Source: Squalus acanthias (Eukaryota). Taken from it: 64,000 nt of DNA. The stretch spans positions 155,994,001-156,058,000 of the forward strand of contig CM059431.1 in the NCBI GenBank assembly GCA_030390025.1, in the 5' to 3' direction. A model generated the notes under the pieces. The model made no database searches, was not told the origin of the DNA, and saw only the letters and a list, made by a program, of their open reading frames with translations. Both the position numbers and the translations under genes were made by a program. Below are positions 1 to 64,000 of this stretch, one piece after another (position 1 is the first letter of the stretch; each line of letters opens with the position of its first letter).

Positions 1-3000
1 GATTACGCAGAGTGTCAGACAACCGTGGGCTACACAGAGTGAAGGAGTACACTGGGCTACACAGATTGTCAGAGTACCCTGGACTACACAGAGTGTCAGA
101 GTAACGTGGGCTACACAGATTATCAGAGGACCCTGGACTAAACAGAGTGTGAGAGTACCCTGGACTACACATAGTGACAGAGAACCCTGGACTAAACAGA
201 GTGTCAGAGAACCCTGGACTACACAGAGTGTTAGAGTATCTTGGACTACACAGAGTGTCAGAGTACCCTGGACTACACAAATTGTTTGAGAACCGTGAGT
301 TACACAGAGTGTCAGAATACATTGGACTACACAGAGTGTCAGAGTAACCTGGACTACACAGAGTGTCAGAGTACCCTGGACTACACAGAGTGTCAGAGTG
401 CCTTGGACTACATGAATGTCAGAGTACCGTGGGCTGCACAGAGTGTCAGATTACCTTGGACTAAACAGTGTCAGAATACCCTGGACTACACAGAGTGTCA
501 GAGTACCGTGGACTAAACAGAGTGTCAGAACACCCAGGACTACACAGAGTGTCAGAGAACCCTGGACTGCACAGAGTGTCAGAGTACACTGGACTACACA
601 GATTGTCAGAATACCGTGGGCTAAATAGAGTGTCAGTGTATCCTGGACTACACAAATTGTCAGAGAACCGTGAGTTACACAGAGTGTCAGAATACATTGG
701 ACTGCACAGAGTGTCAGAGTAACCTGGACTACACAGAGTGTCAGAGTGCCTTGGACTACAATGAGTGTCAGAGTACCGTGGGCTGCACAGAGTGTCACAG
801 TACCTTGGACTAAACAGAGTGTCAGAATACCCTGGACTACAGAGAGTGTCAGAGTTCCGTGGACTAAACAGAGTGTCAGAGTTCCTTGGACTACACAGAT
901 TGTCAGAGAAACGTGGGCGACAAAGAGTGTCAGATTACCCTGGACTACACAAAGTGTCAGAGTACCCTGGACTACACAGAGTGTCAGATTATCCTGGTCT
1001 ACACAGAGTGTCAGAGTGATTTGGAATGCACAGAGTGTCAGAGTAGCTTGGACTGCACAGAGTGTCAGAGTACCGTGGACGAAACAGAGTTTCAGAGTAC
1101 ACTGGACTAAACAGAGTGTCAGAGTACCTTCGACTACACAGAGTGTCAGAGTACCCTGGATTACACAGAGTGTCAGAGTACCGTGGGCTACACAGAGTGA
1201 CAGAGTACCCTGGACTACACAGAGCGTCAGAGTACCGTGGGCTACACAGAGTGACAGAGTACCCTGGACTACACGGAGTGTCAGAGTTCCTTGGACTACA
1301 CAGAGTGTCAGAGTACCGTGGACTACACAGAGTGACAGAGTACCCTGGATTACACGGTGTGTCAGTGTTCCTTGGACTACACAGAGTGTCAGAGTACCTT
1401 GGACTACGCAGACTGTCAGAGAACCGTGGGCTACACAGAGTGACAGAGTACACTGGTCTACACAGAGTGTCAGAGTACCGTGGACTACACAGAGTGACAG
1501 AGTACCGTTGCCCACACAGAGTGACAAGGTACACTGGGCTACACAGATTGTAAGAGTACCCTGGACTAAACAGAGTGACAGAGTGCCGTGGGCTACACAG
1601 AGTTTCAGCGTACCCTGGACAACACAGAGTGTCAGAGTACCGTGGACTAAACAGAGTGTCAGAGTACCCTGGACGACACAGAGTGTCAGAGTGACGTGGG
1701 CTACACAGAGTGTCAGAGTAACTTGGACTACACAGATTGTCAGAGTCCCGTGTGCAACACAGAGTGACAGAGTACCCTGGACTACACGGAGTGTCGGAGT
1801 TCATTCTTCTACACAGATTGTCAGAGTCCCGTGTGCTACACAGAGTGACAGAGTACCCTGGACTACACAGAGTGTCAGAGTAAAGTGGACTAAACAGAGT
1901 GTCAGAGTCCCGTGTGCTACACAGAGAGACAGAGTACCCTGGTCTACACGGAGTGTCGGAGTTCATTCGTCTACACAGAGTGTCAGAGTACCGTGGGCTA
2001 CACAGAGTGACAGGGTCCACTGGGCTACAAAGATTGTAAGAGTACCCTGGACTACACAGAGTGCCAGAGAACCCTGGTCTACACAGAGTGTCAGAGTACC
2101 CTGGACTACACAGAGTGTCCGAGTACCCTGGACTACACAGAGTACCAGAGTACACTGGACTACACACAGTGTCAGTGTACCTTGGACTACACAGAGTCTC
2201 AGAGTACCGTGGTCTACACAGAGTGTCAGAGTACCCTGGACTACACAGAGTGTCCGATGACCCTGGACTAGACAGAGTGTCAGAGTACCCTGGACTACAC
2301 ACAGTGTCAGTGTACCTTGGGCTACACAGAGTGTCAGAGTACCTTGGACGACACAGAGTGTCAGAGTACCGTGGTCGAGAAAAAGTGTGAGAGTACCCTG
2401 GACTACACAGAGTGTCAGAGCACCCTGGACTACACAGAGTGTCAGAGTACCGTGGACTACACAGAGTGTCAGAGTGCCTTGGACTTCACAGAGTGTCAGA
2501 GTACCGTCGACTAAACAGAGTGTCAGAGTACCCTGGACTACACAGAGTTTCAGAGTACCGTGGGATACACAGAGTATCAGAGTACCTTGGACGATACAGA
2601 GTGTCAGAGTAGCCTGGACTACACAGAGTGTCAGAGTACCCTGGAGTACACAGAGTGTCAGAGTACCGTGTGACTACACAGAGTTTCAGTGTACCCTGGA
2701 CTACACAGAGTTTCAGAGTACCCTCTACTACACAGAGTGTCAGATTACATTGGTCTACACATAGTGTCAGTGTACCTGGACTACACACAGTGTCAGAGTA
2801 ACTTAGGCTACACAGAGTCTCAGACTCCCGTGGACTACACAGAGTGTTAGAGTACCCTTTTCTACATAGAGTGTTAGAGTACCTTGGACTACACAGAGTG
2901 CCAGAGTACCGTGGACAACACAGAGTGTCAGAGTAGCTTGGAATACACAGAGTGTCAGAGTACCCTGGACTACACAGAGTGTCAGAGAACCCTGGACTAA

Positions 3001-4291
3001 TCAGAGTGTCAGAGTACCCTGGACAACACAGACTGCCGGAGTACCCTATCAACACAGAGTGGCAGAGTAACCTGGACTACATAGAGTGTCAGAGTGTCTT
3101 GGACTACACAGAGTGTCAGGGTACCCTGGACTGCACAGAGTGTCAGCGTACCATGGACTACACAGAGTGTCAGACTACCCGGGACGACACAGAGTGTCAG
3201 AGTACCCTGGACTACACAGAGTCTCAGAGTACCCTGGACTACACAGAGCGTCAGAGTACCCTGGACTACACAGAGTGTCAGTGTGCCTTGGACTACACAG
3301 AGTGTCAGAGTACCCTGGACTACACAGAGTGCCAGAGAGCCCTGGACTACACAGAGTGTCAGTGTATCCTGGACTATACAGAGTATCAGAGTACCCTGGA
3401 CTACACAGTTGTCAGAGTGCCTTGGACTACACAGAGTGTCAGAGTACCGTGGACTACACAGAGTGTCAGAGTACCCTGGACTACACAGAGTGTCCGAGTA
3501 CCGTGGGCCAAACAGAGTGTCAGAGTAACTTGCACAACACGGAGTGCCAGAGTACCCTGGACTACACAGAGTGCCAGAGTACCGTTTACAACAAAGAGTG
3601 TCAGAGTTACTTGGACTACGCAGAGTGTCAGAGTACCTTGGATTACGCAGAGTGTCAGACAACCGTGGGCTACACAGAGTGAAGGAGTACACTGGGCTAC
3701 ACAGATTGTCAGAGTACCCTGGACTACACAGAGTGTCAGAGTACCGTGGGCTACACAGATTATCAGAGTACCCTGGACGAAACAGAGTGTTAGATTACCT
3801 TGGACTACACAGAGTGTCAGAGTACCGTGAACTACACAGAGTGTCTGAGTACCCTGGACTACACAAAGTGACAGAGTACACTGGGCGACGCAGAGTGTCA
3901 GAGTACCCTGGACTACACACAGTGTCAGAATACCTTGGACTACGCAGAGTGTCAGAGAACCGTGGGCTACACAGAGTGACAGAGTACCGTGGACTACACA
4001 AAGTGTCAGAGTACCTTGGACTACACATAGTGTCAGATTATTCTGGATTACACAGAGTGTCAGGGTACCCTGGTCTACACAGAGTTTCAGAGTACCTTGG
4101 ACTAAACAGAGTGACAGGGTACACTGGGCTACACAGATTGTAAGAGTACCCTGGACTACACAGACTGTCAGAGTACCCTGGACTACAAAGGGTCTCAGAG
4201 TACCCTGGATTACACAGACAGTCAGAGTACCCTGGTCTGCACAGAGTGTCAGAGCACATGGGACTACTCAGAGTGTCAGAGTACCCTGGAC

Positions 4292-7200
4292 TACACAGAG
4301 TGTTAGAGTGCCTTGGACTACACAGAGTGTCAGAGTACCGTGGACTACACAGAGTGTCAGAGTGCCTTGGACTACACAGAGTTTCAGAGTACTGTAAACT
4401 AAACAGAGTGTCAGAGTACCCTTGACTACACAGAGTGTCAGAGTACCGTGGGATACACAGAGTATCAGAGTACCTGGGACTACACAGAGTGTTAGAGTAC
4501 CCTGGACTACACAGAATGTCAGAGTACCCTGGACTACACAGAGTGTCAGAGTACCGTGGGATACACAGAGTATCAGAGTACCTTGGACTGCACAGAGTGT
4601 CAGAGCACTTGGGACTACACAGAGTTTCAGTGTACCCTGGACTACACAGAGTGTCAGAGTAACCTCTACTACACAGAGTGTCAGATTACATTGGACTACA
4701 CATAGTGTCAGTGTACCTGGACTACACAGAGTGTCAGAGTAACTTAGGCTACACAGAGTCTCAGACTACCGTGGACTACACAGAGTGTTAGAGTACCCTT
4801 TTCTGCATAGAGTGCCAGAGTACTTTGGACTACACAGAGTGCCAGAGTACCGTGGACAACACAGAGTGTCAGAGTACCTTGGACTACACAGAGTGTCAGA
4901 GTACCCTGGACTACACAGATTATCAGAGTACCCTGGACTAAACAGAGTGTTAGATTACCTTGGACTGCACAGAGTGTCAGAGTACCGTGGACTACACAGA
5001 GTGTCTGAGTACCCTGGACTACACAAAGTGTCAGAGTACCTTGGACTACGCAGAGTGTCAGAGAACCGTGGGCTACACAGAGTGACAGAGTACCGTGGAC
5101 TACACAAAGTGTCAGAGTACCTTGGACTACACATAGTGTCAGATTATTCTGGATTACACAGAGTGTCAGGGTAACCTGGTCTACACAGAGTGTCAGAGTA
5201 CCTTGGACTAAACAGAGTGACAGGGTACACTGGGCTACACTGATTGTAAGAGTACCCTGGACTACACAGACTGTCAGAGTACCCTGGACTACAAAGAGTG
5301 TCAGAGTACCCTGGATTACACAGACAGTCAGAGTACCCTGGTCTGCACAGAGTGTCAGAGCACATGGAACTACTCAGAGTGTCAGGGTACATTGGACTAC
5401 ACATAGTGTCAGTGTACTCTGGACTACACACAGTGTCAGAGTACCTTAGGCTACACAGAGTCTCAGAGTACCGTGGACTACACAGAGTGTCAGAGTACCT
5501 TGGACTACACAGAGTGTCAGAGTACCTTGGACTACACAGAGTGTCAGAGTACCCTGGACTACACAGAGTGTCAGAGTACCTTGGACTACGCTGAGTGTCA
5601 GAGAACCGTGGCCTACACAGAGTGTCAGAGTACCGTGGGCTTACACAGAGTGTCAGAGTACCTTGGACTATACGGAGTGTCAGAGTACCTTGGACTACAC
5701 AGAGTGTCAGACTACCGTTTACTACAAAGAGTGTCAGAGGACCTTGGACTGCACAGAGTATCACAGTACCGTGGGCTAAACAGAGTGACAGAGTACACTG
5801 GGCTACACAGAGTGTTAGAGTACCCTGGACTACACAGAGTGTCAGAGTACCTTGGACTCCGCAGAGTGTCAGAGAACCGTGGGCTACACAGAGTGACAGT
5901 GTACACTGGGCTACACAGAGTGTCAGAGTATCCTGGTCTACACAGAGTGTCAGATTAACGTGGGCTACACAGAGTATCAGAGTACCCTGGACTAAACAGA
6001 GTGTTAGATTACCTTGGACTACACAGAGTTTCAGAGTACCGTGGACTACACAGAGTGTCTGAGTACCCTGGACTACACAAAGTGTCAGAGTACCTTGGAC
6101 TACATATAGTGTCAGATTATTCTGGATTACACAGAGTGTCAGGGTACCTTGGACTACACAGAGTGACAGGGTACACTGGGCTACACAGATTGTAAGAGTA
6201 CCCTGGACTACACAGATTGTCAGAGTACCCTGGACTACAAAGAGTGTCAGAGTACCCTGGATTAAACAGACAGTCAGAGTACCCTGGTCTGCACAGAGTG
6301 TCAGAGCACATGGGACGACTCAGAGTGTCAGAGTACCCTGGAATACACAGAGTGTTAGAGTGCCTTGGACTACACAGAGTGTCAGAGTACCGTGGACTAC
6401 ACAGAGTGTCAGAGTGCCTTGGACTACACAGAGTTTCAGAGTACTGTAAACTAAACAGAGTGTCAGAGTACCCTGGACTACACAGAGTGTCAGAGTACCG
6501 TGGGATACACAGAGTATCAGAGTACCTGGGACTACACAGAGTGTTAGAGTACCCTGGACTACACAGAATGTCAGAGTACCCTGGACTACACAGAGTGTCA
6601 GAGTACCGTGGGATACACAGAGTATCAGAGTACCTTGGACTGCACAGAGTGTCAGAGCACTTGGGACTACACAGAGTTTCAGTGTACCCTGGACTACACA
6701 GAGTGTCAGAGTAACCTCTACTACACAGAGTGTCAGATTACATTGGACTACACATAGTGTCAGTGTACCTGGACTACACAGAGTGTCAGAGTAACTTAGG
6801 CTACACAGAGTCTCAGACTACCGTGGACTACACAGAGTGTTAGAGTACCCTTTTCTGCATAGAGTGCCAGAGTACTTTGGACTACACAGAGTGCCAGAGT
6901 ACCGTGGACAACACAGAGTGTCAGAGTACCTTGGACTACACAGAGTGTCAGAGTACCCTGGACTACACAGATTATCAGAGTACCCTGGACTAAACAGAGT
7001 GTTAGATTACCTTGGACTGCACAGAGTGTCAGAGTACCGTGGACTACACAGAGTGTCTGAGTACCCTGGACTACACAAAGTGTCAGAGTACCTTGGACTA
7101 CGCAGAGTGTCAGAGAACCGTGGGCTACACAGAGTGACAGAGTACCGTGGACTACACAAAGTGTCAGAGTACCTTGGACTACACATAGTGTCAGATTATT

Positions 7201-8499
7201 CTGGATTACACAGAGTGTCAGGGTAACCTGGTCTACACAGAGTGTCAGAGTACCTTGGACTAAACAGAGTGACAGGGTACACTGGGCTACACTGATTGTA
7301 AGAGTACCCTGGACTACACAGACTGTCAGAGTACCCTGGACTACAAAGAGTGTCAGAGTACCCTGGATTACACAGACAGTCAGAGTACCCTGGTCTGCAC
7401 AGAGTGTCAGAGCACATGGAACTACTCAGAGTGTCAGGGTACATTGGACTACACATAGTGTCAGTGTACTCTGGACTACACACAGTGTCAGAGTACCTTA
7501 GGCTACACAGAGTCTCAGAGTACCGTGGACTACACAGAGTGTCAGAGTACCTTGGACTACACAGAGTGTCAGAGTACCTTGGACTACACAGAGTGTCAGA
7601 GTACCCTGGACTACACAGAGTGTCAGAGTACCTTGGACTACGCTGAGTGTCAGAGAACCGTGGCCTACACAGAGTGTCAGAGTACCGTGGGCTTACACAG
7701 AGTGTCAGAGTACCTTGGACTATACGGAGTGTCAGAGTACCTTGGACTACACAGAGTGTCAGACTACCGTTTACTACAAAGAGTGTCAGAGGACCTTGGA
7801 CTGCACAGAGTATCACAGTACCGTGGGCTAAACAGAGTGACAGAGTACACTGGGCTACACAGAGTGTTAGAGTACCCTGGACTACACAGAGTGTCAGAGT
7901 ACCTTGGACTCCGCAGAGTGTCAGAGAACCGTGGGCTACACAGAGTGACAGTGTACACTGGGCTACACAGAGTGTCAGAGTATCCTGGTCTACACAGAGT
8001 GTCAGATTAACGTGGGCTACACAGAGTATCAGAGTACCCTGGACTAAACAGAGTGTTAGATTACCTTGGACTACACAGAGTTTCAGAGTACCGTGGACTA
8101 CACAGAGTGTCTGAGTACCCTGGACTACACAAAGTGTCAGAGTACCTTGGACTACATATAGTGTCAGATTATTCTGGATTACACAGAGTGTCAGGGTACC
8201 TTGGACTACACAGAGTGACAGGGTACACTGGGCTACACAGATTGTAAGAGTACCCTGGACTACACAGATTGTCAGAGTACCCTGGACTACAAAGAGTGTC
8301 AGAGTACCCTGGATTAAACAGACAGTCAGAGTACCCTGGTCTGCACAGAGTGTCAGAGCACATGGGACGACTCAGAGTGTCAGAGTACCCTGGAATACAC
8401 AGAGTGTTAGAGTGCCTTGGACTACACAGAGTGTCAGAGTACCGTGGACTACACAGAGTGTCAGAGTGCCTTGGACTACACAGAGTTTCAGAGTACTGT
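4292..8499 (+). repeat. Near-identical tandem higher-order duplication, period 2052 bp (76 monomers)
   Basis: Identical ORF pairs at offset 2052 (4785/6837, 5144/7196, 5298/7350, 5473/7525, 5595/7647, 6001/8053). The rare variant ACTGTAAACT occurs at 4391 and 6443. Boundaries approximate. Confidence 0.93.
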
Positions 8500-9269
8500 G
8501 GACTAAACAGAGTGTCAGAGTACCCTGGACTACACAGAGTGCCAGAGTACCGTGGGATACACAGCGTATCAGAGTACCTTGGACTACACAGAGTGTCAGA
8601 GTACCCTGGACTACACAGAGTGTCAGAGTACCCTGGACAACACAGAGTGTCAGAGTACCGTGGGATACACAGAGTATCAGAGTACCTTGGACTGCACAGA
8701 GTGTCAGAGCACATGGGACTACACAGAGTTTCAGTGTACCCTGGACTACACAGAGTGTCAGAGTAACCTCTACTACACAGAGTGTCAGATTACATTGGAC
8801 TACACATAGTGTCAGTGTACCTGGAATACACACAGTGTCAGAGTAATTTAGGCAACACAGAGTCTCAGACTACCGTGGACTACACAGAGTGTTAGAGTAC
8901 CCTTTTCTGCATAGAGTGTCAGAGTACCTTGGACTACACAGAGTGCCAAAGTACCGTGGACAACACAGAGTGTCAGAGTGTCTTGGACTACAGTGAGTGT
9001 CAGGGTACCCTGGACTGCACAGAGTGTCAGCGTACCATTGACTACACAGAGTGTCAGACTACCCTGGACTACACAAAGTGTCAGAGTACTTTGGACTACA
9101 CATAGTGTCAGAGAACCGTGACTAAACAGAGTTTCAGAGTACCTTGGACTACGCAGAGTGTCAGAGAACCGTGGGCTACACAGAGTGTCAGAGTACACTG
9201 GACTACACAGAGTGTCAGAGTACCCTGGACTACACAGAGTGTCAGAGTACCCTGGACTACACAGAGTGT

Positions 9270-10180
9270 CAGGGTGCCTTGGACTATACAGAGTGTCAGA
9301 GTACCCTGGACTACGCAGAGTGCCAGAGAGCCCTGGACCACACAGAGTGTCAGAGTAACCTGAACTACACAGAGCATCAGAGTACCCTGGACTACACAGT
9401 TGTCAGAGTACCCTGGACTACACAGAGTGTCCGAGTACCGTGGACTAAAGAGAGTGTCAGAGTACCTTGCACAACACGTAGTGCCAGAATACCCTGGACT
9501 ACACAGAGTCCCAGAGTACCGTTTACAAGAAAGAGTGGCAGAGGTCCTTGGACTACACAGAATGTCAGAGTACCTTGTATTACGCAGAGTGTCAGACAAC
9601 CGTGGGCTACACAGAGTGAAGGAGTACACTGGGCTACACAGAGTGTCAGAGTACCCTGGACTACACAGAGACTCAGAGTACCCTGGACTACACAGAGTGT
9701 CAGAGTACCCTGGACGACACAGAGTGTCAGAGTACCTTGGACTATACAGAGTGTCAGAGTACCCTGGACTACGCAGAGTGCCAGAGAGCCCTGGACTACA
9801 CAGAGTGTCAGAGTAACCTGAACTACACAGAGCATCAGAGTACCCTGGACTACACAGTTGTCAGAGTGCCTTGGACTACACAGAGTGTCAGAGTACCGTG
9901 GACTACACAGAGTGTCAGAGTACCCTGGACTACACTGAGTGTCCGAGTACCGTGGGCTATAGAGAGTGTCAGAGTACCTTGCACAACACGTAGTGCCAGA
10001 GTACCCTGGACTACACAGAGTCCCAGAGTACCGTTTACAACAAAGAGTGGCAGAGGTCCTTGGACTACACAGAGTGTCAGAGTACCTTGGATTACGCAGA
10101 GTGTCAGACAACCGTGGGCAACAAAGAGTGAAGGAGTACACTGGGCTGCACAGATTGTCAGAGTACCCTGGACTACAAAG
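9270..10180 (+). repeat. Tandem higher-order duplication, period ~458-512 bp
   Basis: Rare variant TGAACTACACAGAGCATCAG at 9361 and 9819 (offset 458). The variants GCACAACACGTAGTGCCAG and GTGAAGGAGTAC are also each repeated. Boundaries approximate. Confidence 0.75.
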
Positions 10181-12871
10181 AGTGTCAGAGTACCGTGGGC
10201 TACACAGATTATCAGAGTACCCTGGACTAAACTGAGTGTTAGATTACCTTGGACTACACAGAGTGTCAGAGTACCGTGGACTACACAGAGTGTCTGAGTA
10301 CCCTGGACTACACAAAGTGACAGAGTACACTGCGCGATACAGAGTGTCAGAGTACCCTGGACTACACACAGTGTCAGAGTACCTTGGACTACGCAGAGTG
10401 TCAGAGAACCGTGGGCTACACAGAGTGACAGAGTACCTTGGACTACACAAAGTGTCAAAGTACCTTGGACTACACATAGTGTCAGATTATTCTGGATTAC
10501 ACAGAGTGTCAGGGTAACCTGGTCTACACAGAGTGTCAGAGTACCTTGGACTAAACAGAGTGACAGGGTACACTGGGCTACACAGATTGTAAGAGTACCC
10601 TGGACTAAACAGACTGTCAGAGTACCCTGGACTACAAAGAGTGTCAGAGTACCCTGGATTACATAGACAGTCAGAGTACCCTGGTCTGCACAGAGTGTCA
10701 GAGCACATGGGACTACTCTGAGTGTCAGTGTATCCTGGACTACACAGAGCTTCAGAGTACCCTCTACTACACAGAGTGTCAGGGTACATTGGACTACACA
10801 TAGTGTCAGTGTACCCTGGACTAAACACAGTGTCAGAGTACCTTAGGCTACACAGAGTCTCAAAGTACCGTGGACTACACAGAGTGTTAGAGTACCCTTG
10901 TCTACATTGAGTGTCAGAGTACCTTGGACTACACAGAGTGCCAGAGTACCGTGGACTACACAGAGTGTTAGAGTACCCTTGTCTACATTGAGTGTCAGAG
11001 TACCTTGGAGTACACAGAGTGTCAGAGTACCTTGGACTACGCAGAGTGTCAGAGTACCTTGGACTACACAGAGTGTCAGAGTACCGTTTACTACAAAGAG
11101 TGTCAGAGGACCTTGGACTACACAGAGTGTCAGAGTACCGTGGACTACACAGAGTGTCAGAGGACCTTGGACAACACAGAGTGTCAGAGTACCCTGGACT
11201 ACACAGAGTGTCAGAGTACGTTGGACTCCGCAGAGTGTCAGAGAACCGTGGGCTACACAGAGTGACAGTGTACACTGGGCTACACAGAGTGTCAGAGTAT
11301 CCTGGTCTACACAGAGTGTCAGATTACCGTGGGCTTCACAGAGTATCAGAGTACCCTGGACTAAACACAGTGTTAGATTAACTTGCACTACACAGAGTGT
11401 CAGAGTACCGTGGGCTGCAAAGAGTGTCAGAGTACCTAGGACTGCACAGAGTGTCAGCGTACCATGGGCTGCACAGAGTGACAGAGTACCCTGGACTAAA
11501 CAGAGTGTCAGAGTACCGTGGGCTCCACAGAGTGTCAGAGTACCTTGGACTACACGGAGTGTCTGAGTACCTTGGACTACACAGAGTGTCAGACTACCGT
11601 TTATTACAAAGAGTGTCAGAGGACCTTGGACTACACAGAGTGTCACAGTACCGTGGGCTAAACAGAGTGACAGAGTACACTGGGCTACACAGAGTGTAAG
11701 AGTACCCTGGAGTACACAGAGTGTCAGAGTACTTTGGACTCCGCAGAGTGTCAGAGAACCGTGGGCTACACAGAGTGACAGTGTACACTGGGCTACACAG
11801 AGTGTCAGAGTATCCTAGTCTACACAGAGTGTCAGATTACCGTGGGCTACACAGAGTATCAGAGTACCCTGGACTAAACACAGTGTTAGAGGAACTTGGA
11901 CTACACAGAGTGTCAGAGTACCGTGGGCTGCAAAGAGTGACAGAGTAACCTGGACTAAACAGAATGTCAGAGTACCTTGGACTACACAGAGTGTCAGACT
12001 ACCCTGGACTACACAGAGTGTCAGTGTACCTTGGACTACACAGATTGTCAGAGAACCGTGGACTACACAGAGTGCCAGAGTACCTTGGACTACGCAGAGT
12101 GTCAGCGAACCGTGCGCGACACAGAGTGTCAGAGTACCTTGGACTACACAGAGTGTCAGAGTATCCTGGACTACACAGAGTGTCAGAGTACCCTGGACTA
12201 CACAGAGTGTCAGAGTACCCTGACTACACAGAGTGTCAGAGTACCCTGGACGACACGGAGTGTCAGAGTACCGTGGGCTGCACAGAGTGACAGACTTCAC
12301 TGGGCTACACAGTGTGTCAGTGTACCCTGGACTACACAGACTGTCAGAGTACCCTGGACTGCACAGAGTGTCAGAATACCCTGGACTACCCAGAGTGTCA
12401 GAGTACCGTGGGCTACACAGAGTGTGAGAGTACCTTGGACTACACGGAGTATCAGAGTACCTTGGACTACACAGAGTTTCAGAGTACCCTCTACTACACA
12501 TTGTGTCAGGGTACATTGGACTAAACATAGTGCCAGTGTACCCTGGACAACACACAGTGTCAGAGTACCTTAGGCTACACAGAGTGTCAGAGTACCGTGG
12601 GCTACACAGAGTGTCAGAGTACCTTGGACTACACGGAGTGTCTGAGTACCTTGGACTACACAGAGTGTCAGACTACCGTTTATTACAAAGAGTGTCAGAG
12701 GACCTTGGACTACACAGAGTGTCACAGTACCGTGGGCAAAACAGAGTGACAGAGTACACTGGGCTACACAGAGTGTAAGAGTACCCTGGAGTACACAGAG
12801 TGTCAGAGTACTTTGGACTCCGCAGAGTGTCAGAGAACCGTCGGCTACACAGAGTGACAGTGTACACTGGG

Positions 12872-12882
12872 CTACACAGAGT
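12872..12882 (+). repeat. Target-site duplication, left copy (CTACACAGAGT)
   Basis: Identical to 13224-13234. The offset to the sister block rises from 1079 bp before the insert (TTATTAC at 11601 vs 12680) to 1431 bp after it (TATCCTAG at 11811 vs 13242). The difference is +352 = 341 insert + 11 duplicated bases. Confidence 0.9.
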
Positions 12883-12919
12883 TGAGAGGTCGCACAACAC
12901 CAGGTTATAGTCCAACAGT

Positions 12920-12925
12920 TTTATT
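12920..12925 (-). promoter_or_regulatory. Putative polyadenylation signal AATAAA with downstream GT-rich tract
   Basis: Plus-strand TTTATT is AATAAA on the minus strand, 5 nt 3' of the hammerhead. It is followed ~17 nt later by TGGTGTTGTGCG. Confidence 0.55.
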
Positions 12926-12930
12926 TGAAA

Positions 12931-12968
12931 TCACAAGCTTTCGGAACTATCGCTCCTTCCTCAGGTGA
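12931..12968 (-). ncRNA. Minimal type I hammerhead ribozyme motif (PLE-type)
   Basis: Minus strand 12968->12931 reads UCAC CUGAGGA A GGAGC GAUA GUUCC GAAA GC UU GUGA. The CUGANGA and GAAA core boxes are present. Stem I is UCAC/GUGA, stem II is GGAGC/GUUCC (one G-U) with a GAUA loop, and stem III is reduced to the palindrome AAGCUU. Predicted cleavage is after CUU, between 12935 and 12934. Confidence 0.8.
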
Positions 12969-12997
12969 AGTAAATTGGATACAGAATCGTCAGAGCA

Positions 12998-13003
12998 TAT
13001 ATA
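12998..13003 (-). promoter_or_regulatory. TATA-like box upstream of the hammerhead
   Basis: TATATA lies ~30 nt 5' (minus strand) of the start of hammerhead stem I, the usual TATA-to-start spacing. The motif is short and the region AT-rich, so it could be chance. Confidence 0.35.
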
Positions 13004-13172
13004 GATGGAAAAAAAAGCATGTGTACTTTACAATTGCAGACCAATAAATTAAATCATCCTGACTATCTGCCGAGGTGTGATAAAGTTAATTAAGTCAGCC
13101 AGGAAGGTACCACATCAAAAGACATAGCAAGATACAACTGAGACAATGAGGTGAAGTCGCAGGGGTTCTAAC

Positions 13173-13223
13173 ACCTCTCAATTTTGTCCACCCCAGTCCA
13201 ACACCGGCATCTCCGCATCATGA
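13173..13223 (+). mobile_element. Putative PLE 3' end and tail in opposite orientation to the rest of the insert
   Basis: Begins with ACCTCTCA, the reverse complement of the first 8 nt of the insert (TGAGAGGT, 12883-12890). It then continues ATTTTGTCCACCCCAGTCCAACACCGGCATCTCCGCATCATGA up to the TSD. Confidence 0.6.
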
Positions 13224-13234
13224 CTACACAGAGT
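13224..13234 (+). repeat. Target-site duplication, right copy (CTACACAGAGT)
   Basis: Identical to 12872-12882. The empty site in sister blocks has this 11-mer only once between GTGTACACTGGG and GTCAGAGTATCCTAGTC. Confidence 0.9.
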
Positions 13235-16200
13235 GTCAGAGTATCCTAGTCTACACAGAGTGTCAGATTACCGTGGGCTACACAGAGTATCAGAGTACCC
13301 TGGACTAAACACAGTGTTAGAGTAACTTGAACTACACAGAGTGTCAGAGTACCGTGGGCTGCAAAGAGTGTCAGAGTACCTAGGACTGCTAGAGTGTCAG
13401 AGTACCATGGGCTGCACAGAGTGACAGAGTAACCTGGACTAAACAGAATGTCAGAGTACCTTGGACTGCACAGAGTGTCAGACTACCCTGGACTACACAG
13501 AGTGTCAGTGTACCTTGGACTACATAGATTGTCAGAGAACCGTGGACTACACAGAGTGCCAGAGTACCTTGGACTACGCAGAGTGTCAGCGAACCGTGCG
13601 CGACACAGAGTGTCAGAGTACCTTGGACTACACAGAGTGTCAGAGTATCCTGGACTACACAGAGTATCAGAGTACCCTGGACTACACAGAGTGTCAGAGT
13701 ACCCTGACTACACAGAGTGTCAGAGTACCCTGGACTACACGGAGTGTCAGAGTACCGTGGGCTGCACAGAGTGACAGACTTCACTGGGCTACACAGTGTG
13801 TCAGTGTACCCTGGACTACACAGAGTGTCAGAGTACCCTGGACTGCACAGAGTGTCAGAATACACTGGACTACCCAGAGTGTCAGAGTACCGTGGGCTAC
13901 ACAGAGTGTGAGAGTACCTTGGACTACACGGAGTGTCAGAGTACCTTGGACTACACAGAGTTTCAGAGTACCCTCTACTACACAGAGTGTCAGGGTACAT
14001 TGGACTAAACAAAGTGCCAGTGTACCCTGGACTACACACAGTGTCAGAGTACCTTAGGCTACACAGAGTCTCAGAGTACCGTGGACTACACAGAGTGTTA
14101 GAGTACCCTTGTCTACATTGAGTGTCAGAGTACCTTGGACTACACAGAGTGCCAGAGTACCGTGGACGACACAGAGTGTCAGAGTACCTTGGACTACACA
14201 GAGTGTCAGAGTACCTTGGACTACACAGAGTGTCAGAGTACCCTGGACTACACAGAGTGTCAGAGTACCTTGGACTACGCAGAGTGTCAGAGAACCGTGG
14301 CCTGCACAGAGTGTCGGAGTACCTTGGACTACACAGAGTGTCAGACTAGCGTTTACTACAAAGAGTGTCAGAGGACCTTGGACTACACTGAGTGTCAGAG
14401 TACCCTGACTACACAGAGTGTCAGAGTACCCTGGACTACACGGAGTGTCAGAGTACCGTGGGCTGTACAGAGTGACAGAGTTCACTGGGCTACACAGAGT
14501 GTAAGAGTACCCTGGTCTACACAGAGTGTCAGATTACCGTGGGCTACACAGAGTATCAGAGTACCCTGGACTAAACACAATGTTAGAGTAACTTGGACTA
14601 CACAGAGTGTCAGAGTACCTTGGACTACACATAGTGTCAGAGAACCGTGACTAAACAGAGTTTCAGAGTACCTTGGACTACGCAGAGTGTCAGAGTACCG
14701 TGGGCTGCAAAGAGTGTCAGAGTACCTAGGACTGAACAGAGTGTCAGAGAACCATGGGCTGCACAGAGTGACAGAGTACCCTGGACTAAACAGAGTGTCA
14801 GAGTACCGTGGGCTACACGGAGTGTCAGAGTACCTTGGACTACACAGAGTGTCAGACTACCGTTTACTACAAAGAGTGTCAGAGGACCTTGGACAACACA
14901 GAGTGTCACAGTACCGTGGGCTAAACAGAGTGACAGAGTACACTGGGCTACACAGAGTGTAAGAGTACACTGGACTGCACAGAGTGTCAGAGTACCTTGG
15001 ACTTCGCAGAGTGTCAGAGAACCGTGGGCTACACAGAGTGACAGTGTACACTGGGCTACACAGAGTGTCAGAGTATCCTGGTCTACACAGAGTGTCAGAT
15101 TACCGTGGGCTACACAGAGTATCAGAGTACCCTGTACTAAACACAGTGTTAGAGTAACTTGGACTACACAGAGTGTCAGACTACCGTGGGCTGCACAGAG
15201 TGACAGAGTAACCTGGACTAAACAGAATGTCAGAGTACCTTGGACTACACAGAGTGTCAGACTACCCTGGACTACACAGAGTGTCAGTGTACCTTGGACT
15301 ACACAGATTGTCAGAGAACCGTGGACTACACAAAGTGTCAGTGTACCTTGGACTACGCAGAGTGTCAGCGAACCGTGGGCTACACAGAGTGTCAGAGTAT
15401 CCTGGACTACACATAGTGCCAGTGTACCCTGGACTACACACAGTGTCAGAGTACCCTGAATACACAGAGTGTCAGAGAACCCTGGACTACACGGAGTGTC
15501 AGAGCACCGTGGGCTGCACAGAGTGCCAGAGTACCGTGGACTGCAAAGAATGTCAGAGTACCCTGGACTGCACAGAGTGTCAGAATACCCTGGACTACCC
15601 AGAGTGTAGAGTACCGTGGGCTACACAGAGTATCAGAGTACCTTGGACTACACGGAGTGTCAGAGTACCTTGGACTACACAGACTGTCAGAGTACCCTGG
15701 ACTACAAAGAGTGTCAGAGTACCCTGGATTACACAGACAGTCAGAGTACCCTGGTCTGCACAGAGTGTCAGAGCACATGGGACTACTCAGAGTGTCAGTG
15801 TACCCTGGACTACACAGAGTTTCAGAGTACCCTCTACTACACAGAGTGTCAGGGTACATTCGACTACACGTAGTGCCAGTGTACCCTGGACTACACACAG
15901 TGTCAGAGTACCTTAGGCTAAACAGAGTCTCAGAGTACCGTGGACTACACAGAGTGTCATACTACCGTTTACTACAAACAGTGTCAGAGGACCTTGGACT
16001 ACACAGAGTGTCAGAGTACCCTGGACTACACAGAGTGTCAGAGTACCTTGGACTCCGCAGAGTGTCAGAGAACCGTGGGCTACACAGAGTGACAGTGTAC
16101 ACTGGGCTACACAGAGTGTCAGAGTATCCTGGTCTACACAGAGTGTCAGATTACCGTGGGCTACACAGAGTATCAGAGTACCCTGGACTAAACACAGTGT

Positions 16201-16789
16201 TAGAGTATCTTGCACTGCACAGAGTGTCAGAGTACCGTGGGCTGCAAAGAGTGTCAGAGTACCTAGGACTGCACAGAGTGTCAGCGTACCATGGGCTGCA
16301 CAGAGTGACAGAATACCCTGGACTAAACAGAGTGTCAGAGTACCGTGGGCTACACAGAGTGTCAGAGTACCTTGGACTACACGGAGTGTCTGAGTACCTT
16401 GGACTACACAGAGTGTCAGACTACCGTTTACTACAAAGAGTGTCAGAGGACCTTGGACTACACAGAGTGTCACAGTACCGTGGGCTAAACAGAGTGACAG
16501 AGTACACTGGGCTACACAGAGTGTAAGAGTACCCTGGACTACACAGAGTGTCAGAGTACTTTGGACTCCGCAGAGTGTCAGAGAACCGTGGGCTACACAG
16601 AGTGACAGTGTACACTGGGCTACACAGAGTGTCAGAGTATCCTAGTCTACACAGAGTGTCAGATTACCGTGGGCTACACAGAGTATCAGAGTACCCTGGA
16701 CTAAACACAGTGTTAGAGTAACTTGGACTACACAGAGTGTCAGAGTACCGTGGGCTGCAAAGAGTGCCAGAGTACCTAGGACTGCTAGA

Positions 16790-19700
16790 GTGTCAGAGTA
16801 CCATGGGCTGCACAGAGTGACAGAGTAACCTGGACTAAACAGAATGTCAGAGTACCTTGGACTACACAGAATGTCAGACTACCCTGGACTACACAGAGTG
16901 TCAGTGTACCTTGAACTACACAGATTGTCAGAGAACCGTGGACTACACAGAGTGCCAGAGTACCTTGGACTACGCAGAGTGTCAGCGAACCGTGCGCGAC
17001 ACAGAGTGTCAGAGTACCTTGGACTACACAGAGTTTCAGAGTATCCTGGACTACACAGAGTGTCAGAGTACCCTGGACTACACAGAGTGTCAGAGTACCC
17101 TGACTACACAGATTGTCAGAGTACCCTGGACTACACGGAGTGTCAGAGTACCGTGGGCTGCACAGAGTGACAGACTTCACTGGGCTACACAGTGTGTCAG
17201 TGTACCCTGGACTACACAGAGTGTCAGAGTACATTGGACGACACAGAGTGCCAGAGTACCGTGGACTACACAGAATGTCAGAATACCATGGACTACCCAG
17301 AGTGTCAGAGTACCGTGGGCTACACAGAGTGTCAGACTACCTTGGACTACACGGAGTGTCAGAGTACCTTGGACTACACAGAGTTTCAGAGTACCCTCTA
17401 CTACACAGAGTGTCAGGGTACATTGGACCATACATAGTGCCAGTGTACCCTGGACTACACACAGTGTCAGAGTACCTTAGGCTACACAGAGTCTCAGAGT
17501 ACCGTGGACTACACAGAGTGTCAGAGTACCTTGGACTACACAGAGTGTCAGAGTACCTTGGACTACACAGAGTGTCAGAGTACCCTGGACTACACAGAGT
17601 GTCAGAGTACCTTGGACTACGCAGAGTGTCAGAGAACCGTGGCCTACACAGAGTGTCGGAGTACCTTGGACTACACAGAGTGTCAGACTACCGTTTACTA
17701 CAAAGAGTGTCAGAGGACCGTGGACTACACTGAGTGTCAGAGTACCCTGACTACACAGAGTGTCAGAGTACCCTGGACTACACGGAGTGTCAGAGTACCG
17801 TGGGCTGCACAGAGTGACAGAGTTCACTGGGCTACACAGAGTGTAAGAGTACCCTGGTCTACACAGAGTGTCAGATTACCGTGGGCTACACAGAGTTTCA
17901 GAGTACCCTGGACTAAACACAGTGTTAGAGTAACTTGGACTACACAGAGTGTCAGAGTACCTTGGACTACACATAGTGTCAAAGAACCGTGACTAAACAG
18001 AGTTTCAGAGTACCTTGGACTACGCAGAGTGTCAGAGAACCGTGGGCTACACAGAGTGTCAGAGTACCCTGGACTACACAGAGTGTCAGTGTACCCTGAC
18101 TACACAGAGTGTCAGAGTACCCTGGACTACACGGAGTGTCAGAGTACCGTGGGCTGCTCAGAGTGACAGAGTTCACTGGGCTGCACAGAGTGTCAGTGTA
18201 CCCTGGACTACACAGAGTGTCAGAGTACCTTGGACGACACAGAGTGCCAGAGTACCGTGGACTACACAGATTGTCAGAGTACCCTGGACTGCACAGAGTG
18301 TCAGAATACCCTGGACTACCCAGAGTTTCAGAGTACCGTGGGCTAAACAGAGTGTCAGAGTACCTTGGACTACACGGAGTGTCAGAGTACCTTGGACTAC
18401 ACAGAGGGTCAGAGTACCGTTTACTAAAAAGAGTGTCAGAGGACCTTGAACTACACAGAGTGTCAGAGTACCGTGGGCTACACAGAGTGACAGAGTACAC
18501 TGGGCTACACAGAGTGTCAGAGTACCTTGGACTACGCAGAGTGTCAGAGAACCGTGGGCTACACAGAGTGACAGTGTACACTGGGCTACACATAGTGTCA
18601 GAGTATCCTGGACTACACAGAGTTTCAGAGTAGCGTGGGCTACACAGAGTATCAGAGTACCCTGGACTAAACACAGTGTTAGAGTACCTTGGACTACACA
18701 GAGTGTCAGACTACCCTGGTCTACACAGAGTCTCAGAGTACCTTGTACTACATAGAGTGTCAGAGAACCGTGGACTACACAGAGTGTCAGAGTACCTTGG
18801 ACTTACCAGAGTGTCAGCGAACCGTGGGCTACACAGAGTGACAGAATGCACTAGGCTACACAGAGTGTCAGAGTATCCTGGACTACACAGAGTGTCAGAG
18901 TACTCTGGACTACACAGAGTTTCAGAGTACCCTGGACGACTCAGAGCGTCAAAGTACCCTGGACTACAAAGAGTGTCAGAGTACCCTGGACTAAACAGAG
19001 TGTCAGAGTGCCTTGGGCTACACAGAGTGTCAGAGTACCGTGGACTACACAGAGTGTCAGAGTACCCTGGACTACACAGAGTGTCAGAGTACCTTGGACA
19101 ACGCAGAGTGTCAGAGTACCGTTTACTGCAAAGAGTGTCAGAGGACATTGGACAACACAGAGTGTCAGAGTAACGTGGGCTACACAGATTGACAGAGTAC
19201 ACTGGGCTACACAGAGTGTCAGAGTACCCTGTACTACACAGAGTGTCAGAGTACCTTGACTACACAGAGAGTCAGAGTACCATGGGCTGCACAGAGTGAC
19301 AGAGTAACCTGGACTAAACAGAATGTCAGAGTACCTTGGACTACACAGAATGTCAGACTACCCTGGACTACACAGAGTGTCAGTGTACCTTGAACTACAC
19401 AAATTGTCAGAGAACCGTGGACTACACAGAGTGCCAGAGTACCTTGGACTACGCAGAGTGTCAGCGAACCGTGCGCGACACAGAGTGTCAGAGTACCTTG
19501 GACTACACAGAGTGTCAGAGTATCCTGGACTACACAGAGTGTCAGAGTACCCTGGACTACACAGAGTGTCAGAGTACCCTGACTACACAGATTGTCAGAG
19601 TACCCTGGACTACACGGAGTGTCAGAGTACCGTGGGCTGCACAGAGTGACAGACTTCACTGGGCTACACAGTGTGTCAGTGTACCCTGGACTACACAGAG

Positions 19701-21870
19701 TGTCAGAGTACATTGGACGACACAGAGTGCCAGAGTACCGTGGACTACACAGAATGTCAGAGTACCCTGGACTGCACAGAGTGTCAGAATACCATGGACT
19801 ACCCAGAGTGTCAGAGTACCGTGGGCTACACAGAGTGTCAGAGTACCTTGGACTACACGGAGTGTCAGAGTACCTTGGACTACACAGAGTTTCAGAGTAC
19901 CCTCTACTACACAGAGTGTCAGGGTACATTGGACCATACATAGTGCCAGTGTACCCTGGACTACACACAGTGTCAGAGTACCTTAGGCTACACAGAGTCT
20001 CAGAGTACCGTGGACTACACAGAGTGTTAGAGTACCCTTGTCTACATTGAGTGTCAGAGTACCTTGGACTACACAGAGTGCCAGAGTACCGTGGACTACA
20101 CAGAGTGTCAGAGTACCTTGGACTACACAGAGTGTCAGAGTACCTTGGACTACACAGAGTGTCAGAGTACCCTGGACTACACAGAGTGTCAGAGTACCTT
20201 GGACTACGCAGAGTGTCAGAGAACCGTGGCCTACACAGAGTGTCGGAGTACCTTGGACTACACAGAGTGTCAGACTACCGTTTACTACAAAGAGTGTCAG
20301 AGGACCTTGGACTACACTGAGTGTCAGAGTACCCTGACTACACAGAGTGTCAGAGTACCCTGGACTACACGGAGTGTCAGAGTACCGTGGGCTGCACAGA
20401 GTGACAGAGTTCACTGGGCTACACAGAGTGTAAGAGTACCCTGGTCTACACAGAGTGTCAGATTACCGTGGGCTACACAGAGTATCAGAGTACCCTGGAC
20501 TAAACACAGTGTTAGAGTAACTTGGACTACACAGAGTGTCAGAGTACCTTGGACTACACATAGTGTCAGAGAACCGTGACTAAACAGATTTTCAGAGTAC
20601 CTTGGACTACGCAGAGTGTCAGAGAACCGTGGGCTACACAGAGTGTCAGAGTACCCTGGACTACACAGAGTGTCAGTGTACCCTGACTACACAGAGTGTC
20701 AGAGTACCCTTGACTACACGGAGTGTCAGAGTACATTGGGCTGCTCAGAGTGACAGAGTTCACTGGGCTGCACAGAGTGTCAGTGTACCCTGGACTACAC
20801 AGAGTGTCAGAGTACCTTGGACGACACAGAGTGCCAGAGTACCGTGGACTACACAGAATGTCAGAGTACCCTGGACTGCACAGAGTGTCAGAATACCCTG
20901 GACTACCCAGAGTTTCAGAGTACCGTGGGCTACACAGAGTGTCAGAGTACCTTGGACTACACGGAGTGTCAGAGTACCTTGGACTACACAGAGGGTCAGA
21001 GTACCGTTTACTAAAAAGAGTGTCAGAGGACCTTGTACTACACAGAGTGTCAGAGTACCGTGGGCTACACAGAGTGACAGAGTACACTGGGCTACACAGA
21101 GTGTCAGAGTACCTTGGACTACGCAGATTGTCAGAGAACCGTGGGCTACACAGAGTGACAGTGTACACTGGGCTACACCTAGTGTCAGAGTATCCTGGAC
21201 TACACAGAGTTTCAGAGTAGCGTGGGCTACACAGAGTATCAGAGTACCCTGGACTAAACACAGTGTTAGAGTACCTTGGACTACACAGAGTGTCAGACTA
21301 CCCTGGACTACACAGAGTCTCAGAGTACCTTGGACTACATAGAGTGTCAGAGAACCGTGGACTACACAGAGTGTCAGAGTACCTTGGACTTACCAGAGTG
21401 TCAGCGAACCGTGGGCTACACAGAGTGACAGAATGCACTAGGCTACACAGAGTGTCAGAGTACCCTGGACTACACAGAGTGTCAGAGTACTCTGGACTAC
21501 ACAGAGTTTCAGAGTACCCTGGACGACTCAGAGCGTCAAAGTACCCTGGACTACAAAGAGTGTCAGAGTACCCTGGACTAAACAGAGTGTCAGAGTGCCT
21601 TGGGCTACACAGAGTGTCAGAGTACCGTGGACTACACAGAGTGTCAGAGTACCCTGGACTACACAGAGTGTCAGAGTACCGTGGACTACACAGAGTGTCA
21701 GAGTACCTTGGACTACGCAGAGTGTCAGAGTACCGTTTACTGCAAAGAGTGTCAGAGGACATTGGACAACACAGAGTGTCAGAGTAACGTGGGCTACACA
21801 GATTGACAGAGTACACTGGGCTACACAGAGTGTCAGAGTACCCTGTACTACACAGAGTGTCAGAGTACCT
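16790..21870 (+). repeat. Tandem higher-order duplication, period ~2.48-2.59 kb
   Basis: ORF pairs 16844/19323 (offset 2479) and 18676/21263, 18015/20602 (offset 2587). The change in offset is 108 bp = 4 monomers. Boundaries approximate. Confidence 0.8.
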
Positions 21871-21900
21871 TGACTACACAGAGAGTCAGAGTAACTTGGA

Positions 21901-24900
21901 CTACACAGATTGTCAGAGAACCGTGGACTAAACAGAGTGTCATAGTACCTTGGACTACGCAGAGTGTCAGAGTACCGTGGGCTACACTGAGTGACAGAGG
22001 ACACTGGGCCAAACAGAGTGTCAGCGTACCCTAAAATACACAGAGTGTCAAAGTACCGTGTGCTACACAGATTGACAGAGGACACTGGGCTACACAGAGT
22101 GTCGGAGTAGCCTGGACTACACAGAGTGTCAGGGAACCGTGGACTAAACAGAGTGTCAGAGTACCCTGGACTACACATAGTGCCAGTGTACCCTGGACTA
22201 CACACAGTGTCAGAGTACCCTGAATACACAGAGTGTCAGAGAACCCTGGACTACACGGAGTGTCAGAGTACCGTGGGCTGCACAGAGTGCCAGAGTACCG
22301 TGGACTACAAAGAATGTCAGAGTACCCTGGACTGCACAGAGTGTCAGAATACCCTGGACTACCCAGAGTGTAGAGTACCGTGGGCTACACAGAGTATCAG
22401 AGTACCTTGGACTACACGGAGTGTCAGAGTACCTTGGACTACACAGACTGTCAGAGTACCCTGGACTACAAAGAGAGTCAGAGTACCCTGGATTACACAG
22501 ACAGTCAGAGTACCCTGGTCTGCACAGAGTGTCAGAGCACATGGGACTACTCAGAGTGTCAGTGTACCCTGGACTACACAGAGTTTCAGAGTACCCTCTA
22601 CTACACAGAGTGTCAGGGTACATTCGACTACACGTAGTGCCAGTGTACCCTGGACTACACACAGTGTCAGAGTACCTTAGGCTAAACAGAGTCTCAGAGT
22701 ACCGTGGACTACACAGAGTGTCATACTACCGTTTACTACAAACAGTGTCAGAGGACCTTGGACTACACAGAGTGTCAGAGTACCCTGGACTACACAGAGT
22801 GTCAGAGTACCTTGGACTCCGCAGAGTGTCAGAGAACCGTGGGCTACACAGAGTGACTTTGTACACTGGGCTACACAGAGTGTCAGAGTATCCTGGTCTA
22901 CACAGAGTGTCAGATTACCGTGGGCTACACAGAGTATCAGAGTACCCTGGACTAAACACAGTGTTAGAGTATCTTGCACTGCACAGAGTGTCAGAGTACC
23001 GTGGGCTGCAAAGAGTGTCAGAGTACCTAGGACTGCACAGAGTGTCAGCGTACCATGGGCTGCACAGAGTGACAGAATACCCTGGACTAAACAGAGTGTC
23101 AGAGTACCGTGGGCTACACAGAGTGTCAGAGTACCTTGGACTACACGGAGTGTCTGAGTACCTTGGACTACACAGAGTGTCAGACTACCGTTTACTACAA
23201 AGAGTGTCAGAGGACCTTGGACTACACAGAGTGTCACAGTACCGTGGGCTAAACAGAGTGACAGAGTACACTGGGCTACACAGAGTGTAAGAGTACCCTG
23301 GACTACACAGAGTGTCAGAGTACATTGGACTCTGCAGAGTGTCAGAGAACCGTGGGCTACACAGAGTGACAGTGTACACTGGGCTACACAGAGTGTCAGA
23401 GTATCCTAGTCTACACAGAGTGTCAGATTACCGTGGGCTACACAGAGTATCAGAGTACCCTGGACTAAACACAGTGTTAGAGTAACTTGGACTACACAGA
23501 GTGTCAGAGTACCGTGGGCTGCAAAGAGTGCCAGAGTACCTAGGACTGCTAGAGTGTCAGAGTACCATGGGCTGCACAGAGTGACAGAGTAACCTGGACT
23601 AAACAGAATGTCAGAGTACCTTGGACTACACAGAATGTCAGACTACCCTGGACTACACAGAGTGTCAGTGTACCTTGAACTACACAGATTGTCAGAGAAC
23701 CGTGGACTACACAGAGTGCCAGAGTACCTTGGACTACGCAGAGTGTCAGCGAACCGTGCGCGACACAGAGTGTCAGAGTACCTTGGACTACACAGAGTGT
23801 CAGAGTATCCTGGACTACACAGAGTGTCAGAGTACCCTGGACTACACAGAGTGTCAGAGTACCCTGACTACACAGAGTGTCAGAGTACCCTGGACTACAC
23901 GGAGTGTCAAAGTACCGTGGGCTGCACAGAGTGACAGACTTCACTGGGCTACACAGTGTGTCAGTGTACCCTGGACTACACAGAGTGTCAGAGTACATTG
24001 GACGACACAGAGTGCCAGAGTACCGTGGACTACACAGAATGTCAGAGTACCCTGGACTGCACAGAATGTCAGAATACCATGGACTACCCAGAGTGTCAGA
24101 GTACCGTGGGCTACACAGAGTGTCAGAGTACCTTGGACTACACGGAGTGTCAGAGTACCTTGGACTACACAGAGTTTCAGAGTACCCTCTACTACACAGA
24201 GTGTCAGGGTACATTGGACCATACATACTGCCAGTGTACCCTGGACAACACACAGTGTCAGAGTACCTTAGGCTACACAGAGTCTCAGAGTACCGTGGAC
24301 TACACAGAGTGTTAGAGTACCCTTGTCTACATTGAGTGTCAGAGTACCTTGGACTACACAGAGTGCCAGAGTACCGTGGACTACACAGAGTGTCAGAGTA
24401 CCTTGGACTACACAGAGTGTCAGAGTACCCTGGACTACACAGAGTGTCAGAGTACCTTGGACTACGCAGAGTGTCAGAGAACCGTGGCCTACACAGAGTG
24501 TCGGAGTACCTTGGACTACACAGAGTGTCAGACTACCGTTTACTACAAAGAGTGTCAGAGGACCTTGGACTACACTGAGTGTCAGAGTACCCTGACTACA
24601 CAGAGTGTCAGAGTACCCTGGACTACACGGAGTGTCAGAGTACCGTGGGCTGCACAGAGTGACAGAGTTCACTGGGCTACACAGAGTGTAAGAGTACCCT
24701 GGTCTACACAGAGTGTCAGATTACCGTGGGCTACACAGAGTATCAGAGTACCCTGGACTAAACACAGTGTTAGAGTAACTTGGACTACACAGAGTGTCAG
24801 AGTACCTTGGACTACACAAAGTGTCAGAGAACCGTGACTAAACAGAGTTTCAGAGTACCTTGGACTACGCAGAGTGTCAGAGAACCGTGGGCTACACAGA

Positions 24901-27900
24901 GTGTCAGAGTACCCTGGACTACACAGAGTGTCAGTGTACCCTGACTACACAGAGTGTCAGATTACCCTGGACTACACGGAGTGTCAGAGTACCGTGGGCT
25001 GCTCAGAGTGACAGAGTTCACTGGGCTGCACAGAGTGTCAGTGTACCCTGGACTACACAGAGTGTCAGAGTAACTTGGACGACACAGAGTGCCAGAGAAC
25101 CGTGGACTACACAGAATGTCAGAGTACCCTGGACTGCACAGAGTGTCAGAATACCCTGGACTACCCAGAGTTTCAGAGTACCGTGGGCTACACAGAGTGT
25201 CAGAGTACCTTGGACTACACGGAGTGTCAGAGTACCTTGGACTACACAGAGGGTCAGAGTACCGTTTACTAAAAAGAGTGTCAGAGGACCTTGTACTACA
25301 CAGAGTGTCAGAGTACCGTGGGCTACACAGAGTGACAGAGTACACTGGGCTACACAGAGTGTCAGAGTACCTTGGACTACGCAGAGTGTCAGAGAACCGT
25401 GGGCTACACAGAGTGACAGTGTACACTGGGCTACACCTAGTGTCAGAGTATCCTGGACTACACAGAGTTTCAGAGTAGCGTGGGCTACACAGAGTATCAG
25501 AGTACCCTGGACTAAACACAGTGTTAGAGTACCTTGGACTACACAGATTGTCAGACTACCCTGCACTACACAGAGTCTCAGAGTACCTTGGACTACATAG
25601 AGTGTCAGAGAACCGTGGACTACACAGAGTGTCAGAGTACCTTGGACTTACCAGAGTGTCAGCGAACCGTGGGCTACACAGAGTGACAGAATGCACTAGG
25701 CTACACAGAGTGTCAGAGTACCCTGGACTACACAGAGTGTCAGTGTACTCTGGACTACACAGAGTTTCAGAGTACCCTGGACGACTCAGAGCGTCAAAGT
25801 ACCCTGGACTACAAAGAGTGTCAGAGTACCCTGGACTAAACAGAGTGTCAGAGTGCCTTGGGCTACACAGAGTGTCAGAGTACCGTGGACTACACAGAGT
25901 GTCAGAGTACCCTGGACTACACAGAGTGTCAGAGTACCGTGGACTACACAGAGTGTCAGAGTACCTTGGACTACGCAGAGTGTCAGAGTACCGTTTACTG
26001 CAAAGAGTGTCAGAGGACATTGGACAACACAGAGTGTCAGAGTAACGTGGGCTACACAGATTGACAGAGTACACTGGGCTACACAGAGTGTCAGAGTACC
26101 CTGTACTACACAGGGTGTCAGAGTACCTTGACTACACAGAGAGTCAGAGTAACTTGGACTACACAGATTGTCAGAGTACCGTGGACTAAACAGAGTGTCA
26201 TAGTACCTTGGACTACGCAGAGTGTCAGAGTACCGTGGGCTACACTGAGTGACAGAGTACACTGGGCCAAACAGAGTGTCAGCGTACCCTGAAATACACA
26301 GAGTGTCAAAGTACCGTGTGCTACACAGATGGACAGAGGACACTGGGCTACACAGAGTGTCGGAGTAGCCTGGACTACACAGAGTGTCAGGGAACCGTGG
26401 ACTAAACAGAGTGTCAGAGTACCCTGGACTACACAGAGTGTCAGAGTACCGTGTGCTACACAGAGTGTCAGAGTACCTTGGACTACAGAGAGTGTCAGAG
26501 TACCGTGGGCTGCACAGAGTGACAGAGTACTCTGGACTACACAGAGTGTCAGAGTACCTTGGACTGCACAGAGTGTCAGAGTACCCTGGACTACACAGAG
26601 TGCCAGAGTACCCTGGACTACACAGAGTTTCAGAGTACCGTGGACTACACAGAGTGTCAGAGTACCCTGGACTACACAGAGTGTCAGAGTACCTTGGACT
26701 ACACAGAGTGTCAGAGTACCCTGGACTACACAGAGTGCCAGAGTACATTGGACTACCCAGAGTGTCAGAGTACCTTGGACTACGGTGAGTGTCAGAGAAC
26801 CGTGGGCTACACAGAGTGACAGAGTACACTGGGCTGCACAGAGTGTCAGAATATTCTAGACTGAACAAAGTGTCAGAGTACCCTGGGCTACACAGATTGT
26901 CAGAGTACCGTGGACTAAACAGAGTGTCATAGTACCTTGGACTACGCAGAGTGTCAGAGTACCGTGGGCTACACTGAGTGACAGAGTACACTGGGCCAAA
27001 CAGAGTGTCAGCGTACCCTAAAATACACAGAGTGTCAAAGTACCGTGTGCTACACAGATTGACAGAGGACACTGGGCTACACAGAGTGTCGGAGTAGCCT
27101 GGACTACACAGAGTGTCAGGGAACCGTGGACTAAACAGAGTGTCAGAGTACCCTGGACTACACATAGTGCCAGTGTACCCTGGACTACACACAGTGTCAG
27201 AGTACCCTGAATACACAGAGTGTCAGAGAACCCTGGACTACACGGAGTGTCAGAGTACCGTGGGCTGCACAGAGTGCCAGAGTACCGTGGACTACAAAGA
27301 ATGTCAGAGTACCCTGGACTGCACAGAGTGTCAGAATACCCTGGACTACCCAGAGTGTAGAGTACCGTGGGCTACACAGAGTATCAGAGTACCTTGGACT
27401 ACACGGAGTGTCAGAGTACCTTGGACTACACAGACTGTCAGAGTACCCTGGACTACAAAGAGTGTCAGAGTACCCTGGATTACACAGACAGTCAGAGTAC
27501 CCTGGTCTGCACAGAGTGTCAGAGCACATGGGACTACTCAGAGTGTCAGTGTACCCTGGACTACACAGAGTTTCAGAGTACCCTCTACTACACAGAGTGT
27601 CAGGGTACATTCGACTACACGTAGTGCCAGTGTACCCTGGACTACACACAGTGTCAGAGTACCTTAGGCTAAACAGAGTCTCAGAGTACCGTGGACTACA
27701 CAGAGTGTCATACTACCGTTTACTACAAACAGTGTCAGAGGACCTTGGACTACACAGAGTGTCAGAGTACCCTGGACTACACAGAGTGTCAGAGTACCTT
27801 GGACTCCGCAGAGTGTCAGAGAACCGTGGGCTACACAGAGTGACTTTGTACACTGGGCTACACAGAGTGTCAGAGTATACTGGTCTACACAGAGTGTCAG

Positions 27901-30900
27901 ATTACCGTGGGCTACACAGAGTATCAGAGTACCCTGGACTAAACACAGTGTTAGAGTATCTTGCACTGCACAGAGTGTCAGAGTACCGTGGGCTGCAAAG
28001 AGTGTCAGAGTACCTAGGACTGCACAGAGTGTCAGCGTACCATGGGCTGCACAGAGTGACAGAATACCCTGGACTAAACAGAGTGTCAGAGTACCGTGGG
28101 CTACACAGAGTGTCAGAGTACCTTGGACTACACGGAGTGTCTGAGTACCTTGGACTACACAGAGTGTCAGACTACCGTTTACTACAAAGAGTGTCAGAGG
28201 ACCTTGGACTACACAGAGTGTCACAGTACCGTGGGCTAAACAGAGTGACAGAGTACACTGGGCTACACAGAGTGTAAGAGTACCCTGGACTACACAGAGT
28301 GTCAGAGTACTTTGGACTCTGCAGAGTGTCAGAGAACCGTGGGCTACACAGAGTGACAGTGTACACTGGGCTACACAGAGTGTCAGAGTATCCTAGTCTA
28401 CACAGAGTGTCAGATTACCGTGGGCTACACAGAGTATCAGAGTACCCTGGACTAAACACAGTGTTAGAGTAACTTGGACTACACAGAGTGTCAGAGTACC
28501 GTGGGCTGCAAAGAGTGCCAGAGTACCTAGGACTGCTAGAGTGTCAGAGTACCATGGGCTGCACAGAGTGACAGAGTAACCTGGACTAAACAGAATGTCA
28601 GAGTACCTTGGACTACACAGAATGTCAGACTACCCTGGACTACACAGAGTGTCAGTGTACCTTGAACTACACAGATTGTCAGAGAACCGTGGACTACACA
28701 GAGTGCCAGAGTACCTTGGACTACGCAGAGTGTCAGCGAACCGTGCGCGACACAGAGTGTCAGAGTACCTTGGACTACACAGAGTGTCAGAGTATCCTGG
28801 ACTACACAGAGTGTCAGAGTACCCTGGACTACACAGAGTGTCAGAGTACCCTGACTACACAGAGTGTCAGAGTACCCTGGACTACACGGAGTGTCAAAGT
28901 ACCGTGGGCTGCACAGAGTGACAGACTTCACTGGGCTACACAGTGTGTCAGTGTACCCTGGACTACACAGAGTGTCAGAGTACATTGGACGACACAGAGT
29001 GCCAGAGTACCGTGGACTACACAGAATGTCAGAGTACCCTGGACTGCACAGAGTGTCAGAATACCATGGACTACCCAGAGTGTCAGAGTACCGTGGGCTA
29101 CACAGAGTGTCAGAGTACCTTGGACTACACGGAGTGTCAGAGTACCTTGGACTACACAGAGTTTCAGAGTACCCTCTACTACACAGAGTGTCAGGGTACA
29201 TTGGACCATACATACTGCCAGTGTACCCTGGACAACACACAGTGTCAGAGTACCTTAGGCTACACAGAGTCTCAGAGTACCGTGGACTACACAGAGTGTT
29301 AGAGTACCCTTGTCTACATTGAGTGTCAGAGTACCTTGGACTACACAGAGTGCCAGAGTACCGTGGACTACACAGAGTGTCAGAGTACCTTGGACTACAC
29401 AGAGTGTCAGAGTACCTTGGACTACACAGAGTGTCAGAGTACCCTGGACTACACAGAGTGTCAGAGTACCTTGGACTACGCAGAGTGTCAGAGAACCGTG
29501 GCCTACACAGAGTGTCGGAGTACCTTGGACTACACAGAGTGTCAGACTACCGTTTACTACAAAGAGTGTCAGAGGACCTTGGACTACACTGAGTGTCAGA
29601 GTACCCTGACTACACAGAGTGTCAGAGTACCCTGGACTACACGGAGTGTCAGAGTACCGTGGGCTGCACAGAGTGACAGAGTTCACTGGGCTACACAGAG
29701 TGTAAGAGTACCCTGGTCTACACAGAGTGTCAGATTACCGTGGGCTACACAGAGTATCAGAGTACCCTGGACTAAACACAGTGTTAGAGTAACTTGGACT
29801 ACACAGAGTGTCAGAGTACCTTGGACTACACAAAGTGTCAGAGAACCGTGACTAAACAGAGTTTCAGAGTACCTTGGACTACGCAGAGTGTCAGAGAACC
29901 GTGGGCTACACAGAGTGTCAGAGTACCCTGGACTACACAGAGTGTCAGTGTACCCTGACTACACAGAGTGTCAGATTACCCTGGACTACACGGAGTGTCA
30001 GAGTACCGTGGGCTGCTCAGAGTGACAGAGTTCACTGGGCTGCACAGAGTGTCAGTGTACCCTGGACTACACAGAGTGTCAGAGTACCTTGGACGACACA
30101 GAGTGCCAGAGAACCGTGGACTACACAGAATGTCAGAGTACCCTGGACTGCACAGAGTGTCAGAATACCCTGGACTACCCAGAGTTTCAGAGTACCGTGG
30201 GCTACACAGAGTGTCAGAGTACCTTGGACTACACGGAGTGTCAGAGTACCTTGGACTACACAGAGGGTCAGAGTACCGTTTACTAAAAAGAGTGTCAGAG
30301 GACCTTGTACTACACAGAGTGTCAGAGTACCGTGGGCTACACAGAGTGACAGAGTACACTGGGCTACACAGAGTGTCAGAGTACCTTGGACTACGCAGAG
30401 TGTCAGAGAACCGTGGGCTACACAGAGTGACAGTGTACACTGGGCTACACCTAGTGTCAGAGTATCCTGGACTACACAGAGTTTCAGAGTAGCGTGGGCT
30501 ACACAGAGTATCAGAGTACCCTGGACTAAACACAGTGTTAGAGTACCTTGGACTACACAGAGTGTCAGACTACCCTGGACTACACAGAGTCTCAGAGTAC
30601 CTTGGACTACATAGAGTGTCAGAGAACCGTGGACTACACAGAGTGTCAGAGTACCTTGGACTTACCAGAGTGTCAGCGAACCGTGGGCTACACAGAGTGA
30701 CAGAATGCACTAGGCTACACAGAGTGTCAGAGTACCCTGGACTACACAGAGTGTCAGTGTACTCTGGACTACACAGAGTTTCAGAGTACCCTGGACGACT
30801 CAGAGCGTCAAAGTACCCTGGACTACAAAGAGTGTCAGAGTACCCTGGACTAAACAGAGTGTCAGAGTGCCTTGGGCTACACAGAGTGTCAGAGTACCGT

Positions 30901-31910
30901 GGACTACACAGAGTGTCAGAGTACCCTGGACTACACAGAGTGTCAGAGTACCGTGGACTACACAGAGTGTCAGAGTACCTTGGACTACGCAGAGTGTCAG
31001 AGTACCGTTTACTGCAAAGAGTGTCAGAGGACATTGGACAACACAGAGTGTCAGAGTAACGTGGGCTACACAGATTGACAGAGTACACTGGGCTACAAAG
31101 AGTGTCAGAGTACCCTGTACTACACAGGGTGTCAGAGTACCTTGACTACACAGAGAGTCAGAGTAACTTGGACTACACAGATTGTCAGAGTACCGTGGAC
31201 TAAACAGAGTGTCATAGTACCTTGGACTACGCAGAGTGTCAGAGTACCGTGGGCTACACTGAGTGACAGAGTACACTGGGCCAAACAGAGTGTCAGCGTA
31301 CCCTGAAATACACAGAGTGTCAAAGTACCGTGTGCTACACAGATGGACAGAGGACACTGGGCTACACAGAGTGTCGGAGTAGCCTGGACTACACAGAGTG
31401 TCAGGGAACCGTGGACTAAACAGAGTGTCAGAGTACCCTGGACTACACAGAGTGTCAGAGTACCGTGTGCTACACAGAGTGTCAGAGTACCTTGGACTAC
31501 AGAGAGTGTCAGAGTACCGTGGGCTGCACAGAGTGACAGAGTACTCTGGACTACACAGAGTGTCAGAGTACCTTGGACTACACAGAGTGTCAGAGTACCC
31601 TGGACTACACAGAGTGCCAGAGTACCCTGGACTACACAGAGTTTCAGAGTACCGTGGACTACACAGAGTGTCAGAGTACCCTGGACTACACAGAGTGTCA
31701 GAGTACCTTGGACTACACAGAGTGTCAGAGTACCCTGGACTACACAGAGTGCCAGAGTACATTGGACTACCCAGAGTGTCAGAGTACCTTGGACTACGGT
31801 GAGTGTCAGAGAACCGTGGGCTACACAGAGTGACAGAGTACACTGGGCTGCACAGAGTGTCAGAATATTCTAGACTGAACAAAGTGTCAGAGTACCCTGG
31901 GCTACACAGA
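21901..31910 (+). repeat. Tandem higher-order duplication, period 4987-5014 bp
   Basis: ORF pairs 22126/27113, 22421/27408 and 23549/28536 (offset 4987), then 24860/29874, 25521/30535 and 26329/31343 (offset 5014, one extra monomer). Confidence 0.92.
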
Positions 31911-34900
31911 GTGTCAGAGAACCGCAGACTACACAGAGTGTTAAAGTACCCTGGTCTACACAGAGTGTCAGAGAACCGTGGACAACACAGAGTGACAGAG
32001 TACACTGGGCTAAACAGGGTGTCAGCGTACCCTGAAATACAGAGAGTGTCAAAGTACCGTGTGCTACACAGATTGACAGAGGACACTGGGCTACACAGAG
32101 TGTCGGAGAAGCCTGGACTGCACAGAGTGTCAGGGAACCGTGGATTAAACAGAGTGTCAGAGTACCTTGACTACACAGAGAGTCAGAGTAACTTGGACTA
32201 CACAGATTGTCAGAGTACCGTGGACTAAACAGAGTGTCATAGTACCTTGGACTACGCAGAGTGTCAGAGTACCGTGGGCTACACAGAGTGACAGAGTACA
32301 CTGGGTAAACAGAGTGTCAGCGTACCCTGAAATACACAGAGTGTCAAAGTACCGTGTGCTACACAGATTGACAGAGGACACTGGGCTACACAGAGTGTCG
32401 GAGTAGCCTGGACTACACAGAGTGTCAGGGAACCGTGGACTAAACAGAGTGTCAGCGTACCCTGGACTACACAGAGTGTCAGAGTACCGTGTGCTACAGA
32501 GTGTCAGAGTACCTTGGACTACAGAGAGTGTCAGAGTACCGTGGGCTGCACAGAGTGACAGAGTACTCTGGACTACACAGAGTGTCAGAGTACCTTGGAC
32601 TACACAGAGTGTCAGAGTACCCTGGACTACACAGAGTGCCAGAGTACCCTGGACTACACAGAGTTTCAGAGTACCGTGGACTACACAGAGTGTCAGAGTA
32701 CCCTGGACTACACAGAGTGTCAGAGTACCTTGGACTACACAGAGTGTCAGAGTACCCTGGACTACACAGAGTGCCAGAGTACATTGGACTACACAGAGTG
32801 TCAGAGTACCTTGGACTACGGAGAGTGTCAGAGAACCGTGGGCTACACAGAGTGACAGAGTACACTGGGCTGCACAGAGTGTCAGAATATTCTAGACTAA
32901 ACAAAGTGTCAGAGTACCCTGGGCTACACAGAGTGTCAGAGAACCGCAGACTACACAGAGTGTTAAAGTACCCTGGTCTACACAGAGTGTCAGAGAACCG
33001 TGGACAACACAGAGTGACAGAGTACACTGGGCTAAACAGGGTGTCAGCTTACCCTGAAATACAGAGAGTGTCAAAGTACCGTGTGCTACACAGATTGACA
33101 GAGGACACTGGGCTACACAGAGTGTCGGAGAAGCCTGGACTACACAGAGTGTCAGGGAACCGTGGACTAAACAGAGTGTCAGAGTACCCTGGACTACACA
33201 GAGTGTCAGAGTACCGTATGCTACACAAAGTGTCAGAGTACCTTGGACGACAGAGAGTTTCAGAGTACCGTGGGCTGCACAGAGTGACAGAGTACTCTGG
33301 ACTACACAGAGTGTCAGAGTACCTTGGACTACACAGAGTGTCAGAGTACCCTGGACTACACAGAGTGCCAGAGTACCTTGGACTACACAGAGTTTCAGAG
33401 TACCGTGGACTACACAGAGTGTCAGAGTACCCTGGACTACACAGAGTGTCAGAGTACCTTGGACTACACAGAGTGTCAGAGTACCCTGGACTACACTGAG
33501 TGACAGAGTACATTGGACTACACAGAGTGTCAGTGTACCTTGGACTACGGCGAGTGTCAGAGAACCGTGGGCTACACGGAGTGACAGAGTACACTGGGCT
33601 GCACAGAGTGTCAGAATATTCTAGACTAAACAAAGTGTCAGAGTACCCTGGGCTACACAGAGTGTCAGAGAACCGCAGACTACACAGAGTGTTAAAGTAC
33701 CCTGGTCTACACAGAGTGTCAGAGAACCGTGGACAACACAGAGTGACAGAGTACACTGGGCTAAACAGAGTGTCAGCGTACCCTGAAATGCACAGAGTGT
33801 CAAAGTACCGTGTGCTACACAGATTGACAGAGGACACTGGGCGACACAGAGTGTCGGAGTAGCCTGGACTACACAGAGTGTCAGGGAACCGTGGACTAAA
33901 CAGAGTGTCAGAGTACCCTGGACTACACAGATTGTCAGAGTACCGTGTGCTACACAGAGTGTCAGAATACATTGGACTACACAGAGTGTCAGAGTACCGT
34001 GGGCTGCACAGAGTGACAGAGTACCCTGGACTACATAGAGTGTCAGAGTACCTTGGACTACACAGAGTGTCAGAGTACCCTGGACTACACAGAGTGCCAG
34101 AGTACCTTGGACTACACAGAGTTTCAGAGTACCGTGGACTAGACAGATTGTCAGAGTACCTTGGACTACGGAGAGTGTCAGAAAACCGTGGGATACACAG
34201 AGTGACAGAGTACACTGGGCTGCACAGTGTGTCAGAATATCCAGGACTAAAGAAAGTGTCAGAGTATCCTGGGCTACACAGAGTGTCAGAGTTCCCTGGA
34301 CTACACAGAGTGTCAGAGTACCTTGACTACACAGAGTGTCAGAGTAACTTGGACTACACAGATTGTCAGAGTACCGTGGACTACACAGAGTGTCAGAGTA
34401 CCTTGGACTACGCAGAGTGTCAGAGTACCGTGGGCTACACAGACTGACAGAGTGCCCTGGGCTACACAGAGTGTCAGAGTACCCTGAAATACAGAGAGTG
34501 TCAGAGTACAGTGGGCTACACAGAGTATCAGAGTACCCTGGACTACACAGAATGTCAGAATACCGTGGGCTTCACAGAGTGACAGAGTACACCTGGCTAA
34601 ACAGAGTTTCGGAGTACCCTGGACTACACAGAGTGTTAGAGTACCGTGGACTACACAGAGTGTCAGAGTACCTTGGACTACGCAGAGTGTCAGAAAACCG
34701 TGGGCTCCACAGAGTGACAGAGTACCTTGGACTACACAGAGTGTCAAAGTAACGTGGGCTACACAGAGTGACAGCGTACACTGGGCTACACAGAGTGTCA
34801 GAGTACCCTGAAATACACAGACTGTCAGAGTACACTGGGCTACACAGAGTAAAAGAGTACACTGGCCTACACAGATTGTCAGAGTTCCTTGGACTAAACA

Positions 34901-37900
34901 GAGAGTCAGAGTACCGAGTACTACACAGAGTGTCAAAGTACCGTGGGCTACACAGAGTGTCAGAGTACCTTGGACTACACAGAGTGTCAGAGTACCATGG
35001 ACTACACAGAGTGTCAGAGTACCTTGGACTAAACAGAGTGTCATAGTTCCCTGGACTACACAGAGTGTCAGAGTACCTTGGACTACACAGAGTGTCAGAG
35101 TACCGTGGACTACACAGAGTGTCAGAGTACCTTGGACAACGCAGAGTGTCAGAGTACCGTTTACTAAAAAGAGTGTCAGAGGACCTTGTACTACACAGAG
35201 TGTCAGAGTACCGTGGGCTACACAGAGTGACAGAGTACACTGGGCTACACAGAGTGTCAGAGTACCTTGGACTACGCAGAGTGTCAGAGAAACGTGGGCT
35301 ACACAGAGTGACAGTGTACACTGGGCTACACCTAGTGTCAGAGTATCCTGGACTACACAGAGTTTCAGAGTAGCGTGGGCTACACAGAGTATCAGAGTAC
35401 CCTGGACTAAACACAGTGTTAGAGTACCTTGGACTACACAGAGTGTCAGACTACCCTGGACTACACAGAGTCTCAGAGTACCTTGGACTACATAGAGTGT
35501 CAGAGAACCGTGGACTACACAGAGTGTCAGAGTACCTTGAACTTACCAGAGTGTCAGCGAACCGTGGGCTACACAGAGTGACAGAATGCACTAGGCTACA
35601 CAGAGTGTCAGAGTACCCTGGACTACACAGAGTGTCAGTGTACTCTGGACTACACAGAGTTTCAGAGTACACTGGACGACTCAGAGCGTCAAAGTACCCT
35701 GGACTACAAAGAGTGTCAGAGTACCCTGGACTAAACAGAGTGTCAGAGTGCCTTGGGCTACACAGAGTGTCAGAGTACCGTGGACTACACAGAGTGTCAG
35801 AGTACCCTGGACTACACAGAGCGTCAGAGTACCGTGGACTACACAGAGTGTCAGAGTACCTTGGACTACGCAGAGTGTCAGAGTACCGTTTACTGCAAAG
35901 AGTGTCAGAGGACATTGGACAACACAGAGTGTCAGAGTAACGTGGGCTACACAGATTGACAGAGTACACTGGGCTACACAGAGTGTCAGAGTACCCTGTA
36001 CTACACAGGGTGTCAGAGTACCTTGACTACACAGAGAGTCAGAGTAACTTGGACTACACAGATTGTCAGAGTACCGTGGACTAAACAGAGTGTCATAGTA
36101 CCTTGGACTACGCAGAGTGTCAGAGTACCGTGGGCTACACTGAGTGACAGAGTACACTGGGCCAAACAGAGTGTCAGCGTACCCTGAAATACACAGAGTG
36201 TCAAAGTACCGTGTGCTACACAGATGGACAGAGGACACTGGGCTACACAGAGTGTCGGAGTAGCCTGGACTACACAGAGTGTCAGGGAACCGTGGACTAA
36301 ACAGAGTGTCAGAGTACCCTGGACTACACAGAGTGTCAGAGTACCGTGTGCTACACAGAGTGTCAGAGTACCTTGGACTACAGAGAGTGTCAGAGTACCG
36401 TGGGCTGCACAGAGTGACAGAGTACTCTGGACTACACAGAGTGTCAGAGTACCTTGGACTACACAGAGTGTCAGAGTACCCTGGACTACACAGAGTGCCA
36501 GAGTACCCTGGACTACACAGAGTTTCAGAGTACCGTGGACTACACAGAGTGTCAGAGTACCCTGGACTACACAGAGTGTCAGAGTACCTTGGACTACACA
36601 GAGTGTCAGAGTACCCTGGACTACACAGAGTGCCAGAGTACATTGGACTACCCAGAGTGTCAGAGTACCTTGGACTACGGTGAGTGTCAGAGAACCGTGG
36701 GCTACACAGAGTGAGAGAGTACACTGGGCTGCACAGAGTGTCAGAATATTCTAGACTGAACAAAGTGTCAGAGTACCCTGGGCTACACAGAGTGTCAGAG
36801 AACCGCAGACTACACAGAGTGTTAAAGTACCCTGGTCTACACAGAGTGTCAGAGAACCGTGGACAACACAGAGTGACAGAGTACACTGGGCTAAACAGGG
36901 TGTCAGCGTACCCTGAAATACAGAGAGTGTCAAAGTACCGTGTGCTACACAGATTGACAGAGGACACTGGGCTACACAGAGTGTCGGAGAAGCCTGGACT
37001 GCACAGAGTGTCAGGGAACCGTGGATTAAACAGAGTGTCAGAGTACCTTGACTACACAGAGAGTCAGAGTAACTTGGACTACACAGATTGTCAGAGTACC
37101 GTGGACTAAACAGAGTGTCATAGTACCTTGGACTACGCAGAGTGTCAGAGTACCGTGGGCTACACAGAGTGACAGAGTACACTGGGCTAAACAGAGTGTC
37201 AGCGTACCCTGAAATACACAGAGTGTCAAAGTACCGTGTGCTACACAGATTGACAGAGGACACTGGGCTACACAGAGTGTCGGAGTAGCCTGGACTACAC
37301 AGAGTGTCAGGGAACCGTGGACTAAACAGAGTGTCAGCGTACCCTGGACTACACAGAGTGTCAGAGTACCGTGTGCTACAGAGTGTCAGAGTACCTTGGA
37401 CTACAGAGAGTGTCAGAGTACCGTGGGCTGCACAGAGTGACAGAGTACTCTGGACTACACAGAGTGTCAGAGTACCTTGGACTACACAGAGTGTCAGAGT
37501 ACCCTGGACTACACAGAGTGCCAGAGTACCCTGGACTACACAGAGTTTCAGAGTACCGTGGACTACACAGAGTGTCAGAGTACCCTGGACTACACAGAGT
37601 GTCAGAGTACCTTGGACTACACAGAGTGTCAGAGTACCCTGGACTACACAGAGTGCCAGAGTACATTGGACTACACAGAGTGTCAGAGTACCTTGGACTA
37701 CGGAGAGTGTCAGAGAACCGTGGGCTACACAGAGTGACAGAGTACACTGGGCTGCACAGAGTGTCAGAATATTCTAGACTAAACAAAGTGTCAGAGTACC
37801 CTGGGCTACACAGAGTGTCAGAGAACCGCAGACAACACAGAGTGTTAAAGTACCCTGGTCTACACAGAGTGTCAGAGAACCGTGGACAACACAGAGTGAC

Positions 37901-40021
37901 AGAGTACACTGGGCTAAACAGGGTGTCAGCTTACCCTGAAATACAGAGAGTGTCAAAGTACCGTGTGCTACACAGATTGACAGAGGACACTGGGCTACAC
38001 AGAGTGTCGGAGAAGCCTGGACTACACAGAGTGTCAGGGAACCGTGGACTAAACAGAGTGTCAGAGTACCCTGGACTACACAGAGTGTCAGAGTACCGTA
38101 TGCTACACAGAGTGTCAGAGTACCTTGGACGACAGAGAGTTTCAGAGTACCGTGGGCTGCACAGAGTGACAGAGTACTCTGGACTACACAGAGTGTCAGA
38201 GTACCTTGGACTACACAGAGTGTCAGAGTACCCTGGACTACACAGAGTGCCAGAGTACCTTGGACTACACAGAGTTTCAGAGTACCGTGGACTACACAGA
38301 GTGTCAGAGTACCCTGGACTACACAGAGTGTCAGAGTACCTTGGACTACACAGAGTGTCAGAGTACCCTGGACTACACTGAGTGACAGAGTACATTGGAC
38401 TACACAGAGTGTCAGTGTACCTTGGACTACGGCGAGTGTCAGAGAACCGTGGGCTACACGGAGTGACAGAGTACACTGGGCTGCACAGAGTGTCAGAATA
38501 TTCTAGACTAAACAAAGTGTCAGAGTACCCTGGGCTACACAGCGTGTCAGAGAACCGCAGACTACACAGAGTGTTAAAGTACCCTGGTCTACACAGAGTG
38601 TCAGAGAACCGTGGACAACACAGAGTGACAGAGTACACTGGGCTAAACAGAGTGTCAGCGTACCCTGAAATGCACAGAGTGTCAAAGTACCGTGTGCTAC
38701 ACAGATTGACAGAGGACACTGGGCGACACAGAGTGTCGGAGTAGCCTGGACTACACAGAGTGTCAGGGAACCGTGGACTATACAGAGTGTCAGAGTACCC
38801 TGGACTACACAGATTGTCAGAGTACCGTGTGCTACACAGAGTGTCAGAATACATTGGACTACACAGAGTGTCAGAGTACCGTGGGCTGCACAGAGTGACA
38901 GAGTACCCTGGACTACATAGAGTGTCAGAGTACCTTGGACTACACAGAGTGTCAGAGTACCCTGGACTACACAGAGTGCCAGAGTACCTTGGACTACACA
39001 GAGTTTCAGAGTACCGTGGACTAGACAGATTGTCAGAGTACCTTGGACTACGGAGAGTGTCAGAAAACCGTGGGATACACAGAGTGACAGAGTACACTGG
39101 GCTGCACAGTGTGTCAGAATATCCAGGACTAAAGAAAGTGTCAGAGTATCCTGGGCTACACAGAGTGTCAGAGTTCCCTGGACTACACAGAGTGTCAGAG
39201 TAACTTGGACTACACAGATTGTCAGAGTACCGTGGACTACACAGAGTGTCAGAGTACCTTGGACTACGCAGAGTGTCAGAGTACCGTGGGCTACACAGAC
39301 TGACAGAGTGCCCTGGGCTACACAGAGTGTCAGAGTACCCTGAAATACAGAGAGTGTCAGAGTACAGTGGGCTACACAGAGTATCAGAGTACCCTGGACT
39401 ACACAGAATGTCAGAATACCGTGGGCTTCACAGAGTGACAGAGTACACCTGGCTAAACAGAGTTTCGGAGTACCCTGGACTACACAGAGTGTTAGAGTAC
39501 CGTGGACTAAACAGAGTGTCAGAGTACCTTGGACTACGCAGAGTGTCAGAAAACCGTGGGCTCCACAGAGTGACAGAGTACCTTGGACTACACAGAGTGT
39601 CAAAGTAACGTGGGCTACACAGAGTGACAGCGTACACTGGGCTACACAGAGTGTCAGAGTACCCTGAAATACACAGAGTGTCAGAGTACACTGGGCTACA
39701 CAGAGTAAAAGAGTACACTGGCCTACACAGATTGTCAGAGTTCCTTGGACTAAACAGAGAGTCAGAGTACCGAGTACTACACAGAGTGTCAAAGTACCGT
39801 GGGCTACACAGAGTGTCAGAGTACCTTGGACTACACAGAGTGTCAGAGTACCATGGACTACACAGAGTGTCAGAGTACCTTGGACTAAACAGAGTGTCAT
39901 AGTTCCCTGGACTACACAGAGTGTCAGAGTACCTTGGACTACACAGAGTGTCAGAGTACCGTGGACTACACAGAGTGTCAGAGTACCTTGGACAACGCAG
40001 AGTGTCAGAGTACCGTTTACT
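30270..40021 (+). repeat. Tandem higher-order duplication, period 4881/4882/4856 bp
   Basis: ORF pairs 30535/35416 and 31343/36224 (4881), 32422/37304 and 33500/38382 (4882), 34363/39219 and 34768/39624 (4856). Confidence 0.92.
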
Positions 40022-43000
40022 ACAAAGAGTGTCAGAGGAACTTGGACTACACAGAGTGTCTGAGTGCCGTGGGCTACACAGATTGAGAGAGTACACTGGG
40101 CTGCACAGAGTGTCAGAGTACCTTGACTACACAGACTGTCAGAGTAACTTGGACTACACTGATTGTCAGAGTACCGTGGACTACACAGAGTGTCAGAGTA
40201 CCCTGGACTACACAGAGTGTCAGAGTACCGTGGACTACACAGAGTTTCAGAGTACCGTGGACTACACAGAGTGTCAAAGTATCGTAGGCTACACAGAGTG
40301 TCAGAGAACCCTGAACTACACAGAGTGCCAGAGTACCTTGGACTACACAGAGTTTCAGAGTACCGTGGACTACACAGAGTGTCAGAGTACCTTGGACTAC
40401 GGAGAGTGTCAGAGAACCGTGGGATACACAGAGTGACAGAGTACACTGGGCTGCACAGTGTGTCAGAATATCCAGGACTAAACAAAGTGTCAGAGTATCC
40501 TGGGCTACACAGAGTGTCAGAGAACCGTGGGCTACACAGAGTGTCAGAATACATTGGACTACACAGAGTGTCAGAGTACCCTGGACTACACAGAGTGTCA
40601 GAGTACACTGGACAACACAGAGTGTCAGAGTACCCTGGACTAAACAGAGTGTCAGAGTACCGTGGACTACGCAGAGTGTCAGAGAACCTTGGAGTACGCA
40701 GAGTGTCAGAGAACCTTGGGCTACACAGAGTGACAGAGTACACTGGGCTCCACAGATTGTTAGAGTATCCTGGACTACACAGAGTGTCAGAGTACCCTAG
40801 ACTGCACAGAGTGCCAGAGTACCCTGGAGTACATGGAGCGTCAGAGTACCCTGGACTACGCAGAGTGTCAGAGAACCTTGGAGTACGCAGAGTGTCAGAG
40901 AACCGTGGGCTACACAGAGTAACAGAGTACACTGGGCTCCACAGATTGTCAGAGTTCCTTGAACTAAACAGAGAGTCAGAGTACCGTGTACTACAGAGAG
41001 TGTCAGAGTACCTAGGACTACACAGAGTGTCAAAGTACCGTGGGCTATACAGAGTGTCAGAGTACCTTGGACTACGCAGAGTGTCAGAGTACCGTTTACT
41101 ACAAAGAGTGTCAGAGTACCTTGGACTACACAGAGTGTCAGAGTAATCTGGACTACACAGAGTGTCAGAGTACCCTGGACTACACAGAGTGTCAGAGTAA
41201 CCTGGTCTATACAGAGTGTCAGAGAACCTTGGACTACACAGAGTGTCAGAGTACCCTGGACTACACAGAGTGACAGAGTACCTTGGACTACACAGAGTGT
41301 CAGAGTACCGTGGACTAAACAGAGTGTCAGAGTACCTTGGACTACGGAGAGTGTCAGAGAACCGTGGGCTACACAGAGTGACAGAGTACACTGGGCTGCA
41401 CAGAGTGTCAGAAAATTCTAGACTAAACAAAGTGTCAGAGTACCCTGGGCTACACAGAGTGTCAGAGAACCGTGGGCTACACAGAGTGTCAGAATACATT
41501 GGACTACACAGAGTGTCAGAGTAGGCTGGACTACACAGAGTGTCAGAGAACCCAGGACTACACAGAGTGACAGAATCCACTGTGCTACACAGATTGTCAG
41601 AGTATCCTGGACTACACAGAGTGTCAGAGAACCGTGGACAACACAGAGTGTCAGAGTACCTTGGACTACACAGAGTGTCAGAGTACCATGGACTACACAG
41701 AGTGTCAGAGTACCTTGGACTACGGAGAGTGTCAGAGAACCGTGGGCTGCAAAGAGTGACAGAGTACACTGGGCTGCACAGAGTATCAGAATATCCTGGA
41801 CTAAACAAAGTGTCAGAGTACCCTGGGCTACACAGAGTGTCAGAGAACCGCAGACGACACAGAGTGTTAAAGTACCCTGGTCTACACAGAGTGTCAGAGA
41901 ACCGTGGGCTACACAGAGTGTCAGAATACATTGGACTATACAGAGTGTCAGAGTACCCTGGACTACACAGAGTGTCAGAGAACCCTGGACTACACAGAGT
42001 GTCAGAGTACCCTGGACTAAACAGAGTGTCAGAGAAAGCTGGACTACACAGATTGTCAGAGTACCCTAGACTACGCAGAGTGTCAGAGAACCTTGGAGTA
42101 CGCAGATTGTCAGAGAACCGTGGGCTGCACAGAGTAAAAGAGTACACTGGCCTACACAGATTGTCAGAGTTCCTTGGACTAAACAGAGAGTCAGAGTACC
42201 GAGTACTACACAGAGTGTCAGAGTACCTAGGACTACACAGAGTGTCAAACTACCGTGGGCTTTACAGAGTGACAGAGTACACTGCGCTACATAGAGTTTC
42301 AGAGTACCCTGGACTACACAGAGTGTCAGAGAACCGTGGACAACACAGAGTGTCAGAGTACCTTGGACTACACAGAGTGTCAGAGTACCATGGACTACAC
42401 AGAGTGTCAGAGTACCTTGGACTAAACAGAGTGTCATAGTTCCCTGGACTACACAGAGTGTCAGAGTACCTTGGACTACACAGAGTGTCAGAGTACCGTG
42501 GACTACACAGAGTTTCAGAGTACCTTGGACAACGCAGAGTGTCAGAGTACCGTTTACTACAAAGAGTGTCAGAGGAACTTGGACTACACAGAGTGTCTGA
42601 GTACCGTGGGCTACACAGATTGAGAGAGTACACTGGGCTGCACAGAGTGTCAGAATATTCTAGACTAAACAAAGTGTCAGAGTACGCTGGGCTACACAGA
42701 GTGTCAGAGAACCGCAGACTGCACAGAGTGTTAAAGTACCCTGGAGTACATGGAGCGTCAGAGTACCCTGGACTACGCAGAGTGTCAGAGAACCTTGGAG
42801 TACGCAGAGTGTCAGAAAACCGTGGGCTACACAGAGTAACAGAGTACACTGGGCTCCACAGATTGTCAGAGTTCCTTGAACTAAACAGAGAGTCAGAGTA
42901 CCGTGTACTACACAGAGTGTCAGAGTACCTAGGACTACACAGAGTGTCAAAGTACCGTGGGCTATACAGAGTGTCAGAGTACCTTGGACTACGCAGAGTG

Positions 43001-43169
43001 TCAGAGTACCGTTTACTACAAAGAGTGTCAGAGTAACTTGGACTACACAGAGTGTCAGAGTAATCTGGACTACACAAAGTGTCAGAGTACCCTGGACTAC
43101 ACAGAGTGACAGAGTACCTTGGACTACACAGAGTGTCAGAGTACCGTGAACTAAACAGAGTGACAGAGT

Positions 43170-45445
43170 ACCTTGGACTACACAGAGTGTCAGAGTACCG
43201 TGAACTAAACAGAGTGTCAGAGTACCTTGGACTACGGAGAGTGTCAGAGAACCGTGGGCTACACAGAGTGACAGAGTACACTGGGCTGCACAGAGTGTCA
43301 GAATATTCTAGACTAAACAAAGTGTCAGAGTACCCTGGGCTACACAGAGTATCAGAGAACCGCAGACTACACAGAGTGTTAAAGTAACCTGGTCTACACA
43401 GAGTGTCAGAGAACCGTGCGCTATACAGAGTGTCAGAATACATTGGACTACACAGAGTGTCAGAGTACCCTGGACTACACAGAGTGTCAGAGTAACCTGG
43501 ACTACACATAGTTTCAGAGTACCCTGGACTACACAGAGTGTCAGAGTACCCTGGACTACACAGAGTGTCAGAGTACCCTGGACTACGCAGAGTGTCAGAG
43601 AACCTTGGAGTACGCAGTGTGTCAGAGAACCGTGGGCTACACAGAGTTGACAGAGTACACTGGGCTCCACCGATTGTTAGAGTATCCAGGACTACACTGA
43701 GTGTCAGAGTACCCTAGACTGCACAGAGTGTCAGAGTACCCTGGAGTACATGGAGTGTCAGAGTACCCTTGACTACGCAGAGTGTCAGAGAACCTTGGAG
43801 TACGCAGAGTGTCAGAGAACCGTGGGCTACACAGAGTAACAGAGTACACTGGGCTCCACAGATTGTCAGAATTCCTTGGACTAAACAGAGAGTCAGAGTA
43901 CCGTGCACAACACAGAGTGTCAAAGTACCGTGGGCTATACAGAGTGACAGATTACACTGCGCTACATAGAGTGTCAGAGTACCCTGGACTACACAGAGTG
44001 TCAGAGTACCTTGGACTAAACAGAGTGTCATAGCTCCCTGGACTACACAGAGTGTCAGAGTACCTTGGACTAAACAGAGTGTCATAGCTCCCTGGAGTAC
44101 ATGGAGCGTCAGAGTACCCTGGACTACGCAGAGTGTCAGAGAACCTTGGAGTACGCAGAGTGTCAGAGAACCGTGGGCTACACAGAGTAACAGAGCACAC
44201 TGGTCTCCACAGATTGTCAGAGTTCCTTGAACTAAACAGAGAGTCAGAGTACCGTGTACTACACAGACTGTCAGAGTACCTAGGACTACACAGAGTGTCA
44301 AAGTACCGTGGGCTATACAGAGTGTCCGAGTACCTTGGACAACGCAGAGTGTCAGAGTACCGTTTACTACAAAGAGTGTCAGAGTAACTTGGACTGCACA
44401 GAGTGTCAGAGTAATCTGGACTACACAGAGTGTCAGAGTACCCTGGACTACACAGAGTGTCAGAGTAACCTGGTCTATACAGAGTGTCAGAGAATCTTGG
44501 ACTACACAGAGTGTCAGAGTACCCTGGACTACACAGAGTGACAGAGTACCTTGGACCACACAGAGTGTCAGAGTACCGTGAACTAAACAGAGTGTCAGAG
44601 TACCTTGGACTACGGAGAGTGTCAGAGAACCGTGGGCTACACAGAGTGACAGAGTACACTGGGCTGCACAGAGTGTCAGAATATTCTAGACTAAACAAAG
44701 TGTCAGAGTACCCTGGGCTGCACAGAGTATCAGAGAACCGCAGACTACACAGAGTGTTAAAGTACCCTGGTCTACACAGAGTGTCAGAGAACCGTGCGCT
44801 ACACAGAGTGTCAGAATACATTGGACTACACAGAGTGTCAGAGTACCCTGGACTACACAGAGTGTCAGAGTAACCTGGACTACACATAGTTTCAGAGTAC
44901 CCTGGACTACACAGAGTGTCAGAGTACCCTGGACTACACAGAGTGTCAGAGTACCCTGGACTACGCAGAGTGTCAGAGAACCTTGGAGTACGCAGTGTGT
45001 CAGAGAACCGTGGGCTACACAGAGTTGACAGAGTACACTGGGCTCCACCGATTGTTAGAGTATCCAGGACTACACTGAGTGTCAGAGTACCCTAGACTGC
45101 ACAGAGTGTCAGAGTACCCTGGAGTACATGGAGTGTCAGAGTACCCTTGACTACGCAGAGTGTCAGAGAACCTTGGAGTACGCAGAGTGTCAGAGAACCG
45201 TGGGCTACACAGAGTAACAGAGTACACTGGGCTCCACAGATTGTCAGAATTCCTTGGACTAAACAGAGAGTCAGAGTACCGTGCACAACACAGAGTGTCA
45301 AAGTACCGTGGGCTATACAGAGTGACAGATTACACTGCGCTACATAGAGTGTCAGAGTACCCTGGACTACACAGAGTGTCAGAGTACCTTGGACTAAACA
45401 GAGTGTCATAGCTCCCTGGACTACACAGAGTGTCAGAGTACCTTG
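43170..45445 (+). repeat. Higher-order duplication, offset 1378 bp
   Basis: ORF pairs 43308/44686, 43637/45015, 43769/45147 and 43782/45160. Both copies carry the +1 monomer AGAGTTGACAG. Boundaries approximate. Confidence 0.85.
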
Positions 45446-48119
45446 GACTACACAGAGTGTCAGAGTAACGTGGACTACACAGCGTGTCAGAGTACCTTGG
45501 ACTACGCACAGTGTCAGAGTACCGTTTACTACAAAGAGTGTCAGAGGACCTTGGACTACACAGAGTGTCAAAGTACCATGGGCTATACAGAGTGTCAGAG
45601 TAACTTGGACTACACAGATTGTCAGAGTACCGTGGACTACACAGAGTGTCAGAGTACCTTGGACTACGCAGAGTGTCAGAGTACCGTGGGCTACAGAGAG
45701 TGACAGAGTGCCCTGGGCTACACAGAGTGTCAGAGTACCCTGAAATACAGAGAGTGTCAGAGTACAGTGGGCTACACAGAGTATCAGAGTACCCTGGACT
45801 ACACAGAGTGTCAGAATACTGTGGGCTTCACAGAGTGACAGAGTACACCTGGCTAAACAGAGTGTCGGAGTACCCTGGACTACACAGAGTGTCAGAGAAC
45901 CGCAGACGACACAGAGTGTTAAAGTACCCTGGTCTACACAGAGTGTCAGAGAACCGTGGGCTACACAGAGTGTCAGAATACATTGGACTACACAGAGTGT
46001 CAGAGTACCCTGGACTACACAGAGTGTCAGAGTAACCTGGACTACACAGAGTGTCAGAGTAACCTGGACTACACAGAGTGTCAGAGTACCCTGGACTAAA
46101 CAGAGTGTCACAGTACGCTGGACTACACAGAGTGTCAGAGTACCCTGGACTACGCAGTGTGTCAGAGAACCTTGGAGTACGCAGAGTGTCAGAGAACCGT
46201 GAGCTGCACAGAGTGACAGAGTACACTGGGCTCCACAGATTGTTATAGTATCCTGGACTACACAGAGTGTCAGAGTACCCTAGACTGCACAGAGTGTCAG
46301 AGTACCCTGGAGTACATGGAGTGTCAGAGTACCCTGGACTACGCAGAGTGTCAGAGAACCTTGGAGTACGCAGATTGTCAGAGAACCGTGGGCTACACAG
46401 AGTAAAAGAGTACACTGGCCTACACAGATTGTCAGAGTTCCTTGGACTAAACAGAGAGTCAGAGTACCGAGTACTACACAGAGTGTCAGAGTACCTAGGA
46501 CTACACATAGTGTCAAAGTACCGTGGGCTTTACAGAGTGACAGAGTACACTGCGCTACATAGAGTTTCAGAGTACCCTGGACTACACAGAGTGTCAGAGA
46601 ACCGTGGACAACACAGAGTGTCAGAGTACCTTGGACTACACAGAGTGTCAGAGTACCATGGACTACACAGAGTGTCAGAGTACCTTGGACAACGCAGAGT
46701 GTCAGAGTACCGTTTACTACAAAGAGTGTCAGAGGAACTTGGACTACACAGAGTGTCTGAGTACCGTGGGCTACACAGATTGAGAGAGTACACTGGGCTG
46801 CACAGAGTGTCAGAGTACCCTGGACTACACAGAGTGTCAGAGTACCTTGACTACACAGAGTGTCAGAGTAACTTGGACTACACAGATTGTCAGAGTACCG
46901 TGGACTACACGGAGTGTCAGAGTACCTTGGACTACGCAGAGTGTCAGAGTACAGTGGGCTACACAGAGTATCAGAGTACCCTAAACTACACAGAGTGTCA
47001 GAGTACCCTGGACTACACAGAGTGTCAGAGTACCGTGGACAACACAGAGTGTCAGAGTACCGTGGGCTCCACAGAGTGACAGAGTACCTTGGAATACACA
47101 GAGTGTCAAAGTACCGTGAGCTACACAGAGTGACAGAGGACACTGGGCTACACAGAGTGTCAGACTACCCTGGACTACACAGAGTGTCAGAGTACCTTGG
47201 ACTAAACAGAGTGTCATAGTACGCTGGACTACACAGAGTGTCAGAGTACCTTGGACTACGCAGAGTGTCAGAGAACCGTGGGCTACACAGAGTGACAGAG
47301 TACACTGTGCTACACAGAGTGTCAGTGTATCCTGGACTACACAGTGTGTCAGAGTACCCTGGGCTACACAGAGTATCAGAGAACCGTAGTCTATACAGAG
47401 CGTTAGAGTACCCTGGTCGACACAGAGTGTCAGAGAACGGTGGACTACACAGAGTGTCAGAGGACCTTGGACTACACAGAGTGTCAGAGTACCGTGGGCT
47501 ACACAGATTGACAGAGTACACTGGGCTACAGAGAGGGTCAGAGTACCCTGTACTACACAGAGTGTCAGAGTACCTTGACTACACAGAGAGTCAGAGTAAC
47601 TTGGACTACACAGATTGTCAGAGTACCGTGGACTACACAGAGTTTCAGAGTACCTTGGATTACGCAGAGTGTCAGAGTACCGTGGGCTACACAGAGTGAC
47701 AGAGTACACTGGGCTACACAGAGTGGCAGCGTACCCTGAAATACAAAGAGTGTCAAAGTACCTTGGACTACACAGAGTGTCAGAGTACCCTGGACTACAC
47801 AGAGTGCCAGAGTACCTTGGACTACACAGAGTGTCAGAGTACCGTGGACTACACAGAGTGTCAAAGTACACTGCGCTACATAGAGTGTCAGAGTACCCTG
47901 GACTACACAGAGTGTCAGAGTACCTTGGACTAAACAGAGTGTCATAGTTCCCTGGACTACACAGAGTGTCAGAGTACCGTGGACTACACAGAGTGTCAAA
48001 GTACACTGCCCTACATAGAGTGTCAGAGTACCGTGGACTACACAGAGTGTCAGAGTACCTTGGACAACGCAGAGTGCCAGAGTACCGTATACTACAAAGA
48101 GTGTCAGAGGAACTAGGAC

Positions 48120-51100
48120 TACACAGAGTGTCTGAGTACCGTGGGCTACACAGATTGACAGAGTACACTGGGCTGCACAGAGTGTCAGAGTACCCTTGAC
48201 TACACAGAGTGTCAGAGTACCTTGACTGCACAGAGTGTCAGAGTTACTTGGACTACACAGATTGTCAGAGTACCGTGGACTACACGGAGTGTCAGAGTAC
48301 CTTGTACTACGCAGAGTGTCAGAGTACCGTGGGCTACATAGAGTGACAGAGTACACAGGGCTACACAGAGTGTCAGAGTACCCTGAAATAAACAGAGTGT
48401 CAGAGTACAGTGGGCTACACAGAGTATCAGAGTACCCTGGACTAAACAGAGTGTCAGAGTACCCTGGACTACACAGAGTGTCAGAGTACCGTGGACAACA
48501 CAGAGTGTCAGAGTACCTTGGACTACTCAGAGTGTCAAAGTACCGTGGGCTACACAGAGTGACAGAGTACACTGGGCTACACAGAGTGTCAGAGTACCCT
48601 GGACTACACAGAGTGTCAGAGTACCTTGGACTAAACAGAGTGTCATAGTACCCTGGACTACACAGAGTGTCAGAGTACCTTGGACTACACAGAGTATCAG
48701 AGTACCGTGGAGTACACAGAGTGTCAGAGTACCTTGGACTACGCAGAGTGTCAGAGAACCGTGGGCTACACAGAGTGACAGAGTACACTGGGCTACACAG
48801 AGTGACAGAGTACACTGGGCTACACAGAGTGTCAGAGTACACTGGGCTACACAGAGTGTCAGAGTACCCTGGACTACACAGAGTGTCAGAGTACCTTGGA
48901 CTAAACAGAGTGTCATAGTACCCTGGACTACACAGAGTGTCAGAGTACCTTGGACTACACAGAGTATCAGAGTACCGTGGAGTACACAGAGTGTCAGAGT
49001 ATCCTGGACTACACAGTGTGTCAGAGTACCCTGGGCTACACAGAGTATCAGAGAACCGTAGTCTAAACAGAGCGTTAGAGTACCCTGGTCGACACAGATT
49101 GTCAGAGAACCGTGGACTACACAGAGTGTCAGAGTAAATTGGACTACGCAGAGTGTCAGAGTACCGTTTACTACAAAGACTGTCAGAGGACCTTGGACTA
49201 CACAGAGTGTCAGAGTACCGTGGGCTAAACAGATTGACAGAGTACCGTGGAGTACACAGAGTGTCAGAGTACCTTGGACTACGCAGAGTGTCAGAGAACC
49301 GTGGGCTACACAGAGTGACAGAGTACACTGGGCTACACAGAGTGTCAGAGTATCCTGGACTACACAGTGTGTCAGAGTACCCTGGGCTACACAGAGTGTC
49401 AGAGTATCCTGGACGACACAGTGTGTCAGAGTACCCTGGGCTACACAGAGTATCAGAGAACCGTAGTCTAAACAGAGCGTTAGAGTACCCTGGTCGACAC
49501 AGATTGTCAGAGAACCGTGGACTACACCGAGTGTCAGAGTAAATTGGACTACGCAGAGTGTCAGAGTACCGTTTACTACAAAGACTGTCAGAGGACCTTG
49601 GGCTACACAGAGTGTCAGAGCACCCTGTACTACACAGAGTGTCAGAGTACCTTGACTACACAGAGAGTCAGAGTAACTTGGACGACACAGAGTGTCATAG
49701 TACCCTGGACTACACAGAGTGTCAGAGGACCTTGGACTAAACAGAGTGTCAGAGTACCGTGGAGTACACAGAGTGTCAGAGTACCTTGGACTACGCAGAG
49801 TGTCAGAGAATCGTGGGCTACACAGAGTGACAGAGTACACTGGGCTGCACAGAGTGTCAGAGTACCCTGGACTACACAGTGTGTCAGAGTACGTTGGAAT
49901 ACGCAGAGTGCCAGTGTACCCTGGAATAAAGAGAATGTTAGAGTACCAAGGACTACACAGAGTGTCAGAGTACCGTGGCTTACACAGAGTGTCAGAGTAT
50001 CCTGGACTGCACAGAGTGATAGAGTACACTGGGCTACACAGAGTTTTAGAGTACCCTGTGCTACACAGAGTATCAGAGTACCTTGGACTACGCAGAGTTT
50101 CAGAGAACCGTGGGCTAGACAGAGTGACAGAGTACACTGGGCTGCACAGAGTGACAGAGTCCACTGTGCTACACAATTTGTAAGAGTATCCTGGACTACA
50201 CATAGTGTCAGAGAACCGTAGACAACACAAAGTGTTAGAGTACCCTGGTCTACACAGAGTGTCAGAGTGCCTTGGACTGCTCAGAGTGTCAGAGTGCCTT
50301 GGACTACACAGAGTGTCAGTGTACCGTGGACTAAACAGAGTGTCAGAGTACCCTGGACTACACAGAGTGTCAGAGTACCTTGGTCTACACGCAGTGTCAG
50401 AGTACCTTGGGCTACACAGAGTGTCAGAGTTCCGTGGGCTACACAGATTGTCAGAGTACCTTGGACTAAAAAGAGTGTCAGAGTACCGTGGGCTACACAG
50501 AGTGACAGACAACACTGGACTACACGGAGTGTCAGATTACCTTGGACTACACAGAGTGTCAGAGTACCGTGTACTACACAGAGTGTCAGAGTACCTTGGA
50601 CTACACAGAGTGTCGGAGTAACGTGGGCTGCACAGAGTGACAGAGTACATTGAGCTACACAGAGTGTCAGAGTACCCTGGACTACACAGAGTGTCAGAGT
50701 ACCTGGACTACACAGAGTGTCAGAGTACCTTGGACTACGCAGAGTGTCAGCGAACCGTGGGCTACACAGAGTGTCAGAGTGCACTAGGCTACACAGAGTG
50801 ACAGAGTATCCTGGACTACACAGAGTGATAGAGTACACTGGGCTACACAGAGAGTCAGAGTACCCTGGACTACACAGAGTATCAGAGTACCTTGGACTAC
50901 GCAGAGTGTCAGAGAACCGTGGGCTACACAGAGTGACAGAGTACACTGGGCTACACAGAGTGTCAGAGTACCCTGGACTACACAGAGTGTCAGAGTACCG
51001 TGGGCTACACAGAGTATCAGAGTACCCTGGACTACACTGAGTGTAAGAGAACCGTGGGCTACACAGAGTGTCAGAGTACCTTGGACTACACAGAGTGTCA

Positions 51101-53325
51101 GAGTACCGTGGCCTTCACAGAGTGACAGAGCACACTGGGCTACACAGAATGTCGGAGTACCCTGGACTACACAGAGTTTCAGAGTACCGTGGACTAAACA
51201 GAGTGTCAGAGTACCCTGGACTACACAGAGTGTCAGAGTACCGTGGACTAGACAGAGTGTCAGAGTACCGTGGGCTGCACCGAGTGACAGAGTACCCTGG
51301 GCTACACAGAGTGTCAGAGTACATTGTGCCACACAGAGTGACAGAGTGCACTAGGTTACACAGAGTGTCAGAGTATACTGGACTAAACAACTGTCAGAGT
51401 ACCCTGTGCTAAACAGAGTTTCAGAGTACCTTGGTCAACACAGAGTGTCAGAGTACCGTGGGCTACACAGAGTGAAAGAGTACGCTGGGCTACTCAGAGT
51501 GTCACAGTATACTAGACTACACAGAGTGTCAGAGTAACCTGGACTACACAGAGTGTCAGCGTACCATGAACTACATAGAGAGTCAGACTACCCTGGACTA
51601 CACAAAGTGTCAGAGTACCTTGGAATACACAGAGTGTCAGAGTACCTTGGACTACGCAGAGTGTCAGCGAACCGTGGGCTACACAGAGTGACAGAGTGCA
51701 TTATGCTGCACAGACTGTCAGAGTACCCTGGACTACACAGAGTGTCAGAGTACCGTGGACTACACAGTGTGTCGGAGTACCCTAGACTACACAGAGTGTC
51801 AGAGTACCCTGTACTACACAGAGTGTCAGAGTACCCTGGACTACACAGAGTATCAGAGTGCCTTGGACTACACAGAGTGTCAGAGTACCGTGGACTACAC
51901 AGAATGTCAGAGTACCGTGTACGACACAGAGTGTAAGAGTACCTTGGACTACACAGAGTGTCAGAGTACCCTGGACTACACAGAGTGTCAGAGCACCTTG
52001 GACTACACAGAGTGTCATTGTACCCTGGACTACACAGAGTGTCAGAGTCCCTTGGACTACACAGAGTGTCAGAGTACAGTGGACTACACAGAGTGTCTGA
52101 GTACCGTGGGCTGCACAGATTGACAGAGTACACTGGGCTGCACAGAGTGTCAGAGTACCCTTGACTACACAGAGTGTCAGAGTACCTTGACTGCACAGAG
52201 TGTCAGAGTTACTTGGACTACACAGATTGTCAGAGTACCGTGGACTACACGGAGTGTCAGAGTACCTTGTACTACGCAGAGTGTCAGAGTACCGTGGGCT
52301 ACATAGAGTGACAGAGTACACAGGGCTACACAGAGTGTCAGAGTACCCTGAAATAAACAGAGTGTCAGAGTACAGTGGGCTACACAGAGTATCAGAGTAC
52401 CCTGGACTAAACAGAGTGTCAGAGTACCCTGGACTACACAGAGTGTCAGAGTACCGTGGACAACACAGAGTGTCAGAGTACCTTGGACTACTCAGAGTGT
52501 CAAAGTACCGTGGGCTACACAGAGTGACAGAGTACACTGGGCTACACAGAGTGTCAGAGTACCCTGGACTACACAGAGTGTCAGAGTACCTTGGACTAAA
52601 CAGAGTGTCATAGTACCCTGGACTACACAGAGTGTCAGAGTACCTTGGACTACACAGAGTATCAGAGTACCGTGGAGTACACAGAGTGTCAGAGTACCTT
52701 GGACTACGCAGAGTGTCAGAGAACCGTGGGCTACACAGAGTGACAGAGTACACTGGGCTACACAGAGTGACAGAGTACACTGGGCTACACAGAGTGTCAG
52801 AGTACACTGGGCTACACAGAGTGTCAGAGTACCCTGGACTACACAGAGTGTCAGAGTACCTTGGACTAAACAGAGTGTCATAGTACCCTGGAGTACACAG
52901 AGTGTCAGAGTACCTTGGACTACACAGAGTATCAGAGTACCGTGGAGTACACAGAGTGTCAGAGTATCCTGGACTACACAGTGTGTCAGAGTACCCTGGG
53001 CTACACAGAGTATCAGAGAACCGTAGTCTAAACAGAGCGTTAGAGTACCCTGGTCGACACAGATTGTCAGAGAACCGTGGACTACACAGAGTGTCAGAGT
53101 AAATTGGACTACGCAGAGTGTCAGAGTACCGTTTACTACAAAGACTGTCAGAGGACCTTGGACTACACAGAGTGTCAGAGTACCGTGGGCTAAACAGATT
53201 GACAGAGTACCGTGGAGTACACAGAGTGTCAGAGTACCTTGGACTACGCAGAGTGTCAGAGAACCGTGGGCTACACAGAGTGACAGAGTACACTGGGCTA
53301 CACAGAGTGTCAGAGTATCCTGGAC
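48120..53325 (+). repeat. Dispersed block duplication ~48120-49360 / ~52085-53325 (offset 3965 bp)
   Basis: Identical ORF pairs 48235/52200, 48667/52632 and 48937/52902. Both copies have the variant CTGAAATAAACAG. Boundaries approximate. Confidence 0.85.
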
Positions 53326-56300
53326 TACACAGAGTGATAGAGTACACTGGGCTACACAGAGAGTCAGAGTACCCTGGACTACACAGAGTATCAGAGTACC
53401 TTGGACTACGCAGAGTGTCAGAGAACCGTGGGCTACACAGAGTGACAGAGTACACTGGGCTACACAGAGTGTCAGAGTACCCTGGACTACACAGAGTGTC
53501 AGAGTACCGTGGGCTACACAGAGTATCAGAGTACCCTGGACTACACTGAGTGTAAGAGAACCGTGGGCTACACAGAGTGTCAGAGTACCTTGGACTACAC
53601 AGAGTGTCAGAGTACCGTGGCCTTCACAGAGTGACAGAGCACACTGGGCTACACAGAATGTCGGAGTACCCTGGACTACACAGAGTTTCAGAGTACCGTG
53701 GACTAAACAGAGTGTCAGAGTACCCTGGACTACACAGAGTGTCAGAGTACCGTGGACTAGACAGAGTGTCAGAGTACCGTGGGCTGCACCGAGTGACAGA
53801 GTACCCTGGGCTACACAGAGTGTCAGAGTACATTGTGCTACACAGAGTGACAGAGTGCACTAGGTTACACAGAGTGTCAGAGTATACTGGACTAAACAAC
53901 TGTCAGAGTACCCTGTGCTAAACAGAGTTTCAGAGTACCTTGGTCAACACAGAGTGTCAGAGTACCGTGGGCTACACAGAGTGAAAGAGTACGCTGGGCT
54001 ACTCAGAGTGTCACAGTATACTAGACTACACAGAGTGTCAGAGTAACCTGGACTACACAGAGTGTCAGCGTACCATGAACTACATAGAGAGTCAGACTAC
54101 CCTGGACTACACAAAGTGTCAGAGTACCTTGGAATACACAGAGTGTCAGAGTACCTTGGACTACGCAGAGTGTCAGCGAACCGTGGGCTACACAGAGTGA
54201 CAGAGTGCATTATGCTGCACAGACTGTCAGAGTACCCTGGACTACACAGAGTGTCAGAGTACCGTGGACTACACAGTGTGTCGGAGTACCCTAGACTACA
54301 CAGAGTGTCAGAGTACCCTGTACTACACAGAGTGTCAGAGTACCCTGGACTACACAGAGTATCAGAGTGCCTTGGACTACACAGAGTGTCAGAGTACCGT
54401 GGACTACACAGAGTGTCAGAGTACCGTGTACGACACAGAGTGTAAGAGTACCTTGGACTACACAGAGTGTCAGAGTACCCTGGACTACACAGAGTGTCAG
54501 AGCACCTTGGACTACACAGAGTGTCATTGTACCCTGGACTACACAGAGTGTCAGAGTCCCTTGGACTACACAGAGTGTCAGAGTACAGTGGACGACACAG
54601 AGTGTCAGAGTTCCTTGGACTACGCAGAGTGTCACAGAACCGTGGGCTACACAGATGACAGAGTAAACTGGGCTACACAGATTGTCAGAGTATCCTGGAC
54701 TACACAGAGTGTCTGAGGACCCTGGGCGACACAGAGTGTCAGAGAACCGTAGACTATACAGAGTGTCAGAGTACCCTGGTCTACACAGAGTGTCAGAGTA
54801 CGCTGGACTACACAGAGTGTCAGAGTACCCAGGACTACACAGAGTGACAGCGTCCACTGTGCTACTCAGATTGTCAGAGTATCCTAGACGACACAGAGTG
54901 TCAGAGTACCTTGGACTGGACTGAGTGTCAGAGAACCGTGGACTACACAGAGTGTCAGAGTACCTTGGACTACGCAGAGTGTCAGAGAACCGTGGGCTAC
55001 ACAGAGTGACAGAGTGCTCTAGGCTACACAGAGTGTCAGAGTATCCTGGACTAAACAGAGTGTCAGAGTACCCTGGGCTGCATAGAGTTTCAGAGAACCG
55101 TAGAATACACAGAGTGTTAGAGTACCCTGGTCTGCACAGAGTGTCAGAGAACCGTGGGCTACACAGAGTTTCAGAATACATTGGACTACACAGTGTGTCA
55201 GAGTACGCTGGACTACACAGAGTGTCAGAGTACCCAGGACTACACAGAGTGACAGAGTCCACTGTGCTACACAGATTGTCAGAGTATCCTGGACTACACA
55301 GAGTGTCAGAGAACCGTAGACAACACAGAGTGTTAGAGTACCCTGGTCTACACAGAGTGTCAGAGTTCCTTGGACTGTTCAGAGTGTCAGAGTGCCTTGG
55401 ACTACACAGAGTGTCAGTGTACCGTGGACTTAACAGAGTGTCAGAGTACCCTGGACTACACAGAGTATCAGAGAACCGTGGGCTACACAGAGTGACAGAG
55501 TACACTGGGCTACACAGAGTGTCAGAGTATCCTGGACTACACAGAGTGATAGAGTACACTGGGCTACACAGAGAGTCAGAGTACCCTGGACTACACAGAG
55601 TATCAGAGTACCTTGGACTACGCAGAGTGTCAGAGAACCGTGGGCTACACAGAGTGACAGAGTACACTGGGCTACACAGAGTGTCAGAGTACCCTGGACT
55701 ACACAGAGTGTCAGAGTACCGTGGGCTACACAGAGTATCAGAGTACCCTGGACTACACTGAGTGTAAGAGAACCGTGGGCTACACAGAGTGTCAGAGTAC
55801 CTTGGACTACACAGAGTGTCAGAGTACCGTGGCCTTCACAGAGTGACAGAGCACACTGGGCTACACAGAATGTCGGAGTACCCTGGACTACACAGAGTTT
55901 CAGAGTACCGTGGACTAAACAGAGTGTCAGAGTACCCTGGACTACACAGAGTGTCAGAGTACCGTGGACTAGACAGAGTGTCAGAGTACCGTGGGCTGCA
56001 CCGAGTGACAGAGTACCCTGGGCTACACAGAGTGTCAGAGTACATTGTGCTACACAGAGTGACAGAGTGCACTAGGTTACACAGAGTGTCAGAGTATACT
56101 GGACTAAACAACTGTCAGAGTACCCTGTGCTAAACAGAGTTTCAGAGTACCTTGGTCAACACAGAGTGTCAGAGTACCGTGGGCTACACAGAGTGAAAGA
56201 GTACGCTGGGCTACTCAGAGTGTCACAGTATACTAGACTACACAGAGTGTCAGAGTAACCTGGACTACACAGAGTGTCAGCGTACCATGAACTACATAGA

Positions 56301-57678
56301 GAGTCAGACTACCCTGGACTACACAAAGTGTCAGAGTACCTTGGAATACACAGAGTGTCAGAGTACCTTGGACTACGCAGAGTGTCAGCGAACCGTGGGC
56401 TACACAGAGTGACAGAGTGCATTATGCTGCACAGACTGTCAGAGTACCCTGGACTACACAGAGTGTCAGAGTACCGTGGACTACACAGTGTGTCGGAGTA
56501 CCCTAGACTACACAGAGTGTCAGAGTACCCTGTACTACACAGAGTGTCAGAGTACCCTGGACTACACAGAGTATCAGAGTGCCTTGGACTACACAGAGTG
56601 TCAGAGTACCGTGGACTACACAGAGTGTCAGAGTACCGTGTACGACACAGAGTGTAAGAGTACCTTGGACTACACAGAGTGTCAGAGTACCCTGGACTAC
56701 ACAGAGTGTCAGAGCACCTTGGACTACACAGAGTGTCATTGTACCCTGGACTACACAGAGTGTCAGAGTCCCTTGGACTACACAGAGTGTCAGAGTACAG
56801 TGGACGACACAGAGTGTCAGAGTTCCTTGGACTACGCAGAGTGTCACAGAACCGTGGGCTACACAGATGACAGAGTAAACTGGGCTACACAGATTGTCAG
56901 AGTATCCTGGACTACACAGAGTGTCTGAGGACCCTGGGCGACACAGAGTGTCAGAGAACCGTAGACTATACAGAGTGTCAGAGTACCCTGGTCTACACAG
57001 AGTGTCAGAGTACGCTGGACTACACAGAGTGTCAGAGTACCCAGGACTACACAGAGTGACAGCGTCCACTGTGCTACTCAGATTGTCAGAGTATCCTAGA
57101 CGACACAGAGTGTCAGAGTACCTTGGACTGGACTGAGTGTCAGAGAACCGTGGACTACACAGAGTGTCAGAGTACCTTGGACTACGCAGAGTGTCAGAGA
57201 ACCGTGGGCTACACAGAGTGACAGAGTGCTCTAGGCTACACAGAGTGTCAGAGTATCCTGGACTAAACAGAGTGTCAGAGTACCCTGGGCTGCATAGAGT
57301 TTCAGAGAACCGTAGAATACACAGAGTGTTAGAGTACCCTGGTCTGCACAGAGTGTCAGAGAACCGTGGGCTACACAGAGTTTCAGAATACATTGGACTA
57401 CACAGTGTGTCAGAGTACGCTGGACTACACAGAGTGTCAGAGTACCCAGGACTACACAGAGTGACAGAGTCCACTGTGCTACACAGATTGTCAGAGTATC
57501 CTGGACTACACAGAGTGTCAGAGAACCGTAGACAACACAGAGTGTTAGAGTACCCTGGTCTACACAGAGTGTCAGAGTTCCTTGGACTGTTCAGAGTGTC
57601 AGAGTGCCTTGGACTACACAGAGTGTCAGTGTACCGTGGACTTAACAGAGTGTCAGAGTACCCTGGACTACACAGAGT
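53257..57678 (+). repeat. Near-identical tandem higher-order duplication, period 2212 bp (82 monomers minus 2 bp)
   Basis: Identical ORF pairs 53577/55789, 54062/56274, 54264/56476 and 54682/56894. Both copies carry the 25-bp monomer ACAGATGACAG. Confidence 0.93.
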
Positions 57679-60600
57679 GTCAGAGTACCGTGGGCTACAC
57701 AGAGTGTCAGAGTACCTTGGTCTACACGCAGTGTCAGAGTACCTTGGGCTACACAGAGTGTCAGAGTACCTTGGACTAAAAAGAGTGTCAGAGTACCGTG
57801 GGCTATACAGAGTGACAGAGAACACTGGACTACACGGAGTGTCAGATTACGTTGGACTACACAGAGTGTCAAAGTACCGTGTACTACACAGAGTGTCAGA
57901 GTACCTTGGACTACACAGAGTGACAGAGTACACTGGGCTACACAGCGTGTCAGAGTACATTGAGCTACACAGAGTGTCAGAGTACCCTGGACTGCACAGA
58001 GTGTCAGAGTACCTGGACTGCACAGAGTGTCAGAGTACCTTGGACTACACAGAGTGTCAGAGTACCTGGACTACTCAGAGTATCAGAGTACCTTGGACTA
58101 CGCAGAGTGTCAGCGAACCGTGGGCTACACAGAGTGACAGAGTACACTGGGCTACACAGAGTGTCAGAGTACCCTGGACTACATAGAGTGTCAGAGTACC
58201 GTGGGCTACACAGAGTATCAGAGTACCCTGGACTACACAGAGTTTCTGAGTACCGTGGACGACACAGAGTGTCAGAGTATCCTGGATTACACAGAGTGTC
58301 AGAGGACCCTGGGCGACACAGAGTGTCAGAGAACCGTGGGCTACACAGAGTGTCAGAATACATTGGACTGCATAGAGTGTCAGAGTACGCTGGGCTACAC
58401 AGAGTGTCAGAGTACCCAGGACTACACAGAGTGACAGAGTCCACTGTGCTACTCAGATTGTCAGAGTATCCTGGACGACACAGAGTGTCAGAGTACCTTG
58501 GACTGGACTGAGTGTCAGAGAACCGTGGACTACACAGAGTGTCAGAGTACCTTGGACTACGCAGAGTGTCAGAAAACCGTGGGATACACAGAGTGACAGA
58601 GTGCTCTAGGCTACACAGAGTGTCAGAGTATCCTGGACTAAACAGAGTGTCAGAGTACCCTGGGCTGCACAGAGTGTCAGAGAACCGTAGAATACACAGA
58701 GTATTAGAGTACCCTGGTCTACACAGAGTGTCAGAGAACCGTGGGCTACACAGAGTGTCAGAGTACCTTGGACTACACAGAGTGTCAGAGTACCGTGGGC
58801 TTCACAGAGTGACAGAGTACACTGGGCTACACAGAATGTCGGAGTACCCTGGACTACACAGAGTTTCAGAGTATCGTGGACTAAACAGAGTGTCAGAGTA
58901 CCCTGGACTACACAGAGTATCAGAGTACCGTGGGCTACACAGAGTGTCAGAGTACCTTGGACTACACAGAGTGTCAGAGCACCGTGGGCTGCACCGAGTG
59001 ACAGAGTACCATGGACTACACAGAGTGTCAGATTACCTTGTGCTACACAGAGTGACAGAGTGCACTAGGTTACACAGAGTGTCAGAGTATACTGGACTAA
59101 ACAGAGTGTCAGAGTACCCTGTGCTAAACACAGTGTCAGAGTACCTTGGTCAACACAGAGTGTCAGGGTACCGTGGGCTACACAGAGTGACAGAGTACTC
59201 TGGGCTACTCAGAGTGTCACAGTATACTATACTACACAGAGTGTCAGAGTAACCTGTACTACACAGAGTGTCAGAGTACCCTGGACTACACAGAGTATCA
59301 GAGTGCCTTGGACTACACAGAGTGTCAGAGTACCGCCAACTACACAGAGTGTCAGAGTACCCTGGACCACACAGAGTGTCAGAGTACCGCCAACTACACA
59401 GAGTGTCAGAGTACCGTGGACTACACAGAGTGTCAGAGTACCGTGGGCTACACAGAATATCAGAGTACCCTGGACTACACAGAGTGTCAGAGAACCGTGG
59501 GCTACACAGAGTGTCAGAGTACCGTGGGCTTCACAGAGTGACAGAGTACACTGGGCTACACAGAATGTCGGAGTACCCTGGACTACACAGAGTTTCAGAG
59601 TATCGTGGACTAAACAGAGTATCAGAGTACCCTGGACGACACAGAGTGTCAGAGTACCGTGGGCTACACAGAGTGTCAGAGTACCTTGGACTACACAGAG
59701 TGTCAGAGCACCGTGGGCTGCACCGAGTGACAGAGTACCATGGACTACACAGAGTGTCAGATTACCTTGGAATACGCAGAGTTCCAGTGTACCCTGGACT
59801 AAACAGAATGTTAGAGTACCATGGGCTACACAGAGTGTCATTGTACCGTGAGCTACACAGAGTGTCAGAGTACCCTGTGCTAAACAGAGTGTCAGAGTAC
59901 CTTGGTCAACACAGAGTGTCAGAGTACCGTGGGCTACACAGAGTGACAGAGTACTCTGGGCTACTCAGAGTGTCACAGTATACTAGACTACACAGAGTGA
60001 CAGAGTAACCTGGAGTACACAGAGTGTCAGCGTACCATGAACTACACAGAGTGTCAGAGTACCGTGGACTACACAGAGTGTCAGAGTACCCTGTACTTCA
60101 CAGAGTGCCAGAGTACCCTGGACTGCACAGAGTGTCAGAGTAACCTGGACTACACAGAGTGTCAGCGTACCATGGACTGCACAGAGTGTCAGACTACCCT
60201 GGACTGCACACAGTGTCAGAGTACCTTGGACGACACAGAGTGTCAGAGTACCGTGGGCTGCACAGAGTGACAGAGTACACTGGGCTACACAGAGTGTCAG
60301 AGTAACCTGGACTACAAAGAGTGTCAGCGTACCATGGACTACACAGAGTGTCAGACTACCCTGGACTACACAGTGTGTCAGAGTACCTTGGACTACACAG
60401 AGTGTCAGAGTAACCTGGACGACACAGAGTGTCAGAGTACCGTTGACTACAAAGAGTGTCAGAGGACCTTGGAGTAAACAGTCTGTCAGAGTTCCGTGGG
60501 CTACACAAAGTGACAGAGTACACTGGGCTACACAGGGTGTCAGAGCAACCTGGACTAAACAGAATGTCAGAGAACCGTGGACTACACAGAGTGCCAGAGT

Positions 60601-63600
60601 ACCTTGGACTACGCAGATTGTCAGAGAACCGTGGGCTACACAGAGTGTCAGAGTACCCTGGACTACACAGAGTGTCAGAGTACCCTGGACTACACAGAGT
60701 CTCAGTGTACCTTGGACTACACAGAGTGTCAGAGTACCGTGTGCTACACAGAGTCTCAGAGTGCCTTGGACTACACAGAGTGTCAGAGTAACCTGGACTA
60801 CACAGAGTGTCAGCGTACCAGGGACTACACAGAGTGTCAAACCACCCTGGACTAGACACAGTTTCAGAGTACCTTGGACTACACAGAGTGTCAGAGAACC
60901 GTGGACTAAACAGATTGTCAGAGTACCTTGGACTACGCAGAGTGTCAGCGAACCGTGGGCTGCACAGAGTGACAGAGTGCACTCGGCTACACAGAGTGTC
61001 AGAGTATCCTGGACTACACAGAGTGATAGAGTACCCTGGACTACACAGTGTGTCAAAGTACCCTGGACTACACAGAGTTTCAGAGTACCGTGGACTAAAC
61101 AGAGTGTCAGAGTACCGTGGGCTACACAGAGTGTCAGAGTACCTTGTGCTACACAGAGTGACAGAGTGCACTAGGTTACACAGAGTGTCAGAGTATCCTG
61201 GACTAAACAGAGTGCCAGAGTACCCTGTGCTAAACAGAGTGTCAGAGTACCTTGGTCAACACAGAGTGTCAGAGTAACGTGGACTGCACAGAGTGTCAGA
61301 GTACCCTGGACTACACAGAGTGTCAGAGTACCCTGTACTACACAGAGTGTCAGAGTACCGTGGACTACACACGGTGTCAGAGTACCGTGGACGACACAGA
61401 GTGTCAGAGTAGCCTGGACTACACAGAGTGTCAGAGTACCGTGGGCTACACAGAGTGTCAGAGTACCTTGGACTACACCGAGTGTCAGAGTACCTTGGAC
61501 TACACAGAGTGTCAGAGTACCGTTTACTACAAAGAGTGTCAGAGGACCTTGGACTAAACAGAGTTTTAGAGTACCATGGACTACACAGAGTGTCAGAGTA
61601 CCTTGGACTACGCAGAGTGTCAGAGAACCCTGGACTACACAGAGTGTCAGAGTACCTTGGACTACACAGAGTGTCAGTGTACCCTGTACTTCACAGAGTG
61701 TCAGAGTACCCTGGACTACACAGTGTATCAAAGTACCGTGGGATACACAGAGTGACAGAGTACACTGGGCTACACAGAGTGTCAGAGTACCCTGGACTAC
61801 ACAGAGTGTCAGAGTACCTTGGACTAAACAGAGTGTCAGAGAACCGTGGACTACACAGAGTGTCAGAGTACCTTGGACGACGCAGATTGTCACAGAACCG
61901 TGGGCTACACACAGTGTCAGAGTACCCTGAACTACACAGAGTGTCAGAGTACCCTGGACTACACAGAGTCTCAGAGTACCTTGGACTACACAGAGTGTCA
62001 GAGTACCGTGTGCTACACAGAGTGTCAGAGTACCGTGTGCTAAACAGAGTCTCAGAGTGCCTTGGACTACACAGAGTGTCAGAGTAACCTGGACTACACA
62101 GATAGTCAGCGTACCAGGGACTACATAGAGTGTCAGACCACCCTGGACTAGACACAGTTTCAGAGTACCTTGGACTACACAGAGTGTCAGAGAACCGTGG
62201 ACTGCACAGATTGTCAGAGTACCTTGGACTACGCAGAGTGTCAGCGAACTGTGGGCTGCACAGAGTGACAGAGTGCACTCGGCTGCACAGAGTGTCAGAG
62301 TATCCTGGACTACACAGTGTGTCAGCGAACCGTGGGCTACACAGAGTGACAGAGTGCATTATGCTGCACAGAGTTTCAGAGTATCCTGGACTACACAGAA
62401 TGTCAGAGTATCCTGGACTACACAGAGTGATAGAGTACGCTGGGCTACACAGAGTGTTAGAGTACCCTGTGCTACACAGAGTATCACATTACCTTGGACT
62501 ACGCAGAGTTTCAGAGAACCGTGGGCTACACAGAGTGTCAGAGAACCGTAGACAACACAGAGTGTTAGAGTACCCTGGTCTACACAGAGTGTCAGAGTAC
62601 CTTGGACTGCTCAGAGTGTCAGAGTGCCTTGGACTACACAGAGTGTCAGTGTACCGTGCACTAAACAGAGTGTCAGAGTACCCTGGACTACACAGAGTGT
62701 CAGAGTACCTTGGTCCACACGCAGTGTCAGAGCAACTTGGACTAAAAAGAGTGATAGAGAACACTGTACTACACTGAGTGTCAGATTACCTTGGACTGCA
62801 CAGAGTGTCAGAGTACCGTGTACTACACAGAGTGTCAGAGTACCTTGGACTACACAGAGTGTCGGAGTACCGTGGGCTAAACAGAGTGTCAGAGAACCGT
62901 AGACAACACAGAGTGTTAGAGTACCCTGGTCTACACAGAGTGTCAGAGTACCTTGGACTGCTCAGAGTGTCAGAGTGCCTTGGACTACACAGAGTGTCAG
63001 TGTACCGTGGACTAAACAGAGTGTTAGAGTACCCTGGACTACACAGAGTGTCAGAGTACCCTGGACTACACAGAGTGTCAGAGTACCCTGGACTACACAG
63101 AGTGTCAGAGAACCGTAGACTACACAGAGTGTTAGAGTACCCTGGTCTAAACACAGTGTCAGAGAACCGTGGGCTACACAGAGTGTCAGAATACATTGGA
63201 CTACATAGAGTGTCAGAGTACGCTGGACTACACAGAGTTTCAGAGGACCCAGGACTACACAGAGTGACAGAGTCCACTGTGCTACACAGATTGTCAGAGT
63301 ATCCTGGACTACACAGAGTGTCAGAGTACCTTGGACTGGACTGAGTGTCAGAGAACCGTGGACTACACAGAGTGTCAGAGTACCTTGGACTACGCAGAGT
63401 GTCAGAGAACCCTGGGCTACACAGAGTGTCAGAGTACCTTGGACTACACAGAGTGTCAGTGTACCCTGTACTTCACAGAGTGCCAGAGTACCCTGGACTA
63501 CACAGAGTGTCAGAGTACCCTGGACTACACAGAGTCTCAGAGTACCTTGGACTACACAGAGTGACAGAGTGCACTGTGCTACTCAGAGTGTCACAATATT

Positions 63601-64000
63601 CTGGACTACACAGAGTGTCAGTGTACCCTGGACTGCACAGAGTGTCAGAGTAACCTGGACTACACAGAGTGTCAGCGTACCATGGACTGCACAGAGTGTC
63701 AGACTACCCTGGACTGCACACAGTGTCAGAGTACCTTGGACGACACAGAGTGTCAGAGTACCGTGGGCTGCACAGAGTGACAGAGTACACTGGGCTACAC
63801 AGAGTGTCAGGGTAACCTGGACTACAAAGAGTGTCAGCGTACCATGGACTACACAGAGTGTCAGACTACCCTGGACTACACAGTGTGTCAGAGTACCTTG
63901 GACTACACAGAGTGTCAGAGTAACCTGGACGACACAGAGTGTCAGAGTACCGTTGACTACAAAGAGTGTCAGAGGACCTTGGAGTAAACAGTCTGTCAGA

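Follow-up and report, generated by a model that had tools for sequence, protein, structure and literature searches.

Penelope-like elements (PLEs) typically combine a tail of 30–40 bp with an adjacent inverted 5′-truncated copy and a hammerhead motif in the pLTR (PMC8557442). In rotifers, a Penelope copy was described with an inverted pLTR that overlaps the direct one by 15 bp, a 31-bp tail and a target-site duplication (TSD) of 9 bp, within a range of 8–10 bp (PMC3846280). The anole Poseidon protein (PAc, Anolis carolinensis) was shown in vitro to cut and extend both target strands, with two internal start sites bounding the tail (PMC11167929). Minimal hammerheads (min-HHR) have been described in the pLTRs of metazoan PLEs (PMC4209133), and a type I hammerhead is also found in non-LTR retrozymes, which are PLE-related (bioRxiv 10.64898/2026.07.22.740005).

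The window examined here, meaning the whole 64,000-nucleotide stretch of Squalus acanthias DNA that was analyzed, consists of a 27-bp satellite array with a single insert. We assign this insert, with a probability of about 0.9, to a recent single retrotransposition of an endonuclease-bearing PLE, 5′-truncated, into one satellite monomer. The traits found are a predicted hammerhead motif, a 40-bp tail between two termini, an inverted 5′-truncated copy and a short TSD with no poly(A) end. The family may resemble the Neptune-type repeats of cartilaginous fishes; RT phylogeny and a CX2-5CxxC linker ahead of the GIY-YIG domain set Neptune apart from the Penelope/Poseidon clade. This anatomy (inverted 5′-truncated copy, tail and pLTR hammerhead) is already published for PLEs, and the insert is one more truncated copy of an abundant family. 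The initial annotation located the insert correctly but missed its Penelope-like identity, the internal inversion, the hammerhead and the tail.

Boundaries, anatomy and predicted hammerhead of the insert

The insert had been described as 341 bp lying between two copies of CTACACAGAGT, and these coordinates were exact. It spans 12883–13223, the two copies are 352 bp apart and the duplication extends in neither direction (Table 1). Since this 11-mer occurs 1068 times in the window, its identity alone is uninformative. When 352 bp were taken out, however, both flanks fell on one ungapped diagonal with positions 11803, 16630, 23394 and 28381, with 8, 5, 7 and 6 mismatches, respectively, over 300 bp. 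On the diagonal with 11803 (offset 1079), 3 mismatches were counted in the left 304 bp and 3 in the right 144 bp. The TSD is real because the flanks rejoin the sister blocks in this way, and the earlier argument from a 352-bp step in the offset was borne out with all four sisters.

Table 1. Coordinates of the insert, its host array and the empty sister targets in the window.
Feature	Position	Strand	Remarks
27-bp satellite array, host of the insert	4..64000	+	2372.6 copies, 81% matches (Tandem Repeats Finder)
Left TSD copy CTACACAGAGT	12872..12882	+	last T also fits the element
Inverted 5′-truncated piece of the element 3′ end/pLTR, 290 bp	12883..13172	-	family-wide terminus at its left end
Minimal type I hammerhead motif	12931..12968	-	descriptor match
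Internal inversion junction	13172..13173	.	contigs of the family have loose ends at 13172 and 13173
9-bp overlap, repeats the element sequence of 12882-12890 (opposite strand)	13173..13181	+	
40-bp tail, 62.5% A+C, between two family-wide termini	13182..13221	+	contig loose ends
GA past the usual family end	13222..13223	+	probably element sequence; ATG at 13220-13222
Right TSD copy CTACACAGAGT	13224..13234	+	first CT probably fits the element too
Empty target, nearest sister block	11793..11803	+	6 differences from the host in 440 bp
Empty target, downstream clade	16620..16630	+	sister comparison
Empty target, downstream clade	23384..23394	+	sister comparison
Empty target, downstream clade	28371..28381	+	sister comparison

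Because the bases shared by duplicate and element may belong to either (Table 1), the strictly target-only duplication is 8–11 bp long, with 1–3 bases of the TSD possibly encoded by the element. At the right end, the host monomer and all four sisters have GG where the insert ends in GA, so that the GA is probably element-derived. Six contigs of one public run (X7, see below) match through 13225 and then diverge, a slight hint that the first two bases of the right duplicate still belong to the element. Less likely is a TSD of 13 bp in which GG later became GA; in favor of this reading, GA is the commonest state in the satellite (618 versus 271).

Within the insert, the inverted piece is joined to a forward piece of 51 bp that contains the tail. 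The left outer end lies at a family terminus and the right one 2 bases past it. At the internal junction neither microhomology nor an exact palindrome was found, the longest arm being 3 bp. Both copies of the 9-bp overlap carry the same variant base, which fits one template; contigs with the alternative versus this base numbered 75 versus 22 in X1, 30 versus 13 in X5 and 17 versus 21 in X7. Endonuclease-bearing PLEs are defined by a single ORF with a telomerase-like RT and a GIY-YIG endonuclease; six-frame translation of the insert found coding sequence for neither, which counts against the assignment. In PLEs the pLTR/tail overlaps the ORF start, and the insert has an ATG with A at −3 at a distance of 91 nt from the predicted hammerhead cut. 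The insert has no terminal poly(A) or simple-repeat tail and no terminal run of A or T; its only A run of at least 5 is an internal A8.

With the rotifer element Pen2a_Av and its relatives (PMC3846280) the insert shares an inverted 5′-truncated copy next to a direct piece, a short overlap (9 bp here, 15 bp in Pen2a_Av), a tail at one end (40 bp here, 31 bp there) and a TSD of similar size (11 bp here, 8–10 bp there). The direct piece here, however, is only 51 bp long, with no ORF, the junction shows no palindrome and the target is a 27-bp satellite. The resemblance to PAc concerns the start sites, of which that element likewise has two internal ones; they enclose a tail rich in A and C and lie about 90 nt from the site of hammerhead cleavage. 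The distance from the cut to the tail end is 93 nt here, compared with a PAc start region at 85–92 nt by subtraction from the published text (PMC11167929). The PAc ORF starts inside the hammerhead, whereas here no ATG follows the hammerhead before the end of the tail. According to the same source, PAc prefers 5′-ATT-3′ in AT-rich DNA and primes without homology; the present target has a GC content of about 50% and is able to base-pair with the template.

The hammerhead motif was predicted with a self-made descriptor for a minimal type I pattern. The descriptor matched one site in the 64-kb window and none of 20,000 dinucleotide shuffles of the insert. The predicted motif comprises helix I (UCAC/GUGA), the core CUGAGGA (C3 at 12964), an extra A, helix II (GGAGC-GAUA-GUUCC) and GAAA, while a palindromic AGCU replaces helix III. 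Cleavage is predicted after U17 (12935). Relatives differ in N7 and loop II but retain the core and helix II (contig loose ends behind 12945). Nevertheless, several observations speak against the motif or fail to single it out. U is the last base of the cleavage triplet. A family variant at 12932, which makes up 16% of the summed depth in X1, would disrupt one pair of helix I, and no compensating change is listed. Free folding scored no better than shuffled sequence (z 0.30 and −1.17), and none of four folds picked out the hammerhead or the tail region (z from −1.17 to 1.28). Rfam gave no hammerhead match on the insert; its only match, snoZ43 (E = 8), was rejected as chance.

As described in PMC4209133, the min-HHR shares with this motif a 4-bp helix I, an extra base between 9 and 10.1, the G10.1–C11.1 pair and a palindrome (15.2–16.2) in place of helix III, and it too can be found singly in a truncated copy. 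It differs in helix II, which is 5 bp here and 7–8 bp in the Schistosoma families, and in the U at position 17 here; the motif here is a predicted one. Non-LTR retrozymes are likewise short PLE-related units that code for no protein, are of similar length and contain a type I hammerhead, but they form tandem arrays with at least two hammerhead units, whereas one motif lies in an inverted stump here and the surrounding satellite has none (bioRxiv 10.64898/2026.07.22.740005). Assignment as a retrozyme was rejected on the single descriptor site in the whole window. PLE hammerheads cleave themselves as dimers or with the help of protein. With no protein encoded and a lone hammerhead lacking helix III, the copy itself is most likely inert.

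The element family in public contigs

At least half of the insert's sampled words were present in 17 of the 24 runs listed, which come from five coded organisms together with unlabelled runs. Four of them (X1, X5, X7 and X8) were aligned to 12843–13263, with 11,849 (X1), 7,757, 2,013 and 3 (X8) contigs matched. Summed contig depth was not taken as copy number, X5 was read only in part and X7 may be RNA. The insert had been called the only unique anchor in the window. This holds for its junctions; the insert itself is high-copy, as the X1 contigs show, and only the junctions are unique because it belongs to such a family. None of the 27 contigs listed, beyond which there are 22,055 more, bridges the junctions of this copy. 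DNA pattern scans for relatives gave 0 matches in metagenome, genome and viral contigs, and two further scan matches (L001 and L002) of only 27 and 21 bp were rejected as chance.

Two family-wide ends were detected as loose ends with unrelated flanks. One lies at 12883 (77 X5 contigs, agreement 0.42) and the other at 13221 (67 X5 and 19 X7 contigs). The native element is continuous from 12883 to 13181, positions that lie on opposite strands of the insert, and this joint was seen in X1, X5 and X7. Other copies continue past 13172 with one common sequence (X1, X7 and X8; agreement 0.97–1.0).

At least nine other inverted-plus-tail junctions were found, each with a shorter inverted piece (ending at 12903–12972) and a forward piece (starting at about 13173–13187). 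They comprise seven of the 15 joints listed in one table and two from another, which hold 37 and 52 further joints, and the joints of other copies have short sides of 21–26 letters with a likeness of 85. The variable truncation of these nine junctions suggests that the inversion is made anew at insertion.

The shares of variants differ between two DNA samples of organism A (X1 versus X5), with about 51 versus 90% of summed depth at 12990, 48 versus 14% at 13027 and 35 versus 1% at 13117. These differences may reflect subfamily structure, or only the summing of contigs and the partial reading of X5. Run X8, from organism B, contains only 3 matching contigs and lacks the high-copy ends, and its 194-bp contig is identical to the insert. 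This contig may stem from traces of organism A DNA and not from a family that organism B has itself.

The host array, the empty sister sites and the age of the insertion

The array is a patchwork of duplicated segments of 0.8–3 kb each at about 1–3% divergence. The 31 segment pairs listed show 1.1–3.3% divergence at offsets of 1378–16740 and do not form one regular higher-order repeat. The GC content is about 50% in the array and 41.6% in the insert. A scan of the whole window for stretches of singleton 12-mers showed one long interruption, at 12875–13231; the insert is the only non-satellite stretch longer than 41 bp. Three other singleton runs of 33–41 bp (1345–1377, 3022–3062 and 62743–62778) are strongly diverged monomers. 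The identical stretches at 48767–48884 and 52732–52849, assigned a period of 19 by Tandem Repeats Finder, were on reading a local run of near-identical 27-bp monomers, duplicated at an offset of 3965. The satellite also contains 13 open frames of at least 450 codons (455–1248 codons) on both strands, for example 38503–42249 on the minus strand. Coding by the satellite was rejected, because the 27-bp unit has few stops and long stop-free frames are its by-product. A literature text search with a 16-letter satellite motif and with motifs of the insert gave no match.

The uninterrupted context reported at 11781, 16608, 23372 and 28359 was found at exactly these positions. Four empty sites are thus present, but they are not four independent witnesses. 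The host block and the 11803 block differ at 6 of 440 bases and have in common 2 derived alleles, both to the left of the insert. Over the same 440 bp, 1–2 bases distinguish the three downstream sisters from one another and 6–8 distinguish them from the host. The four sites are accordingly read as two lineages, with 16608, 23372 and 28359 as one clade that would have branched before the host and 11781 blocks split. By parsimony, the insertion would be later than the split of host and 11803, and only the empty site at 11781 dates it; the downstream three add nothing to the dating. The block common to host and 11803 is only about 450 bp long, and gene conversion could blur this order. The proposal that the element arrived after the block with the CCTAGTC variant had arisen is in keeping with this comparison. 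So is the view that the insert has not been copied within the window, as BLAST found no match to it in the rest of the 64 kb.

Family contigs were listed with six substitution sites and one deletion, and at none of these was the letter of the insert absent from the family. Sites near contig ends are missing from this listing, so that the result is that no private change was seen, not proof that there is none. The largest share of another letter was that at 12990, in both X5 and X1. The 194-bp contig of X8 agrees with the insert at all 194 positions of 12960–13153. With no private substitution seen and only 6 differences in 440 bp between the host block and the closest sister, the sequence supports a young insertion, as had been proposed.

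The best runs held 0.87 (X1–X4, which are one sample) and 0.84 (X5) of 31 sampled insert words, i.e. 4–5 words were missing. Of the sampled words, 3.0 are expected to span the private inversion junction, which no listed contig bridges. Absence of the insert from those samples would agree with this, but the missing words were not named, contigs cannot show absence, and organism A may differ from the species of the window, so that the shortfall was not counted as evidence for polymorphism.

Proposed mechanism of insertion and meaning for the family

The structure suggests an insertion in which both target strands were nicked and both used as primers. An RT/GIY-YIG protein from a full-length copy elsewhere would have nicked the two strands at sites no more than 11 bp from each other. 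Reverse transcription from the bottom-strand end would then have begun at the tail end and stopped after about 51 nt, while that from the top-strand end would have begun about 40 nt upstream, at the second start site, and run for about 290 nt. The two cDNA ends would have been joined without homology and then filled in. The activities needed for these steps are those described for the anole Poseidon protein (PMC11167929). Such a process would be twin priming in the style of L1, but at two fixed internal start sites, and we consider it rather likely.

With the PLE origin unchanged, the inversion could instead have arisen by fold-back self-priming on the antisense template, as was proposed for palindromic inverted junctions of rotifer Penelopes (PMC3846280), and a 9-bp overlap does exist between the two pieces. 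Fold-back predicts a palindrome at the junction, where the longest exact arm is 3 bp, and the overlap sits instead where the tail starts and at the left outer end of the insert. Furthermore, both outer ends are family termini that match the two RT start sites shown in vitro (PMC11167929). Fold-back is therefore regarded as unlikely.

We give somewhat less weight still to a unit of inverted piece plus tail that was pre-formed elsewhere and moved whole, either in trans from a non-autonomous master or as a DNA patch in break repair. Sequences flanked by pLTRs can be mobilized in trans by the PLE machinery (PMC3846280), and the 194-bp X8 contig is identical to the inner part of the insert. However, the nine other junctions all differ from that at 13172/13173, and among thousands of family contigs no listed one bridges it. 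The outer ends at family termini and the clean duplication are not what a random DNA patch would give.

Outside the PLEs, the origins considered were a SINE and a LINE 3′ stub, inverted by twin priming of the L1 type. Non-LTR insertions are of similar length, with similar duplication sizes and 5′ inversion, and these features fit the insert. ARAGORN nevertheless found 0 tRNA genes in it, there is no B box and no poly(A) or simple-repeat end, and the one A-box-like match lies on the strand opposite the hammerhead. L1 inversions show variable internal priming, unlike the fixed left terminus seen here in 77 contigs. As this origin also leaves the hammerhead and the 40-bp tail unexplained, it is very improbable. 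Least credible of all is an assembly chimera in which a repeat fragment was stitched into the satellite: no listed contig spans the junctions, but a misjoin would have no reason to place both ends at biological family termini, to create an exact duplication and to leave flanks that rejoin the sisters on one diagonal.

The near-identical empty sister sites in the same array mean that the pre-insertion target is known base by base. The end of the top strand pairs 7 nt in a row (5 Watson–Crick and 2 G:U) with element RNA just past the second start site. A pairing of 7 nt is reached by 2101 of 127,266 satellite positions (1.65%), essentially in one monomer phase. The bottom-strand end probably pairs over at least 2 nt at the tail end, and the copy extends 2 nt beyond the usual terminus, as though its end had moved to allow this pairing. 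Tentatively, the PLE family might prime both target strands by RNA base-pairing at two fixed start sites, with short complementarity picking the pair of nicks and thereby setting TSD length. This pairing is a lead and not a result, because it comes from a single insertion, includes G:U pairs and was recognized only post hoc.

If true, the proposal would qualify the in vitro report of PLE priming without homology (PMC11167929) and would make the 27-bp satellite a preferred, phase-specific target. TSDs are often indiscernible in Naiad and Chlamys elements (PMC8557442). Base-by-base knowledge of the target is rare for PLEs that favor repeats, and the locus offers a clean data point for how tail and inversion are formed. 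The junctions of the insert provide a marker for ordering the duplications of the array and, if polymorphic, for tracking array haplotypes.

Follow-up and report, generated by a model that had tools for sequence, protein, structure and literature searches.

A minimal hammerhead motif in a Squalus acanthias satellite array lies within a truncated head-to-head insertion of a probable Penelope-like element

The window analyzed here, a 64,000-nucleotide stretch of Squalus acanthias DNA, is occupied from position 4 to 64000 by a 27-bp satellite of 2,373 units, whose unit contains no hammerhead. A single unique stretch (12875-13231) interrupts the array. It corresponds to an insertion of 341 bp (12883-13223) bounded by an 11-bp target-site duplication, with plus-strand copies at 12872-12882 on the left and 13224-13234 on the right, and this insertion is the sole non-satellite DNA of the window. 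The satellite runs on for at least 10 kb beyond each end, giving at least 84 kb that contain nothing but satellite and the 341-bp insertion. Equivalents of the empty target site are present elsewhere in the array at 16631, 28382, 23395, and 11804, with 5-8 mismatches per 300 nt. The satellite itself is organized in higher-order blocks, and the 300-nt contexts at these four positions are nearly identical.

The insertion is composed of two arms. Arm 1 (12883-13173, minus strand) is a 291-nt, 5'-truncated pLTR that ends at a "short" 3' terminus and matches the pLTRs of elements at loci L099, L100, and L101 at 290 of 290 positions; its start lies 130 nt past the stop codon of the open reading frame (ORF) at L100. 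Arm 2 (13173-13223, plus strand) is an inverted 51-nt "tail" that ends at a "long" 3' terminus, the ORF start codon ATG (13220-13222), and matches, at 51 of 51 positions, the stretch of L099-L102 that leads up to and includes the ATG. The two arms are joined with 1 nt of microhomology. A TATA-like box at 12996-13003 of the minus strand, about 38 nt before the ribozyme core, is a candidate pLTR promoter and, if used, would set the transcription start just before the ribozyme. Among 130 distinct upstream variants, 56 have a TATA-like word 36-40 nt before C3, and the remaining 74 include truncated junctions.

Arm 1 carries a minimal type I hammerhead on the minus strand (12931-12968), identified by sequence, by covariation, and by its match to the published consensus for minimal hammerhead ribozymes (min-HHRs) of Penelope-like elements (PLEs). 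Read from 12968 to 12931, the strand is UCAC-CUGAGGA-A-GGAGC-GAUA-GUUCC-GAAA-GC-UU-GUGA, in exact agreement with the stems and core boxes described in the initial annotation. Stem I has 4 bp (12968-12965 with 12934-12931). The core CUGAGGA (12964-12958) and an extra A (12957) precede stem II, which has 5 bp, one of them G·U, and a tetraloop (12956-12952 with 12947-12943). GAAA (12942-12939) and GCUU (12938-12935) follow, with stem III reduced to the palindrome AAGCUU. The elements CUGANGA...GAAA...NUH are therefore present in type I order. The predicted scissile bond (12934-12935) follows U17 of a CUU triplet, with U17 at 12935 and G1.1 at 12934, which is where the cut had been placed before. 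The motif had also been described as lying inside the satellite array; the array does surround it, but the motif belongs to a transposon insertion that interrupts the repeats.

A minimal-hammerhead descriptor that requires two 4-bp stems together with both core boxes has one match in the whole window, on the minus strand, and none in 20,000 shuffled inserts. The other scan that had been suggested came back empty: Rfam covariance models yield no hammerhead match at E<=5 for the whole window or E<=10 for the insert, presumably because these models expect a stem III. No second hammerhead was found in the window or in the 10 kb on either side (84 kb in total). On its own, the 38-mer forms stems I and II with a folding energy of -10.5 kcal/mol (z -1.92), and 8 of 200 shuffles fold equally well. 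In longer context stem II is kept (P 0.88-0.98), but the pairing probability of stem I is low (P 0.03-0.41). The lack of an Rfam match and the modest folding z-score are what a chance match to a short descriptor might look like, but the failure of every shuffle, the fixed place of the motif in a PLE pLTR, and the covariation described below rule out this explanation, whose probability is negligible.

The parent element was sought by searching the 3.71-Gb genome with the insert, with 40 of 91 candidates scored. The matches divide the insert into two segments on opposite strands, positions 1-291 and positions 291-341. Longer copies extend upstream to an ORF encoding a reverse transcriptase (RT) and an endonuclease (EN), and open 892-aa ORFs are present at L097, L099-L102, and L104, among 11 longer stretches. 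At L099, L100, and L101, hammerheads identical to that of the window flank the ORF at a spacing of 3,138 nt; in full-length copies the AUG follows the predicted cut at a distance of 91 nt. The 892-aa protein matches Pfam RVT_1 (E=1.4e-8) and has the motifs GLKF, DKG, and YIDD and a CX4CxxC linker. This linker zinc finger, CHGKLCKTC at residue 753, lies between RT and EN and fits CX2-5CxxC. A GIY-YIG region, VYLIRCRKEC..WYIG with two Cys between its motifs, was read by eye, and a sister copy gives a weak Pfam match to this domain (E=3.5e-4, below the curated cut-off). The closest named relatives of the protein are shark proteins with 81-94% identity, and a PDB sequence search with the ORF returned no match.

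The linker and motifs point to Neptune or Nematis and not Poseidon (PMC8557442). Neptune is the likely clade, as a motif-based assignment in which the linker is a feature shared with Nematis. The layout of endonuclease-bearing (EN+) PLEs is present in full: partial tandems, an inverted truncated copy, a tail, and a target-site duplication. Contigs assembled from public runs display the same two 3' termini in other organisms. A large head-to-head array at L097-L098 (G000:C1:223718000-223733000) contains five hammerheads; its minus strand holds a single full unit and its plus strand about two, and of its outer ends one is long and the other short.

Conservation was examined in a haplotype set of 226 parsed arms out of 367. 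All 24 recurrent haplotypes belong to the window's family and vary at N7, U4, position 17, and the length of loop II. The core is otherwise constant in all 24, an invariance that is partly ascertained because most loci were found with core-fixing patterns. In a sample found with the downstream anchor only, 22 of the 27 arms that reach the core are canonical and 5 are U4C. The stems remain mostly paired through C-G to U-A changes at pairs 2.3-1.3 and 10.5-11.5, the only pairs with two-sided changes within this family, and through G·U pairs; 5 of the 24 recurrent haplotypes have a broken pair. The G10.1-C11.1 pair is G-C in 24/24.

A second family (L139-L165) has stem I AGUU/AACU, stem II GGGUC/GACCC, the palindrome AACGUU, and its own downstream block, and differs from the first in all four stem I pairs, in two stem II pairs, and in the palindrome (AGCU to ACGU). 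A pattern for this family with the stems left free gives 3,016 matches versus 1,041 controls, and one of its loci (L151) has a piece of PLE ORF upstream (32% identity). The palindromic 15.2-16.2 pair is G-C in the window's family and C-G in the second, with no stable stem III. Across 28 hand-picked sequences, two-sided changes occur in 9 of 10 stem pairs, and 99.3% of cells are paired, compared with 12-43% in slid controls; the events are few, most of the changes fall between the two families, and the shuffle test of covariation is inflated by relatedness. Covariation of stems I and II across genomic copies, which the initial annotation had proposed as a check, is thus present, mostly between families.

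Two presumed irregularities of the motif turn out to be ordinary. The extra A between positions 9 and 10.1 had been taken as a departure from the textbook core; it is present in 111 of 112 haplotypes and in the published min-HHR consensus, CUGANGAH ... GAAAN-palindrome-NUH (PMC4209133), and because the consensus includes this extra nucleotide after CUGANGA, it is better described as a signature of PLE hammerheads. Similarly, U17 is the norm of the family (47,769 copies versus 3,020 non-U, of which 96 of the first 100 listed have C) and occurs in 20 of 44 readable rows of the published supplement, as counted by eye (PMC4209133). Cores with a variant U4 give 3,759 matches in several loop-II subfamilies, and all 100 of those listed have C. 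Judged from positions only, 76 U4C copies lie directly before an ORF start. Examples of U4C include L274 and L282-L293, and two U4C copies stand in tandem on contig C1153, 3,108 nt apart.

The identity to intact elements, the two-arm layout with its long and short ends, the target-site duplication, and the conserved fold are all observed. The motif is read here as the pLTR hammerhead of a young PLE, likely Neptune, retained in a 341-bp truncated head-to-head insertion in which the lone copy is likely a near-inactive passenger, with a probability of roughly 0.9. The earlier identification of a Penelope-like pLTR minimal type I hammerhead is borne out, as both pLTRs of intact elements carry the identical motif, the stems covary, and the published consensus matches.

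The motif class, the host element, and the insertion layout are already in print. The metazoan PLE min-HHRs of Cervera and De la Peña (2014; PMC4209133) are likewise type I with CUGANGAH and G10.1-C11.1, have a stem III of no more than the palindromic 15.2-16.2 pair, have U-rich and AU-rich flanks, and occur mainly as single truncated copies or close opposite-strand pairs. A turtle row has G-C-U-U after GAAA, and a lamprey row has the UCAC/GUGA stem I, both as in the window, whereas the 5-bp stem II of the window is shorter than that of many rows. The shark family has at least 47,769 copies, compared with 4,000-9,000 in coelacanth and Xenopus (PMC4209133). "Shark" and "Callorhinchus" are absent from one supplement file of that paper. 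No publication on this shark PLE family was found in the literature searched, which yielded one review that uses "shark" solely for the shape of the motif; the supplements of Li et al. 2026 (bioRxiv), a study that includes one chondrichthyan, may list it.

Neptune EN+ PLEs (Craig et al. 2021; PMC8557442) share with the shark family a single ORF with RT followed by a C-terminal GIY-YIG, DKG, CX2-5CxxC, partial tandems, an inverted 5'-truncated copy, and a 30-40-bp tail. The shark family differs in its targets, which are AT-rich and often other repeats, not clear microsatellites. The Poseidon element PAc of Anolis carolinensis (Frangieh et al. 2024; PMC11167929) is similar in having its hammerhead upstream of two tail-defining RT starts, in using both strands, and in its AT-rich targets. 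However, the PAc ORF begins inside the hammerhead and its RT starts lie 111-118 nt into the ORF, whereas the shark hammerhead is wholly in the 5' UTR, where the predicted cut precedes the AUG by 91 nt, and the AUG itself marks the long end. Furthermore, Poseidon is without the linker zinc finger that the shark family has.

The window copy is ordinary in frequency. The pattern core-gap-GAAAGCTTGTG gives 47,769 genome matches versus 1 in the control, and 81,163 arms genome-wide carry the downstream anchor, so that 0.8-1.4 copies are expected per 64 kb, and one copy in the window equals the genome average. The notion of a hidden single copy consequently does not hold, with about 0.8 copies expected per 64 kb across the genome.

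The initial annotation had suggested that the motif, if active, could cleave transcripts as they enter the satellite, so that satellite RNA would start at a defined 5'-OH. Such co-option of the window copy could draw on an intact motif on the minus strand that faces into the satellite, on the TATA-like box kept upstream, and on the tens of thousands of genomic copies as possible trans partners. However, only a single repeat block contains the insertion, equivalent sites in other parts of the array being empty, and the window copy is identical to the youngest mobile subfamily, so that its intactness reflects youth; its density, as noted, is that of the genome at large. Moreover, there is no cis partner within 84 kb, and stem I is poorly populated in context. 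Co-option is therefore very improbable, and the trimming of satellite transcripts is unsupported, a partner hammerhead being absent from the window and from the 10 kb on either side.

A type I hammerhead within tandem DNA also recalls non-LTR retrozymes and the newt satellite hammerhead, which are alike in their weak stem III and dimer requirement, and animal retrozymes have been proposed to derive from PLE pLTRs (bioRxiv 10.64898/2026.07.22.740005). In those systems each tandem unit has its hammerhead, whereas the window has one PLE stump in an unrelated 27-bp satellite. The published definition demands a hammerhead in at least 2 consecutive units (bioRxiv 10.64898/2026.07.22.740005); the motif here is single, the satellite unit has none, and the insert has the inverted-tail layout and duplication of a PLE. 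Membership in the retrozyme or newt type is extremely unlikely. As a PLE stump, the window copy is of little import, one among tens of thousands, in a family of modest value.

CUU is presumably a slow cleavage triplet. GUC and GUA are reported as the fastest triplets in PMC3138052, in which no CUU-specific rate was found. Single min-HHRs showed no cleavage in published tests and dimers showed low cleavage (PMC4209133), in agreement with the earlier proposal that this motif would need a second copy. The lone window copy likely cuts RNA poorly or not at all, and ribozyme action in the full element would probably be of the dimer type. Stem III could form by AGCU-AGCU pairing between two copies, which would lie either on one tandem transcript at a spacing of 3,138 nt or on two RNAs held together by the element's protein. 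The dimer would then slowly cleave after U17, at the site 91 nt ahead of the AUG. Cutting would trim tandem precursors to unit length, and copying would likely be independent of it. Computed dimers favor a non-catalytic form, with a 6-bp AAGCUU duplex at -20.3 kcal/mol versus -17.7 kcal/mol for the 4-bp form.

The arms themselves suggest that cutting is not obligatory. The core is copied through in 27 of 33 anchor-only arms and, intact, in arm 1 of the window, so the template RNAs were uncut or re-ligated, which argues against a required cut. Truncation points were scored in the first 100 truncated arms, 77 of which remained once 19 palindrome junctions and 4 indels had been excluded. No spike of 5' truncations is found at the cut site in this sample (4/77, p=0.47), palindrome junctions being indistinguishable from cut-end joins. 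Truncations at positions 15-17 number 16/77 (p=0.054), and many of them are microhomology fold-backs. Mini-insertions joined exactly through AAGCTT or GAGCTC were seen at L168, L172, L193, L205, L208, L211, L219, L226, and L249; such palindrome-joined mini-insertions make up 19-20 of 100 rows, obtained with a filter that favors them. Two single cases, at L203 and L222, could reflect a template jump across cut RNA: an insertion of 3 nt placed precisely at the predicted cut in one copy, and a deletion ending there in the other.

The hammerhead fold might instead be kept for a non-catalytic job, such as protein binding or presentation of RT start sites, or be a tolerated hitch-hiker that hardly cleaves in vivo. 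This explanation concerns function only and is compatible with PLE identity. The thousands of U4-variant cores, including the 76 directly before an ORF start, are in its favor, as are the lack of excess truncation at the cut site and the frequent reading through the core. Moreover, Anolis PLE hammerhead mutants still insert, and normally so, and no RNA-seq ends were reported at the site (PMC11167929). On the other hand, the core outside U4 and N7 is constant in the 24 recurrent haplotypes while loop II length varies, although part of this constancy is ascertained, and in 24/24 position 17 carries one of two cleavable bases, U or C. A viroid U4C variant is reported to be sufficiently active in vivo (PMC3088659), and the Anolis hammerhead does cleave, if only with protein (PMC11167929). 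This explanation is somewhat unlikely.

The role of PLE hammerheads is still described as unclear (PMC8557442). The U4C subfamilies, with their weakened core, at thousands of copies, the uncut templates, and the position of the ribozyme just behind a conserved TATA-like box and 91 nt before the AUG prompt a more speculative proposal, in which the shark family would offer a natural test of the need for cutting by PLE hammerheads. The hammerhead would act as an off-switch, triggered by a dimer or by protein: when the RNA or protein of the element is abundant, it would take the capped 5' end off the element's mRNA, and it would not be a step required for copying. As it stands, this proposal is distinctly unlikely. 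The genome supplies intact elements that are nearly identical to one another and vary naturally at U4, N7, and position 17.

The family is also informative about insertion. Among 103 inverted pairs, 68 have one long and one short end and 47 have an exact 10-15-bp duplication, the misses including older subfamilies that are poorly scored by a single reference. Young long-plus-short pairs have an exact 10-16-bp duplication in 25 of 29 cases, with a mode of 13 and AT-rich sequence. At the 25 young loci, the duplication overlaps the element by a mean of 2.1 nt per end, versus about 0.4 by chance, and 2-nt overlaps at both priming sites suggest microhomology-assisted priming. The layout of inverted copy, tail, and duplication has been described for PLEs (PMC3846280; PMC8557442), and the Anolis PLE nicks and extends both strands, with two RT starts bounding the tail (PMC11167929). 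Priming by PAc is stated to be non-homologous to the target (PMC11167929), whereas the shark family has short overlaps.

A two-strand, two-site priming route would account for the 341-bp insertion. The GIY-YIG domain would nick both DNA strands about 11-13 bp apart. With element RNA as template and about 2 nt of microhomology as an aid, cDNA synthesis would be primed by one 3'-OH at the short site and by the other at the AUG, roughly 40 nt farther downstream. The two cDNAs would halt after 291 and 51 nt and then be joined. Twin priming on a single RNA, in which the long cDNA would stall on reaching the short site, was also considered; tail-only arms are rare (246 matches, of which about 24% pass the filter), and this route was rejected as the rule.

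The in vitro work on the Anolis PLE used a Poseidon element (PMC11167929). With many clean junctions that combine 13-bp duplications, two priming sites, and about 2 nt of microhomology, the shark family is handy material for tests of cleavage and of two-primer insertion in a Neptune-type element. Independent insertions at the same position in other repeats were observed in three sets (L024, L044, L100, and L102; L018, L019, L028, L029, L201, L278, and L286; L002, L039, and L173), and this recurrence suggests preferred target sequences. Several of the host repeats are presumably CR1-type LINE coding sequence, which they resemble.
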